DNA of 63,804 nucleotides, counting the filler, from Trichomonas gallinae (Eukaryota), in NCBI GenBank assembly GCA_008369845.1. It is 10 parts of 10 records of this genome, joined end to end, with 100 filler letters (N's around TTAATTAATTAA, not from the genome) between each part and the next. Parts side by side here need not be neighbours in the genome. Positions count along the whole stretch, not along the records: positions 33,324 to 35,550 come from MRSU01001457.1; 9 more parts are not named here. One strand, given 5' to 3'. Position numbers and translations under genes: made by a program. Positions 1 through 63,804 of this stretch are shown piece after piece. The notes under the pieces are model-generated. The model had not been told where the DNA came from. It made no database searches and saw only the letters and a list, made by a program, of their open reading frames with translations. Numbering within the stretch: position 1 is the first letter of the stretch; each line of letters opens with the position of its first letter.

Positions 1-3
1 TTT

Positions 4-38
<35 letters not shown>

Positions 39-55
39 GTTGTTTTTTTATAGAA

Positions 56-1777
56 ATGGATTTTGTTGCATTTAGGGGCTTCTCGTCAATTTCGACGCCT
101 TGCCTGTTCGTGAATCCGATTGATGGACGCACAATCTATCCGTACGCAAAGAATATAATTATCGAGGACCAGAACAAAAAGCAGGAATTTCTTCGTGGTC
201 ATAAACACTGGATAACAGCGATAGACATGTCGCCAAAGGGCCGCATGATCGCATCCGGTGAAAATAGCCGTGAATCAGACATAATTGTGTGGAATTACAA
301 AACAAAACAACAATTATATAATTTATCAGAGCACGACAACGGAATTACAGCTTTAAACTTCAGCAACGATGAAAGACTTCTTGCTACAACAGCAAATGAT
401 AATCGTCTTATCATTTGGGATATGGCGACAGGAAATATGGTTCTCCACAAAAAAGTTCAGCCAACAACATGCGTTAAATGGGGTGGACAAGTTCCTGATG
501 TGAAAGGCAGACCAACATTAACATTCTATCTCGCTACTTCCGGACCTCAAGGCGTCCAATTGCATATCGTCGATCCATCCGGCAGAATCGATACTACAAA
601 CCTTCCACAGGGCAAGTACACACGCGATATCAGGGCGATGGCCTTCACGAAGACATATCTCCTCTGTGGAACTTCTTCCTCCGACGTTCTTGTTTTCGAC
701 CTCCACAGCCTGACAATGATCAAGGTTAACCACCTCGGAAAGGGCGGCGTCACGAGCATCTACACAGCACCAGACGGTGGCATCATTGCCTCATGCCGCG
801 ATGGATGCATCTTCGCCATCCACGAAGAGGGCTCCCAGCTGCTGCAGGGAATCAAGAGGCCAATCGCATCTCTCTACGATAACCGCCTGATCACAGAGGA
901 CGGATCTCTTTTGTCGAGCGACGGACAGACAATATGGGACAGCCACCCACGCCCAGTCACCTCCATCTCAGTCTGCGGCACAACTGCCGTCTCCTGCTGC
1001 ACGGATGAGACAATCAAAGTATGGGACGCGACGAACCTCGACTGCAGGCTCTCTTTCAAGACGAACTACCACTCGCCACCCGTCTCCGTCGGCCTCAGCC
1101 CAGCCCTCCTCGTCATCGGCCACGAGAACGGCGCTGCTGGCGGCTACGACTTCACAACTGGCGAGCACCTCTTCAAGATTGAGCACGCGCACCACACAGC
1201 GGTTAACGTCATCGAGATCTCCCCAACACGACGATTCTTCGCAACTGGCGGCGACGACACGACAGTCAGGATCTGGGATGTCCGCTCTCGCGCGATGATG
1301 ACAAAATTCGCTAAGCACGACTCCTCAATTTCTTCGATCGCCATTGTCCCTTCAGCGACACACATCTTCTCCGCCTCAATCGACAAGAGCGTCTGCCTCT
1401 TCGACATTCAGAGCGAGGAGCTTCTGGAGAGGTTCACTTGCTTCGAGTCTGGCGTCCGAGACATCGCAATTCACGACGATATACTTCTCGCCGCGACACA
1501 GGACGGCCACATCTACAACCTCCACCCGTCTGAGGGCACTCAGCCTTTTGCTTCCATAAAGACGCACGAGGCGAACACAATCGCCATCTCTCCAGACGGC
1601 ATGAAGTTTGCCATCGGCCACATCAGCGGCGACGTTTCTGTCTGGGACACCCAGTCGATGAAGATGATTGGCTCGATGCCATGCCACTCAGCGTCCTGCG
1701 CGGATATAAGATTCGTCGACGCAGGCAAAGTGATGTCCGCCGGATCAGACGGCGGCATTGCATTAATAAATGCATGA
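56..1777 (+). CDS. WD40-repeat protein, CFAP52/WDR16-like (axonemal)
   Basis: 573-aa ORF with many GH...WD repeats. The N-terminus (GF...P...IYP...QEFLRGH...SPKGRMIASGE...DIIVWNY) resembles CFAP52. Confidence 0.85.
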   Translation: MDFVAFRGFSSISTPCLFVNPIDGRTIYPYAKNIIIEDQNKKQEFLRGHKHWITAIDMSPKGRMIASGENSRESDIIVWNYKTKQQLYNLSEHDNGITALNFSNDERLLATTANDNRLIIWDMATGNMVLHKKVQPTTCVKWGGQVPDVKGRPTLTFYLATSGPQGVQLHIVDPSGRIDTTNLPQGKYTRDIRAMAFTKTYLLCGTSSSDVLVFDLHSLTMIKVNHLGKGGVTSIYTAPDGGIIASCRDGCIFAIHEEGSQLLQGIKRPIASLYDNRLITEDGSLLSSDGQTIWDSHPRPVTSISVCGTTAVSCCTDETIKVWDATNLDCRLSFKTNYHSPPVSVGLSPALLVIGHENGAAGGYDFTTGEHLFKIEHAHHTAVNVIEISPTRRFFATGGDDTTVRIWDVRSRAMMTKFAKHDSSISSIAIVPSATHIFSASIDKSVCLFDIQSEELLERFTCFESGVRDIAIHDDILLAATQDGHIYNLHPSEGTQPFASIKTHEANTIAISPDGMKFAIGHISGDVSVWDTQSMKMIGSMPCHSASCADIRFVDAGKVMSAGSDGGIALINA

Positions 1778-1835
1778 TTGTATATTTATTAAAAAAAAGA
1801 CGTTTACAACAATTTTTTTTTTACAAAAAAAACAT

Positions 1836-3989
1836 ATGCTTTCTCAAGTTTTGCCTAGACTAAAAAATTTCTGTAAAACAAGGGGAATAGACGTTCAGCA
1901 GGAGCTTGAGTATATCGATAGAAAAAGAACTGGAATGCTGTTACCAGCAATATTCAGAAGATTTTTCACAAATATTGGATTCGAGATTAATGATCAACAG
2001 TTTGATGCTTTGTGCAAGGAAATAGCACAAAATGGTAATATAGAAATTGCAAAATTCATTTCTACACTCGAAAATTCAGCCGATAACGTTCCACAACACA
2101 CATGCGATACATCTTCTATATATAGCGAACTTAGAAAACTTCGTGGATACTTACAAGCAAATAATAGGACTCTCAGAGAACTTTTCAGGCAGGCTGATCC
2201 AAGCTGCAGAGGATACGTCTCCGAAAATGCGTTTTTCAGGGAACTAGGATTCTCAAATGAAGTGAAGAAGATTGCTGCCGCATATACATTCGATAAATTC
2301 GAAGGCGTTAGATATTCAATGATTGAAAAAGATATTGGCAGCCTCCAATTGACAACTACAAAAGCTAAACCAGACCTAACAAAGCTTGCTGAGGCATTTG
2401 AATTCAACGGAATTGATAAGAATCAAGTCTTCAACCATTATGACAGATATAGAACGGGAAGGATCCCAGCAGAGGCTTTCAATGCTGTTATTCGCAATTT
2501 CTCGAGAGAACCACAGCCAATTACAAAATATTATACAGACAATGAAGGTTTCGTTGACATCAGGCAGTTCTCGCAAGATATGAACGTTACATCACAAACA
2601 ATCAGCAAGATTCCAAAAGTTACCACAAAATCCGTCAAGCCACTTGATATAGATGAAATTGTTTCATTCATCGAGCGCGAATTGAAATCTCGTCACGTCA
2701 AAATGTCTGATTTCTTCGGTCACATGGCAGGAGAGGAGCGAATCAAGGCTATGCACTTCCAGGGAATACTTAACACAAGCGGATTGTCAATCACAAATGA
2801 CGAAGTCTCAGCTCTGACTGCCAAATTCGCTGACGGTCAGTTCGTCAAACTTCAAGAATTTCTTACCTTATTCAACAAACCAGAACCACAAAGGATGCCT
2901 GAGATCCGCGTTGAAGGTCTGAGGGACTATCTCACATTCTCTCAACGCCGTCTGCTTCCACTCCTCCAGAGGTGCGACATCACTAAGACAGGCGAGGTCG
3001 ATGTTGGCGATTTGTCGACAGTTCTGACTCGCATCGGCTACGCGATGGACCGCAGCGAGCTCGAAGGAATCAAGCGTGCATTTGCCGGCAATGCACCAGG
3101 ATCCATCAGATACGAACAGCTCTGCATGGCTGTAGAACCACAGCCGAAGCCAGCTCAGCCCTCCAAACAAGAAGAAAAGCCACAGACGAAGCCGAGAAAT
3201 TTGCCTCCACGCCTCGTCACTTTACTAAAGAAAGCAAATGCAGGTTTTGAGAGAAGTGGCGTTGTTGCTCTTGATGAGTTCCGCCTTGCTGACTCTCGCC
3301 AAGTTGGCCTTCTTACCATCCACGAAGTCGCAGACGCTGTTTCATGCGCAAGTTTCACTGATGCAGAAGTAATGGAATTGGCTTCTTTCTATCCAGACAG
3401 GAGATATATGGACATCGTGAGGGATTTGTCTCGACCAGAAGCAATACCCGAGAAAGCACAGAACACAACTCAGCCTTCGCAAGACATGGAGCAGGCTCTA
3501 GCAGTTTTGAAGGGCGCGTTAGAGGTTAGATCGCTCACAGTCTTCGATGTTCTTGGAGAAAGATACGTCCCAATTCAGCGCGCTGCTGGGCTTCTGAACA
3601 AATTCTACGAGAATCCACTCAAGTTATGCGAGTGCTTCAGAGACAGGAAAAGACCAGAGCTTGTTGATGTCTTGAGTTTCGAGCGCGCGCTTGCTAAGGT
3701 CCAAGCAAAGAAGAAAGCTGTGATAAGGGATGACGCTGGAGCGATTTACAGAGACCTTGGCGAGATCAGAGCAAAGTTTGAAGCAAGACATTGTGATCCA
3801 AGGCGTGTATTTAACGGTAAACCACCGAAGATTTCATTCGATGAATTGATGGATGCGCTTCAATCACTCAATATTATCCTCGAAGGAAGGTCTCGCTATA
3901 GAATTCGCGAGAACTTCGAAATCAACGGAGAAGTCGATTGGAATAATTTCCTCCAAGAAATACAAGCATCAACAACTTTGGCATTTTAA
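1836..3989 (+). CDS. Multi EF-hand repeat protein (EFCAB6-like)
   Basis: Repeated degenerate EF-hand loops (DRKRTG, DPSCRGYVS, DRYRTGRI, DITKTGEV, DSRQVG). Start moved to ATG 1836 because 1770-1835 is A/T-run intergenic-like sequence overlapping the previous stop. Confidence 0.8.
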   Translation: MLSQVLPRLKNFCKTRGIDVQQELEYIDRKRTGMLLPAIFRRFFTNIGFEINDQQFDALCKEIAQNGNIEIAKFISTLENSADNVPQHTCDTSSIYSELRKLRGYLQANNRTLRELFRQADPSCRGYVSENAFFRELGFSNEVKKIAAAYTFDKFEGVRYSMIEKDIGSLQLTTTKAKPDLTKLAEAFEFNGIDKNQVFNHYDRYRTGRIPAEAFNAVIRNFSREPQPITKYYTDNEGFVDIRQFSQDMNVTSQTISKIPKVTTKSVKPLDIDEIVSFIERELKSRHVKMSDFFGHMAGEERIKAMHFQGILNTSGLSITNDEVSALTAKFADGQFVKLQEFLTLFNKPEPQRMPEIRVEGLRDYLTFSQRRLLPLLQRCDITKTGEVDVGDLSTVLTRIGYAMDRSELEGIKRAFAGNAPGSIRYEQLCMAVEPQPKPAQPSKQEEKPQTKPRNLPPRLVTLLKKANAGFERSGVVALDEFRLADSRQVGLLTIHEVADAVSCASFTDAEVMELASFYPDRRYMDIVRDLSRPEAIPEKAQNTTQPSQDMEQALAVLKGALEVRSLTVFDVLGERYVPIQRAAGLLNKFYENPLKLCECFRDRKRPELVDVLSFERALAKVQAKKKAVIRDDAGAIYRDLGEIRAKFEARHCDPRRVFNGKPPKISFDELMDALQSLNIILEGRSRYRIRENFEINGEVDWNNFLQEIQASTTLAF

Positions 3990-4014
3990 ATATTTTTTTA
4001 TTTATTTTTTTTAG

Positions 4015-4416
4015 ATGCTTTTTTATTTGTTTTTCGCACGAATTGGACTCAACGGTGGAATAGATCGCGAAGAGGTCAATAAAATAATCGGCTTCCATGC
4101 CTTGTTTTCGAATCCTTCTTCCAAACTATGCCATATTGAAGGATCGAACGTTATATATCATCAATATATTTCCGAATTTATCAATCTCATTAAAACATCT
4201 TCATTATATGATCAAGATTACGCTCGTCATTTGGAAGAATACCGTCCCCGTCCTTATGATAAAATCGCACAAATGGATTATTCAGGTCTGCGAGCATTAC
4301 TGACTCTTATTTCGATGGGAGATACACTTTCTTCACGCAATGACTACATGTGCCAGATTATTAATAAAGGATATATTCCAAAAATTCTACAAAGACTCAA
4401 AGAAGTGACACAGTAA
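4015..4416 (+). CDS. DUF6508-like small protein with hydrophobic N-terminus
   Basis: 133-aa ORF. The C-terminal DY..LRALLT.I...D........GYI.KIL.RLKE pattern resembles the mainly bacterial DUF6508. Confidence 0.6.
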   Translation: MLFYLFFARIGLNGGIDREEVNKIIGFHALFSNPSSKLCHIEGSNVIYHQYISEFINLIKTSSLYDQDYARHLEEYRPRPYDKIAQMDYSGLRALLTLISMGDTLSSRNDYMCQIINKGYIPKILQRLKEVTQ

Positions 4417-4577
4417 CTAATGCACAGTCTAGAAATTTAATTACATCATGTTTCTGATCGGATTTTTTTGAAATATTCTTTTTTTTTTCAAATTTTGTTA
4501 TTATTAAATCTATTGTTTTTATAAATCATATTCTCATTGAAAATTAATTTCCCTAAATTTTTTTTTCAATTAAAAAA

Positions 4578-5447
4578 ATGAGCTGTTCAGGAAACTGTGG
4601 CTCATGTTCACATGCAGGGACATGCTCCTCAAACGGAGCACCACAGGCACTGCAGGAAGCTCTGGAAGAATGTAAAGCTGTATTAGAAGATGTTACTCAT
4701 AAAATTCTGATTCTCAGCGGAAAAGGTGGAGTTGGTAAGTCAACATTTACATACATTCTGACGAGATACATCGCTAAAGCACATAAAGTTGGTGTTTTAG
4801 ACTTAGATATCTGTGGCCCATCAATTCCGATATTGTTCAATTGCGACAATGAACCTCTCATCGATACATCTTTTGGTTTTCAGCCTTACCATGCTACTAA
4901 GAACATCGATGTTGTCAGCATTCAGTTCTTTCTTCCTGATCAAGATTCTCCTGTAATCGCTCGAGGACCAAAGAAGAATGCACTTGTGCTACAGTTGATA
5001 AATCAAATAGACTGGAGCGAGCGAGAATTCCTCTTGGTCGATACACCTCCAGGCACATCGGACGAACATCTATCGGTAGTTAGCTTCATGAGAGACTCCG
5101 GAATCGATGGCGCCATCATAATCACAACGCCAGATGAAGTCTCAATCTCTGATGTTCGCCGTGAAATTGACTTTTGCAAGAAAGCTGGTGTTAAAGTTCT
5201 CGGAGTTGTCGAGAACATGAGCGAATTTCACTGCGAGAAGTGCGGCAAGACATCATCTATCTATGACCGCACAACTGGCGGAGCTTCTGAGCTTTGCAAG
5301 GTAGAGAATTTGGATTTGCTTGGCCAAATCCCAATAGATCCGCACATTGTGGCCGGACAATTTTCGCTGAAGGAAGATCTTCCTGCAGCAATCGAAGCCG
5401 CAGCAAAAGAAATATATGAAAAGTTAGAGCAAAAATTGAAAGAATAA
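4578..5447 (+). CDS. NBP35: Cytosolic Fe-S cluster assembly P-loop NTPase (Nbp35/Mrp family)
   Basis: N-terminal four-Cys motif (CSGNCGSCSHAGTC), deviant Walker A SGKGGVGKST, DLDICGPS, DTPPGTSDEH, ENMS and C-terminal CxxC. Confidence 0.92.
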   Translation: MSCSGNCGSCSHAGTCSSNGAPQALQEALEECKAVLEDVTHKILILSGKGGVGKSTFTYILTRYIAKAHKVGVLDLDICGPSIPILFNCDNEPLIDTSFGFQPYHATKNIDVVSIQFFLPDQDSPVIARGPKKNALVLQLINQIDWSEREFLLVDTPPGTSDEHLSVVSFMRDSGIDGAIIITTPDEVSISDVRREIDFCKKAGVKVLGVVENMSEFHCEKCGKTSSIYDRTTGGASELCKVENLDLLGQIPIDPHIVAGQFSLKEDLPAAIEAAAKEIYEKLEQKLKE

Positions 5448-5888
5448 ATTTTTTTTTTCGATGTGAAAAATTTGTAAACTTCTAAAAAACTTCGCAAGGT
5501 CCATTCGCAGTACCGCTGCAAATTTAACCAAAATCTTTTTTGAAAGCAATCAATAATTGAAAGTCATGACAAAAAAATTATGGAAAAAAGCATACCCAAA
5601 ACGCGTCAGTCCCATTTGATGCTGCGGATAATTTTACAACAGCTGCTGTCAAAATATCATTTCTGAATTACTAACGATAACTTAATAAAATCACATCACT
5701 ATGGAGATATCATGCATAGCTGAATAAATATTTACGAAATATCAACCACAAAATTTCGATGATAGACATTTAGATTACTAGTTTTCGTCATTATTATCTG
5801 ATTTGAACGATTATTAATTCAGAATTATTGAGAACTATTCAATTTTCATGAAGTTGTAAATCTCATAAAGATATAATTCGATATTAGA

Positions 5889-6431
5889 ATGATTCCACAT
5901 GAAAAGCAAGACGAATACAATTGTTTGCTGAGTCAATGCAAGGGAATATCAATAGAAGATTCTATCACGAACAAGCGAAGATTCACAGAGCAAGAAGATA
6001 ATTTATTGCGTTTCCTCGTTGACGTTTTCGGAACGAATAATTGGAAAGCTATATCAAAATTCTGCTTAGCCAAAACAAGTCGACAATGCAGGGAAAGATA
6101 CTCAACTTATTTAGCCCCAGGAATAAGAACAGATGAATTCTCACCCGATGAAGACATGAAAATCATAAATAAAGTACAGGAACTCGGACCAAAATGGGTA
6201 GAGATATCTACATTTTTCGATGGGAGGTCTCCAAACTCCCTTAAAAATAGATATAATGTTCACATCCTCCGAAAGAAGAAAAATATTGAAGTTGAAAAGC
6301 CCAAAAAGCAATCAAAAATCGTTAAAATCGACAACCAAGTTCCCAAAGAATTACCAGTTGATATTATTGAACAGTTTTGGACTGAAAAAGATGTTAAAGG
6401 TTTCGGGCTAGAGTCTATGTTTCCCGAGTAA
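5889..6431 (+). CDS. R2R3 Myb-like DNA-binding protein
   Basis: FTEQED..L...V...G..NW..I......RQCRERY..YL.P followed by F...ED..I...V...GPKW..I...F.GRS.N.LKNRY. Confidence 0.93.
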   Translation: MIPHEKQDEYNCLLSQCKGISIEDSITNKRRFTEQEDNLLRFLVDVFGTNNWKAISKFCLAKTSRQCRERYSTYLAPGIRTDEFSPDEDMKIINKVQELGPKWVEISTFFDGRSPNSLKNRYNVHILRKKKNIEVEKPKKQSKIVKIDNQVPKELPVDIIEQFWTEKDVKGFGLESMFPE

Positions 6432-7410
6432 TCACATATCACAATGAAAGGGAATATTCATCAATACGGGTATTAAATATTTTTGTTAATTTTTCTAGCG
6501 AAATTATTCATCAGATTTTCCATTTTATTTTTTGAATATTTCAATTTTACATATAAGAAACAATACTATAGACATAATCCATTGCAAATATGAAGAGAAT
6601 TTCAGAAATTGAAGGTCTTTTTTTTATCCATTTCTTATCCGATTTCACAGTATTTTTTTCCACCTTTGGATTTATGTTGTTATTAGGTTTTTCATTTCTG
6701 TTAAAATACGTTAAATGACAGATATTTTGTCCATTTGCATTATATTACATTTTATTCCCAAAATGAACACTTTTTATTTACATTCTAAAGTTTTTCCATA
6801 TTCACGGATTCCACATTCCACGTCTCAAAAATCGAAAACCTCACCTAAGTAGACTTGTTTTGGAAAATTCCTAGCATTTACTAAGATATATTTTTCCAAA
6901 AAGTTCAGGACTTAACAATCATTATCGTTATTAGTACTATAAACATTATTTCTTAAGATATGTATCCCAAATAGTTTTATTATTAACATATAGAATATAA
7001 CGAAATTAATATATACAGTTTGGATTTGTATCCTTTAAGTATATTGCTACTTAGGATGATATTATCTATTCTCCAAGATTCAGCTAATATTTGACTGAAA
7101 GCTTGAAGTCTCTACCCGATTCCTTTTTAGGTTACGAAAAAATATGGAATTCTAAATAAAACTGAAAAGCCATTTTGCAGTCAAAGCTTTAATTTATCAA
7201 GCAGCGCGATTACCAAAGCCGCCATGTCAAAAATACAGATTCAAAAAACATTTTTATTAAATATCACTTATACATAATATTAATACTTTTTTTTCCGATC
7301 CGTCAAAATTCTTTGAAAACTAAAATTTATATTAATATCACTCAGCAGGTATATATTAATATTCCCATAAATTTTCAAATTCAAAAATCGTTTTTTTTTC
7401 AAATAAATCA

Positions 7411-8196
7411 ATGAAGGAAAATTTTAGATCAGATAATCAGGCCATGTTCTGCCTACCGTCGTCAGATGCGTTGAAAGGCACAACATTTGCACCGATACCA
7501 TTACCTAAACTATCTCCATATGATATACAGCAAAATTCTATTCCCTTACCATCTCTTCGTCCTATTTTGAATCATCCAATGACACAACCGGCATCCCCAA
7601 GATATCACAGATCGCCATCCCCTCAACGTTACAAATCAATTCTTCCAATTTCGATTGAAAATTATAATCCTCGCAAAAAACAAAGTTTTACCGATGAACC
7701 TACTGTTATTGCAATTAGCATTCTGCAGATAAATCAATCAGATTTGTTTATTGACCCACAGCTGCCTTATTCTGAGCAAATGCAAAAAATTACAGCTTTG
7801 CAAATTCAGATTAGACAAATTAGAAACGCGATACTAAACAAATCCGATGAGTCCCGAGAAAGAATAGTCAACTTTTATCATTCAACTACCGCAAATCAAC
7901 AAAATCAACAAGAGTCTACAGAAACAAAATCATCGGTTAGGATGGATAAAGAAATATATAGAACTTCATATATATCTAACAGAAATTCAAGAATTGAAGC
8001 AATTAAAGAAAAGAATAAGGCTTCAATGAGACGTGCCGAAGAAGTAGCTCAGAGACAGAAGGAAGACCAACTCAAGAGGCAGAATCTCTTTGAACAGGCA
8101 GATTCGGCATACAAGCGTAAATTGATTGATATGAAACTGAAGAAATCCTACCGTTCGAAATCTAATTTATCTGATATTAATATTGTTCGTATATAA
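7411..8196 (+). CDS. Hypothetical protein (Pro-rich N-terminus, coiled-coil C-terminus)
   Basis: 261-aa ORF in AT-rich flanks with no recognisable domain. The start could be the next ATG. Confidence 0.7.
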   Translation: MKENFRSDNQAMFCLPSSDALKGTTFAPIPLPKLSPYDIQQNSIPLPSLRPILNHPMTQPASPRYHRSPSPQRYKSILPISIENYNPRKKQSFTDEPTVIAISILQINQSDLFIDPQLPYSEQMQKITALQIQIRQIRNAILNKSDESRERIVNFYHSTTANQQNQQESTETKSSVRMDKEIYRTSYISNRNSRIEAIKEKNKASMRRAEEVAQRQKEDQLKRQNLFEQADSAYKRKLIDMKLKKSYRSKSNLSDINIVRI

Positions 8197-8321
8197 ATAT
8201 TTCTGTTTGTATTTTTTTTTATATAAAATTTTATTTCCTTCAAAAGTAGTATATGTTGGGGGTTATTTGCCAAAATTTGCAAGCGGTCCTATGACCCCAT
8301 ATTTGAAGGATTTTAGACAAT

Positions 8322-8421
8322 NNNNNNNNNNNNNNNNNNNNNNNNNNNNNNNNNNNNNNNNNNNNTTAATTAATTAANNNNNNNNNNNNNNNNNNNNNNN
8401 NNNNNNNNNNNNNNNNNNNNN
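8322..8421. other. Assembly gap with artificial six-frame-stop linker TTAATTAATTAA. Same linker at 27035-27134, 33224-33323, 35551-35650, 41253-41352, 52367-52466, 59478-59577, 60968-61067 and 62504-62603.
   Basis: Identical 44N-TTAATTAATTAA-44N block occurs nine times. Confidence 0.98.
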
Positions 8422-8805
8422 CTATCTGTGTTGTGTAAAACTTTTGCACCATCAACATTCGTCCGTTAAAATAAGGTTATTAGTTTCCATACCTTTAAAA
8501 AAATTATTAATTTTAATGGTTGATGGTTCTTAAACTGGAGATAGATTTATATTATGATAAAGAATAAAATATCAAATACCCAAAACTTGGAAAGGTATAT
8601 TTTATTGCTAAAAAATAATCTAAAGAAAATCTCACGAAATTGAAAAAAAATAGCTACATCTGGTGTAATGGGATTGAATGAGACAATTGTCATTTGTTGA
8701 CAAAAAGTTGAAAATTTTGAAAAATTTTAAAAATGAAAATTAAGATATATTATAAGGAGAAGATTATATGTATAATAAAATTTTCGTCAATTTTCAAAAT
8801 TTCTG

Positions 8806-10212
8806 ATGAGGAGGGGCGACATTGTCATCTCCGCAAAAGAGTTCACACCAAGTCCAATACAAGATGTAATGGAGAGGGTTAGGACTCTTAAAGACAACAT
8901 CGTCCAAGTCAGAGACGAAAACAGGAAATTAGAAAGAGTAAGAGATCAATTATTAATTCACCTTAAACAATCGATGAAAGATCAGGAAACATTAAAGAAT
9001 ACATTAAAACAACTTCGCCAACAGCTTGATTCGCCCCAATTAATGCAAAACGAAATTGATAATACAAGGTATCAGCAGAAAAATGCTCAAAGAGTTCAAC
9101 AAATGAACCAACCACCGCAGAAAAAGTATCAGTCGCCGCCTGCAGCGCCGCCAAGCTTAGCACCGCAGATGCCTCCTCCGCCAATTCAGGCAAAACAAGA
9201 ACCAGTGCCAGCACCTCCTCAAGAGCCAGCTCCCCAGGAAGCTCTTCAGCCGAGCATCACGAAACATCAGTCGTATCTCGGTGAAAATGACCTTAAATTT
9301 AAATACTCACTCCACACTGATGAAAACTCGAATGTTCCAACCCTTGGAGCGTGCTTCTCGCCAAATGGTAAATTCCTTGGTCTTACAAATGGCCTTTCTA
9401 TCATAGTTGTTCAAGCTGATATTGGTGAAGTTGTTTCTACAGCAATTATGAACACTCCAGTGCAAACAGTAACACTTCACAAGAAAGCCATTCGTTTTTC
9501 ACCAGATAATAATACGATTGCATTTGCTGGACATCTAAATGACGCATTTCTCGTTCAAACAAGCAACTGCCAGGTAATTTATCGATTCCAAGGTCATGCT
9601 CAAGAAGTTTCTGCTGTCGAATTCTCTCCTAATGGAAATAAGCTTATTATCGGCTGTTATGATGGCTCAATCACATTATACAGCACAAAAACATTTGAAG
9701 TCGTCAAGAAACTTAATCCTCAGCCATGGCCAATCGTCTCTATTGTTACAAATGAAGAAGCTGATTTATACGCGATCGGATTCTTAAACGGATTCGTTGG
9801 TATGTATAATGCCGATTTCGATCCACCGATGAACAGCTTCCAAGCCCACGAGAGCGCAATAACAGATATCGATTTGTCTCCTTTGACTCAACTCTTAGCT
9901 ACAGCATCAGAAGATTCTACTATCAAAATCTGGAATATTATGCGTGGTCCAGCTTCTTGCAAGCATTCGCTTACATTCCATAGATCTCCTGTCACTCATA
10001 TAACATATTCAGCCATTGACTCGATTATTGTATCAGCATCACGCGATAACTCAGTAATCATACAGAACTATAAGTCAGAATCGATATTATATACAATACA
10101 AAACGCTCACAGAGGAAATATTTTGGAAATTGCACATTCGCCAACGCAACGTATGTTTATCATGAGTGGAGATGATCACACTGTTAGCGTGTGGGAATAC
10201 GCATCTATATAA
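8806..10212 (+). CDS. Tup1/Groucho-like WD40 protein (coiled coil, Q/P-rich linker, WD40 propeller)
   Basis: N-terminal heptad-like helix, Pro/Gln-rich linker, C-terminal WD repeats (GHAQEV...FSPNG, AHESAI...TIKIW, TVSVWE). Confidence 0.8.
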   Translation: MRRGDIVISAKEFTPSPIQDVMERVRTLKDNIVQVRDENRKLERVRDQLLIHLKQSMKDQETLKNTLKQLRQQLDSPQLMQNEIDNTRYQQKNAQRVQQMNQPPQKKYQSPPAAPPSLAPQMPPPPIQAKQEPVPAPPQEPAPQEALQPSITKHQSYLGENDLKFKYSLHTDENSNVPTLGACFSPNGKFLGLTNGLSIIVVQADIGEVVSTAIMNTPVQTVTLHKKAIRFSPDNNTIAFAGHLNDAFLVQTSNCQVIYRFQGHAQEVSAVEFSPNGNKLIIGCYDGSITLYSTKTFEVVKKLNPQPWPIVSIVTNEEADLYAIGFLNGFVGMYNADFDPPMNSFQAHESAITDIDLSPLTQLLATASEDSTIKIWNIMRGPASCKHSLTFHRSPVTHITYSAIDSIIVSASRDNSVIIQNYKSESILYTIQNAHRGNILEIAHSPTQRMFIMSGDDHTVSVWEYASI

Positions 10213-10463
10213 TGTTATGATTTTTTTGTTATATCTAATTTTATATAATTTCTTAAAGAATTTTGTTAACTAGCAACTTACTATTTCGTTTTTATGCTCA
10301 AATAAATCAACTTAAAGCAATGAAAATCGAAAATATAAAAAATATTTTATATTTCGAAGAAATATCAAAGGTTGAAGAAAATTTTAACGATAAAATGATT
10401 TTTTATGATATAAAAATGATGAATATGATAAAAAGAGAAAATAGACGTTTATAAATTTTTAAA

Positions 10464-10940
10464 ATGATTGAAATTGCGAAGAATTCAAGGATATTTCCAG
10501 CAATTATCATCATGCTATTGATTGCTTATTCCGCTTACTGGCTTTTTGTGTCAGCAGATACGTTCTGGTGCAACGCGATTGGCAATTATAATATCGTATA
10601 TCTTTGTTTTTTGATTGTTTTATCATTTTTATCACTCGTATTGCTTATAAATCAGAACAGAAAATGGTATTTTATACTTTCAGCCATTTCTTTCATTCCT
10701 GCAGTTATTGTTTGCTTTATCAACAGATTTTCTCGATATCCAGACTACGCCGCGATGCTAAGCCAATACTATACAGACAATCAAGATGAACCAGTCGCTC
10801 AATACATGTCTACAATATACAACGCAGATTGGAAAATGTACAACTATATTATTATTCGTTCCGGACAATCTTCTACAGTCGTTACAGTCTTAGTTTGCCT
10901 TTGGATTGCAACAATGATCATTCCTCACTTGAAAGAATGA
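10464..10940 (+). CDS. Small multi-pass membrane protein (about 4 TM)
   Basis: 158-aa ORF with four hydrophobic segments. Confidence 0.75.
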   Translation: MIEIAKNSRIFPAIIIMLLIAYSAYWLFVSADTFWCNAIGNYNIVYLCFLIVLSFLSLVLLINQNRKWYFILSAISFIPAVIVCFINRFSRYPDYAAMLSQYYTDNQDEPVAQYMSTIYNADWKMYNYIIIRSGQSSTVVTVLVCLWIATMIIPHLKE

Positions 10941-11203
10941 AATCTTTCATATTTCTATTGTTATTTTGTAAATTTTACTTGTTGTTTATTAATATTCGAA
11001 CAGATTTCTTTATATATCATGAATATCTAAGCTCGAAATTCATTTTTGATTTCTGGTAAATTAATGAAAAAATATTTAATATTTATAAAAAATAACAAAA
11101 TTTGAGTGATTTTTATGGGAAAGTGCAAAATTTTAATAATAAAAAATTTAATATAATAATATATGAGTCGAAATAATGTATTTGGAAGGGTTTTTATTTA
11201 TTG

Positions 11204-11214
11204 AAAACGTGACA
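11204..11214 (+). promoter_or_regulatory. AAAACGTGACA promoter-proximal motif (also 24345-24355, 24362-24372, 43176-43186, 48638-48648)
   Basis: The exact 11-mer is seen five times, each within about 110 bp of a gene start. It is related to the trichomonad AAAGTGAC upstream motif. Confidence 0.6.
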
Positions 11215-11219
11215 ATTAT

Positions 11220-13229
11220 ATGGATCCACAGATTTTTGTTTTCTTTGAAGGAGACAAAAACTGGTGGTGCTGCTACAGACTGAATGAGAACCAGAAGGTC
11301 CACGTGAATGAGATTATAGACAATTTTCTCGAAAAACTTAAGACGATTTTGAATATTAATTTAACAATCGATGATGTATTGATATATTACTATAACTTTA
11401 AGTCACCTATATTAGATAGGATACCATTAGACGATTACAAGAAGAATATTCAAGATTTGTCGGCTGATAATTCAATCGAAATATTTGTTCAAACGAAAAA
11501 CTACAAACCAATAATAAAAAAGGAAAAAATCAATACAGAACTTGCTGCTTCTTTTGTTTTAAAGGGCAGAGAATTCCAAGAAAAAGGATTTAATATTGAT
11601 GCGCGAGATTTCTTCCAAGCAGCTGATATATACGGATATTTGGACTTAGCAAAGCTATATTTCAACAAACATATGAAAGAACAGCTGAAACTTTTACTTC
11701 CAAGAATGAAAGAAATTTTTCCAAACAACAGAGACGTAAACTTAATGGCACTCGCTTACTGCACAGACAGTGCCCAATATAAAGAATATCTAGCGTTAGC
11801 TTATCGACATTTAGGCAGTTGTTTCGGTAATGATAAGTTCTTTCATCTTTTTTCGCTTGCTAAGATCCATATTGGACATAATGAATACGAAAAAGCACAA
11901 GAATGTCTCAATAATGCAAAAGCTATCAATGATTGCCATCCTATCATTGCACAACTCGAAACTGAAATTCAAATCGCGTTAAAAGATTCAGCCAGTGCAA
12001 TAACAATGGCATTAAGAAGTCCTATGGCATATAGATATCTGAGTACCATTTGCCAAATGGATCTTGGTTATTCTAAATTACAAGAAAAAGTGTTTGACTC
12101 GAAAGATATATACTATCAGACGTTTTTCACACCAAAAGCGCTTGCTGATATAGGAAAGAATCTATTCAAATACGGAAGCGTGAACTATGCAGTGACTTTT
12201 CTACGTGAAGCATATTTAATTAAATCAGAAGTCGAAATAGTTTATCAATTACTGAAAATACTGCATATAATGCATAGTAAGCAGCAATTCATGGAGATAC
12301 TTAAGAATTTTATTAATCTAAATCAAAATGAAATTATTCCTGGGATAAACTTCAAAGATTTATTGCCTATGTTCGCCAATATAGATACAAAGCTCATATC
12401 AAAGAATATATCAAGACAGACATTTACTTCTTTACCACCAGGCGGTCTTCCAATTATCAAATTAATGATGCTGATTTCTTGTTTCTTGTATTCATTTGCA
12501 AATTACTCGAATGCGTATGACATCAGACTGAAAATACGCTGCTATTCTAATCCAATAAGAAGTATTAAGTTCGGAAACGTCAAAAGAATGTTTCAGTCAT
12601 GTGACAAGCCTCCACCAAACATAGGAAGGATGCAGGAGGCAAAATTAGCAATTGTTGGTGACGAATATGTTTATACGGCTGGTCCAATTCCATTTTTAAC
12701 AGATGAAGAAAAATTATCTTTCAAGACAGAGTATTTCGCATATCCAGGTTTAAGTATACATGACTTGACTAAGAGCGAGTTCAACAGCGGAATCAAAGCG
12801 ATATTTTTGCAAAATATGTTAAGTATTTCAAAACATTTTAATTACGTCATTTTATCCTTTGGTACAATAGACTGTGCCAAGATAATTCCAAAGGCAATAC
12901 AAGATCTCGAATATTTGCGAGTTGCAAATATTGTTGTTGATTTGATTAATCCATATGTTGACTTGATTCTAGAATATAAGGAATCTTCTACAGCATCAAT
13001 ATATGTTCATCCTGCTTATATGTTTGAAGCAACGCAGCCAATTTCAGATATTTTTAACAAAGTTCTTGCATCGAAGCTTGCAGAGCATAAGATTTATCTT
13101 GCCATTGATAGACATCTTCCTTATGCTCCAACGTCTCATGATTCTAAAAGTATGAACAGTGAATATCATTCAGCTTTGAGAAGAGAAATAGAGAACCACA
13201 TAAACGCTGAGAAAGCACAATCAGTATAA
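11220..13229 (+). CDS. TPR-like helical protein with C-terminal degenerate SGNH/GDSL-like domain
   Basis: TPR-like LAKIHIGHNEYEKAQECLNNAKAIN. The C-terminal IVGDEY...PGLSI...VILSFGTIDC resembles SGNH blocks I-III. Confidence 0.65.
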   Translation: MDPQIFVFFEGDKNWWCCYRLNENQKVHVNEIIDNFLEKLKTILNINLTIDDVLIYYYNFKSPILDRIPLDDYKKNIQDLSADNSIEIFVQTKNYKPIIKKEKINTELAASFVLKGREFQEKGFNIDARDFFQAADIYGYLDLAKLYFNKHMKEQLKLLLPRMKEIFPNNRDVNLMALAYCTDSAQYKEYLALAYRHLGSCFGNDKFFHLFSLAKIHIGHNEYEKAQECLNNAKAINDCHPIIAQLETEIQIALKDSASAITMALRSPMAYRYLSTICQMDLGYSKLQEKVFDSKDIYYQTFFTPKALADIGKNLFKYGSVNYAVTFLREAYLIKSEVEIVYQLLKILHIMHSKQQFMEILKNFINLNQNEIIPGINFKDLLPMFANIDTKLISKNISRQTFTSLPPGGLPIIKLMMLISCFLYSFANYSNAYDIRLKIRCYSNPIRSIKFGNVKRMFQSCDKPPPNIGRMQEAKLAIVGDEYVYTAGPIPFLTDEEKLSFKTEYFAYPGLSIHDLTKSEFNSGIKAIFLQNMLSISKHFNYVILSFGTIDCAKIIPKAIQDLEYLRVANIVVDLINPYVDLILEYKESSTASIYVHPAYMFEATQPISDIFNKVLASKLAEHKIYLAIDRHLPYAPTSHDSKSMNSEYHSALRREIENHINAEKAQSV

Positions 13230-13382
13230 ATATTATGTTTATTTATTTATTCAAAAAAATGAATGGCATTTTTTATATTTCAATAGTGCTAGGGATATAG
13301 ATTGGCGAATTTAGGTAAGACTTTTGAAAGAAAAATTTTCCCAATCTTGCATTAAAATTACGTCACTTTTCATTTATTTTGA

Positions 13383-14069
13383 TTGAAGCAAGAATTATAC
13401 GAGAGATTGAGACCAGAACTCGATCGTAAGGCTGACGAGTTAATACGCTATTTTGGTAAGTATCGGATCCCTTCTCAAGGTCATCTCAATGCTTTTCAAA
13501 CTTATATTCAAAGCAATACCAAACTTATCCAAAAAGTATTAGACTCATACAACGAGACTCTCCAGATTTTCCGCCAGACTCTCAAAATGCCGACAACGCC
13601 ATATACTAATTATCTTCGTTTCAGAAAAATCGACTTCAAATATCCTCGGGATATGTTTTTTTCGGATTACCAGCGCGTCATTAATTGAGCTTACGAACTG
13701 TTTGAGCCATTCAAACAATTGGGAGGAAACTGCGTTTTCATATCTAATAACACGGCTGCGACAAACGAAGAAATCAATAGAATGAATAAGGAGCTTCATA
13801 AATATGTACTTAATCAAATGGGTCCAGTTGCTAAAGATAAATTTTTCACCGAAGATTATACTAGAGAATTATATCAATATCTTTCAAGATCTAATTACTT
13901 GAATGAGTATGATTTGAAACTAACTATTAGACCGAAAAACAACACAGAACCAACATTAAATTCTGATGTTGAAACTTTATCAAAGAGCAATAATAATTCT
14001 ATTTATGAAGTTGAAAAGCGAACAGTTTCCGACCTTCAAAACAGAAACTACTTTCCTAAAGACTGCTAA
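13383..14069 (+). pseudogene. Probable pseudogene: one reading frame broken by a single TGA and lacking an ATG start
   Basis: ORFs 13383-13688 and 13719-14069 are in the same frame, separated only by TGA at 13686-13688. The start reads gATTGaag after an Inr-like TCACTTTTCATTT. Confidence 0.55.
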
Positions 14070-16145
14070 TCTCTTCATATCTCTTCGTAGAAATTATTGT
14101 TCTTGTGTTGTTCAAATCAAAAATACATTGGCTTTGATTAATCGAAACAGTAGAAATTCATTATTGAAGTTTCTTTTCATCTAACATATTTGTTGTTTGT
14201 GCTTCTAATTATCGTTATAGCACATCTATAAGCCAGAAATTGGAAAATAAAAAGTAAACGGAAAAATTTTATGCAAAGTAATTTTTTCTACCGATGGAAA
14301 TGTTTCCATACTTTGCATATAGTTTATGTAGGTTAGACGTAATGCAAAATTGCTACTCTCAAGAGATATAACAGTCCTTATTTTTCAAAAATTATATTTA
14401 AAAATCACACTGGTATTTGATTAACGCTTTTGCCGTTTTGTGACCAGAATAGTGCATATGCCAACTCTCAATGGAAATAAAGAGAATCGCATTAAAATCC
14501 TAATATCTAATTGTACGATGAATTGTGCGCATAGAACGATATTGAGTAGATGCATGTTAGGGTGATTCATACATCGGCCACATAATTGAAGCCTGAAAGC
14601 ATTTTTATAATCCAAAAAGGCTTCATTTGTGATAACCGATAAGATTTTAACGTCATTTCTACACCTCTAATTTTTTGATGAAAATAATAATATATAGCTA
14701 CATATATATCATTAAAAAGTTTTTTATTCCTGTATCTTTATTTTTTTTTGTTTTTCAAGATATTCTGCGAGCTTGGTGCTTTTCTACCTAATAACACATT
14801 CAAATAGGATATACAATCACACACTAATAACATTTGCTTAACTCTTAATCAAATTTAGTCCAATTATAGTGTTAATCGAATCGAATATACATCAATCTTG
14901 GGTTTAATACAATCATACTTATAAAGGATATTCACATGCAAAATTCATGTTTGGAGCCAAAATTTTAGGTTCTAAATCATTCTTGAACATGAGATAAATT
15001 GCCAACAGTAACTCAAAATCACACTCTGTAATCTACTAAAGCATAAAATTATATTTGAGATCACTACAAGGATGTTATTTTCCAATAAAAAACAATCTAT
15101 GGTCTGATTCTTCTCAATTTTAAAAGTCTCAAAATTTCAGTTCGAAATAATCCAATTTAAATCCAATTTTCTCTTATAGATACAGTCAGCTATTAGAAAT
15201 CAAAACTTTAATCATTAATTAATATTGAATAGTTTACAAAATGAAAAATATTTTTAATATATATAATTATAAATCTAAGTGTAAATTCTAAATTATTTTT
15301 TACATAAAATTTTACGCCAATCATTTCAATTTATTCGGAATAAAAAATTGAATCATTTTGCTATAATTTATCGATCCAGACCGAAACAATGGGTTCTATA
15401 GATATAGCAAAACGTAATGTTCCAATCAGAATTTCAGTTTATGTTTTGATTCAACAGAAAATCAATATTGAAAACTCTTGATTTTATCATTGAATTCTTA
15501 CAACAGATTCAAGTCCAATAAAACCAGGGTTAATGGCAAAATGTCCTTTTTCAGTCTTAAAATCAAGTCCACGTTGGTTCTTATATTGAAAATATTTTCA
15601 ATGCATTTGAAATTATTATCGTTCTTTTTTATTGAAGATATAAGCCTGTTCGCTAATTTCCTTTATATTTCTAATTTTATCTCTTGAAAATTAAAAACGA
15701 TTTTTATTGTTTTTTAAGTACTATCTCTATCATATTAAAGGCTTTCAATTACTTACAATTTATAATTGAGAACCCACATCGTAAGGATGAAAAATATTAT
15801 ATATCTATAGGTGAATAATTTGGCGTTGATTTGAGAGATTCTCTCAAATAATTTTGATTACTATTCAAATATTTAACCTCTTTAATATTAATGCATATTA
15901 TGATATTAATAAGTTCTACTTCTACATAATTGACAGTCAGTCAATTTAAAATGCCAAAATTCTTTATCGCATATTATTATATAACATAATAATTTTATTT
16001 TGGGAAAAATATTGAGAGACTCACAATTAATTTCAATGATAATTCAAATCTAAACCATTCTCTATCTACTCCATACTAAATGATAATACGTGCAATCACA
16101 ATCAAAATTTTTTGAAAACGATAACTGCAAAAACAAAAAAAAAAA

Positions 16146-16874
16146 ATGATACAAGAAGAACCTTCATATCTCAACATCTTAGTTGACGCCGATAAGAGAA
16201 GGTACGGTGAGCTACGCAATTTCCTTAGGTCCGAAAAAATGAGATACCAACGTTTCCATAGAATGGATACATTCGATCAAATCTTGGACGAGATTAGAAA
16301 GTTCTGCATACAAGGAGACGAAGACGATTGGAAGAGGTGTCTCGTTTGTGGGGTCTGCTGGATGAATGGATACACAGGAATCAATGTAAAACAATTAAGA
16401 TACTTGACTGACAAGTCCAAATCAAATATTAATGGTGTACTAGCTAAGCTCGGTTACATTCAAGTGCAAAGTATTCAATTGAAGAAAGAATTAATCGAAA
16501 CAATTCCATTTTTGAAAGGAAACTACTTGGAACAAAGATTCTGGACAATCAGATCTAATCCTTTAAGTCAGCAGAGTAATTCAAACAGTTCTGATTCGGC
16601 TTCTTCTCCAGAATTATCCGTTTCAAGTCCAGAACAGTACCAATCACAAACTCCACAGCCATATATGAACAAGAGGAAGTATGACCTTGTTGATATGCCA
16701 AAAGGCGAAGAAATTCAAAACATGTTCTCGGTTTTGGATTTAAAGATTCGCGATGGAGCTGTTTGCGGCCTTGATCCAAGTGAAATCGATTTCTTTGCTG
16801 ATCCAATATGCTGCATTCCAGCTGGTTTAATGATTCCTTGCGTTAATTCAAATGAATTATTATCATTCGGTTGA
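16146..16874 (+). CDS. Initiator-binding domain (IBD, IBP39-like) protein
   Basis: Signature F..IL.EI..FC..GD..DWKRCLVCGVCW....GIN..QL..L..KSKSNING.L..LGY. Confidence 0.9.
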   Translation: MIQEEPSYLNILVDADKRRYGELRNFLRSEKMRYQRFHRMDTFDQILDEIRKFCIQGDEDDWKRCLVCGVCWMNGYTGINVKQLRYLTDKSKSNINGVLAKLGYIQVQSIQLKKELIETIPFLKGNYLEQRFWTIRSNPLSQQSNSNSSDSASSPELSVSSPEQYQSQTPQPYMNKRKYDLVDMPKGEEIQNMFSVLDLKIRDGAVCGLDPSEIDFFADPICCIPAGLMIPCVNSNELLSFG

Positions 16875-17479
16875 AGAGAACTTTGTTCCTCAACAATCAA
16901 CAGTATATGATTTGTATGTTATTTTGACATTGTACTTTATATCATCATCGAATTATCAAATAAATTTTTTATGTATTTTGTAATATGATTAATTGTTTTT
17001 ATATTTACATTTGTATGTGCAAAGCACTTAAAATATCTATTAAATAATAAGTATAATCACTTATTTTCTTTTTATTTCGAATATATTTTCATTAATAAAG
17101 GGTTTAAATGATAAATATGAGTTACATGTAAAACATACAATTGAATTTAATATTATTTCAAGGTAAACACCGATCAGATGTCTATTATTTGGTTCACATC
17201 TAAAATTAATGTGAAATTTTGAATTAATAACAAATTACGGATATTCATTGTGCATAATATGACTTACTGATTTGTATAACAACGTCAAACAGCCTCAAAT
17301 CAAGTTTAATAAATATCAAAAAATGAAACAATGATTGATGAAAATCTGCAGTGCGAAACGATTGAATAACCACTAAATTAGCTTTAATGTTGATTATTAT
17401 AGTCTTAATTATATTAATCAAAATTTCGAAATTCAAATTTACTAAAAACAAAATAAAAACATATACTCAATCAGTATAA

Positions 17480-20400
17480 TTATGGTTCAACGATGTAAGT
17501 GAACATCTTGCTTGCTTTCACGTCAATCTCACCTCTTTCTTTGATTTCAAACTGCTGCCCGTAGATGAGTTCGTAGACGGGCCTAGAAATGTGGACTTTC
17601 ATTGGCACACCGTGATGTTCCATTTCATGTGCTATATTAATTGCTGGGCCAAGGATCTCAAATGTTGGTTTTTCTGTTCCAATGATTCCAGCAACGATTG
17701 GACCGCCTGTATTGACACCAACTCTGATTCTTAGATTTTCTTTTTCGCTTTCATCAATTTCTAAGAGTTTCTTGATGAAGCAGCAGCCAGAATCAACAAC
17801 CTCCTTTGCATGTATCGAAGGCTGATTGATTTCATCGAAAATGCCACCAGCTGCCATGTAGCAATCTCCTATGCATTTGATTTTTGTCATTGTTTTGTGG
17901 GAATTTGTTATAGCGTCAAATTCTTTGAACATAATATTCAGCATTCTCATGACATATTGAGCATCATGGGATCCACACCATGGTGTGAACTCAACAACAT
18001 CAAGGAAGAGGATTGTTGCGGACTGAACAGCGAACGAAATGTTCTTTTCGCCAGCTTGTACTCTTGGAACTAACATTGCCGGCAAAATTGATGCAAGCAT
18101 GGCATCTGACTTCTTCTTCTCGTCAGCGATCATCTTTTCATGCATAATGTTAAGAGTGCTGTCTCTTCCTGAGTAAATTCTTCGTCCACTGATGCAGTTT
18201 GTTGTGAAGTCCAGATAGATTTTGTCGGAATTTTCTTTCGTGTAAATCAATGAACAAGCATTTGTAAAAACTTTCTCGAGTTTTTCATTTGATGTGAATC
18301 TTTGCTCAGTGAAGAATTCTCTGATATTCTTGTCTTTCATTTCTTCTTGTTTCAGTCCAAACATTTCTTCGAAAGCATTATTCACTGAGATAATCTTTAA
18401 TGTTTCTTCCTGTGTGACAATAACAACTTCGTTGAGTTTGTTGACGATTTCGTTCGAAAATGATGCATGTCTCTCAGCAGTGTCTTCAGCTGTGTAATTG
18501 TAGTTTCCCGACAAAAGATCCATGATTCTGTGGTTGTTCATGATAGACATAGGTGGACATCTCAAGAACAATCTCAAGCAGAATTTGAGATGAGCATTTT
18601 CATTGACAACAAGGAAAACAATAATCAAAGAAATCACAAATGTCAAAGAAATGAAAACTCCTGCATAAACATCGAGATTGTCGCCTTCCTCCTTGATGTT
18701 ACCTATAATGATTGGTACAATCAATTGACTTGCTGGAGCGAAAAATGATTCGTAAAGTTCAACAGGACCAATTTGCCAAAGTTGCTGCAAGGCCATTTCC
18801 GCTGCATCTGGGTAAACAACTGGCGCGTTCTTCATGTTCACGACATATTTCTTGACGATTGATGTCGCGATGAGGAACTGTTGGGCAGCTGAGAAGCAGT
18901 GGCAGCTGTCCATTACTGTGACTGGAGGTTTTTCTACTCCAGGGCAAACTAATTCATTGGATGCGCGAGCAATTTCAGCTTCCATTCTTGTAAATGGAAC
19001 CTCTCTTGGATCTGGTCCTCCGAGTCTGATTTCCTGGAAGTTTTGAACGAGAACAGGAAGGTTGTATTCAACGAAATCAATGTCCTTCTCTAAGTCGATA
19101 ATCGAATCAGCATATTTAGGATCATATTTCGCCAGTGCAATCTTCAATAAGCCTCCAACAACAGTAAACATGTATGAATTTGATCCGAAGACGTAGTTGA
19201 TGTGATGGCTGTTGTACATTAATGTTTCTGATGCTGTTGAGAAAACATTGATACCCAAATAATAAACAGTACAAGTTAAAATCATTATTAATAAGAAGCA
19301 TATAAAATTGGAAAGTTCAATTGAAGCTTTAGAAGCTCCATCACTTATAGAGTTGAAAAGTTTGATGATGGACTCTTCCTGTCTGCTTAAATCGGACTCT
19401 GATGCATTATCTGTATTTATTGTCGAATCTTTCTTGTTGAGTTTGGCGAAAGATGCTGAGATTGCTGAAATAACAGTCTTCGGAAGCAGTGTCAATGCCT
19501 GGAGGATCTCATATCTATTCTTCCTGAGCATTCTGATCTGTGTGAAGAAAATAATCGGATAAACAATGACGCAAATTGCAATTAAAACAAAAGAAAGAAT
19601 CCTGAAAACAAACTGATAACTTTGGTCATTCTTCTTGATGAAGTTCAATAAAATATGCATTGATTCATCAATATTAGAATAAGCATGGTCAATGTTGTTC
19701 CTCGCTGTAAGAGAATCAACGCCACAAGCAACTGTTTCATCCACGACTTCGTAGTTCAGCAGTTTTCCGACATGGTTTGCAATCATGAAGCTTGTTTGTT
19801 CAATTGACGATTTCATAATATGTGGATTGTCTTTTTCGATGTATAAATAGAAGTCCACATTGTTTGCAAACAATAATGATCTGACTTCTTTCATGTCTTC
19901 ATTGTTTGGCATGAAATTTCTAAGTTTGCTCATATGCTCTGTTGCAATAGAAACTTGTCTAGCAATATATTCGAGACAATCTCTTGCTTTTGGAGATCCA
20001 CCGAGATACTTCAATGAGAAGCCTGGAACTAGCTGAAGTGGCTCCATGATGCTGTGTCCTGGATTCCTTGGATCGTCAAGATTGTAAAAGAAGAAACTTG
20101 TTACATAACCACTCAAAATCGAAATAATGTCTCTCGTTTCTGCGATGCCTTCCATGAAAACGACTGGTTTCGAGAGATTGGCAGCGAAGAACTCGAATCC
20201 AATGAGCATAGCTATTATCGGACAAACAACCAAGAAGAACCAAGCAAGCATCGTTGAGCAAATCATATATCTTATCGCTGGAACTCTATGATTGTCAATT
20301 TGTTTGGAAATCGACTCCAATGCTTCGATATTTAATGAATCATCAATGATGCTATCTTCTGGGTTGATAGTGTCTTCTGTTTTAACATTAGTTATTTCAT

Positions 20401-22117
20401 GTGATGAGCAAACTTCGGGCATATTCGGCCAAGCTTCCATTCCTAACGCGTGAACATTATCTTCGGCGACTGATATTCCTCTTTGTAGCTTCAAGAGGAC
20501 TTCACTGTACTGCTTTGCCTGGATAATATCTCCTTTGACATCATTTAAGAATATCAGGTTCTGCTTTGCGACGAATCTGTTTACTGGGTATTGCATTAAT
20601 AAGTGGCTCATTTCGACTTCACATTCTTGGACAGAATCTTGTGTTCTCTTGATGACAGAGCTCAAGTCGTTGATGTTGCCTTGTAGTACTAAATCCCATA
20701 TATTACGCTGTCTGTTCTTCGTCTTCATGAACAGCTTTGAAAGCTTGGAAATTTTATTTTTTAGTTGCGGAGTGAATTTTGTTTCGCGAGTTTTAATGAT
20801 ATAGTTCGTGCACTCGAGAATTATTGATTGCAACTTGTCCTTTGTGCGAATTGACGCAACACTCTGCCTAATTAATGATAAAGTTTGCGAGTTTTCTGGA
20901 TAAATTGCGCAAAACTTTGCAAATAAGGCCCAAACATCCAAAGCATCCTTCCATTCAGCGCAAGCTAGTTTGAATATTGTAAGGCTTGTGCAAAAAGAAT
21001 GATTATATTGAAATCCTGTTCCAAGAATCTGCTTGAAATAGTTTTTAGACTTCAATATACTAATATCCTGGTTATCTTCGATCTCATCAAGTAGTTTCAA
21101 CTCTTTCCTTATTCTCGCGTTGATGAATAAATCGGTGCAAACGAAACAAATGACTCCAACACCAGCGAAACCGGCGAAGAAGTACTCAGTCCATGGTTTC
21201 TTGAGGAAAATTATGACCAGGTTTGCAATACATAGAACGATTCCAAGAATTGATCCGCCTAAAACCATAACTGTATGTTTCTTGCTGATGTACGATGCAC
21301 ATCTGAAGCACGTTGAAGCACTGTAGCAGTAGAAGCCAATAGAGATCACAATCATCGCTGCAGAAGGAATTGCAGTGAAATATGTTGTCAAAGACGAAAC
21401 AAGCGTCATTATTCCTGTTGTGATCAGCAGCTTTGTTTGTGGGGAGCCTTCGATTGATGGGAATGAACACGGCCTCCAAACGAGCGAAACTGAGTAAGCA
21501 TTTCTAATCATCCAAATATAAATCCACATGATTGAAAACGAGAAAAATACCATGATGCATCCGACAATGTCCAACGAGATTGTGCCTTGTATGTATGCAG
21601 AAAGTATCTGGCCAGTGTATTGGGCTGAAATTGGAACTAATAAGAAAGGTCCAATGGCTAAATAGACACTTAGTATAATCAGGGAAACTCTTGGTACCTT
21701 GCTGGTGCTCTTGTATGAAAATGCAGTGTATTGCATGTAGATTCCCATAACAAGCAAAATTCCATTGACAACAGACAAGATTATTATCTCATTTCCTCTC
21801 CTGTACTCCAAAGGGATGATATGGAAGAGCACTGTCAGCACAGACATCACTTTCTGCGCTAAAGTGCCTTCAGCGAAAGAATCGAGATTCGCCGCCATGA
21901 ATGACCCGCCAATGAGCTGGAAGAATCTCAGATATGATACAATGGTGTAAAGCAAACCCATCCTTGGTGCATATATGTCAAAATAGTTGAACAACGCAAT
22001 TAACGAATCAATCATTTTCTCGGTAATTGGAATATCAATTAAACCATCGAACCTGCTGATAGAGGACAGCTCAAGCTCACTTCCACTCTTGCCAGTGGAT
22101 GTCTGGTTATCTTCCAT
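17480..22117 (-). CDS. Transmembrane adenylyl cyclase (class III) with PAS-like domain
   Basis: Many TM helices, PAS-like IISVNNAFEEMFG, catalytic LFLDVVEFT, KIKCIGDCYMAAGG and RIRVGVNTGGPIVAG. ATG 22117 follows an Inr-like TCATTT. Confidence 0.93.
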   Translation of the reverse strand: MEDNQTSTGKSGSELELSSISRFDGLIDIPITEKMIDSLIALFNYFDIYAPRMGLLYTIVSYLRFFQLIGGSFMAANLDSFAEGTLAQKVMSVLTVLFHIIPLEYRRGNEIIILSVVNGILLVMGIYMQYTAFSYKSTSKVPRVSLIILSVYLAIGPFLLVPISAQYTGQILSAYIQGTISLDIVGCIMVFFSFSIMWIYIWMIRNAYSVSLVWRPCSFPSIEGSPQTKLLITTGIMTLVSSLTTYFTAIPSAAMIVISIGFYCYSASTCFRCASYISKKHTVMVLGGSILGIVLCIANLVIIFLKKPWTEYFFAGFAGVGVICFVCTDLFINARIRKELKLLDEIEDNQDISILKSKNYFKQILGTGFQYNHSFCTSLTIFKLACAEWKDALDVWALFAKFCAIYPENSQTLSLIRQSVASIRTKDKLQSIILECTNYIIKTRETKFTPQLKNKISKLSKLFMKTKNRQRNIWDLVLQGNINDLSSVIKRTQDSVQECEVEMSHLLMQYPVNRFVAKQNLIFLNDVKGDIIQAKQYSEVLLKLQRGISVAEDNVHALGMEAWPNMPEVCSSHEITNVKTEDTINPEDSIIDDSLNIEALESISKQIDNHRVPAIRYMICSTMLAWFFLVVCPIIAMLIGFEFFAANLSKPVVFMEGIAETRDIISILSGYVTSFFFYNLDDPRNPGHSIMEPLQLVPGFSLKYLGGSPKARDCLEYIARQVSIATEHMSKLRNFMPNNEDMKEVRSLLFANNVDFYLYIEKDNPHIMKSSIEQTSFMIANHVGKLLNYEVVDETVACGVDSLTARNNIDHAYSNIDESMHILLNFIKKNDQSYQFVFRILSFVLIAICVIVYPIIFFTQIRMLRKNRYEILQALTLLPKTVISAISASFAKLNKKDSTINTDNASESDLSRQEESIIKLFNSISDGASKASIELSNFICFLLIMILTCTVYYLGINVFSTASETLMYNSHHINYVFGSNSYMFTVVGGLLKIALAKYDPKYADSIIDLEKDIDFVEYNLPVLVQNFQEIRLGGPDPREVPFTRMEAEIARASNELVCPGVEKPPVTVMDSCHCFSAAQQFLIATSIVKKYVVNMKNAPVVYPDAAEMALQQLWQIGPVELYESFFAPASQLIVPIIIGNIKEEGDNLDVYAGVFISLTFVISLIIVFLVVNENAHLKFCLRLFLRCPPMSIMNNHRIMDLLSGNYNYTAEDTAERHASFSNEIVNKLNEVVIVTQEETLKIISVNNAFEEMFGLKQEEMKDKNIREFFTEQRFTSNEKLEKVFTNACSLIYTKENSDKIYLDFTTNCISGRRIYSGRDSTLNIMHEKMIADEKKKSDAMLASILPAMLVPRVQAGEKNISFAVQSATILFLDVVEFTPWCGSHDAQYVMRMLNIMFKEFDAITNSHKTMTKIKCIGDCYMAAGGIFDEINQPSIHAKEVVDSGCCFIKKLLEIDESEKENLRIRVGVNTGGPIVAGIIGTEKPTFEILGPAINIAHEMEHHGVPMKVHISRPVYELIYGQQFEIKERGEIDVKASKMFTYIVEP

Positions 22118-23328
22118 ATATGAGAAATGATGTGACAAAAAATTCAAAAGATTTTTTTGGTTTTCAAATCTCATTCATTGATTTTAATCTGATTTTGACG
22201 TTATACGTGTAATATGCACAGTCCAGTAATACATGTCTAAATGGTAGCTTAGCACTTTCAATGGCCAGTCCCGCTAAAATTCATGTTTTTTTCTTATCAA
22301 AACTGCATTTCAATTGTTATTAAGTGGGATGGAAATTGGAATATTTCAAATCTATTGTTTCCTAGAGTGTTTTAATATTTTTGGAATTTATGCTCGAACT
22401 TTTGAATTTTTTCTGAATATTCTCATGAATTTTTTTATTTGAAATTCAGGATTTCTGCTAATAACCAGCTTATTACGACACGTTTTTTAAACATTTTCCG
22501 TGTTGAATGAATTGAAAAATATTGAATTGTGCCATGCTTGAATTGATAGAAATATTTGTTAACAAGCTTTTCATATGTTGATAGTTGTACATTATTCCAT
22601 TGCTTTAGAGTCATCCGATGACATAAATTTTTTCTTTATTTTTTCAATTATCCTTTAAAAAATGAAATTCAATTTTTGCATCCAAAATTCGGATTTGAAA
22701 GTTTATATTTCCTTATAGATGGGGTGAACGGGATGATTTTACATTGATTTACATTTCAAGCCTGTAAAATTTATGAATTCAAATCCAAATGTTTTTGTTG
22801 CTTAAGTGTGCAATAGTTTTCCGTGCTATACAATGCGTTATCAAAGGTAATCTGCGGAATCAGTAAATTCAATTGGGTTAAATTCTTCGTAATTTTATCA
22901 TCGGGGCATTATGCTGGATATACAATACAATATTTGCAAGAAACCTGTAATTTTGGTGTAAATTATTTCGGATATTCAATAATTTACAGGCTATGGTTAA
23001 ATTACCAAAAATTAATGCATTATATGATCCAAATTAGCAAATAACTGCAGGATTAAAGCTCATCTATATAATTCTCGCAATCAAAAATATTTTAACGACA
23101 TAAGACCATTTAAATTGATAGATAAGCATTTCTCATAATTTCTATCATCATGCCAATGTGTATTGACATGAAAAAAATCTATAATATTTGAATTCTTGCA
23201 TTTATGTTACTACACGAATAAAATGTTTTCTGCAGCTTACATAGAATGTGTAGATGCTATTTTTCTAGGTTTAAAATATGAATTTTGAAATTTAATAACA
23301 TAAAGAATTTATCCAAAAAATAATCTAA

Positions 23329-24261
23329 TTACTCCTCTTCTCCATTTGCGTCTGGTTGTACGAAGCCATGTTCTTCATCAGTTTCATACATGATATCGAG
23401 TATTCTTCGAACCATCTCATCATCTTCGTTAACCTGGCAAAACTCTTCGATTTTACGAAGCTTTCCGTAGTAGAAATCTCTTTCCTGGGTTAACTGATCA
23501 ATCTCTTCCTGCATTTCGCCAACTTGCTTCTTAATCTGTTTGAGCTCGGAATTTCCAGGAACTGAGACAGATTTAGTGACAGCAGCAGTAGACTTTGTTG
23601 TCTTGAGCGGTTTTGTATCCTGCTTTACTGTATTCTTCTTGACTGTTTTCTGATAAAGCTCTGAGTGAAGACTGGCTGAAGCAGCGTTAGGAATTGCACC
23701 AACTGGGAGCTTTCCACCATCGCCGTAGTTCTGTGGAACGTTAGCCTCGTTCAAAATGCATGTTGGAGCGACACCAGCGACAGGCCTTGTTCTCTTTGCC
23801 ATACCAGCTGGCTTAACAGCATTAGCCTGGCCTATCTTAACCTGTCCTGTTGGTTCCTTGCATTTAAAATGCTTCCTTCTTGCGACAGCATCATATTCTT
23901 CGTGTGGGCCTGTCTGAAGGTAATAACCATGGATCCACTGGAACATCTCGAGGGCAGCCATGTATTTTCCTTTGACCAATGTAACGACATCGATGTATTG
24001 TTGGATGTTATTTTTATGGAAAGCGTCTTGGAGCACTTTATAGTTAGCTGTCATTTCATCCGGGCTATAGGCGTCAAACTTAACGCGTCCTAAAGCTACT
24101 GTTCCCGGATGAATTGCGTCGATTACTTGACAAAAAGCTGCTCCGTTCGATGTGTCTTCGACTTTCGTGTAGTTGATCGCGAGTAAATCGTTGATCCAGT
24201 TGAGGAGTTCGCCTCTACCTACAAAGTAGGCACCACTCATCATTCCCAAGGGCTTAGACAT
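23329..24261 (-). CDS. EB1: EB1/MAPRE microtubule plus-end-binding protein
   Basis: CH domain (GRGELLNWIN..L...YTKVE...NGAAFCQ) and EBH motif ERDFYYGKLRKIE...ILDIMYET. Confidence 0.93.
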   Translation of the reverse strand: MSKPLGMMSGAYFVGRGELLNWINDLLAINYTKVEDTSNGAAFCQVIDAIHPGTVALGRVKFDAYSPDEMTANYKVLQDAFHKNNIQQYIDVVTLVKGKYMAALEMFQWIHGYYLQTGPHEEYDAVARRKHFKCKEPTGQVKIGQANAVKPAGMAKRTRPVAGVAPTCILNEANVPQNYGDGGKLPVGAIPNAASASLHSELYQKTVKKNTVKQDTKPLKTTKSTAAVTKSVSVPGNSELKQIKKQVGEMQEEIDQLTQERDFYYGKLRKIEEFCQVNEDDEMVRRILDIMYETDEEHGFVQPDANGEEE

Positions 24262-25113
24262 TGGAAAATAAATTATTATGTCACATTTACGTTTACAAAT
24301 TCATTTTGAGTCAACTCATAGAATTGGCCGTTTTATATAAAATTTGTCACGTTTTAACCAATGTCACGTTTTAGCGCATCAATTGTTTCAGCAATTTTAG
24401 CAAATCTGAGCAAAAATACCTGTGATTTCAGCAAATATTGTTAAATTAGCGAGAAAAAGCTTAAAAATTGTTTTAATTTTTTGAAATCTTAACGATAAGA
24501 CCTGTTCGTTAGAGCAAATAATGAGCTGAGCTGTTAAGCATTTAACGTTCAATAGTATTTTCTTAGACATATGTTAATTGTTTTGAGATTTTGAAATTCA
24601 CCTTATCAACCAATAACTTATTTATCATCACCAGACAAAAGCACAACTTAATGAAATCATGACATCAAAACATATCAAAACAAATTGTTGAATCTTGATT
24701 TAATTTTGATTTTTATTGTAGCAAAATATACACTAAACCATCACTTACTAATATAATTGAAACAATAAATTTTCATTATTATTCAACAACATCATATTTT
24801 TCATATATGGAAACTAAATTCAATTTTTTCTTGTGAAATTTTCAAGTCAGAAATAATAAAGACAACATTCTTTATTTCACTCGTTTGAAGCCAGTAATAT
24901 GATATAGCCGAAAACATTTATTGATGATTGAAATCTCTAAATTTTTTCAATTCTAACAAAAACTTTTTGCAGTTATATATATATACTACACAGGAATGAG
25001 CTAATCAAAAGAATGCTAAGCAATTGATGAAACAAATCTTTCTTCAAGAAAACCTTCTAAATCCTCAATTTTTACTTGCAACATCAAAATTTCGTCCATA
25101 GCAAAAAAGTTCG

Positions 25114-25603
25114 ATGATTCTTTGCGATTCCATACTTGTTCACACATCGAACACACTATGGTACAGGTACTTTCCAGAAGAACAGAGCTCTGTTACATTT
25201 GACACAGGTCAGCAACTTCAAAAAGAGTTAGGAAATTATTACATAAGGTACTTGTGGACTGTTTGGAACCATGTTTAGCGCTGAAAATATTACCGCTAGA
25301 AAAATCATAATCAATAGTTGTACTTACCCAACACTTGCATATATGAGATATGGAACTATTTATTTGACAAATTGTTTGTTGATTGAAAGTTCAGATATAT
25401 CATTGTCCGGGTCTTATGAGTTATCAACAACAAATCAATTGACATTTGGAATTGGATTTTTAACATCCTATAAATGTTTGGGGAAATATATTATCGAAAC
25501 AGAACAAATAGAATATTATCATAGCTTTCTCACATTTGCTATTTTTATATCTGTTTATCCAGTTTTGATTTTTATTATTATTTCATTATTCGAAGGTTCA
25601 TAA
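25114..25603 (+). pseudogene. Internally deleted, frameshifted paralog of the 25821 gene
   Basis: From ATG 25114 it reads ...LWYRYFPEEQSSVTFDTGQQLQKELGNYYIRY, then switches frame near 25252 to CGLFGTMFSAENITARKIIINSCTYP. These match residues ~3-33 and ~211 onward of 25821. Confidence 0.75.
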
Positions 25604-25739
25604 TATAATAGAATGTCTAACACATTTATTTATTACACATTCATAAAAAAAAATCAAAATAAAAAAGTTTGTCACTTTTACTTATGGGTACGGTTATATT
25701 ATATAAAACTAACCTTATTGAAAGTGACAATTCTACAGA

Positions 25740-25783
25740 TTTATTACGTCCTGTGTCAATATTATGATACAGGACGTAATAAA
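25740..25783. repeat. 19-bp inverted repeat (hairpin) upstream of the 25821 gene
   Basis: TTTATTACGTCCTGTGTCA-atatta-TGATACAGGACGTAATAAA, with 18/19 Watson-Crick pairs plus one G-T. Confidence 0.9.
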
Positions 25784-25820
25784 ACATAAAAATGGATGAC
25801 GAAAGCGACTTGTCTATGAA

Positions 25821-26774
25821 ATGGGAATTTGGAATCGATATTATCCTGAATTTTCAAATTATCAAATCTGCGATGATGGAAAACCTGTTGAAAAAAATGC
25901 TGGAAACTATTTTATACGTTATAGTACATTCGCTAACTTACAAAAAACTACTATATTATTAGACAAAAATGACGATCCAGCATTTTATTCTTACACAACA
26001 TTAGTATACGAATGCCAATTCCGTAATTTGACCCATGGCACAAGTCCAATGGTCATTATCCAATATGGAGGAGCGTGTGTTCTTTATCATATTTGTAGTT
26101 ATGACATTCAAGTCGATACGACTACAATTTCCCATATAAGAACTATACTGAAATCTAATGCAAACAAGAAGAGTTATTATTTAGAATCATCCGCATCGCA
26201 AATGTTTGGCTTTTGGGAACACCAAAGATTTGATGGTGGTGATCTAAAAATGAAAAGTGTCAATATTACAGACAGTTATACAAAGCAAGATAATGCTATG
26301 TATATCATGAATGCAACATCTCCATATCCAGCAGAAACCTCTTATTGCAGCTTTCATAATTGCAGTACAAATGGATATGATGGCTTCAAGGTGTATGAAT
26401 ATGAGCTTTATATTAAATATTGTTCTGTCACAGCTTGCACAGTGAAAATGCTGGGATTATTTGGAGTTGAATATAAAGGCACAAAGATTGATGTGAATAA
26501 TGTGTATATTGCTAGATGCACATATCCATATCTTGTTTATATGAGAACCGGAACATTTACGATGAGAAACAGTCAGATCATTGACAGCAGTAATGCAACT
26601 TTCTCCGGTTCTTGTGATTTTCAAACTTTTAATAAAGTAGATTTGACAGGAGATTTTTTGACAACGCATAAATGCTTAGGCAAATATAAAGATGAAACAA
26701 ATCCAATATTTTATGAACATATAGATCCAAACTGTTTAGTATTTATTCCTTATATATCTTTAGATTTGTCATAA
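25821..26774 (+). CDS. Hypothetical family protein (beta-rich, Cys/Asn repeats, possibly beta-helix)
   Basis: 317-aa ORF with paralogs on both sides. Motifs such as YCSFHNCS and CQFRNL suggest a beta-solenoid. Confidence 0.75.
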   Translation: MGIWNRYYPEFSNYQICDDGKPVEKNAGNYFIRYSTFANLQKTTILLDKNDDPAFYSYTTLVYECQFRNLTHGTSPMVIIQYGGACVLYHICSYDIQVDTTTISHIRTILKSNANKKSYYLESSASQMFGFWEHQRFDGGDLKMKSVNITDSYTKQDNAMYIMNATSPYPAETSYCSFHNCSTNGYDGFKVYEYELYIKYCSVTACTVKMLGLFGVEYKGTKIDVNNVYIARCTYPYLVYMRTGTFTMRNSQIIDSSNATFSGSCDFQTFNKVDLTGDFLTTHKCLGKYKDETNPIFYEHIDPNCLVFIPYISLDLS

Positions 26775-26894
26775 TTAACCTTAATATTAACCTTAGCGTA
26801 AAGTTTACATTTTATTTATTTGCAAAAAAAAAATTCTTTTACATATGAAGATGAATGAATATTGAGAAATCCACAGCGCGTTTGATGAGCATAT

Positions 26895-27034
26895 ATGGGA
26901 ATTTGGTCTAGATTTTACGAAGATGAAGGAAGCTACGAAATTTATACTAAAGGCAAACCTATCAAAATTTCGACAGGAAACTACTATATTCGCCATTGCA
27001 GTTTTTGTCGATCATCTAATCGCTCGATTTCATT
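26895..27034 (+). CDS. Third tandem paralog of 25821, truncated by gap
   Basis: MGIWSRFYEDEGSYEIYTKGKPIKISTGNYYIRHCSF aligns with MGIWNRYYPEFSNYQICDDGKPVEKNAGNYFIRYSTF. Confidence 0.8.
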
Positions 27035-28351
27035 NNNNNNNNNNNNNNNNNNNNNNNNNNNNNNNNNNNNNNNNNNNNTTAATTAATTAANNNNNNNNNN
27101 NNNNNNNNNNNNNNNNNNNNNNNNNNNNNNNNNNTTGTCAAAAAATCAACTAAGTGCTATTGTTAGAAATTATTATTTAATATTAAATTTAAAGCACTAT
27201 GATTTGTAAATATAAATTGAACTAGCTTTGGCAATGGGGTGACTACAGATAGGAAATTATGCTATTGGACCGCAAAATATGGCATATTGGCTTCATAACA
27301 TGGCTTGTTTTCGAATATTTCCAAATTCCAAATTTCGAATTGTTAAAAAATAACTTGATTTTCTGAGTACCCTACTAACTAGCTAAACACTGCTTAATGC
27401 GTTTGTCCTAAAAAAAAAATCTTACATTGAATGGCAAAATCACTATATTTGCTTAAATCATAGTTTGCGTATTAAAACTATAATCTAGTCCATATGGTCT
27501 ATATAAAAAACGATCTAAAAATAAAAAATATGGATAAAAAAGAAAAAATATTTTTCTCCGTCGAAAAAAGAGTTAAATTTAGATTGAATTAGACTTGAAA
27601 TCATCAATTTGTGCCTATAAGATCCTTCATAAAACTGTAAAAACATTTTTTATAAAGATTCTAAATTAATTTCAAATACTTAGGTAGTTCGAAGAAATTT
27701 CATGAAGCAAGAGTGTATTTATATAGTAGTACGACACAACTTTCAAGCTGCAGCATTTGAAATGCAAGTTCTGCATAATTCGATTCCTTTTCATCTTTAT
27801 CTATCATATACAAAATAAGTATTGGAATGTTTCGATTCGGGGTACCATTTCTCAAATAAATCAACAAACAAATTCTTATGATAAATGTTCTTAAGAAAAT
27901 AATCATAGATGATGAACTTTTCTTTCAAATATATGATTTAATAATCATGCATATCCAATTGATGAATACTTATGTCTATGAAAGTCCTAATGAAATTTAT
28001 TTAAAATCTCAATTGTCATCAAATCCCAATGATAAGTTGCAAAAGAAAATTCCAACCCGAGTTAATTAAAACAGAATCAACTCATGCGATCATATATTAG
28101 ATTTGTTTTTCATGAGTATTTGAGCGTGTAAGTTTCATTTTAAGTCGAGATATTTTGTGTTTTATATGGTAGTTTATCATAATTTTCACACCACATCAAT
28201 TTAATTTCAAGTTCAGATAATTTCGAAGATTTTCATTTAAATATCTATGACATACACAGTAGGTATAGGAATACTTCATTTCAGTACTCCATGTCTCAGA
28301 TAAAACACCAAATAAATAGACAAATCTAGTTATAAAAGAAGATTTAGATTT

Positions 28352-30271
28352 TCATGGCTCAGCTGTTTCATCTTCTGGAGCAGCTTTAAAGAATTTGATA
28401 TAAATGATAACACCTCCAATAACGAGAGCTACAACGATTACAATTCCCAGTATTACCAATCCAATGATCAAACCAGATTTAGTTGATTTACCAATACCTT
28501 TTTTACCTGTTGATTCAGAAGAGCCGTTATCAGTTGATCCAGAAGAGCCATTATCAGTTGATCCAGAAGAGCCATTATCAGTTGATCCAGAAGAGCCGTT
28601 ATCAGTTGATCCAGAAGAACCATCCTGATTTATTCCAGAACTTCCAAGCTGTTTTGAATTCGGATCAAATGGATCAGCAACAAAATTCATTTCGTGGAGC
28701 CTCATTGTCCGACAGAATCTCTCAGGATCTGGACACCAAGAAACTTGATATTCAACAGAATAGTATTTGCCTTCGTTAAATTTAAACTTCTTTCCGACAT
28801 TAGATTTGTTGCATTCTATAGTTCTGCTCCTTCCATTATCATCAATTTCTATGGTGAATGATTCAAAGCCATTGCATTTATATGCGCCGCATTCATTCAG
28901 TTCATTTACGTAAATTGATGAACCTGGGAGAAGCGCTTTACCTTTCGGACACACTTTAATTGGGACTTTATAATTCATGTAATCGAAAACTGATGGATCC
29001 TTTGGGATTGCATAATCATTTGGATTAAAGAATTCCTTGCTCTTACAATATTCGTAATTAAAATTAATTCTGCAATTAACATTATATGGAAAAGCTTCTC
29101 GACCTCCAGCATATTTGAAGTCGAATCCAGTATAGTCATCACCAATACCTGACTTTGACTTCACGATGTAACCATCTGGGAAGGCAACTGTTGGTGGGCC
29201 AAGTGCAAAGTTTTTAATAGGGTTTCCATCTATTGACTCTGGATTTCCCCAGACGAGTGGCTGACCCATTCTCCAGTTAACCTTATAAAAACCTGTGTCC
29301 ATCATTACAGCGAGAAGAGCATCTGTCATGCGGCTGTATGGGCCTTGACGCTGAATTGTTATACCAACCATAAGCTCTGTCATGTAAGTTCTTGTTTCAA
29401 GATGAGAACCAACCGTTCCACTACCACCACCATCTTCAAGTTCAATGCCAGCCGGGCAGCTCTGTCCACCATCACCAATGAATTTATCTATACCAAAACG
29501 CTTTTTGGCATAGAGCTGACAGTAGGGACCGACTAAGAATCTGAATTCCTTTCGATATTTTTGCATTTGGCAGACCATTTGTTTATGAGGCCTATTTGTT
29601 GTCAATGGATGGAATCTATCATAAAGATTTGATGAAAAACCTAATGCATGGAAAATTTCGTGAACACATGTATAGAAAAATTCATTATCCCATGAATTTT
29701 CATCCTGAGGCTTAAGAGGAATAGCTCTCGGATTTAAGAAAACAACACCTGATATAGGCCTGGAAGTATCAGGATTAATGTCAGTGAATCCAGCAGAAGC
29801 AAGTGTATTGCTATCACCACCATATGGGCGCGCAAGAATTGCCATGCACATGTCAGTATCGTAGCATAATACATTTCTTGGGGTGAAGTCATTATTAAAT
29901 TTGGCCATTGTAATCGGTTCTGTTTCCGGAATGACTTTAAGCAATCTTTGTAGGAAATTCTGTACATTCTTCATTGTTTGAATAGCACTGTTAAGTTTTT
30001 CTGCATTCAAAATATCTTCTCTGCCGCATTCCATGATATAGTTTTTAAAATGAACTTTTTGACCTGCGTATTTACACATGTTTGGATCATTTTCGACGCC
30101 CATGATCCATCGATATTCAAAAGACAATCGAATTTGTTCCCAAGTTTCTCCTTTCAATGAACGGTATGATCTTTTAGTATTATTATATTTGGTCCAGTTA
30201 ATTCCAGGGTCTAGCTCATTATGGATACATACGTGGCTCGTGACCAGCCGAGAGAGCAAGAAAACATTCAT
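28352..30271 (-). CDS. GP63-like (leishmanolysin, peptidase M8) membrane metalloprotease
   Basis: HEIFHALGFS zinc motif, ELEDGGGSGTVGSHLE..., ELM, DTGFY, C-terminal TM helix. ATG 30271 precedes the signal-like MNVFLLSRLVTSHVCIH. Confidence 0.93.
   Translation of the reverse strand: MNVFLLSRLVTSHVCIHNELDPGINWTKYNNTKRSYRSLKGETWEQIRLSFEYRWIMGVENDPNMCKYAGQKVHFKNYIMECGREDILNAEKLNSAIQTMKNVQNFLQRLLKVIPETEPITMAKFNNDFTPRNVLCYDTDMCMAILARPYGGDSNTLASAGFTDINPDTSRPISGVVFLNPRAIPLKPQDENSWDNEFFYTCVHEIFHALGFSSNLYDRFHPLTTNRPHKQMVCQMQKYRKEFRFLVGPYCQLYAKKRFGIDKFIGDGGQSCPAGIELEDGGGSGTVGSHLETRTYMTELMVGITIQRQGPYSRMTDALLAVMMDTGFYKVNWRMGQPLVWGNPESIDGNPIKNFALGPPTVAFPDGYIVKSKSGIGDDYTGFDFKYAGGREAFPYNVNCRINFNYEYCKSKEFFNPNDYAIPKDPSVFDYMNYKVPIKVCPKGKALLPGSSIYVNELNECGAYKCNGFESFTIEIDDNGRSRTIECNKSNVGKKFKFNEGKYYSVEYQVSWCPDPERFCRTMRLHEMNFVADPFDPNSKQLGSSGINQDGSSGSTDNGSSGSTDNGSSGSTDNGSSGSTDNGSSESTGKKGIGKSTKSGLIIGLVILGIVIVVALVIGGVIIYIKFFKAAPEDETAEP
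28509..28624. repeat. 24-bp coding tandem repeat (about 4.8 copies) encoding a (DNGSSGST)n stalk
   Basis: gttgatccagaagagccrttatca repeated. Confidence 0.95.
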
Positions 30272-32567
30272 TATTTGATCTAAAATTGAAAAAAATTGAT
30301 TGAAATTAAATTTGGTCATTATCATCAAATAAATCAATGATTGACGAGCTTTTGGTTTGGGAGAGACATTTGAAAAAAAAAAAAATTTTATTCTTTCAAT
30401 ATTTAAAAGGAGATTGAATTTGATAGTATCAGTTCAGTATAATTTTCTGAAAGTTCTCAGATCAATTTCTTATCTATTGGATTTGTTATGATTTATTGCA
30501 AATTAAAAGGAAGTCGAATATATTGAATTTTGTTAGAATTTCACACAAATAATAAAAAACTCCTGTTTATTTTCTTATATATAATAAAAAATTACAGTTG
30601 TTGATGGAAAAGTGAAAATTCAATGAATTGTTTTTATCAAATTTATTTAATTTTAATCAAACCTAGTATCATACGTGTGCATTGGCGTACGTATCAATTA
30701 TCACCAAAAATTATGTTTATTTCATGCTTTATTTAGCAAATTAATTGTAACTGAGCTTTTGTATATTCGTTCTCAATCTGTTCGTTGCCTATGTGTCATA
30801 GGAATAAGGTTGCGAACGCGTTTATCCTATTTCATCACTTGCAAAGAAAAAATGTTATCTTTTCAAACATAATATAAAGTATGGATTATATAAGTTATAT
30901 ATATATATTACACATGATCATATCAAATGTTTTCCACGATTAAATGGCCATTAAAATCATATCTTTGATACAATATCAAAATATCATCATGTAAAATTGC
31001 TGTTTTGACCAATAATTTTACACATGTTCAAATCTATGCAAAAATATAAATAAAACTATACATTGAAATGTACTAATTATCAAAAATAAAATTATTCCAA
31101 AAAGATGCATAACACCTATAAAACATGTGCAAATTATTAATAAATCGATTAGCATATTGGCTTCAAGGTGAACTTTACCAATCGAGCCACTTGTAACAGA
31201 TATATCTGATAAATAATGTTTAATTTTTTTCGGTTTAATTCTCCCAGTTAGTTACATATTTATTATTCGCTGTAGCAAAATTATTACTTGTTTGAAATAA
31301 AGGTTCTTCGACATCGATCGAAGATTTACATCACAGCAGCATTGCTAAATGATATCATGTAAGTGTTCCATGAGTTGATCATAAAGGTATTGATGATCAA
31401 CTTTGTGTGTGATTTAGTCCATGCAAACTCAAGAATTTTTGATGGTTAGATCGTGAAGATCATATTTATATATTTTGAAATTTTTTTTCCCGAGTGCAAA
31501 AATGTTCATAAAAACCATAGATTAGTAATAAGCATCCATAATCGTCTACCAAATTTATCAAAATAATAATGATAATAATTCATTTTTCGAGAATATCTTC
31601 GCAAAAAATAGTAAGAGATTTCGATTTTTTTTATTATCATTTTCAGAGCTTACTATGTACTATAATGATATTTTTGAACTTAACAAAGTAAAATAACGAC
31701 CCACATATTTTGAACTGTTTCAAGAATTTTCGATTTTCGGATGACCTCTCTTAAAGTAAGTATTAGAGCAGATAAATTATAAAAATTAAGCGAGAAAATT
31801 ATTTTTTAGATGATACTAGAACCACCTAAAAAGAAGTGCATATTGTTATCGAATTAGATCTCTTCAAAAAGTGAGCTTAAGTTTCTGGGCAAAACGATAA
31901 TTTTCAATACAGCATTGTAAAATTGAGACCTCTATTTGGTCGTGAAGCGGACCCTTAATTTTTGGACTCCGATGAATACGACAGAAATTTTCGTCGGTTT
32001 CCTTCTATGACATATCAACGTTACAGATTGACCTTCATAATTCTCCAACGACCAAAATTTTTGCAAAACTATAAAATAAAATTTGTCACTTTCCGGGAAG
32101 TGACAAAACATAATATACGATATATTATATATCTGTCAAGCAACACTACTAAGTTTGACGTCAAAACGCATTGTCAATTTTCCCCATTAAAGCATTCAAT
32201 TTAGACTCTTATTCCAATTTTTTGATAGGTATTTATTTGATCTTAACCCACAAAGTTATTTTTTAAGCTACACATACTTTGCGTAATAATGGTTAATACA
32301 ATGATATACGTATATTCTTATCTTTATTTTTTTCAAAGAATTAGCCTCAATTTAAAAATATTTTTTCAAATAACCATAAAAACAATACACACATTATTTC
32401 CTTTCGATTATTATCCATTGCAATTCAATGGTTGCCTATTTTCTATGGCAGTAACTCAATTAATAGAAAAGTGCATTAAAATTCATTGACCTCTCTTAAA
32501 AAATTCTAGGGCTTTAAAATTGGGTTTCTTGATAGGCTTTAAAATTTCATCATTTTTAAGTTGTACA

Positions 32568-33041
32568 ATGTCTCCAATAGGCAAGCCACATCCAAAGGAC
32601 AAGTTCACTCCGTCAGAGGATGAGAAACTTCGATTGCTAGTACAAGTTTTGGGTACTTCTAATTGGAAGAAAGTTTCTGAGTACATGGTAACAAGGAATC
32701 CAAGACAGTGCAGAGATCGTTATAAGAACTACCTTGCTCCTTATCTTAATAGCAGTCCCTGGTGCAAAGATGATGATCAGAAGTTAATTTCCTTGGTTCA
32801 AAACTACGGTAGAAAATGGTCATTGATTGCAAAGGAGTTCCCAGGAAGAACGGATATTAACATTAAGAGTCGGTATGCACTGCTCGTTCGCCAGGAAGAG
32901 AGAGATAAAGTCAAGAGAGTTTCTCAGAATGATTCAGATTTTCTTGAATTGATCATGCATGAAACTCCAACATCATCACCAGATTTTGAAGAGAATTTTG
33001 ACATGTTTGAGTTTGGTGATATGCCAGAATTCGAATTCTAA
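32568..33041 (+). CDS. R2R3 Myb-like DNA-binding protein
   Basis: KFTPSEDEKL..LV...G..NWKKV......RNPRQCRDRY..YL.P...W...DD..L...V..YG.KW..I...FPGRTDINIKSRY. First ATG is at 32568, after TCATCATTTT. Confidence 0.93.
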   Translation: MSPIGKPHPKDKFTPSEDEKLRLLVQVLGTSNWKKVSEYMVTRNPRQCRDRYKNYLAPYLNSSPWCKDDDQKLISLVQNYGRKWSLIAKEFPGRTDINIKSRYALLVRQEERDKVKRVSQNDSDFLELIMHETPTSSPDFEENFDMFEFGDMPEFEF

Positions 33042-33323
33042 TTCCAATTTATTATATGTTTATTTATATATATTTTTAAAAAATTGAGTAAATAATAGTT
33101 GTTTCAAATGACCTATTTATTGATATCCAATATAATGCTTAACAAAGAGGTGTAGAAACCAGGTTTTTTTGGTATTTTTGCTCCAAACTTTGTCTATATA
33201 CTATATGTACATACACCATATTANNNNNNNNNNNNNNNNNNNNNNNNNNNNNNNNNNNNNNNNNNNNTTAATTAATTAANNNNNNNNNNNNNNNNNNNNN
33301 NNNNNNNNNNNNNNNNNNNNNNN

Positions 33324-33490
33324 ATAAATTATATTTTTATTTTCTATTCATATTCAAAATATTTCTTTACCACTCAAATCTTGACTTTTGATATGCCCAT
33401 TCAATTTCTTTGAATCCACTCACAAATTATTGAAAGACCTTTCAATCAATTGAGAACTTTGAGAGCCGGGCGTGTTTGACACCCACAACA
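33324..33490 (-). repeat. Dispersed repeat downstream of the recombinase relic (second copy at 51717-51839)
   Basis: Reverse complement TGTTGTGGGTGTCAAACACGCCC...GAATAGAAAATAAAAATAT matches 51717-51839 apart from two short deletions. Confidence 0.9.
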
Positions 33491-33605
33491 CTGCTTTACA
33501 TTTTGGGTATTTGCAGTAATGGTAAATGATGGTTTGTTGAAATGATTTATGAGCATCTCTTGCATAATTGCATTTTCCGCGGAGGCCACACAGTATCGTA
33601 GATAC

Positions 33606-34060
33606 TCAAGTCATTCGAGTGGATTCTGAGTCGGGAATATAAACTACTTCATCTTTGGCGAAGTGATTCGTCTATGGTTTTGTTAAGCACAATTTAATTC
33701 TATTGTTCTCATCTCTTGAAATATCTTTAAACGATAAAATTAAAAGATCCGAAATCCGCAAAACTCCATAAAACATCAAAGAGGCCACAGCCATAAATTC
33801 GATATCTTTTAGAGTATCTTTTATATTTTGGCTATCGTTTTCATTATTTCGGATGTTTTCGGCTTTTTACTGTTATCGATTTTATAAGTCGATAACTCTT
33901 GACGTAATCCATTGTAAAATTCATTTAATGAGTTAGATTGTGTAAAATTATATAAATTAAATTTGTCTAAAAAGTAAGAAACTTCTTGAAGAGCGTTAGC
34001 TTTTACAAGATAGTCTTGATACATTTGAATAAAACGGTTTTGATTATATTCAATTTATTG
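33606..34060 (-). mobile_element. Decayed tyrosine-recombinase gene (DIRS/Ngaro/Crypton-like relic)
   Basis: Minus strand reads ...VSYFLDKFNLYNFTQ...FYNGLRQEL...KKPKTSEIMKTI, then after a frameshift near 33821 KDIEFMAVASLMFYGVLRISDLLILSFKDISRDENNRIKLCLTKP*TNHFAKDEVVYIP. This matches YR box I (G.LRISE) and a KSKTD-like motif. Confidence 0.8.
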
Positions 34061-34653
34061 AATTATTGTAAATAGCAAACAATTTAATGACCCATTCTCA
34101 CTTGCCAATCATCATCAAAAGATGGGAGAGCATCAGATTGTTTCAGGCGCCATCTAAGACGTCGGCACAATCTTCTACTTTTTTTTCAATCTCTTTATCT
34201 CTAAAATTCAGAATTTAATTTCATAATACGGGATGAAAATTATATACAAAAGTGACGGATATGGATGCACCCCTGTCTAAACCGTCACTTTTGGATTCTT
34301 TACACGTCAAATCCGACGTGTAAATCAGTCACTTTTCTTGACGAATTTGGATTCAAAATCTAAAGATATATTTAATCATTGTAGAAAATTATAAACATAT
34401 AAAAAAGGGCGAGCCCTACCGCAGCCTTCGGTAGCTCCCGTTCTTGACCACCCAAATTAATTTTTTGTGATTAATGAGATGGGTCGAGCCTGGCGCCTCT
34501 TCGAGGCTGGGCTCTTAGACTACTTTAACATTTTAGTATGTGAGCAACATTTGTTTCACTATTTTTTCAAAACTTTTTAATGTCTTTTAGTGTTTTAAAA
34601 TAAAATATGATTCGTGTTTCAGGTGTTATGGAGCCTCCGGCCCAGGAAAGGAC

Positions 34654-35291
34654 TAAACAAGGGCTCCGTAATCAGGATTCCAGGATCCTCCAGATCAATC
34701 TGACATGTAAAGTTTACGTGGCATTTCCGTTAGAACAAATCTAATGTGCGATCACATAATTGGTCATTCAAATCTCGCGAATCCAAAGACCTGGCCCGAA
34801 CAAGAGAAGCTGGCATGTTAAATACTCGCTTTACAAGACTCTAATCAAATTCAATCTAAATTAATTGAACTAATTTCGAACAGCTCCAAGTTATTTAAAG
34901 GTGACCTCGACTCTACACTTACAACCTACCTCTTTAATACCAATAAAGCTCAGATTTGTTCAAAGATAATAAAGTAGGTACAAAAAAAAAAAAAAACAGA
35001 AAACGCAAGAATTTAGAGATAATTTACTTTATGCCAAGTAAACGACTTTTATGACAAGCAGACAAAACTTTATGATCCTCCTACCCTTAATTCTGACATT
35101 ACAATCTGGTTTACAACAGATGGCGTACGTAGGGTCGTCACTCATTATCACAAGTTTTATCTAGAGCTATCGTTCATTTACAACTCGATGAGATCTATTG
35201 ACAGAACCTAACTTTACGTGTCAATAACCTTATTATTTTTGACGCCTTGATCCGGAGGTTTCCGTAATCCTGATTATGGAGCCCTTGTTTA
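34654..35291. mobile_element. Putative non-autonomous inverted-repeat element (MITE-like)
   Basis: 45-bp inverted repeats at 34654-34698 and 35247-35291 (39/45 identical), TA at both outer edges, no internal ORF. Confidence 0.6.
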
Positions 35292-35754
35292 ACTAATGTA
35301 AAGTAACAAATCCAATAATATTACAATAAATACACATCACTCTTTCTTCGATTTAAATCTTTTAATATTTTGCATCGAACAATTTTCCGTGTAAAGTGGC
35401 TCTAATAGCAGGACATGGTTATACTTTTGCAAAATCTAGATCATGCTCATATATTTTGCTTAATTTTTCGGAATATGTATCAGGTACAAATCTTGGATGA
35501 TATTCGAAGTCATTCAGTTTGACATGCGTGGTCTTTGCACTTGCAGCAAGNNNNNNNNNNNNNNNNNNNNNNNNNNNNNNNNNNNNNNNNNNNNTTAATT
35601 AATTAANNNNNNNNNNNNNNNNNNNNNNNNNNNNNNNNNNNNNNNNNNNNTGTAATTCTTTCAAAATTTGAAAGAAAAATATGACAATCTGACATTGTAA
35701 AATTTCCCTATTTGACAGCTAAAACAATATCAACTTTTAAAAAATATTTATTTT

Positions 35755-36010
35755 ACCCCTGCTTTAATTTTCAAAACCCTTTTATATATATATTTTTTTG
35801 AAATATTTATTGAAAAAGAAATAGCATAACATATAAATATTAATAGCTTTTTTTGAAAATTTTGGTACCACCCCCTGTTTTAATTTTCACGACCCTCTTA
35901 TATTTATTTCTTTGCAATTTTTGTTGAAAAAGAAATTATAAGGATAAATAATAACAATTCCAAGAAAAGTAAAATATCGCCCCTATTTAAATTTGTTAGA
36001 CCCTCTTATG
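35755..36010 (+). repeat. Degenerate ~110-bp tandem repeat (3 units) directly upstream of the ADF-H gene
   Basis: CCCCT(g/a)...TAA(t/a)TTT...ACCCT(c/t)TTAT recurs at about 35756, 35872 and 35980. Confidence 0.7.
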
Positions 36011-36027
36011 CTTTATTTTTTTATTAC

Positions 36028-36462
36028 ATGACTGCAGTACTTGATTTTGATAGTATTGGAAATGCATATTACGAACTTACTGGTGGCCAGCGTTCAATGG
36101 ATTGGATCCTTCTTGGATATATAAATGGAACACATAACGTAATCGGACTTCTCGCTAAAGGTGATGGTGGAATCATGCAGTTAAAGAGAAATCTTACAGA
36201 AGAAGTCGTAGCATTTGGATATCTGAAGATCATTGATGAAACAAAAGATAACGCACAGTTCAATCCAGATTATATTCACATGACTTTCATCGGCTCAAGG
36301 GTTAAACCACAGCAGAGAGCACGAGCTGTAATCCACAGACTTGATATTCATCAAGAATTTCCAAACTTTTTACTCGAACTCGAATGCAATTGTCTCGAAG
36401 ATGTTACTGAGGATAGGCTTTTCGAGGAATTAGCCGCCATGAAGAAACTCTTGGAAGATTAG
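36028..36462 (+). CDS. ADF-H domain actin-binding protein (coactosin/cofilin-like)
   Basis: DWILLGY......L...G.GG...L...L....VAFGYLKI......Y..MTFIG..VKP..RA....H. Confidence 0.85.
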   Translation: MTAVLDFDSIGNAYYELTGGQRSMDWILLGYINGTHNVIGLLAKGDGGIMQLKRNLTEEVVAFGYLKIIDETKDNAQFNPDYIHMTFIGSRVKPQQRARAVIHRLDIHQEFPNFLLELECNCLEDVTEDRLFEELAAMKKLLED

Positions 36463-36773
36463 AAATAACTAATATCATGAAAAAATAATTATTATTTCGA
36501 TTTAAAAAAAAGTCTTGTTTTTACGAATCAATTATTACATTTTTCATACAAGAGGCAGCTGCAAACAAATATAATATAAATATAAATACATTTTGAACTA
36601 TTTAGTTATTTTTTTATTATCGAATTTTATGATAAATCGGATATCATTAATATAAAAATATGCTACTATTAAGTGTATTGGATTGTAATTACCAATGAAA
36701 ATATGAATAAATAAAATTGATTTTAAAAATATCGATTTTGGACTGTTGCTGCACATGAAAAAAAAAAAAAAAA

Positions 36774-38309
36774 TTATGACTGTTTATTGTTAGTTATTTC
36801 TAATGATCTTTCGACGATATCATAAATTCCGTCGTTAATCTTGATAAAGAAGTCGCGTGAAGGGTTATCATATGACTTGACGTACTCGCATGCGAGGCAC
36901 ATCCTGAAAGCGTCAAGAATAATAGATCTATCACCATGCAAAGGCTCTCTTTTTCCGATTGCAGTATTTCCATATCCGCAGGCTGCTGAGAAGCCGCATA
37001 GATCCGAGAGCAAGTTCGTGACTTCGGCTGTTGAATTGGTCCAAACACAACTAGGATAGACTTTGCCTTCTTCCCAGAAATCTATCGCGCAGCGTGCTTC
37101 AAAGGCCATGTCGAAGTCAACAGGAGAGAGAAGGTTTGAGCTGCCGCGTGGTAAAATAACGAAATTGTCTGGATGGCTGTTGCAGTGAAGCTCACAGAAT
37201 TCGTGATCAACATATGTTCCCCAGAGGAATCCTTGGCGGTGAATGCAGGTTAATACGCGACCACATTCATGCCCAATTAAGCAGAAAAGATACAACAAGT
37301 TTTGAATGTTGACTTCTTCACATCTGATGTCTTTGATAGCATCAAATATTAATTCATATCCAAAAAAGTTTTTCGACTTCAGATTTTCATCTGTAACATT
37401 ATTTTGAGAAGATATATCATCTGTGACATGGTCTTGAGCTTTAACTAGAAGATGTGAATAAGGTGCAACATCATAAAACTCATTTGATTCGCCATATACC
37501 TTGATATTTTGCTTTTCATATACTTCTTGGATATTCTTAGAGATTTGTTTCACTAAATCATCGTTAATAGAAGTAATAATTTTTTCAATTCCAGACAATA
37601 AATGTGTTTCTAGTCTTTTATCACCGACAGTCTTCATAACTACTACACATTTTTCAATATTTGGAACAGGAAAGCCTTCAGCATTATCATAAATCCAAAA
37701 TCCGAGTGGTGAATTTCCAGTTGAAACACCAACACGATTAAGCATAGCTCCTATACGATCAGTAGCATATGTTTCAGTAGCAGCTGTGCGTGGAAATGCA
37801 ACACCTCGAATTTCTTGAACTTTTTTGTCTGGAAACCAACTTGAAGATGCGTCTTGAAGTGTGATTCCTGGGAATGGAACTGGATCGGATTCAATCCACA
37901 TTCCACAGCCTTTCAAACGAATTAAAGTAGAATCTGGTTCATCTGATGGAATCCAATATTTTCCATCTTCAATTGCAATGTAATTGTCTGTTTTAGTATC
38001 TGATAATTTAGATTTTACAAGTGCTGATCTTCTTCCAGAGCGAATTCCAGAAAACGTATTCTCATTAAATGGAGATTTTGTTCCTTTAATTGGTGCTAGT
38101 CCATGTATTGCTTTATTAGAGTCATATGTTGGTACAACAGCTGGCATTACTGCAAAAATAATTAAATCTTCTGCTTTACCTTGTATTGGAACTGGCTCCA
38201 AAAGAGATTTGATGTGTTTTCCTTTTTCATCTGTTGCATCTTCTGGCGCCACAACAGTATCTTTAGATATCCATTGACCTGGTGTCCAAACAAAAGAAAC
38301 TTTTTCCAT
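36774..38309 (-). CDS. Atypical kinase-fold protein, SelO-like
   Basis: SGRRS, RLKGCG, RG......TE, GF.WG.....NSHPDNF and VDFD occur in SelO-like order. Confidence 0.6.
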   Translation of the reverse strand: MEKVSFVWTPGQWISKDTVVAPEDATDEKGKHIKSLLEPVPIQGKAEDLIIFAVMPAVVPTYDSNKAIHGLAPIKGTKSPFNENTFSGIRSGRRSALVKSKLSDTKTDNYIAIEDGKYWIPSDEPDSTLIRLKGCGMWIESDPVPFPGITLQDASSSWFPDKKVQEIRGVAFPRTAATETYATDRIGAMLNRVGVSTGNSPLGFWIYDNAEGFPVPNIEKCVVVMKTVGDKRLETHLLSGIEKIITSINDDLVKQISKNIQEVYEKQNIKVYGESNEFYDVAPYSHLLVKAQDHVTDDISSQNNVTDENLKSKNFFGYELIFDAIKDIRCEEVNIQNLLYLFCLIGHECGRVLTCIHRQGFLWGTYVDHEFCELHCNSHPDNFVILPRGSSNLLSPVDFDMAFEARCAIDFWEEGKVYPSCVWTNSTAEVTNLLSDLCGFSAACGYGNTAIGKREPLHGDRSIILDAFRMCLACEYVKSYDNPSRDFFIKINDGIYDIVERSLEITNNKQS

Positions 38310-38958
38310 GAAAAAATGATTGTCAAAATTTTTGTCAATTTTTTATGTTGGCAAATTTCAAATTGCGATTTTTTTCTTTCAATTTGCCGAAATAAAAATA
38401 CGAGACATATGATTATTATTGAAAATAGTCCATAATTTGGGATTGAATCTTATTATGGCGAGACGAATTCAATTTTAAGCAATGTATTTTTAAAGTTCCC
38501 CCATCTAATAATTTGGAAATCTTTTTCTTCATTCAAATTTTGTGAACTTTTTCTTCATTCAAATTTTGTGAACTTTCATCAAAATTTAAAATCGAAAAAG
38601 ATTTCAAAAATTCTTATATATTTGGTCGAAAAAGATTTCAAAAATTTTTGAAAATTCATCTTTACATGTCATACGATAAATATAATTCGACAATAAATCA
38701 TCCGACATGTAATGTTTTCAAAAGAAATATATAGTTAACATGTTAAATATATAAAGCCTGACTTATTAGTCAACTCACTTTATATAATATTATTTTATAT
38801 GCTGTGTTCCCTGGAAACACGTTTGGATTATAGTGTTCTACATTCTCTCCTATTTACAGCAAAAAAGCGTCATTTTTCTATGTGTTACACGTCATATTTG
38901 ACATGTAATCTAAAGGCAAAATTGAAAAATTTTGACTTGTTAATTGACATTTCACTTA

Positions 38959-41252
38959 ATGAGCAATCGGGCTGCCTCAGGCTTGCTTGATGAGGTCAAT
39001 CCCACTGGAAGTACCAGAGATGAATATCAAAACAATTTAGAGAACAAGTCACAAAGAAAAAATACAACAGAAAATACAGTCATTGCTATTGATGAAAAAG
39101 AACAGAACATTAATTCGTATCCTGTACCAAAGAAAAAACAACCACAATTAAATTCTGCAGGTCACAAAGACAATATTTTATTCGATTTACGAATGAACAG
39201 TAGAAACTTACGATCCATGAGTGATGGCAATTATTTAAACATTGAATCATCCACCAATTTATCACTTCTGACCTTACTACTACAGAATAATCAATTTATA
39301 AATGCAAGTCAATTACTTGAAAACAAGAAATTAGACGTTGATGCAATTGATAACAATGGAAATCACGTTTTGCACTATAAATTCATCCTTCAAAACAAAG
39401 ACATTTTAGAATTTTTAAATTCATATAAGGTTAAGATTAATGTACAGAATAAAGATGGCCAAACTCCACTAATAATATGCTGCAAATACTTAGATCTTGC
39501 TGATTCAGCCAAGTATTTGATTGACTTAGATGCAGATATTAACATCCTCGACAATAGTGGTGCCAATGCTCTTTTTTATGCCTGCCAATTGCCAGTAGTT
39601 ACATATCAAGATTCTAAGATCGCTCTAAATTTAGTTGAGAAGTTACTCGATAAAGGCGCAGATCCAAATATTATAACAGATGATTTCAAGAACTGTCTGA
39701 GCGTCTCCTCAACAGACATGATTAGCATAGTACTAAAAAATAATGGCGCCGAGAAGATTAAACTACTTAATAACATCACTGAATATGTATTTAATGAAGT
39801 AATCGCAAAAAATTCATCAGTAATCGAGAAAAATATTCTTTTCCAAATCAGAGATAAAAACGCAATTTATAACAAAGAAACATTTGTAACAAGTTGCATA
39901 AAACACAACAACGCAGATCTGCTCAAAATCTTTTTAGATTTTGGATGTGACGTCAATCAGCCAAATCAGAATAACGATTATCCAATCCATATCGCGGTGC
40001 ATAGAAGTAATCCAATATTCGATACTGTGATGGCCTACAAGCCAAATATTAATGTTCAAGATGATGAGGGACAAACTCCGTTAATGATAGCATTTTCTTA
40101 TTTAGATGAATACAAACCGATGAAAATCATTGAAATGAATCCTGATTTAAACGTTACTGATAAATCAGGAAATTCAGCACTTGATCTCTGTCCTCCGAAT
40201 TTGATCCATTTGATTGCAAAACATGTACCTGAGTTTTCAGTAATCTCTAGTATTATAAACCGTTCAATCTATCTAAATGAAGAGGCCAAGAAAATCAGCA
40301 ACGTTAACACATTCTATTTAGGAAACACAATTTTGACAGCTTTACTCACAAAACTCGTGAACAACACAGAATTAATTGAATCGTTCGTGAAAAAATTTAA
40401 GCCAGACCCTAATTTGAATAATGAGAAAGGATTATCACCTCTCGTTTTATCTACAAAAAATTTCAAGACATTCAAGATTATCCTCAGTATGGATAATCTT
40501 GATGTGAATGGATATGTCAAGAATCAGATGACAAACATAGACTATATAATTAGCAATGACTTAATCAAAGAGGAGAAAATGCTAGAAATGCTGCTGGAAA
40601 AGCATGCAGACATCAATATACCAAGAAAAGATGGAACAACACCATTCTATAACTATATCGAAGATTATGAGAAATTCACAAAACTGCCAGCAATACTTTT
40701 TGATCGCAGATACTTTAATCCAAATGCTCCAAACTCAGATGGCCAAACATTCCTTTTCTCAACCGTCAGGCATTTGAAGGACAAAAAATTCAAGGAACTT
40801 GCAAATCGTTTTGAAATGGATTTCCAACATGTCAGCAATGACGGAAGGAATGTTTTATTCTTCGTGAGATATAAAAAAGTTCTTATCGAATGCCTCAAAA
40901 GAGGTGCAGATTTTAAGCAAGTATCAAAAGATGGAAAAACAGTTCTTGATGCCGCTGTTGAATCAAGAAAGATAGGATGCGCAACAGGATTATTGGCACT
41001 TGGCTATTTTCCTTTCTCATATTCTATATATAACCAAATGTTGACGCTGACAAAACCATTCAAAATTCTCGCAGAAAAATGGAAAAGGGGTGAAATTGGA
41101 TTTATCAATCAAACATATGCAAAATCTCAGACATCAAATGATACAAAGTTTGAGACATCAGATGATCCAAAGTCTGAGACATCAAATCATCAAGAAGGAA
41201 TAGATCCAACTCTCTTTATGAAGTCAAATGATACAAAATCTGAGACATCAAA
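38959..41252 (+). CDS. Ankyrin-repeat protein, 3' end lost in gap
   Basis: Repeated N..D..G.TPL motifs (NKDGQTPLIIC, DDEGQTPLMIA, DGKTVLDAA). ATG 38959 follows Inr TCACTT. The C-terminal 7-aa repeats (ETSNDTK-like) run into the gap. Confidence 0.9.
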
Positions 41253-41352
41253 NNNNNNNNNNNNNNNNNNNNNNNNNNNNNNNNNNNNNNNNNNNNTTAA
41301 TTAATTAANNNNNNNNNNNNNNNNNNNNNNNNNNNNNNNNNNNNNNNNNNNN

Positions 41353-41425
41353 GCCAGTGGCGGGACTCGAACCCGCAACCCCAAGATTAAGAGTCTTATG
41401 CTCTATCCGGTTGAGCTACACAGGC
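41353..41425 (-). tRNA. tRNA-Lys (anticodon CUU)
   Basis: GCCTGTG TA GCTC AACCGGATA GAGC A TAAGA CTCTTAA TCTTG GGGTT GCGGG TTCGAGT CCCGC CACTGGC folds as a cloverleaf with one U-U pair in the acceptor stem. Confidence 0.95.
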
Positions 41426-41761
41426 TTCACATCAAATTGATTTATATTTAAATATAGCATATGTGACAAATAATTAATACAGGCGTAAAATTTATTCAAA
41501 ATATTATGCAAATAATACTATTATATAGAAATAAATTATTATATCATAATTTATTAATTTTATGTTGATCAAGACGATAATTTCTCATTCAATATTATTT
41601 TTGTAAAGCATTCAATTTAATTTTATCAAAATATAATCAATTTTCATGTATTATTAATACACACTAAATGTATTTTATTTTTACTGGTTCAAAATTAAAT
41701 TATAAAAACTTTGATGAAAATTAATAAAAAACACGTATTATTTATAAGAATAATATACAAT

Positions 41762-43168
41762 TCATTCCTTTGTATCTTCCTTCTTCGTCTCTTCTGCTTC
41801 CTTTTTCTTCTTTCCTTTCACTTTCTTCTTAGCGGGAGCAATACTCCTGTCGTACTCCTCTAGCGTGATCTCGTCGCCGTCTATGGCGCGGAGGAGGATG
41901 TCATACTTCTTGTAGACTGTCTCAATCAGCTTCAGATGGTCCCTGACGTCCTTAGTCGCCGCAGTTTCTCTGTACGAGTGCATGCCGAGCGTCGGCGCCC
42001 CCATGTCTATCGTTGAGATTCCGTTGAGCATCTCCATCTTGGGGCCAATGGTGCCGCCAGTTGACGGAGAATTCGTTTTCGCGATTTTCATGACTTTTGC
42101 GCTTCCAGTCAATCCGCTCTGCTGGATGAGCAGCTGGCCCCTGAGGTTGAAGCCCGTCGAGTTCGCGTTCGGTCCTTTGAGGACAACGCCGTGGCCCATC
42201 GTTGGCGGATGATTCGTTTCGTAGATTCCGACGTAATTCGGGTGGCGGCCATGCGCTGCATCAGCACTGATGATGATACTGTTGCGTTTCAGGACGTCAT
42301 GCTTCTGTTCTATGCTTAATTCTGGATTATTTGGATTTCTCGAAGAAAGGAATCTCAAAACGCGCTCTAGCATGTCGCCGAGGGCACCATTTAACGTGTG
42401 GCTGCCATTTTCTTCGTTATCGTAAATTGCGCAAATATTTATTGTATTTTCTGGCGGCGAGCTCAAAAAACCGTTGAAACAGCAGTAAGAAGATAGAAGG
42501 TTGTCAATCCTGGCGCTAGTAACTAAATCATTGACCATTGTCGCTGGTTTTGCGTCTACTAAATATAAATCAACAGATATAATAGAGTTTTGCGGTATTT
42601 TAGCCAAATTTTCGAGATAGGATCTTACAGGTGTACTAGAATTGGTGCCAACAATGATTTTCATGTTTATATCTCTGTCAAAATTCGGTTTTAACGCAAA
42701 ATCCGGCTGAATTGTAACTTCTGGGAACGGAATAAATCCAATTGGTTTGACAGTGTTTACGAATTTGGTTTTCATTTGTTCGTTTTCTTTGTAATAAATA
42801 TTTCCTTTTAATATCAAATCTCTTCCAAACATTGTATGAGCAAGTCCTCCTGTATAATTGGAGAGATTTAAGTACTGGTAGAGTGTCGTAGATCCATCAA
42901 ATTGCTTTTTTAGTTTGATACAAGGCGAATCTGAATGAGCTGCGGCAATTACAGCAGAATTATATCCACCAATATCATATGCTATTAGTGTTCTATGCGA
43001 GCGAATAAAAAATCCTTGTTTTGGCGCAGTTTCTGGAAGATTTGATTCTGTAATTTTAGTAAAACCTTTTTGCGTTAATATTGTATCAGCATATCTCGTA
43101 AATGAGATCGGATCTGTGCAAACATTCATAAAATTGCAGAAATCTACACCAATTTTATTCACTTCCAT
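41762..43168 (-). CDS. Aspartyl aminopeptidase (peptidase M18)
   Basis: AHSDSPC, RIDNLLS, YDNEENGS, SADAAH..HPNY, GGTIGP, DMGAPTLGMHSYRE. Confidence 0.93.
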   Translation of the reverse strand: MEVNKIGVDFCNFMNVCTDPISFTRYADTILTQKGFTKITESNLPETAPKQGFFIRSHRTLIAYDIGGYNSAVIAAAHSDSPCIKLKKQFDGSTTLYQYLNLSNYTGGLAHTMFGRDLILKGNIYYKENEQMKTKFVNTVKPIGFIPFPEVTIQPDFALKPNFDRDINMKIIVGTNSSTPVRSYLENLAKIPQNSIISVDLYLVDAKPATMVNDLVTSARIDNLLSSYCCFNGFLSSPPENTINICAIYDNEENGSHTLNGALGDMLERVLRFLSSRNPNNPELSIEQKHDVLKRNSIIISADAAHGRHPNYVGIYETNHPPTMGHGVVLKGPNANSTGFNLRGQLLIQQSGLTGSAKVMKIAKTNSPSTGGTIGPKMEMLNGISTIDMGAPTLGMHSYRETAATKDVRDHLKLIETVYKKYDILLRAIDGDEITLEEYDRSIAPAKKKVKGKKKKEAEETKKEDTKE

Positions 43169-43414
43169 TTTTTAAAAAACGTGACAAAATCTGACATATT
43201 TTGACAATAAACAAAATTCTGCCAATAAATAATTATTTGTTTTTTGACATCGAAAATTTTAAATAAAAAAGCCGGTTTTGAGTAAGAGATATGTGTAGAA
43301 TCAAGTCGTTTTGTTATTCCTAGATGAGTTTATTTGGAAAAAATTTGAAAAATATATCTAGGTTTGCAAAGATGGTGAAAAAATTTATTAATGAACAAGC
43401 ATACATGAATAAAT

Positions 43415-45634
43415 TTAAACTGGTTCAACTGGTACATCGAAGTCATTAGCAAATGGATCCTCAATAGCGTGTTCGTTGAAGATTGGGTTATCATTTTCGA
43501 AGGCGGCATCATCTACACCTTCCATTTGTCCAACTTCTTCAGGGTTGAACTCGGCTGCCTTCTTTGTGGCCTCTCTGATGATGATTGCAGCTGCGATGGC
43601 AGCAGCAACAGCGACAGCAACACCTGCGCCAATGAAGATTGGCGTTGTCTTCTTGCTATTGTTTGCATCCTTTCCTTTTTGGGCATTTGTAATGACAATG
43701 AAATCATCATTTGGTTCAGCTGTTGGTGTTGGGAGAATATCTACGTATGTATTTCCGTCCTTAGTAATAACTTTGATTGTTGTAGAGTAAGAGCATGTAA
43801 TGTTACCGTTTGCTGGGTCAATTGTAGTGACACATGTGTAGGAAGTATAATTGATTGGCTTTTCTTGAGTGCTTGAGCTAGAGCTTGAGCTTGAATCAGC
43901 TGTGTTGTCTGGTCTGTTTGTGGGCGGTGGTGGTGGGATTGTTGGTGGAGGTGGGAATGGGGATGGTGAAGGTAGTGGGGTTCTTGGTGGTGTCCTCTTC
44001 CATGTGAAGTTGAAGTAAGCAAAGTTAGAGCTGGCTCCAAAACTGTCAACTACCTTGAGTATAATTGTATAATTCTTTTCTTCCAATGCTGGGATTGGAT
44101 AGTAGAATGTTTGTTCCTGCCAATTACCATTTGCGTGGATTGGGTCTTGGTTAGATTGACTAAATTCTTGAGATGATGGGGGAGCAGCAAACCAAACTTT
44201 TAAGCTGTCGCCAGAATCTATATCTTTAACAAAGTATTTAATGACGGCGATTTGATTATATTCAAATACAGGTATTTCATCCTTATGATCGATTTTGATT
44301 TCTGGAGCTTGGGAGTTTACGTATTCGAATTGATGTTCAATACGCTCTGATTGGACACCAAATTCGTCTGTAGCCCAGATGCGGAGTGTATGTTGTCCGA
44401 AATTAAGACCTTTCTCTCTGATAGAATATGACTTAAGGATAGTTTTTTCTTCTCCATTACATACAATTTTGTCTTTAATTGTGAACTCATAATCGTCATC
44501 AAATTGGTAAGAAATGTTAGCAAATGTATCATCCCAAAGTGTGCCCTGAATTTCAATGTAACTGCCCTTCAAGTATCTGCTCTGGAGCTGATTTTTATTA
44601 ATCTGCAATCTTGGGGCCTGATTAACAAGGAAATTCCTTGTATAAACATTAGATGTGAGATTTATATCATCATATTCTTTTTGCGCCCAGACTTTAACCT
44701 CGGTTGAAGATACACCTTCTGGTAGCCTAATATTAAATCCGTCTTTCTTGATGTTGTTTCTGAAGTCTGTTTTGCTATATGGATTTCTTGCTTTATATGT
44801 TGTTGTTATTCCATTTGTTGTGACATTCCAGTAAAGCATGACGGGTTTGTCAAAATCCACTTCTTTGATTGTAACTTCAATTCGAGCTGTCTCTCGGGGC
44901 AGATAATTTTGTTTGAATCTAGTTTCATCAACTGTTATAGTTGGAGGGTTTTTGAGATCCTGACCAACGCCAAGAAGAACGCCAAACGGAATTGTTTGTT
45001 CAGGATAGATAACTCTGTTCTTCCAACCTAAGGAGAATGTAGAGTCTTTCCCTTCCAAATGAGTTTTACTGTCGGCATTTTCGAAATAATGCTTATTTGA
45101 GTAATCGAATTCGCCGAACCAAAAGGTATCAACATTAGTGACACGAAAACCATCGCGGACGACTAAAGTTAAGTTGGTATTAGTTTCTTTATCAATCATG
45201 CTTAAGCCACGATTTCCATCGTACCATCCACATTCGGCATAGTCGTTTCTGTTAATCTTGACATCTGTGTAACTGGCGATTGATATTTTATGAGGATCTT
45301 CTCCAATATTTGTTGCAATGAACTCAATAAGGAGGTAGTTCTTGCCAAGTGGGGTGAAATTTGTTGATACTTTAATGCCATGATCAATAACTACACCTTG
45401 ATTCGTTCCAAGGATCTTCTGTGGAGCAAAGTCATCAACTTTAAGGATTGGGCGCCATCCGCTTCTCTGATATGCAGTGGGGAACATATTATATGAGATA
45501 TCAAAATCTCCTTCATAGCCTAGATTGCTATCATGTGGCCATGTAACCCAGCACCATTGGAAGTGATTTTCATCACCGCCGGGTAAATAATCTGGTATTT
45601 GTTGAAGCGAGAAGCTTGCAAGAAGTGCAAACAT
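43415..45634 (-). CDS. Bap-like type I surface protein (Ig-like repeats, Pro/Ser stalk, TM, NPxF/DPF tail)
   Basis: Signal-like MFALLASF, ~100-aa beta repeats starting P.I.I, Pro-rich stalk, Ala/Val TM, acidic tail with DNPIF and DPF. Confidence 0.85.
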   Translation of the reverse strand: MFALLASFSLQQIPDYLPGGDENHFQWCWVTWPHDSNLGYEGDFDISYNMFPTAYQRSGWRPILKVDDFAPQKILGTNQGVVIDHGIKVSTNFTPLGKNYLLIEFIATNIGEDPHKISIASYTDVKINRNDYAECGWYDGNRGLSMIDKETNTNLTLVVRDGFRVTNVDTFWFGEFDYSNKHYFENADSKTHLEGKDSTFSLGWKNRVIYPEQTIPFGVLLGVGQDLKNPPTITVDETRFKQNYLPRETARIEVTIKEVDFDKPVMLYWNVTTNGITTTYKARNPYSKTDFRNNIKKDGFNIRLPEGVSSTEVKVWAQKEYDDINLTSNVYTRNFLVNQAPRLQINKNQLQSRYLKGSYIEIQGTLWDDTFANISYQFDDDYEFTIKDKIVCNGEEKTILKSYSIREKGLNFGQHTLRIWATDEFGVQSERIEHQFEYVNSQAPEIKIDHKDEIPVFEYNQIAVIKYFVKDIDSGDSLKVWFAAPPSSQEFSQSNQDPIHANGNWQEQTFYYPIPALEEKNYTIILKVVDSFGASSNFAYFNFTWKRTPPRTPLPSPSPFPPPPTIPPPPPTNRPDNTADSSSSSSSSTQEKPINYTSYTCVTTIDPANGNITCSYSTTIKVITKDGNTYVDILPTPTAEPNDDFIVITNAQKGKDANNSKKTTPIFIGAGVAVAVAAAIAAAIIIREATKKAAEFNPEEVGQMEGVDDAAFENDNPIFNEHAIEDPFANDFDVPVEPV

Positions 45635-47827
45635 TTATGTATTCTGATAATTCCGAACGTTCAGAAAAGTCGCATTGAAAATATTTTTGTGAGAGATTTA
45701 TATTGACTTTTGAGACGTTTTTTATTTGATCAAATAAATTAATAATTGGAATTGCGTTTATTTCACGGTTTTAAAAAAAATCTTATTATAACTTGACTTT
45801 ATCATTATTTTGATATAATAATCATCGTACAATGAATATGAAATAGATATTCATTTGAGAATAAACACAACAATTTAAAATTATTGTCAGATTATGACTT
45901 AAATAACATTATGTACATATTTTATCTTAAACCTGTAATAAATATTTTTCATCATTTAAATCGAAAATATAATGATAACATGGCCATTATATTAATCCAT
46001 TCCTTTTTGAAAGAAATATTTTTAGAAAAATCTTATCATCAAATAATCATTGAATTATTTCTTTTCAATTTTAAATAGTTAAGTCTGTCGTTAAGAAAAG
46101 CTTTCAATACAGGGATAAGTTTAAATCATTGAATTATTTCTTTTCAACTTTAAATAATTACGTCTTTTCAATTATGATCATAATTAATTCCTTAAACGGC
46201 TTATAATTTATGTCCGTATGATATTACTAATGTCATCGGATCAGTTTACTATTTTCATCTACCAAATAATCATTCAAAATAATTTTTTTCTTAATACTAT
46301 TTTTCAGAATAAAAGATATTGATTATCAAACAAATTATCAATGACATGATATTGTTTATTATTTTATTTATTTAAAAGAATTTGACCTACCATGTGAATA
46401 ATGCTGCTTCATCTGTTTGGATATGAGATATGATGCAGCTTTTAAATTTTTTATAAAGCATATATTGCCACGCCTGCTCAAACTTGATCCCATGAAAATA
46501 ATGAAAGTATACACATATAAATTCAATACAGATTACATATTTAAAAGAAAAAACAAAATATATGATGAATTAATTTTTCTTGAATGAAAATTAACAACCA
46601 AAGTCAATGTCTGATCATTATTTATATTAGATATCAAATGACCTTCACATTTTAACTTAGATTTGGACTCAAATAACCATTTTCGAGATGAATCGAATTG
46701 TGGTTCAGCTTTGTTCGCTATTTTAGGAATTATGTTATGACGATAGTAATCACGCATTTATACTTCAAAGTTTTTTCAGATTTATCTAGCATGTTTGCAG
46801 GATTTTGGATTTAAAAAATATCTTGAATTGTCATATTCAGTTTAACAATAGTACAATTCAGCTCAACATCATTTGCAATAATTAAATATTACTGCTCAAG
46901 TCCGAAAAAAGCTCATTTTTACTCCATATTTTATTAATTTTGCATTGGAAAGAATCTTAGACCAATTCGGAAGAGTTCCAACAATAGATGAAAGGAAGAA
47001 ATGTCATTTGATACTACCATTCTACTAGTATGGAATAATAACATTTTTTTCGCAATTCTAGTTTAATAACATTGTTTCTGTGATTATATCCGTCAGCGGT
47101 ATATAAATACAGCTCTGCTTCGGCGTGAATTTGCGTCGTATGATGAAAATTTTCTCTCTTATTTTATTAGTAGCCAATCCTGATCGTTTGAGATGAAGAT
47201 ACATGTAATAAACCTGAATTCATCGAACTTGTTCACCAATTCCCGAAATTTTATATCGTGATTAATTTTTTCTTCATAATTTTGCCAAATTATATAATGC
47301 AACATAATCTAGATGTGAATATTTGCATGGTTCTTTGATAAAACACACTATTTATGTTACATCTTTTTTGATTTAAATGAATGATAAGTCTGAAAATAAT
47401 ACGAATATATCGAAATTAAACAGTATTGTCGAACGGTAACTGTCCGAAGGAATTTGACAACTTCATGAAGACATTATTTTGAAGCAAGAATCAAAGCTGT
47501 GTTGTTGTCATTATCTTTTGCGTCGATTGTAATATTAACATTTTCTGCTTCACAGATTTATCTACGCTCAATGTTTGCTCAGATCAGTTTATAATGAACC
47601 AATCCTGGTATGTTTGACAATTAGTATGGACAAATCCTGAAAATCATATCATTATAATGATTAATCTATCATCTACAGAGCATTAAAGAATCATCTACCC
47701 AACGATCAGGTTTAACTACAGTTCATGTGCACATAATATATATATATATATATATTTATCTTTATTTTATAAAATGTTAATAATACTTTAGTATTTGCTT
47801 TGCTTTTTTATCAGAAAAAAAAAAATA

Positions 47828-48634
47828 TTACATTATAATAAAAACCATGCATATTAAGATGAATGCATGAGCATGATTTGCGTTGTTACAGACACTGCGA
47901 CAGACTCTGGTTTTGAGCTGAGAAACCATGCAGATGCTTTCATCTGGCATTATGTTGACCGTTAAATCAAAGAATGTCGTTCCTTGGAATTCTTTGCGAA
48001 CATAGATCGTCGGGGAAACGTTAAATGCATTTGAGAACACATTTGATCCTGTTTCTGGAGCGGAGTTAGAGCATATATATATTTGCGAAAAATTTGAGAT
48101 TCCAAACATTCTTGATTTATAAAAAGTGACGTACATAGGGAAAATTATTTTATTCAGTTTTCTACAGTTTGCGAAGGTATTATTGCTGAGGAATGTAATA
48201 TTTGCTGATGGCTCAAACGTTAGAACTTCTAAATATAACATTCCTGAAAAAGCGGCATAATCAAGATATTTTACAGAATATGGAATATGTAGCTTTTTAA
48301 TTGAAGTTTGATAAAATGTATCTCGTGCTAAAAATTCTAATGAGTTTGGAAGTGTTGCTGATGTGATTTTGCTGCAAGCGCGAAAACAAAACACTGATGT
48401 TTTGGAAACACGATATAATTTGTTTTGGTATGGGACAAAAGATTGTAAACTAACGCGTCCCGAGTAATTTACGCCAGAAACTGGAGCATTTGAATAAGTT
48501 TGATAATCAGAACCATTCGAATGATATTGTATTCCAACGCAACATTCTAGAGGACCGATAATTTGGTAGTTTAGCCCATCGTATTGGAATACGGCGAGAT
48601 TCGAAATATGAACAAAGCAAACTGATAAAAACCT
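47828..48634 (-). pseudogene. BspA-like (TpLRR) protein with apparent ATG-to-AGG start loss
   Basis: TpLRR repeats (ITSATLPNSLEFL...F, IKKLHIPYSVKYL..AF, FANCRKLNKIIFP) and a C-terminal hydrophobic tail. The frame is intact but the signal-like FLSVCFVH is preceded by AGG, with no ATG before the repeats. Confidence 0.7.
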
Positions 48635-48718
48635 TGCTGTCACGTTTTTCCTTGAAATGAAATTTATGTCACTTTACATCGGAAATCTGTCATTTTACAT
48701 CACTTTTTGTCAAAAATC

Positions 48719-49930
48719 ATGAAATCTGTAAATATTGTAATAATTCGATGGAAAATGGGCACAGAGAAAATAAAAGTAGGCCACAATGACACAATTGGGA
48801 CTCTTATTAAGTACATGACAAATAAATTTAATATTGAAGAAGACATTCAAACATTGACTCAAGAAAGAACGAAAACAGTTATTCAAAAGAGAGCTAAACT
48901 ATCGAGTCTCGACATAGAAAATGGTGAGATATTTATTATGCAAATTCCTTCAGATTCAAATTCATCAAATGATAAAACTTTGTCAAATCAAAATAACACG
49001 AATACACAAAGCTCTAGCAATGTTGTAACACTGGAACAATTACAAGTTGTTCATCCTACAATTAAATATCAAAAATATCAAGATTTAACACTAAAAAGAG
49101 TGCTATTTCCTATGCAAGAAATGGATAGAATAGGCAAAATAAGTAATTCCCTCCACTTCAATTCTACTCAAATCTTCTTTTTATACGGAACTCAACCAAA
49201 TAACGCAGCTATGCGTATTCATTCTGTTTCTCTGCCTTCACAAGAATGCTCAAATAATAATTTTCAGGTAAATGAGATGCATATTAAGGATTCATATCAT
49301 GTTGCACAGATTTGCGGCTTAAAATTTTTAGGATATTTAATTATTGCACCAAAAACAGAATCCATTGTTGCTCCATCCTTGTTCATCAGACTTATTGGCT
49401 TAATCCCACAAGATATCAATGAAATTATAATATTAAGATCTTTATCAACATTAAAGTCAATGGTTGATTCTGTTTCATGCGAGATGGATGCTTTTTATGT
49501 TAATAAGCAGTTCATTGATTTATATAGAGCTGGAGTTTTCACTGGAGAAACAACAGATAAATGTTTAATTACAAAAGAAACAGTAAATGCTGGTACAAAG
49601 ATAACGAAAGAAGTTGAGATACCATTCTTTGTAACACCAATCGCCATAAAATACAAAAATGGCTGGTTTCCAACAAATTCTTTTCCATTTCAGTGTTTTT
49701 ATCCTACAGTTGCTGATTTCGTTAGTCAAGCCTACAAATATTTTGATGTTCCAGATTATATAAGATATCTGGACTTTAATTTCCTTTTATATCTTTGCAC
49801 AATCTTATCAAGAGAAGATGAAGTACCGCTTTTCGTTAGAAAATGCATCGACAAAGAAAGTGTACCAGATTCAATACTAGTTAAAATGGAAGATATGATT
49901 GATGCACCTCTTAGAAAATTAATGAGATAA
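48719..49930 (+). CDS. NPL4-like protein (ubiquitin-like N-terminus plus MPN-like domain)
   Basis: IIR.KMG..KI......L....LSSL.I.NGEI..., then FLYG.....IHSV.LP.QE....VA..CGL..LGY, ..AF.V..Q...L, FP....P. Confidence 0.7.
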   Translation: MKSVNIVIIRWKMGTEKIKVGHNDTIGTLIKYMTNKFNIEEDIQTLTQERTKTVIQKRAKLSSLDIENGEIFIMQIPSDSNSSNDKTLSNQNNTNTQSSSNVVTLEQLQVVHPTIKYQKYQDLTLKRVLFPMQEMDRIGKISNSLHFNSTQIFFLYGTQPNNAAMRIHSVSLPSQECSNNNFQVNEMHIKDSYHVAQICGLKFLGYLIIAPKTESIVAPSLFIRLIGLIPQDINEIIILRSLSTLKSMVDSVSCEMDAFYVNKQFIDLYRAGVFTGETTDKCLITKETVNAGTKITKEVEIPFFVTPIAIKYKNGWFPTNSFPFQCFYPTVADFVSQAYKYFDVPDYIRYLDFNFLLYLCTILSREDEVPLFVRKCIDKESVPDSILVKMEDMIDAPLRKLMR

Positions 49931-49966
49931 TTTTTTGGCTTTTATAACCTTATCATCCGCATAGTT

Positions 49967-50049
49967 ATGTCTTTGTTTGTATAATATGTCTTATTATTAT
50001 ATATGTCTTATTATAATATGTCTTATAATATGTCTTTGTTTGTATAATA
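49967..50049. repeat. Low-complexity short tandem repeat (TATGTCTT core, 5 copies)
   Basis: tatgtctt repeated with short AT spacers. Confidence 0.8.
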
Positions 50050-50388
50050 AATCTATACTCAAATCTTTATGTTAGCATTTAAATTGATAAATTTTTAATA
50101 TGATTTTGTAATATAATCAAAATTTTATTGAAGCTATGTTAGACATAAACAATAAAACTTTGTCTCTACAAACTCATTGATTAATGCTATTTTTAAATAA
50201 ATTTTTATATTTCTTGTTTATCTAGTTGGATTTCATATTCTATCTTATAATATCGACTTTATCTTCTAAAGATGCATCTATTGATGGTAATATTTAGGTA
50301 TGGAATTAATTATGGATGGATTGTGGAATTAAGGTTAATTGATTTATAATTGTCACTTTTTACAATTGTTTGCAAGTCAGATTTTTTC

Positions 50389-51564
50389 ATGGAAAATTCT
50401 TTTTCTTTGTTTCAGCACGTCCAGATCAATGCGTTTCAATTCAGGACGAACTTCTTGTTGGTGATCATTGTATGGATTTCTTCCTTTTCTATTGGAATGA
50501 TTTTTGGAATCTTTGGTCCTTTCAAATTAAGTCATGATTACTTCAATATAGATGATATATCGGATTATGGAATCGATTTCAGGGTTATGCAGAATATTTA
50601 TTTCCTTGCAGCAGCAATTGGTGAATTTTTGCCTTTGTCATTTAAGAATGTTGGAAGGCATGTATCTTTAGTTTGCATTATTGCTGTTCATATAGTTTTT
50701 CTCATAGTATATATTATTTTTTGCTCATCACAAATGATTTCTGTACTAATTCGCTTTACGGAAGGTCTTATAATGGGCATATTATCATCATTTTGTCCAA
50801 TATTGCTTGCAGAAATCGAGTATGAAAATAATAATATTTTATCTTCAACGCATTTATTATTTTATCCATTAGGTTTATTGATTTCACAACTAAGTGGTGA
50901 ATATTCCATCTATTTTATGATAGCATTCGCAGTTTTGCAGATTTTATTGTTAATAATTTTTGAATTTGATACAAATCGCGATTACTTTGAAAAATTTTCA
51001 TTTGATGAACCATTTAATGTAAGTATTGATAGAATTGTCATGGTTTCGATTGTTTTAATTCCATCAATTTTATCTGGCGTTTATTCATATCAAACTTATA
51101 TATCACAGTACAACTCGTACGATGAATCATACAAATGCATTCTAAGTCTTGTATTAACAACTCCACTCTTCTTAATATTTTCAAACATTGAAATTTTAGG
51201 CTTCTTCATGATAATGGTATCATTCATGCTGTGTGCATATTCAAGCTACTCAATTTACACCAACAACATCAATGAATACACTTTCATATTAAATTTCATT
51301 GGCCAAGGACTAGGAAAGCAGTCTGCACTATGGAGAGAGGTTTACGACGACTCCGCCTTCGAAGACCAAACGAACAACTTCTTTATGCTCGTTGCCGGAT
51401 CAATGAGGTGGCTATCTGCCTTCTTCGTTATTGTTGGCTTCCCGAATGAATTTGATCCATTCTCTAAGGTCGTCATTAATCCTACAGGATCCATGCTGTT
51501 TTTAGCCATGGACATTGTTGGCTGCATTGCTCTTCTTTATCCAATCTATAAAACTCTTCTGTGA
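50389..51564 (+). CDS. Divergent MFS (sugar-porter-like) transporter
   Basis: About 10-12 hydrophobic segments, ..VGRH.. loop, IRFTEGL.MG..S...PILLAEI. Confidence 0.75.
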   Translation: MENSFSLFQHVQINAFQFRTNFLLVIIVWISSFSIGMIFGIFGPFKLSHDYFNIDDISDYGIDFRVMQNIYFLAAAIGEFLPLSFKNVGRHVSLVCIIAVHIVFLIVYIIFCSSQMISVLIRFTEGLIMGILSSFCPILLAEIEYENNNILSSTHLLFYPLGLLISQLSGEYSIYFMIAFAVLQILLLIIFEFDTNRDYFEKFSFDEPFNVSIDRIVMVSIVLIPSILSGVYSYQTYISQYNSYDESYKCILSLVLTTPLFLIFSNIEILGFFMIMVSFMLCAYSSYSIYTNNINEYTFILNFIGQGLGKQSALWREVYDDSAFEDQTNNFFMLVAGSMRWLSAFFVIVGFPNEFDPFSKVVINPTGSMLFLAMDIVGCIALLYPIYKTLL

Positions 51565-51716
51565 TTTGATATAAAAATATGATTCTATAATGTTTTATTT
51601 TTGATGTTATTTAAATAAATATTTCGTATTTAAACTACATTTTCTATTTTAGGTCTCATATTCAAAATTTTTAAAGGGACGCCTCTCAATTGAGAGGAAT
51701 ACGCACGTAGGAGACC

Positions 51717-51839
51717 TGTTGTGGGTGTCAAACACGCCCTGCTCTCAAAGTTCTTAATTGATTGAAAGGTCTGTCAATAATGGGTGAATGGGCATATCAA
51801 ATATTTTGAATATGAATAGAAAATAAAAATATTATTTAT
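51717..51839 (+). repeat. Second copy of the recombinase-element-associated repeat
   Basis: Matches the reverse complement of 33324-33490. Preceded by the perfect palindrome CCTCTCAATTGAGAGG (51682-51697). Confidence 0.88.
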
Positions 51840-52306
51840 TGATATAATATTGTAGGTAATAATATTCTACATTATTTAGATGTTTTTAGCGAAAAAGAAA
51901 GAAGCAATTAATTTGAATACTGATTGAAAAAAATAAAAATGATAAAAATAGTAAATTATAGATGGTATCAATTAATAGTATAATATGACAACTTTAAAAT
52001 GTAAAAATAATCTTGTAAAAATTGAATCCGCATTCATTTTTAGTTAATGATAGAAAATTGAGATGAGACCATCATTAAAAAACCTAGTTTATATGAATAC
52101 TATGAATCATATTTTATGTAAAAAAATCTCAAATATGTAAAGTTTACAAAATAATCGTTTTTTGTTAAATAATGGAGTAAAAAATCTGAGATGATGATAG
52201 TTAGAACAGTGATTTAATGCAATTGATGAATCAATTGTCAAAATCAGGAAAAATTAATTTTTTAAATTGAGAAGTTTACAATAAAATTGAGAGAAAAATG
52301 AAAAAA

Positions 52307-52366
52307 GCCAGTGGCGGGACTCGAACCCGCAACCCCAAGATTAAGAGTCTTATGCTCTATCCGGTT
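52307..52366 (-). tRNA. tRNA-Lys(CUU), second copy, 5' end in gap
   Basis: 60 nt identical to 41353-41412, followed on the minus strand by a T6 run (Pol III terminator-like, 52301-52306). Confidence 0.9.
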
Positions 52367-52489
52367 NNNNNNNNNNNNNNNNNNNNNNNNNNNNNNNNNN
52401 NNNNNNNNNNTTAATTAATTAANNNNNNNNNNNNNNNNNNNNNNNNNNNNNNNNNNNNNNNNNNNNATAGTCATCACCGTTTTTAGTGG

Positions 52490-52635
52490 AATCACCATGA
52501 CTTTATTCGAATAAAGTGAATTTGGAATAATGCTATAATTTGGAATTAAGTCAAATTTGGAATAATGAACTTTATTCCAAATGCGCATATCCGAATTATT
52601 TGGAATTACCAATAATATGGAATTAGGAATAAAAG
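52490..52635. repeat. Cluster of short TTTGGAATWA-like repeats in direct and inverted orientation
   Basis: atttggaataa, atttggaatta, atttggaataa, inverted ttattccaaat, atttggaatta and atggaatta, next to a contig end. Confidence 0.65.
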
Positions 52636-52777
52636 ATATTTTACGTGTCAAAATAAATTTATAATATATAGGGGGAGCACCGGGAAATTTTATGTGATTT
52701 AAAACGAAATTTCAATATTTTATTATATGCAGATCCATTTATAGCAAATATAAGTGCAAAATTTTAATTCAAAAATA

Positions 52778-55700
52778 ATGGATGCACAATATGTGCATCA
52801 GCGCGATTTGCAGACAATTTTAGCTGAGCTCGAAGATAACCTCAAGAAGATTGCAGCGAGTTCTCCTGAAAATCCTGAGCAAATACAGGATACAAAGAAG
52901 GAAATTAGCAAACTAATCAATAATGCCGATATTGACTTAAGATTGAAGACGCAAACCATAGTAAGATCGAGGCTAGGCATCTCAAAGACACTGCCCGCCA
53001 ATGCGATTGATACTGATTACGTAGCATCAATGCACGTTATTAAATCAAAACGAGCCGTTGTACCTGATTTACAGCCAGAATTTAAAGCACCATCACCAGA
53101 AAGGTATAAACTCAAGACTCCGAAGAGAAAAATCGAGCCAAAAGAATCTCTTCCCGTTTTAAGAACAATTCCTCCTGTAATTCCAACAAGGCCAAAGACA
53201 ACGGCCGATAAAATGCGTTTACACAAAGTTATACACAAGCCAAAATTGCCCAGACCAGATTTTCGGGACCCAGCAGCTCCACTTCCGAAATTAGAAGAAA
53301 AACAAATCAACGAGAACGGATTTTTCAGTTTAACAGAAAAAGGACTGTTGCATAACAGTGACATACAAGGAAAACTCGATGACACGATAACTGTTGAGCC
53401 TTTTATCTATGATTATGCAAATATCCCAATTAATCGACAACAAACTTATAAATTATCACCAGACGATACTGCAGAGTCGGAAGAAGAGCAGGCGAAGAAA
53501 ATTGCTCAACAAAAGAGCTTAATTCCGCAGCCAACTCAAAAACAAAGTCAGTCAACTCGTCCAGCGATTATCTTTATAAATGGAGATCCACTCGTTACGT
53601 CATCCGAATATATTGCATTTAGGCGTGCTTATGCCAACATTTGGGAGCAAATCGAGATTATTTTGCCGATGATCAAAAGATTTTGCGAAAAATATGTTAT
53701 CACTCGTGCGAAAGTCGATACAAAGCTTTTGTATGAGTGCTGCAACTTGGATCCCGATGATGTAACGGAATCAAGGATGTGGAGCTTGTTTGTTGGCCTC
53801 GATGAGGACGAATTTAAGAAAAAGAAAATTTCGCAAAAATACGGCTTCGGATTTATTGGTCCAGACGCTGAGAGGCGCGCTGCAATATGCATACAGAGTA
53901 TCTGGAGAGGCTACGAGAGCCGTAGATTACTTAGAAACATCAGAAGAAACAACGCTGCAGCGAGAATCATTCAAAGATGTTTCCGAAATTCTTTGGTTCG
54001 CAAAAAGTTTTTGTCTTTCCATGACACAGAAACAAAGAAGCGCGCAAAGATGTACGAAACACACCAGAACGAGTTAGGCGTTTACGACTCGAACAGGAAG
54101 ACTTTTATTGTTCATTTAATAGAAGACGACTCGCCAATGAATTTCGCTAGATTAACATCGATGGTTGACAACACTTCTCTTTTGTTCTTTTTCTTCAAGC
54201 ATCCGATTCACACAACCATCAAAACTCGCTTCAGGAAATTTGCCAAGGCGCCAGATATGATAAACTTCTGCAGCCCGTCTTTCAAGAAGCTTCCTGCTTA
54301 TTTCAGCGTTGAAGACATGATCGCGTCAGATTTGCCTATGATACAGAAAATCAAACTCATAGCTGTCAACACTTCTGGCGTTTTGATTCCCAATTCTATT
54401 TCAGTAGCTACAATTGAGGCGTCATTGAGACTGAATGCTGTAGTTTTGTCGCCGACGTTGATGAGGATTTCGCTTTATTCTCAAAGAGATGCAATCAGAA
54501 GAATTTTCACTGGAATTAATCTGCCAATTCTCAGTGGAAGCGCGGAGATTTTCGACATGAACACTTTGTGCAACAATCTAACAGATTTGTCTATGACATT
54601 CCCGAACGTTAGTAGGTGGCTCATGCATGGAAATAATGGAAATTTCGCTTGGGTAAATACGACAGATGTTTCTCTTCTTGAAAACATCGCAGAAAATAAA
54701 ATTATGGAGAGCGAAAATGCAAGAGAAATTGCTCACTTCAGGGAGATTTTGTTCCAGTTCTATTTCAACAATCTCATGAAGATCATCTCGACGACAGGCA
54801 ACAAAGAAAAGCAACCGTTTATGCGTCAAATGTATGAAAATGGTTTCACGCTTGAAGCAGCTCCTTGGATGGTCAGATGTTCTCCTGAAGCTTTGTTTGT
54901 TTTAACACCAAACGAAAAAGTTAAAATCGCAGGAACATGGGAAAGATTGTTTATTTCCGCCTATGAACCATTCGCTATAATTGTCCCAGCATTTATCGCT
55001 CCTGTAAAAGAGATCAAAGATAAAACAGAGAAAATAGCGAACGAGTGTTTGACAAAGCATTTGTTCGGCTACAACATTGTGACTTATTACTACGCAGTCG
55101 ACGAAGACAAAGAAAAGAACAAAGACATGAAATTGACACTGTTCACAGATAATCTCAAACTCGGTGTTTATGCTGAAACGCTGCCATTACATGCTGCAGA
55201 GATGTTCTGTGGATCACCATTCAGCTCCGAGACACTCAATCTCGGTGACAATGAGTTCGTTTATGTTCAAGAAAAGCTTTTGTTGCCTTATCCAGCTGAA
55301 ATCGACTTCATTGAGCAAAAAATGCAATCATTCGATATCCCTGTCAATAAGAAAGTCTTCGTTTTGCCTTCCATTTTCGATCACATGAAGATTGGCCTAG
55401 TTATCAAAGAATCATCAGTTGACTCGTTGATATCATTATGCCTGAGAACGATGAAATTCCTCGCCGAAGATTTGTATGAAGATCCAGTAGGTGCCCAGAC
55501 CGCTTTGGCAGAGTATGTTCGTGCTGTGTCCAATCTCAAATCACAGATGACAATAAGCAAGGAGTTGACATCGACTTTCATAACGAACAAAGTTGTCTAT
55601 GGAACTGAGGAAGTTAAGTCTCAGTTCTATTTGGGCGACGGAGATGATGATCACACGAAATCATTAGAAAGGATTCTCGATGAAGATGACAAGAAGAATC

Positions 55701-55816
55701 CAATTCCACTGGACAAAGTTGCAACATTCGATAAGATCTCAGTCGAAAAATTTGAAACACACTCACCACTTACTTCTCCATTATCTGTTATGACACAAAA
55801 ATTCTTAGATAAATAA
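52778..55816 (+). CDS. IQ-motif protein, IQCH-like
   Basis: Two IQ motifs (AAICIQSIWRGYESRR, AARIIQRCFRNSLVRK) preceded by F.GPDAE. First ATG is at 52778. Confidence 0.8.
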   Translation: MDAQYVHQRDLQTILAELEDNLKKIAASSPENPEQIQDTKKEISKLINNADIDLRLKTQTIVRSRLGISKTLPANAIDTDYVASMHVIKSKRAVVPDLQPEFKAPSPERYKLKTPKRKIEPKESLPVLRTIPPVIPTRPKTTADKMRLHKVIHKPKLPRPDFRDPAAPLPKLEEKQINENGFFSLTEKGLLHNSDIQGKLDDTITVEPFIYDYANIPINRQQTYKLSPDDTAESEEEQAKKIAQQKSLIPQPTQKQSQSTRPAIIFINGDPLVTSSEYIAFRRAYANIWEQIEIILPMIKRFCEKYVITRAKVDTKLLYECCNLDPDDVTESRMWSLFVGLDEDEFKKKKISQKYGFGFIGPDAERRAAICIQSIWRGYESRRLLRNIRRNNAAARIIQRCFRNSLVRKKFLSFHDTETKKRAKMYETHQNELGVYDSNRKTFIVHLIEDDSPMNFARLTSMVDNTSLLFFFFKHPIHTTIKTRFRKFAKAPDMINFCSPSFKKLPAYFSVEDMIASDLPMIQKIKLIAVNTSGVLIPNSISVATIEASLRLNAVVLSPTLMRISLYSQRDAIRRIFTGINLPILSGSAEIFDMNTLCNNLTDLSMTFPNVSRWLMHGNNGNFAWVNTTDVSLLENIAENKIMESENAREIAHFREILFQFYFNNLMKIISTTGNKEKQPFMRQMYENGFTLEAAPWMVRCSPEALFVLTPNEKVKIAGTWERLFISAYEPFAIIVPAFIAPVKEIKDKTEKIANECLTKHLFGYNIVTYYYAVDEDKEKNKDMKLTLFTDNLKLGVYAETLPLHAAEMFCGSPFSSETLNLGDNEFVYVQEKLLLPYPAEIDFIEQKMQSFDIPVNKKVFVLPSIFDHMKIGLVIKESSVDSLISLCLRTMKFLAEDLYEDPVGAQTALAEYVRAVSNLKSQMTISKELTSTFITNKVVYGTEEVKSQFYLGDGDDDHTKSLERILDEDDKKNPIPLDKVATFDKISVEKFETHSPLTSPLSVMTQKFLDK

Positions 55817-57025
55817 AATTTTGTTTGTATTCCATGATTTGTGCAAATTGATAACTTATTTTTAACTACAGTTTTTCTCTTGAATACTGATTTCACTGCT
55901 TTACTTCAATATTTGGCAATCCATGTTCTTTATAATGAATGTATATTTGATTAAAATAAGTATGAATATAGCCAAAAGTATTTTTGATTTGCGTATATTT
56001 ATGAGAAAAGAGGATGTTGTAATAAATTTTATTAAAGATTAATAAATGGAGTTAACTGGAAAATATTCATGGGAGAATATTGCATTTGATTTGAGCAATG
56101 CTTCTAAATTTTGTAATGATCAGCAGAATTCACTGACGAATCTATTTTCCCACAGGTCGAATTATCAAAAGAAAAAATAGTTACATCACTAATGTTATTT
56201 TTCCCTCCGTTATTAAAATGACTTGTATTGATGCAAGTGGCCAGTAATAACTTACTTTCCTCATCATTGGGCAGTCAACAATTGCATTTGATATCAAAAG
56301 AAATCAATGCAGCACTTGTTGCAGGCAAAATAATCAATTTGAGATTTGGGCAGACAGTTTCATGTAAACTACTAACTGCAATTTTAGTGATAAAAACAGG
56401 AATGAACAGAATATTTTGTGTATAGCTTCTCAAGCTATTATCTAGTAGCTCTCTACAATCTGGATGAAATTCAGCAACTTCAGGATAGCCACATGGGCAT
56501 TGAACTAATTGCGAGTAATCATATGAATATAACACCCTTAAGTTGGAAATTTTTTTACAATAGTGGAGTATTTACCCATATGTCATTTTATAAAAAATTT
56601 AGCATAAATCATATTTAACAATATAGCTTTGATTAATGCTTCATGATAACAATCCCCCTGTATATATTTATCTAACCCTGAAATAAAAATACAAACGCAT
56701 CGATAAATGTAAAAATCTATAACTCAGCGATTCATACGTGAACACTTGTGATTGATAATGCAATCATGCATATTGATCGAAAATATTATCAACCACGTTG
56801 GAGTTATGAATCACTACTGTTTAATTCACAAATATCAAATATTCAATCCAAAAAATCATCAATTTTAAGATTTAAGTAGTATCACTGTAATGTAATCCAT
56901 CAAATGCGAATGTTGACATATACTGTATTTGCTAACGAACGAGATTTTATAATTTCGAATTTATAAATATCGGAGTTGAGAAAAAGCGTAGTAAGTAATA
57001 TACACAATAAACAATTTACAAACAA

Positions 57026-58273
57026 CTATGCTTCTCCTCCACGTACAACGTTCGGAGGAAGCTTTATACCCGGAAGGAAGTCCATGGGAAGGACACTTGC
57101 AACCTTAACAACTCTATCATACAAGGCCATATCTGGTCCTTCCGTTGGGTAAACACGCTCAAAATTAGAATTCTGATACGCGATCTCCTTTTCTTGCTGA
57201 GCAACTTCAGATACTTTGTGTGACAGTGCATATGCTGTCCATTCTTCAGCACTCCAAGCCCATCCGCGGCTGTCCAATGCAGCCTGTGCCGCTTTTAATG
57301 GAGCTCCGATCCGCATCGCGTCGGCGAGCATGCCTACTTTCATCCTCCTCTCAGGGCCACGGTAGTAGTCGAGCGAAGGACGGTAGTTAATTTCAAGAAC
57401 GTGTGGGTTTACATTTTCATCCAATAAAATATCGAAGCCAAGAACTTGGAAGCATCTGCTATAGCACCATTTAGGGCACTGCCATGCTTCTCCAGCAAGA
57501 AGAAATCTATGCGCCGCTAATATCGATAATACAATTACCTTGTCGATCTTTTTCCAAAGGGCATCAATATCAATGCCTTTGGCTGCCAGCTGTGGAAAGA
57601 CATCAGAAATTAGTTGACTGACATCAGAGATATGATCCATCGTTGTATTCTGTTTGTTCAATGTAACATTCGTAATTTGCGAGAAAATTGTATTTTTGCC
57701 TTCAGATTTTTCAGTGCAGAACCTAGCAAGTCCATTCCTATATACGTATACGTCAAGAGGAGAAACAGAAGCGATCAAAACGTAGATTCTTAGATCGAAT
57801 TTTGTTTGATTGAGTAGAAGCGATGGAATATATCTCTGTGCAACAGCCAACTCACCATCAGGGGAATATTGACCATCTGGATTTACAATTGTTATACCAA
57901 GACCAAGAGAGCCACTGTCTGGCTTAATAATATATCGATGCTTTTTCTTTTTCAGTGCTCGAATGAAGTCTGAGTTTTTGAAAGGAAGTATATATGATTT
58001 CGGGAAGAAAGAATATTCTTTAGGAAAATGCGCGGCAATTTTTTGAATTATACGGGCAAAAGGTGCCTTTCTGCACAGTACATTAGCACTCGGCAGTCTA
58101 TTTACTACTTGCCACGGCCGAAGCGATTTAAAATAATCCATATCCTTTAAAGAGTCGTGCCACACTAAAATTGCCATCTTATCTGATTCTTCGAATGTAT
58201 AGCCAGCATCCCTCACGGCCTCTTTTATTGATTTGAACTTTAGATGGCCAAAGGAAGCTCGTACATATGACAT
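57026..58273 (-). CDS. Tubulin-tyrosine ligase-like (TTLL) protein
   Basis: YIIKPD.GS.G.GI, VAQRYI, KFDLRIYVL, GLARFCT, CFQVLGFDILLD...P.VLEINYRPS. Confidence 0.93.
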   Translation of the reverse strand: MSYVRASFGHLKFKSIKEAVRDAGYTFEESDKMAILVWHDSLKDMDYFKSLRPWQVVNRLPSANVLCRKAPFARIIQKIAAHFPKEYSFFPKSYILPFKNSDFIRALKKKKHRYIIKPDSGSLGLGITIVNPDGQYSPDGELAVAQRYIPSLLLNQTKFDLRIYVLIASVSPLDVYVYRNGLARFCTEKSEGKNTIFSQITNVTLNKQNTTMDHISDVSQLISDVFPQLAAKGIDIDALWKKIDKVIVLSILAAHRFLLAGEAWQCPKWCYSRCFQVLGFDILLDENVNPHVLEINYRPSLDYYRGPERRMKVGMLADAMRIGAPLKAAQAALDSRGWAWSAEEWTAYALSHKVSEVAQQEKEIAYQNSNFERVYPTEGPDMALYDRVVKVASVLPMDFLPGIKLPPNVVRGGEA

Positions 58274-59719
58274 TCGAAAAAATTTATCACTTTTTTGGAA
58301 AAAAATATCTGATAAATCCTTTAAATACAATTCCTATATAAACAAAAATTTTATCAAGAAAGTTTTGAATAATTCTCTGAAAATTTTCTGAACAATTATC
58401 AAAATTTTCAATGTAATTTGATAATTCGACGCAATATTATTCTTTTTAACATCTTTATCATAGCATGATGAGAGTTACATAAGGTTATATTCAATGTTGT
58501 AATCTCTTTTTGATTTAGAATATATAACACGATTAAATCCCATTTTTGTATTTAAAATGATTTTTGTAATTAAAAAGTGGAAAATCCTTCTTAATTTTGA
58601 AAAATTGTATGATAGTTTATATTTATAATCAATATTTAATATATTTTTGGTAGAGTTTTGGATTTTTATCGTTTGAAGATAAAATATCTGTTAAACAACA
58701 TATATGTAATAAGCAAAATTTAATTTTTGCTTTAAACAAAATTTTTTTTATCCATCAAATGATGTAAATTTTTATTAATGATTTTAACAACTTAAACATT
58801 GGCATGTTGGACATCCACGAAATAGTTCACTTTTGATAAAAATCTTTCAATCGATCAAGTACAAGATATGCCTACTCGTTCATTGTTCACTTATGCGAAT
58901 TCATTACATCCAATATTTATTCTGCGGAAATATTTCAAGGTTTCACATTAACAAATTGACGACTGATAAAAAATTAAATGACAATAATGATTTTTTAAGG
59001 TATTATGATGTAAGATAGCTGTTATTTGTTTAAACAAGCGCGTTCTTTCCCGGAAAAAAATGAGATTCAATAGTCGAAATCTAAAATATTATGGTTTTAT
59101 TATATAAAACACAGTTTTTTAAGCTTGAAATCTATATTAATGAAATGAAACAAGTTGGGTTTTGCATAATAACACTCGCGAAGTCAAAAAAAATATTTTG
59201 TCTTCAATGAATCAATGAGTCTCATTGAGATGTATACTGTCTTCAAACTGTCTTTTTTGCTAAAATAATTAAAGATAATTTGAATCCAAATTGATAACAT
59301 TTTTAAAATATCAAATTCAAATCCAATCTAATACAATTCATGTCTGTTCATGAGAGTATTATTTCGGAACTTTTATTCTAAATGATCAAAATCATATTTT
59401 TTTATAAAATTCAATTTATTACAAACAACAAACAAATTATATGAACAGTCTGTTCTTGAATAATATGACAGACAAAGNNNNNNNNNNNNNNNNNNNNNNN
59501 NNNNNNNNNNNNNNNNNNNNNTTAATTAATTAANNNNNNNNNNNNNNNNNNNNNNNNNNNNNNNNNNNNNNNNNNNNCTTGCTATGTTTTAAGACAATTG
59601 TATAAGATAATGTCAATTTTATTTAAATATTCTGTCAATCCTTCAAATAACGTTTTGTAAATGTTTCAAAAAAAATGCCAAATTTTTTAGATCATTTTAA
59701 TAAAAAAAAGACAAATAAA

Positions 59720-60967
59720 TTAGACAATATTTTCGACATCATCGCTATTGTCTCCTTGATTCCTCTTATTGAAAATGAGGACAACGACAACTACGACGAT
59801 GATTGCAATAAGGATAACTATCAAAATTACAACTGGAATGATCCAATTTGCAATTTCTCCATCATCGTCATCAGATGGTGTTATAATATTTTCTCCTGAT
59901 GAATATGTGATTGTTGTTGTGACAGGTGTTGAAACTCTAGCTCCTTCGTTATTGAATACATAAACCTTGAGGCTGGAAGATCCAGTTTCAGGTGGTGTTT
60001 CTGGAGTGGAGATATTCAGCTGAACAATTTGTGAAGTTGTTGTATCAGAGCGGATCTTCCTGATTGATGATGGGTATGATATTCTTTCGTCAGAAACAGG
60101 ATTAATTTTACCATCATCGAACGAATATCCGTATTTAGTCTTAGATTTCCAATCAGACTCTAAGTTAGACATTCTGAATGTAACAATGATATCTTCACCG
60201 CCTTTGAACATGTGATCAGTTCCGCCATTAATAGTTAAGTTATTAACTTTGATTGTTTGCCTGAATGTGAACTTATCTGTGGATGTGACTGTGGATGACT
60301 GCCTAGCAAGATCGGTAAATCTCATTTTGAGTAATTTCTGTCCGGCTGTATCTTCAGTCTCTGGGACAGTGATTGATAAAGTATACTGATCAGTCTTACC
60401 CGCAACAGCTACTGGTGTGTTTGTCGCTGTGATCATTGTAACTGTTTCTTCAGCTGAAGAAACAAATCCGTAAGAGATTGTTGCCTTTTCGATCATATAG
60501 AAGTAGCTGGTTGTAATTAAAACTGTAATTGACTCGCCGACAATGTAAGATGCAGGCTGAGAATCGGTGACAGATGTAACTGAGGGAACTGGAACAATTT
60601 GAACATCGATTGTTTTTTCAATTATTGGCGTAGTTGAACTAGCTGAATTGAACCAACCAAGAGTGACTGCAGATACTAAAGCTGTTTGTTTAGGATATAC
60701 AATAGTTATTGCACCTGAGGAAATAGTGATTGTTTGCGTAGAATAATCTCCATTTCCCAATTTGTACTTGAGAGTTTTATCATCATAAAAGGAATGAACG
60801 TCGCAAGTCAAGGAAATAGAACCAACCGAAGAAAAAAGTGAAGAAGAAGGAGCATCGCAGGATATTGGATAGAGATGTTGTTCAGAAACTTTGATAACAA
60901 AATCAGATGGGAAGATATCGGAAGAGGATGTGCTGGACTCGCTGTAACTTGTCAGAAGTTTGTAGCT
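59720..60967 (-). CDS. Type I membrane surface protein (Ser/Thr-rich Ig-like repeats), 5' end in gap
   Basis: The frame stays open 52 codons upstream of the track's 60811 start, up to the gap. Strong TM helix WIIPVVILIVILIAIIVVVVVVLIF and a short acidic tail. Confidence 0.85.
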   Translation of the reverse strand, partial: SYKLLTSYSESSTSSSDIFPSDFVIKVSEQHLYPISCDAPSSSLFSSVGSISLTCDVHSFYDDKTLKYKLGNGDYSTQTITISSGAITIVYPKQTALVSAVTLGWFNSASSTTPIIEKTIDVQIVPVPSVTSVTDSQPASYIVGESITVLITTSYFYMIEKATISYGFVSSAEETVTMITATNTPVAVAGKTDQYTLSITVPETEDTAGQKLLKMRFTDLARQSSTVTSTDKFTFRQTIKVNNLTINGGTDHMFKGGEDIIVTFRMSNLESDWKSKTKYGYSFDDGKINPVSDERISYPSSIRKIRSDTTTSQIVQLNISTPETPPETGSSSLKVYVFNNEGARVSTPVTTTITYSSGENIITPSDDDDGEIANWIIPVVILIVILIAIIVVVVVVLIFNKRNQGDNSDDVENIV

Positions 60968-61067
60968 NNNNNNNNNNNNNNNNNNNNNNNNNNNNNNNNN
61001 NNNNNNNNNNNTTAATTAATTAANNNNNNNNNNNNNNNNNNNNNNNNNNNNNNNNNNNNNNNNNNNN

Positions 61068-61132
61068 GCCTGCTTGCCCTTCTGGTGCTGATTCTGGTTC
61101 TGCTTGCCGTGTGCTTGTCTCTTGTTGGACAT
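61068..61132 (-). CDS. Microprotein family copy 1 (3' end in gap)
   Basis: ATG 61132 gives MSNKRQAHGKQNQNQHQKGKQ(A), preceded by Inr-like TCATTTTTAA. Confidence 0.8.
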
Positions 61133-61533
61133 TTAAAAATGATGTGAATACTCGACAGCTAATCGGATGTAAACAAAATCACTTCACGAAGATGTTGGCA
61201 GAAAATTCAGGGTCTCATCGTTAAAAAGATTTTTTTGTCACTTTCCAAATTTTTGTTAGAATTCTCAAATTTACAACACATAAAAATATCTCGCTCATTA
61301 TGTTGTAAACACAGCATGCAGTATTGCGGACAAAAAATCGATTTTCAATTCGAGTTTCACTACTTCGAACAGACTGGGAAAAAAATCGTTCGATTTTTGA
61401 ATGTGATAATAATATGAGGCTCACAATGTAGCGAAAATTTTGAAAGGATGTGAAATTGATAAGATAAATTGACGCTGCCCTTTGTGTGAATGAGATATGA
61501 CTGAGTAAGTGCTCAGTTCATTTCTTTTATAAG

Positions 61534-61671
61534 ATGTCCAACAAGAGACAAGCACACGGCAAGCAGAACCAGAATCAGCACCAGAAGGGTAAGCAGGCAG
61601 CTGCCGAACAAGCCGCTGCCCCAACAGCTGCTGCAGCTCCAGTCGAGAACAAGGAGCAGGCAAAGCACTAA
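61534..61671 (+). CDS. 45-aa microprotein (copy 2, complete): MSNKRQAHGKQNQNQHQKGKQAAAEQAAAPTAAAAPVENKEQAKH
   Basis: Inr-like TCATTT about 16 nt upstream, strongly biased codons (AAG, CAG, AAC, GAG, CAC), TAAA overlapping the stop, conserved paralogs. Confidence 0.85.
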   Translation: MSNKRQAHGKQNQNQHQKGKQAAAEQAAAPTAAAAPVENKEQAKH

Positions 61672-62011
61672 AACTACTAAAACCTGTTTTTACTCAATAA
61701 ACACTTGAATACTGTTTATAATTATTGATTTTTTTTTTTTTTTGAAATCTTTATTTTTTTGGAAATACAGCAACCTACATTACTATATGCATATAGCATT
61801 TAATGCATATCAAATGATTTATCATTCCACACTGTTGAATACAAGCTTGCAAATTATAACTTAACTTGCTAATGCTAGACATTGTATAATATAAATACTT
61901 ATGTCCAAAGAACATGAAAGCAAATAAATGCGTTCAGCACAAAACAAATATTGTTTCACGCAGAATAAATTGCAATACTATGATAAAATTATATATAAGT
62001 TAAACAGCAAT

Positions 62012-62174
62012 TAAATGTTTATTAAGTAAAAACAAGTTTTAGTAGTTTTAGTGCTTTGCCTGTTCCTTATTCTCGGCTGGAGCTGCCCCAGCCGCTGCTG
62101 CAGCTCCAGCCGAGAACAAGGAGCAGGCAAAGCACTAAAACTACAAAAACCTGTTTTCACTCAATTAACACTTA
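62012..62174. pseudogene. Fused inverted pair of microprotein 3' halves (copies 3 and 4) forming a long hairpin
   Basis: A minus-strand 3' half (stop 62048-62050) is joined to a plus-strand 3' half (stop 62136-62138) through a shared GCTGC. Neither has an ATG or promoter. Confidence 0.85.
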
Positions 62175-62430
62175 GCTAATGTTTAAAATTTAGTATTATT
62201 TTTCATCTGTTATTTCCTGCGAATGATCACTATTAATAATAGGCAATTGAAATATACTAAAAAGTTGTGCAAGTTATGATGCCGTCATACATTATATTTA
62301 ATACTGTATTAATCATTAAGCAATATTTGAACTGCTCTCAGATCATATTCAACAAAGATTACCATAAAAAGTGGAATAAGAAAGTGATCAAAGATCAGTG
62401 TTTATTGAGTAAAAACAGGTATTAGTAGTT

Positions 62431-62503
62431 TTAGTGCTTTGCCTGCTCCTTGTTCTCGGCTGGAGCTGCAGCAGCGGCTGGGGCAGCGGCTTGTTCAGCG
62501 GCA
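62431..62503 (-). CDS. Microprotein family copy 5 (5' end in gap)
   Basis: Reads ...AAEQAAAPAAAAAPAENKEQAKH*, with the conserved 3' UTR at about 62397-62430. Confidence 0.8.
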
Positions 62504-63804
62504 NNNNNNNNNNNNNNNNNNNNNNNNNNNNNNNNNNNNNNNNNNNNTTAATTAATTAANNNNNNNNNNNNNNNNNNNNNNNNNNNNNNNNNNNNNNNNN
62601 NNNTTTGGGGGCTCTATTATGCTTCTAAGGTAGCGTTTGCCTATTTTTCCCGCGTTTGCCATTTTTTCTTCTGACTATATTCATATAAAGATTATATTTC
62701 ATATATTAAATATTACTTCTGATTAAAAAAATAATTAATTCAAATTATCTCCAAAACAGACGTACGGCGAGGAAAGTCGCCGTTAAAGATCATATTCCAC
62801 TATGCCATATGTATCCAACAGGCATGGTTTCGAGTCGATCTGAAAAGGCGAAGGGAGTTTCCCCCCCCCCCTTCTCATTGACACATTTATTAATGTTTTT
62901 GTATTATTAAAATATGACATGTAAGCACTTTACACGACAAATATCTGGCGCATAGTCTGATTTTACATGACAGATTGTCAAATAATTTAGACATGGGGGA
63001 CCTTTTGTATTTTATTTTCACATGAACTTCGACAAAACTATATCTATGAACAAGAAAACTTCGACGCTTACGCCGCATATCATTATCAGTAGTATGAATA
63101 CCAGTAATTAACTATTGTATCACTATGTTGCATTGAAAATCATAAGCGTGAATGCGATAATTCATCGTATTTTCTATCACATCTGAAAGTTTTATAGCAC
63201 CAAAAGCTTTCAGAAGAGAAAGAAAATGCAAAACATCATTAAATTTTATCATTTACGAATCTTTCACTTCTACTTGAAGAGAAGTCGACTACAGCTTGAC
63301 GCTTCTTACAATATTGTCTGTTTCGCTACAAATTGAAACAAAACTCGCACATTGTAATTAGTTACTAATATACAGCCAGAATTGCTAGTTTTCATCACAA
63401 AGGTGTCATCTAATATGCATAATAATGCCTTTAGAGTGAAAATTGTGCATTATAATTGATCAAAATTACACGATCAACAATTCCTACTTGAATCATCGAA
63501 AATATCCAATCTCTGGACAACATAATCATTTTGTATGGCAAAAAGGTACTATGTTCCAGAAATTTGATGTTTTTGATCTTGGTTCATCTCATCGAGATAT
63601 TGAATGCTGTAAAGAAGTACTTACTACCTCAAAAATATACCTTTTTTCACTATACACAATCCATTTATATATAAATTAGTTTTTCCATTTTTGCAGACTT
63701 GCGTTCGAATCTAAAAAATTCATTAATAAACTGCGTTTCAAAAGTCAGGTTTGGCCAAAAATTTGATAACTCTCATAGAATAATTCAATGAGTAGTATTG
63801 AAAA

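Follow-up and report, generated by a model that had tools for sequence, protein, structure and literature searches.

The window, i.e. the whole stretch of 63,804 nucleotides of Trichomonas gallinae DNA (assembly GCA_008369845.1) that was analysed, is composed of ten contigs joined by N44-TTAATTAATTAA-N44 linkers at nine sites (8322 to 62603). Since these linkers are artificial, adjacency across them is no evidence of linkage. The IBD, BspA LRR_5, leishmanolysin and Myb genes of the window identify it as parabasalid, the IBD domain having been called trichomonad-specific (PMC11978803). The contig of interest (MRSU01001457.1, Table 1) harbours no intact gene, and has a GC content of 0.34 as compared to 0.31-0.40 in the other nine contigs. 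Its minus strand carries a relic of approximately 130 codons (34012-33618) of a tyrosine recombinase (YR) gene, with one frameshift and with a stop codon in the column of the catalytic Lys.

Table 1. Features of the relic contig and of its repeat elsewhere in the window (positions along the whole window).
Feature	Position	Strand	Remarks
Whole contig	33324..35550	.	2,227 bp, GC 0.34, bounded by assembly linkers
YR relic, first frame	33824..34054 (ORF 33821-34054)	-	End of core-binding domain and linker; ends ...GLRQELSTYKIDNSKKPKTSEIMKTIAKI
YR relic, second frame	33618..33830	-	First half of catalytic domain with FYGVLRISD; HMM ~133-202
Frameshift between relic frames	33826..33833 (~33828, approximate)	-	Frameshift-aware alignment
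In-frame TAG	33672..33674	-	Aligns with the catalytic Lys that is invariant in the family (K183 of P0003)
Dispersed repeat	33324..33490	.	Occupies the expected HxxR-W-Y place; reaches the contig end; without YR signal
Second, internally deleted repeat copy	51717..51839	.	Its 11-kb contig also carries host genes (BspA LRR, peptidase M18)
Perfect 10-6-10 palindrome	34299..34324	.	Precedes the expected start codon by about 75-100 nt

The earlier note on this DNA had quoted peptides from two frames joined by a frameshift and attributed them to a decayed tyrosine recombinase. These peptides are present on the minus strand, and when the six frames of the window were searched (hmmsearch) with a profile of 24 relatives, both frames matched it colinearly and in order: the first with 25.5 bits (iE 2.5e-9, HMM 71-164; the significant match spans 34012-33833, HMM ~71-132) and the second with 42.8 bits (iE 1.4e-14, HMM 136-202). 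As the N-terminal frame lies outside the query that found the relatives, its profile match constitutes an independent check. In the frameshift-aware alignment, positions 75-201 of the 305 of the HMM were aligned over 34000-33624 with one frameshift, one stop and a score of 100.9 bits, whereas 25 shuffles yielded a mean of 14.4 and a maximum of 17.0 bits. The attribution to a decayed recombinase of a parabasalid mobile-element family is supported. The catalytic Arg codon is kept in the second frame (about 33758-33756). The motif of the relic reads LRISD, the place of its D being taken by E in all 24 aligned family members. The minus-strand ORF 33672-33866 holds LMFYGVLRISDLLILSFKDI...LTKP, which is followed by the TAG codon (33674-33672) and then by TNHFAKDEVVYIP.

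A scan of 1.84 billion protein representatives with the second frame (86 residues) as a query returned four matches, three of which are tyrosine recombinases, with P0003 matched by phmmer at an E-value of 1.1e-5 among the 1.84 billion proteins; the fourth, P0002, was a chance NHL-repeat match and was dropped. The word index gave no match for the 64-aa frame, and it was the full HMMER scan that brought up the relatives. The best blastp matches of the relic show 35-37% identity over 116-118 aa, and every one of them belongs to the family described below. General profiles respond weakly: the comparison with Pfam PF00589 suggested in the earlier note did give a match, but one that lies below the cut-off (E 0.036; 14.3 bits against 27.1), the PHROGs integrase profiles gave E-values of about 0.1, and tblastn against phages gave no match.

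The third of the recombinase that bears the HxxR, W and Y residues, the best-conserved part of the family, was not detected in the relic (12.4 bits, a score reached by 28 of 100 shuffles), in agreement with the earlier remark that the HxxR box is not visible and is probably deleted. Likewise, the first ~70 profile positions gave no detectable match (10.1 bits, reached by 58 of 100 shuffles). Two candidate segments were considered. YLRYCVASAENA at 33604 is not supported as the segment with the catalytic Tyr, its score being the same 12.4 bits that 28 of 100 shuffles equalled, and a supposed second YR C-terminus at 35409-35327 (19.1 bits) was rejected, since it does not rise above the background elsewhere in the window (19.0, 18.0, 20.8 bits). 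Taken by its sequence, the feature at 34012-33618 is confirmed as a real relic of a putative Cre-like YR gene. It is a dead copy, frameshifted, with a stop at the catalytic Lys column and with the HxxR-W-Y part undetectable; where an active enzyme has an intact frame and the full catalytic set, Arg alone was detected here.

The two copies of the dispersed repeat at the end of the contig are identical at 117 of 123 aligned bases (95%), with two gaps of 25 and 19 nt, and as the second copy resides among host genes, the repeat ties the relic contig to the host genome. It may be either the 3' end of the element or an unrelated repeat. The segment 51653-51716, with GGTCTC/GAGACC ends and a central palindrome, abuts the second copy. 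No long direct repeat was found on the relic contig, which ends inside the element region. The 34654-35291 stretch resembles a MITE (638 bp, 45-nt terminal inverted repeats with 87% identity, a second inner pair at 34701-34714 / 35210-35223 and a poly-A run inside) and has no coding match in Pfam; 548 nt lie between the arms of its 45-nt inverted pair, which is located upstream of the YR and does not bracket it.

The palindrome upstream of the relic (Table 1) is a possible YR core site, a host motif being more likely. As a recombination site it was set aside and is a weak candidate only, because a near copy (38885-38908) is found upstream of an ankyrin gene. Its half-site recurs 17 times in the window in both orientations and spacings, the window has seven perfect inverted repeats with arms of at least 9 and spacers of 6-7 bp, and the two matches of the palindrome in IMG/VR are about what is expected by chance. 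The window has 17 matches to the 11-nt motif TTTACRYGTCA where 5.5 would be expected, most of them between genes and many arranged as inverted pairs (34299, 34314, 34701, 34713, 35213, 38661, 38884, 38899, 52640, 62915-62972); the motif is likely to be a host regulatory motif or a transposon subterminal motif.

Elsewhere in the window, tRNA-Lys(CTT) lies at both ends of one contig (41351-41426 and 52307-52366, 60 nt identical), and the breaks of this contig are at repeated tRNA genes. Several direct and inverted repeats of 80-120 nt at 61068-62502, probably short paralogous genes, surround a linker, and two to three degenerate tandem units of ~115 nt (35756-36022) precede a gene with a cofilin/ADF domain. 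Long ORFs at 36774-38342 (minus strand), 11205-13229 (plus) and 7360-8196 (plus), of 522, 674 and 278 aa, respectively, have no Pfam match at E 0.05, and nothing in an Rfam scan came near a gathering score.

The relatives of the relic form an unnamed family of ~300-aa Cre-like YRs, the full-length members of which are 292-322 aa long. Searches with P0003 and with the profile delineated a sharp group of 43 clusters at 198-441 bits, all with ENA or Logan contigs as representatives, below which a tail from 174 bits down contains two more family fragments and otherwise other YRs. The family is diverse, with identities as low as about 30% across its more than 40 clusters. The R-K-H-R-W-Y set is complete in 35 of 36 full-length members, and all 24 members scanned match PF00589, some of them with an N-terminal SAM-like domain as well. 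Intact members are shown to comprise a core-binding domain and a catalytic domain with the full R-K-H-R-W-Y set. The AlphaFold model of P0003 (pLDDT 91) has Cre as the best Foldseek matches (E 8e-11, TM 0.66-0.71), and Cre also ranks first among solved relatives in the profile search, with a match over the whole length (E 4e-15). Within clusters, variants are 87-99.7% identical, and intact and frameshifted forms are found side by side, as expected of a repeated mobile family, although strain differences, in place of several copies in one genome, could produce such variants too. The start Met falls within eight profile positions in 30 of 36 members as compared to 6 of 31 outgroup proteins, a comparison biased by the profile having been built on the family.

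Pattern scans with exact short patterns, which may miss members, revealed no close family member in IMG/VR, in the JGI collection or in the 185,579 genomes of GTDB (one distant match among 26 stretches), and the phage collection gave no family match. The 40 JGI loci are distant YRs, none of them above 140 bits as against 198-441 for the family. Plasmid integrases match the family at about 25% identity, the best BFVD match is only 18% identical, and the ESM Atlas returned general YR clusters only. Hence, in the collections scanned, the family appears to be neither prokaryotic nor viral.

One member, KAK8894698.1 (P0193, M9Y10_023135), the one named protein among the 85 cluster rows listed, comes from a 9.0-Mb contig of Tritrichomonas musculus. 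It is identical at 113 of 117 positions (97%) to the first 117 residues of the intact P0125 and runs out of frame thereafter. Together with the window relic, which falls in a different subclade of the family, this frameshifted protein means that two parabasalid genomes carry broken family copies; the remaining members are presumably parabasalid-hosted as well. The Pfam table of T. musculus (PMC11978803, supplement 2) lists PF00589 twice and PF02899 once, along with 45 MULE, 44 pPolB and 19 rve, and is silent on which two proteins carry PF00589. The same table, derived from a masked genome, has no PF00078 and no "transcriptase" row. Since 42.67% of the genome was masked before the proteome was called (PMC11978803), RT genes may be hidden.

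Two trees were built from search hits, none of them a named DIRS, PAT, VIPER, Crypton or PLV sequence, so that "sister" applies to the sampled rows only. The quick tree comprises 84 rows, and in it the window groups (SH-aLRT 92) with all but one of the 40 presumed family rows; P0142 fell outside the family and was omitted from the careful tree. In the latter (48 rows, rooted on two IMG/VR integrases), the window groups with 22 family rows with a support of 99/99, its own row being 42% filled and long-branched. The sister group of the family (support 98/94) is a clade, itself supported at 99/95, in which the three RT-linked rows of the tree are all found together with several animal YRs. The family does not nest among the retrotransposon YRs but forms, given the sampling of search hits, a separate clade beside the RT-linked one. 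Of the phylogeny proposed in the earlier note, with DIRS, Crypton and Polinton-like-virus YRs, the placement of the relic was thus obtained, but within search hits instead of those named rows. The membership of the relic in an unnamed parabasalid family of putative YRs is in this way shown.

The statement of the earlier note that no RT or RNase H lies nearby proved right for this contig, on which "nearby" amounts to at most ~1.5 kb upstream of the relic. Neither RT nor RNase H nor gag was matched in the window by Pfam on six read-through contig frames and by RT and gag profiles, the RT profile being derived from eight distant sequences and therefore able to miss a decayed RT. The RT frame of the fetched retroelement loci extends over the beginning of the YR, and the nearest relatives of the family with readable context are gag-RT-YR retroelements. 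The order gag(zf-CCHC)-RT-YR was seen at L004, L010 and L013, and loci L003, L004, L006-L011, L013-L015 and L018 represent a multi-copy metagenome YR family with 23-27% identity to P0003. Family proteins mostly come from short contigs: for 88 of 109, the contig does not exceed 1.75 kb (median 1,253), and the median of 1,270 (n=43) compares with 3,516 (n=68) for the other YR matches (p 3e-10; nine NCBI-genome rows were excluded, and two of the 68 turned out afterwards to be family members). Short contigs can also stem from low coverage or from transcript assemblies. Five of the 109 are on contigs of at least 4.5 kb, four of these (5,993-6,972 nt) having the size of a whole YR retrotransposon. 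The contig sizes and the absence of RT suggest that the YR may be the sole gene of the element.

We moderately favour the explanation that the family consists of RT-less, YR-only DNA transposons that work like Cryptons, and that the relic is a dead copy of one. An intact member would be an element of roughly 1.2-1.7 kb with a single gene, and a genome would have several diverged copies of it. On the pattern of Cre and of the model proposed for Cryptons (PMC3212892), four YR subunits are predicted to bind the two element ends and to cut via 3'-phosphotyrosine links, a Holliday junction being formed next; the element would be released as a circle and recombined into a short matching target.

It seems rather unlikely that the relic is instead the YR frame of a Ngaro/DIRS-type retrotransposon, the gag and RT/RNase H of which were lost or decayed here and, in the relatives, lie beyond the ends of the short contigs. 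The RT-linked rows of the sister clade, the four family contigs of 5,993-6,972 nt and the little upstream DNA that is left here, part of it a MITE-like insert, would fit such an origin, but no RT, RNase H or gag signal is found on the relic contig, the other YR matches come from far longer contigs than the family does, the masked T. musculus annotation has no RT row in its Pfam table, and NeSL is the only class I family that PMC12289875 names for seven trichomonads. We hold it to be improbable that an endogenous Maverick/Polinton-like virus of parabasalids carried the YR, as cargo or as its integrase, and that the relic is a viral scrap. Maverick/Polinton-like elements are very abundant in parabasalid genomes, and a YR can serve for insertions of the PLV type (PMC10120064); against this, neither capsid nor packaging ATPase nor pPolB was found on the 2.2-kb contig, the pattern scans of IMG/VR and the BFVD search gave no close relative, and two PF00589 entries face 44 pPolB and 19 rve in T. 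musculus (PMC11978803, supplement 2).

Slightly harder still to credit is a family of domesticated or laterally acquired host genes, which would make the relic an ordinary pseudogene. The conserved length and start of the proteins, the low count of PF00589 in the T. musculus table and the recurrence of the upstream motif in the intergenic DNA of the window speak for host genes, whereas the division into more than 40 clusters of such low identity and the broken copies in both genomes with a known host speak against them, as does the fact that searches with P0003 and the profile named no member from T. vaginalis, T. foetus or Histomonas. Finally, we consider it very improbable that the 2.2-kb contig entered the assembly from a bacterium or another organism: it has no host gene, and the full-length family is Cre-like with plasmid integrases among its distant matches, but the contig has the same GC content as the rest and a repeat in common with a host-gene contig, a family member exists in T. 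musculus, and the pattern scan of GTDB found no close one.

A YR family had been flagged in the earlier note as notable for trichomonads, and YR elements are indeed absent from the trichomonad inventory of transposable elements in Table 2 of PMC12289875, which comprises DDE transposons, Mavericks, Helitrons and one non-LTR family. Unclassified repeats make up 17-30% of trichomonad genomes (PMC13735942, PMC12589397), and no YR, DIRS, Ngaro or Crypton entry was found by term among the matches listed for the supplements of PMC13735942 and PMC12289875. Among the literature matches listed there was no publication on YR elements in parabasalids, although a Repbase or Dfam entry could exist; the family is apparently undescribed. 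It would add an integration chemistry to the parabasalid lineage. The locus itself is a dead fragment, and its value is that of a pointer to the family. Poulter and Butler 2015 (quoted in PMC6681497) proposed that a YR DNA element combined with a Gypsy-type RT/RH to give rise to the YR retrotransposons, an origin on which the family bears if it is RT-less. Parabasalids might then, as we suggest with some reserve, harbour diverse and still-intact single-gene YR DNA transposons, the enzyme of which, sister to Ngaro/DIRS YRs, would be a living RT-less counterpart of the proposed YR donor and a source of nucleus-active Cre-like enzymes.

Among known systems compared with the family, the Ngaro-type YR retrotransposons, with the order gag - RT/RNase H - YR, were represented by loci L004, L010, L012, L013, L016 and L024, which we take to be Ngaro-type from their gene order, not from named reference elements. 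Their YRs and those of the family are alike of PF00589 type, with the motifs GFLR.SE, SKTDQ, HSFR.G.A and GRW.S..Y, and they form the nearest clade in both trees. They differ in having only 24-28% identity to P0003 and in standing as a separate clade, and no RT, RH or gag was found on the relic contig or in the Pfam table of the masked T. musculus genome (PMC11978803, supplement 2). The earlier note had called the motifs hallmarks of the YRs of DIRS/Ngaro retroelements and Cryptons; the family falls in its own well-supported clade, its assignment to DIRS, Ngaro or Cryptons is not shown, and the Crypton marker domains were not found in it.

The VIPER and TATE elements of kinetoplastids, which were set beside the family by description only, are likewise YR elements of another protist lineage and often decayed, but they carry RT/RH (PMC6681497). 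Cre of phage P1 is the best solved relative by profile and by fold and has the same catalytic residues, although its identity to the family is about 18%, and a lox-like site is known for none of the elements here. Cryptons (CryptonF/S/A/I; Kojima and Jurka 2011, PMC3212892) would share with the family the YR-only gene content and the circle-based movement that are predicted for it. In Table 1 of that paper their hosts are fungi, animals and stramenopiles only, and the DUF3504, GCR1_C and NDC10-type domains that mark them were found in none of 24 family members (E 0.05). In a broader usage, the name Crypton covers all DNA transposons of eukaryotes that have a YR and says nothing of a common origin (PMC13465315). 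In its mode of action the family most likely resembles Cryptons, but we do not assign it to them.

What the first reader, a model, noticed from the sequence alone, without database searches (positions are those of the whole stretch)
61068..62503. Array of an unannotated 45-aa microprotein gene in alternating orientation
Seen: five copies in 1.4 kb arranged left-right-left-right-left, all missed by the ORF track because they are under 60 aa. The complete copy encodes a basic Q/K/H/N N-terminus, an Ala/Pro linker and the tail ENKEQAKH. Copies 1 and 2 are divergent and each has an Inr-like TCATTT. All visible stops are followed by a conserved ~35-nt 3' UTR, and several differences between copies are synonymous (GGT/GGC, GCT/GCC, AAC/AAT). 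Both contig ends lie inside copies, so the array is probably larger. Inference: a highly expressed, dosage-amplified, disordered peptide that I do not recognise as a known family.
Basis: partly seen in the sequence, partly recalled or inferred. Interest (0 to 1): 0.85.

Follow-up and report, generated by a model that had tools for sequence, protein, structure and literature searches.

The report
Multicopy Trichomonas disordered microprotein gene array
A Trichomonas parasite carries repeated, oppositely oriented copies of a 45-amino-acid gene whose relatives are listed only as hypothetical proteins in Trichomonas vaginalis; the predicted floppy, positively charged peptide likely binds RNA or chromatin and is probably made in bulk only under certain conditions.

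Summary
The array is real, with two corrections. The 1,436-nt contig comes from a Trichomonas species and holds five pieces in the order - + - + -. Only copy 2 is whole. Copies 1 and 5 are cut by contig ends. Copies 3 and 4 are headless tails fused into a hairpin, either by a deletion or by a library chimera. The gene is not unannotated: T. vaginalis has at least five annotated copies of a 44-46-aa orthologue (for example TVAG_121580, TVAG_370320, TVAG_370330; 68-73% identical), also in adjacent pairs. Coding function is well supported: 6 of 8 variable sites are synonymous, codon bias is strong, Inr and UAAA signals flank the ORF, and residues 1-21 are 81-86% conserved across species. Contig depths in one bird metagenome suggest roughly 20-35 copies in a relative. 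'Highly expressed' is not supported: three named T. vaginalis copies have RPKM 0 in one trophozoite dataset, though not every paralogue could be checked. No family, structure or literature match was found. Best guess (about 35%): a conditionally induced, dosage-amplified disordered peptide whose basic N-terminal half binds RNA, ribosomes or chromatin.

The parts
61068..61132 (-). Copy 1: codons 1-21 of the microgene, cut by the contig end
   Evidence: one synonymous difference from copy 2 (codon 19)
61137..61142 (-). Inr-like TCATTT of copy 1; a second Inr-like TCACA lies at 61143-61147
   Evidence: consensus TCA+1Py(T/A) from PMC4693282 passage
61133..61533 (.). Head-to-head spacer, 401 nt, 33% GC; candidate shared promoter region (inferred)
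   Evidence: several homologous variants of this spacer occur as contigs in run X1 (table 8)
61518..61523 (+). Inr-like TCATTT of copy 2
61534..61671 (+). Copy 2: the only complete gene, 45 aa, pI 10.0, GRAVY -1.51, GC3 0.59
   Evidence: orthologue of T. vaginalis TVAG_121580 family
61672..61703 (+). Conserved 3' block of copy 2; stop codon overlaps a TAAA polyadenylation signal, second TAAA 9 nt on
   Evidence: UAAA 10-30 nt before transcript ends in PMC13548475
61672..62047 (.). Tail-to-tail spacer between copies 2 and 3, 376 nt, 24% GC
62016..62047 (-). Conserved 3' block of copy 3
62048..62086 (-). Copy 3: headless tail, codons 34-45 plus stop
62082..62138 (+). Copy 4: headless tail, codons 28/29-45 plus stop, fused directly to copy 3; the pair forms a long hairpin
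   Evidence: (I4)
62139..62170 (+). Conserved 3' block of copy 4
62139..62430 (.). Tail-to-tail spacer between copies 4 and 5, 292 nt, 27% GC
62399..62430 (-). Conserved 3' block of copy 5
62431..62503 (-). Copy 5: last 23 codons plus stop, cut by the contig end

Best explanation
This is a multicopy gene family, found here only in Trichomonas and arranged in head-to-head and tail-to-tail pairs, that encodes a 44-46-aa basic peptide predicted to be disordered, whose conserved N-terminal half likely binds RNA, ribosomes or chromatin and which is probably made in bulk only in a stress or stage not sampled in standard culture. Shown: the copies and their orientation, conservation confined to the span from Inr to poly(A) site, coding constraint, T. 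vaginalis orthologues in adjacent pairs, and residues 1-21 (net charge +5) conserved far more than the Ala/Pro tail. Inferred: transcription from the Inr to a UAAA-directed poly(A) site giving an mRNA of about 180 nt, copy homogenisation by selection or gene conversion, amplification for dosage, conditional induction, and polyanion binding. Copies 3 and 4 are likely the remains of a head-to-head pair whose centre (about 585 nt, estimated from the copy 1-2 spacer) was deleted at a quasi-palindrome in the Ala linker, in the cell or during library preparation. Odds: real coding family about 0.9; the full mechanism about 0.35.
For: Coding: 6 of 8 variable sites are synonymous, against 21-27% expected, P 0.002-0.007. 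20 of 24 two-fold codons end in G/C, against 36% in 19 long window ORFs, P 3e-6. No ATG-started antisense ORF covers the gene. Orthologues: one hit among 1.84 billion representatives, T. vaginalis TVAG_121580, E 2e-4, 72%. The profile search adds a second cluster with TVAG_370320/370330. Accessions are consecutive (EAY10753/54, EAX94861/62, KAI5536108/09, KAI5541514/15), so adjacent pairs exist on two chromosome-scale contigs. Residues 1-21: 17-18 of 21 identical; tail: 11-12 of 24. Disorder: Uversky plot disordered in 3 of 3 tested, no F/W/Y/L/I/C in 7 of 7, AlphaFold mean pLDDT 59. Multicopy elsewhere: in run X1 two 60-nt contigs over codons 3-22 have depths 344 and 351, against 19-31 for flanking contigs, including a 13.7-kb one at 29. 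Joints there link head-to-head and tail-to-tail flanks. Conditional expression fits optimal-looking codons and many copies together with RPKM 0 in trophozoites. Junction: 5-nt exact and 13 of 16 imperfect homology between the two strands of the linker.
Against: There is no direct evidence of a transcript, a peptide, a location or a partner. None of the six identifiers occurs in the supplements of an iTRAQ proteome of about 3,100 proteins (I could not confirm the identifier type used, and single-peptide hits were removed). Lys is only 13-14%, low for an H1- or protamine-like binder. No Pfam, NCBIfam, PDB or Atlas link to any nucleic-acid-binding family. Iron depletion, a pseudocyst-inducing stress in PMC13750659, did not switch on the checked copies in the one table seen. 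High GC3 could come from GC-biased gene conversion between copies. The 8 variable sites come from non-independent, partial copies. Inr-like motifs precede 13% of all ATGs in the window (328 of 2,560), and only 5 of 26 long ORFs by my crude start calling. Contig depth is not a copy number, by the tool's own statement, and X1 is a single metagenome that may hold several strains.
Confidence: 0.35

Rival explanations
1. The peptide is a hydrophilin/LEA-like stress protectant, induced by cold, drying or osmotic stress outside the host and acting by bulk composition, not by a specific partner.
For: Small, GRAVY -1.16 to -1.55, rich in A/Q/K/N, no aromatic or large aliphatic residues. Multicopy and silent in culture. 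Weak LEA_6 match, E 0.015. Predicted low-confidence helix 4-26.
Against: The LEA_6 match is in 1 of 7 members and far below the curated cut-off, 15.9 against 27 bits. Gly is 2-5%, below the recalled hydrophilin criterion of more than 6%. Residues 1-21 are 81-86% conserved across species, which points to a specific contact.
Confidence: 0.25
2. One reading: a constitutively abundant housekeeping peptide, amplified like histone or ribosomal-protein genes, and missed by RNA-seq and proteomics because it is short and repeated.
For: Codon bias, head-to-head pairs, many copies. In the same RNA-seq table, one paralogue often carries most of a short ribosomal-protein family's reads, and 2 of 21 such genes read 0/0. 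The paralogue EAX93879 was not checked. Only 1-2 tryptic peptides are of usable length.
Against: Three of three named copies are 0/0, and the fourth (121570 or 121590) is at most about 1 RPKM, while each of four short ribosomal-protein families sums to more than 45 RPKM. A profile built largely from T. vaginalis sequences finds no PDB chain, although PDB holds a T. vaginalis ribosome (recalled, not checked).
Confidence: 0.2
3. A non-functional or selfish repeat (MITE-like element, fragment of a larger gene, or array inflated by assembly) with an incidental ORF.
For: Two of five pieces are fused fragments, the contig is short and ends in repeats, and no expression was seen.
Against: Synonymous excess and codon bias, protein-level conservation with T. 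vaginalis, and homology limited to Inr-ORF-poly(A) block with no terminal repeats. The only longer relative is the same peptide with an upstream ATG extension. Spacers are unique and the copies differ, so the array is not one copy assembled repeatedly. No Rfam family reaches its gathering score.
Confidence: 0.08
4. A released cationic peptide acting on bacteria or host cells.
For: Short, net charge +3 to +5, dosage-amplified, from a mucosal parasite.
Against: No signal peptide or hydrophobic stretch (best 15-residue mean hydropathy 0.17-0.72, from alanines only) and no large hydrophobic residues for an amphipathic face. Identifiers are absent from the supplements of PMC12289875, whose Data File 3 curates published phenotype gene lists.
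Confidence: 0.05

Closest known systems
T. vaginalis conserved hypothetical proteins TVAG_121580 (TVAGG3_0421660), TVAG_370320 (TVAGG3_0054310), TVAG_370330 (TVAGG3_0054170; UniProt A2FJN0)
   Same: Orthologues: 44-46 aa, 68-73% identical, same N-terminal 21 residues, multicopy, adjacent pairs.
   Different: The tail is reworked (about 46-50% identity). No function is annotated, and no paper text naming them was found. Their orientation in T. vaginalis could not be read.
SERF/4F5, HMGN and globular-domain-less protist histone H1 (small basic disordered nucleic-acid binders; properties recalled)
   Same: Small, basic, disordered, a conserved basic segment with a variable Ala/Pro/Lys tail: the model for how it may work.
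   Different: No Pfam or PDB match to any of them. Lys only 13-14%, and rich in Q/N/H instead.
Hydrophilins / LEA proteins (Pfam LEA_6)
   Same: Very hydrophilic, small, multicopy, apparently silent in normal growth.
   Different: Gly 2-5%, sub-threshold match in 1 of 7 members, and a strongly conserved N-terminal sequence.
Divergently paired multicopy histone gene clusters (architecture recalled)
   Same: Short intronless genes in head-to-head pairs, with conserved coding sequence and divergent spacers.
   Different: Both partners of each pair are the same gene; there is no histone homology; no abundant expression was seen.

Membership tests
T. vaginalis TVAG_121580/370320 hypothetical family | Significant sequence similarity over the full length | tested here: met
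   E 2e-4 among 1.84 billion proteins, 68-73% identity
T. vaginalis TVAG_121580/370320 hypothetical family | Multicopy, adjacent pairs | tested here: met
   Window contig; consecutive accessions in T. vaginalis
Trichomonad protein-coding gene | Inr TCA+1Py(T/A) just before ATG and UAAA near the 3' end | tested here: met
   2 of 2 visible starts, 4 of 4 visible stops; backgrounds 13% and 38%
Trichomonad protein-coding gene | Purifying selection on the reading frame | tested here: met
   6 of 8 variable sites synonymous, P 0.002-0.007; small, non-independent sample
Trichomonad protein-coding gene | Transcript or peptide detected | tested here: inconclusive
   RPKM 0/0 for three named copies; not every paralogue checked; identifiers absent from one proteome supplement
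Hydrophilin / LEA | Mean hydrophilicity above 1 (criterion recalled) | tested here: met
   GRAVY -1.16 to -1.55 in 7 of 7
Hydrophilin / LEA | Gly above 6% (criterion recalled) | tested here: not met
   2-5% in 7 of 7
Hydrophilin / LEA | Pfam LEA model above gathering score | tested here: not met
   15.9 bits against 27, 1 of 7 members
Hydrophilin / LEA | Induced by water deficit | not testable with these tools
   No such dataset reached
SERF/4F5, HMGN, histone H1, eL29, Lso2 | Profile or solved-structure sequence match | tested here: not met
   No Pfam match at E up to 5-10 (filters drop most above 0.1) and no relevant PDB match at E up to 10
SERF/4F5, HMGN, histone H1, eL29, Lso2 | Binds nucleic acid, nucleosomes or ribosomes | not testable with these tools
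   Needs binding assays and localisation
MITE / DNA transposon | Terminal inverted repeats and target-site duplications bounding each unit | tested here: not met
   Inverted repeats are the gene copies themselves; unit limits match Inr and poly(A) block
Structured non-coding RNA family | Rfam match at gathering score | tested here: not met
   0 of 10 listed matches reach it; 9 of 10 sit on the copy 3/4 hairpin

The most novel reading that the evidence does not exclude
A new class of dormancy factor: a Trichomonas-specific microprotein, amplified to tens of copies, that is switched on at entry into a resting stage and silences ribosomes or compacts chromatin through its 21-residue basic motif. 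The fused copy 3/4 hairpin would be a real locus producing small RNAs that keep the family off during growth.
Probability: 0.08. Interest if true: 0.8.

Novelty: new variant of a known kind. Interest (0 to 1): 0.42.

Why it matters
Trichomonads of people and birds have a debated resting stage and few known stage-specific structural factors. A conserved, heavily amplified microprotein with no counterpart found outside Trichomonas would be a cheap marker and a testable candidate for that biology. It also shows a blind spot: genes of 135-141 nt in near-identical copies are poorly served by ORF cut-offs, short-read counting and two-peptide proteomics filters. If the peptide proves to be a generic hydrophilic filler, the finding is a modest addition to the many expanded Trichomonas gene families.

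Tried and rejected
No whole genome is held for this window, so array size in this organism is unknown. Word-index search with the single peptide found no candidates. Exact look-up: 7 of 8 window proteins, including the peptide, are not in the collection. The 18-nt pattern scan of metagenome contigs gave 19 loci; 0 of 19 encode a relative, best tblastn E 1.9. Viral contigs (600 candidate stretches) and prokaryotic genomes (538) gave no relative. ESM Atlas gave no usable hit for copy 2 or P0007. PDB: 0 hits for the peptide, and one chance Ala-run hit at E 0.57 for the profile. NCBIfam: one spurious-translation repeat hit in 1 of 7 members. P0010, a 707-aa membrane protein listed in the cluster, shares no visible sequence with the family and was dropped before alignment. 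P0012 (86 aa) is the T. vaginalis peptide with an upstream ATG extension; only 7,994 longer candidates were scored, so this is weak evidence against fused forms. Sequencing runs: no RNA holder listed. Run X1 leaves 61740-61931 uncovered and lists no strand-change joint at copy 3/4; it is another strain or species and some joints were dropped, so this says nothing on whether the fusion is real. The other nine contigs show no long fold-backs, only short palindromes. The AlphaFold model (pTM 0.21, one helix) was too poor for a fold search. A Myb-site-like TAACGA at 61218-61223 is not enriched: 32 seen, 29 expected. Literature: no main-text mention of 12 identifiers; keyword searches found nothing on this family. 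Supplements with no hit: PMC9239101, PMC8698965 (file cut near 4 million characters), PMC13548475, PMC13750659 (holds counts only), PMC7268490, PMC12289875. Most of these are filtered lists, so they are uninformative. Three papers were not held: core promoter, polyadenylation, ribosome cryo-EM. Four look-ups of earlier scan findings returned nothing. Recalled resemblances to eL29 and yeast Lso2 were considered and not supported.

Full report
Setting. The window is ten contigs joined by N linkers. The finding fills one of them, 61068-62503, so there is no flanking context, and no whole genome is held. The genes of the other contigs are typical of parabasalids: Myb proteins, an Inr-binding-domain protein and a leishmanolysin. 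One window protein clusters with T. vaginalis TVAG_382030 at 93% identity, which places the source in or next to the genus Trichomonas.

Observation. Five homologous pieces lie in the order - + - + -. A 33-nt tail pattern matches four times, all in this contig, and never in 100 shuffles. Copy 2 (61534-61671) is the only whole gene. Copy 1 has codons 1-21 and copy 5 the last 23 codons, both cut by contig ends. Copies 3 and 4 are not genes. They keep codons 34-45 and 28/29-45 and are fused head to head without start, Inr or spacer, forming a hairpin of -59 kcal/mol as DNA. The two arms differ in sequence and have different 3' flanks, so two different copies were joined. The junction has 5 nt of exact and 13 of 16 nt of imperfect homology, because the Ala linker is quasi-palindromic. 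I infer a deletion of about 585 nt from the centre of an inverted pair. Five bases are too few for a k-mer misjoin (inference), so it happened either in the cell or in a library molecule. I cannot tell which.

Is it a gene? Both visible starts have TCATTT within 16 nt of the ATG, matching the Inr consensus TCA+1Py(T/A) (PMC4693282, passages); 13% of all window ATGs have such a motif within 25 nt (328 of 2,560). All four stops read TAAA (background 38%), and 29 of 35 columns from the stop are invariant. Beyond that, identity is at shuffle level (copy 3 was one base out of register there and was corrected). This fits a UAAA signal 10-30 nt before the transcript end (PMC13548475, section 23 and passages). 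The conserved 3' block is therefore most simply the polyadenylation region, and the conserved unit equals one predicted mRNA. Of 8 variable sites among the copies, 6 are synonymous (P 0.002-0.007). The other + frames give 1 of 8 each; one antisense frame mirrors 6 of 8, but no ATG-started antisense ORF spans the gene. Of 24 two-fold codons, 20 end in G/C against 36% in 19 long ORFs. That this marks highly expressed Trichomonas genes is recalled; the search listing showed no paper on it, and biased gene conversion is an alternative.

Relatives. A full phmmer scan of 1.84 billion representatives gave one hit, P0005 (E 2e-4), which is T. vaginalis TVAG_121580, with accessions EAY10753/54 and KAI5536108/09. 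A profile search added a cluster with TVAG_370320, TVAG_370330 and EAX93879. That makes at least five annotated copies in each G3 annotation; at most four accessions per sequence are shown, so this is a lower bound. Consecutive accessions indicate adjacent pairs on contigs of 34.7 and 40.2 Mb. Identity is 68-73% overall: 17-18 of 21 in the basic N-terminal part and 11-12 of 24 in the tail. No relative was found in viral or prokaryotic collections, and no named relative outside T. vaginalis; four ENA sequences are unnamed but nearly identical to it. Short ORFs are often uncalled, so absence from other parabasalids is not shown.

Copy number. One public DNA run, a bird metagenome (X1), holds the array. 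Laid on copy 2, cover is concentrated on the ORF and 3' block. Two 60-nt contigs over codons 3-22 have depths 344 and 351, whereas flanking contigs have 19-31, including a 13.7-kb contig at 29 that ends in a copy's tail (8 of 73 pieces shown). The ratio suggests some 22-36 copies. The tool states that depth is no copy number, and the run may mix strains, so this is rough. Several variants of the head-to-head spacer and two joints (61154 to 61502, 61681 to 62257) show both pair types in that organism too.

Expression. In the only genome-wide table reached (PMC4513698, supplement file 2 rows and methods passages), TVAG_121580, 370320 and 370330 have RPKM 0 under both iron-rich and iron-poor growth. 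The fourth copy is either 121570 (0/0) or 121590 (1.09/1.04). In the same table 21 genes for four short ribosomal proteins range from 0 to 2,924, with 2 of 21 at 0/0, so short genes can be seen. Limits: 100-nt reads on 135-141-nt references, repeated copies, one strain, and the paralogue EAX93879 has no known tag and was not checked. Six other supplement sets gave no hit. Most are filtered lists, and the pseudocyst paper's tables hold counts only. For PMC12757555, PMC5366954, PMC12539116 and PMC3490414 I saw main-text passages only; their supplements were not searched and may bear on expression. For PMC7845603 I saw the outline and abstract.

The peptide. 4.5-4.8 kDa, pI 9.7-10.3, GRAVY -1.16 to -1.55, no F/W/Y/L/I/C in 7 of 7 members. 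It falls on the disordered side of the charge-hydropathy boundary; residues 1-21 carry +5 and the tail about 0; there is no hydrophobic stretch for secretion. AlphaFold gives one low-confidence helix, residues 4-26, and a disordered tail. Pfam, NCBIfam, PDB and the Atlas give nothing significant.

How it most likely works. Steps shown: repeated short transcription-unit-like cassettes under coding constraint in two Trichomonas lineages. Steps inferred: many copies with biased codons but no reads in growing cells suggest bulk synthesis in some other state. Strong conservation of a basic Q/N/H-rich 21-mer next to a freely drifting Ala/Pro tail suggests a specific polyanion contact, such as RNA, ribosome or chromatin, more than a purely compositional role. 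I put this at 0.35, a hydrophilin-like protectant at 0.25, a constitutive peptide missed for technical reasons at 0.2, a non-functional repeat at 0.08 and a released peptide at 0.05.

Comparison and novelty. It works, by hypothesis, like SERF, HMGN or H1-tail proteins, or like hydrophilins, but it fails the sequence tests for membership in each. It is a member of an already annotated but unstudied T. vaginalis hypothetical family; searches for 12 identifiers in main texts found no paper, within a library that lacks most subscription journals. New here are the evidence that it is a true microgene, the second species, the alternating-pair architecture and the probable high copy number. T. vaginalis has a 34-nt small-RNA class linked to reduced expression (PMC7845603, outline and abstract), which leaves open the low-probability reading that the copy 3/4 hairpin silences the family.

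Verdict. Observation partly confirmed, interpretation partly supported. A real but functionally open lineage-restricted microprotein family; interest 0.42.

Noticed in passing
whole window: Ten separate contigs joined by 44 N + a 12-nt all-frame-stop linker + 44 N; gene order across linkers is not genomic.
   Followed up: yes
window 62000-62186: The fused copies 3 and 4 form a near-perfect long hairpin that scores below threshold on several pre-miRNA models by shape alone.
   Followed up: partly
window 61716-61753: T-rich run just after copy 2's conserved 3' block, T on the sense strand, so not a retroposed poly(A) tail; possibly a downstream U-rich element (inference).
   Followed up: no
window 59720-60967 (-): Open frame running off the contig end, with a C-terminal hydrophobic segment and short acidic tail; looks like a single-pass surface protein, only a weak TMEM154 match.
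   Followed up: partly
window 28352-30325 (-): Leishmanolysin (Peptidase_M8, GP63-like) gene, E 1.5e-26.
   Followed up: no
window 16146-16874 (+): Transcription-initiator DNA-binding domain (IBD) protein, E 9e-42.
   Followed up: no
window 17480-22174 (-): 1,564-aa membrane protein with PAS and adenylate/guanylate cyclase domains.
   Followed up: no
window 11220-13229, 25821-26774, 36774-38309, 43415-45634, 48719-49930, 50389-51564: Six ORFs of 316-739 aa with no Pfam match at E 1e-5; 25271-25603 looks like a partial repeat of the tail of 25821-26774.
   Followed up: no
window 56-1777 (+): WD40 gene with GC3 0.59, well above most window ORFs (0.20-0.43).
   Followed up: no
PMC4513698 supplement file 2: No gene is annotated 'protein L29' or 'protein L41' in the stored (cut) T. 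vaginalis table; these short ribosomal proteins may be unannotated or absent. The peptide did not match either family.
   Followed up: partly
P0010: A 707-aa membrane protein is listed in the same 90% cluster as the 44-aa peptide, apparently a clustering error.
   Followed up: yes
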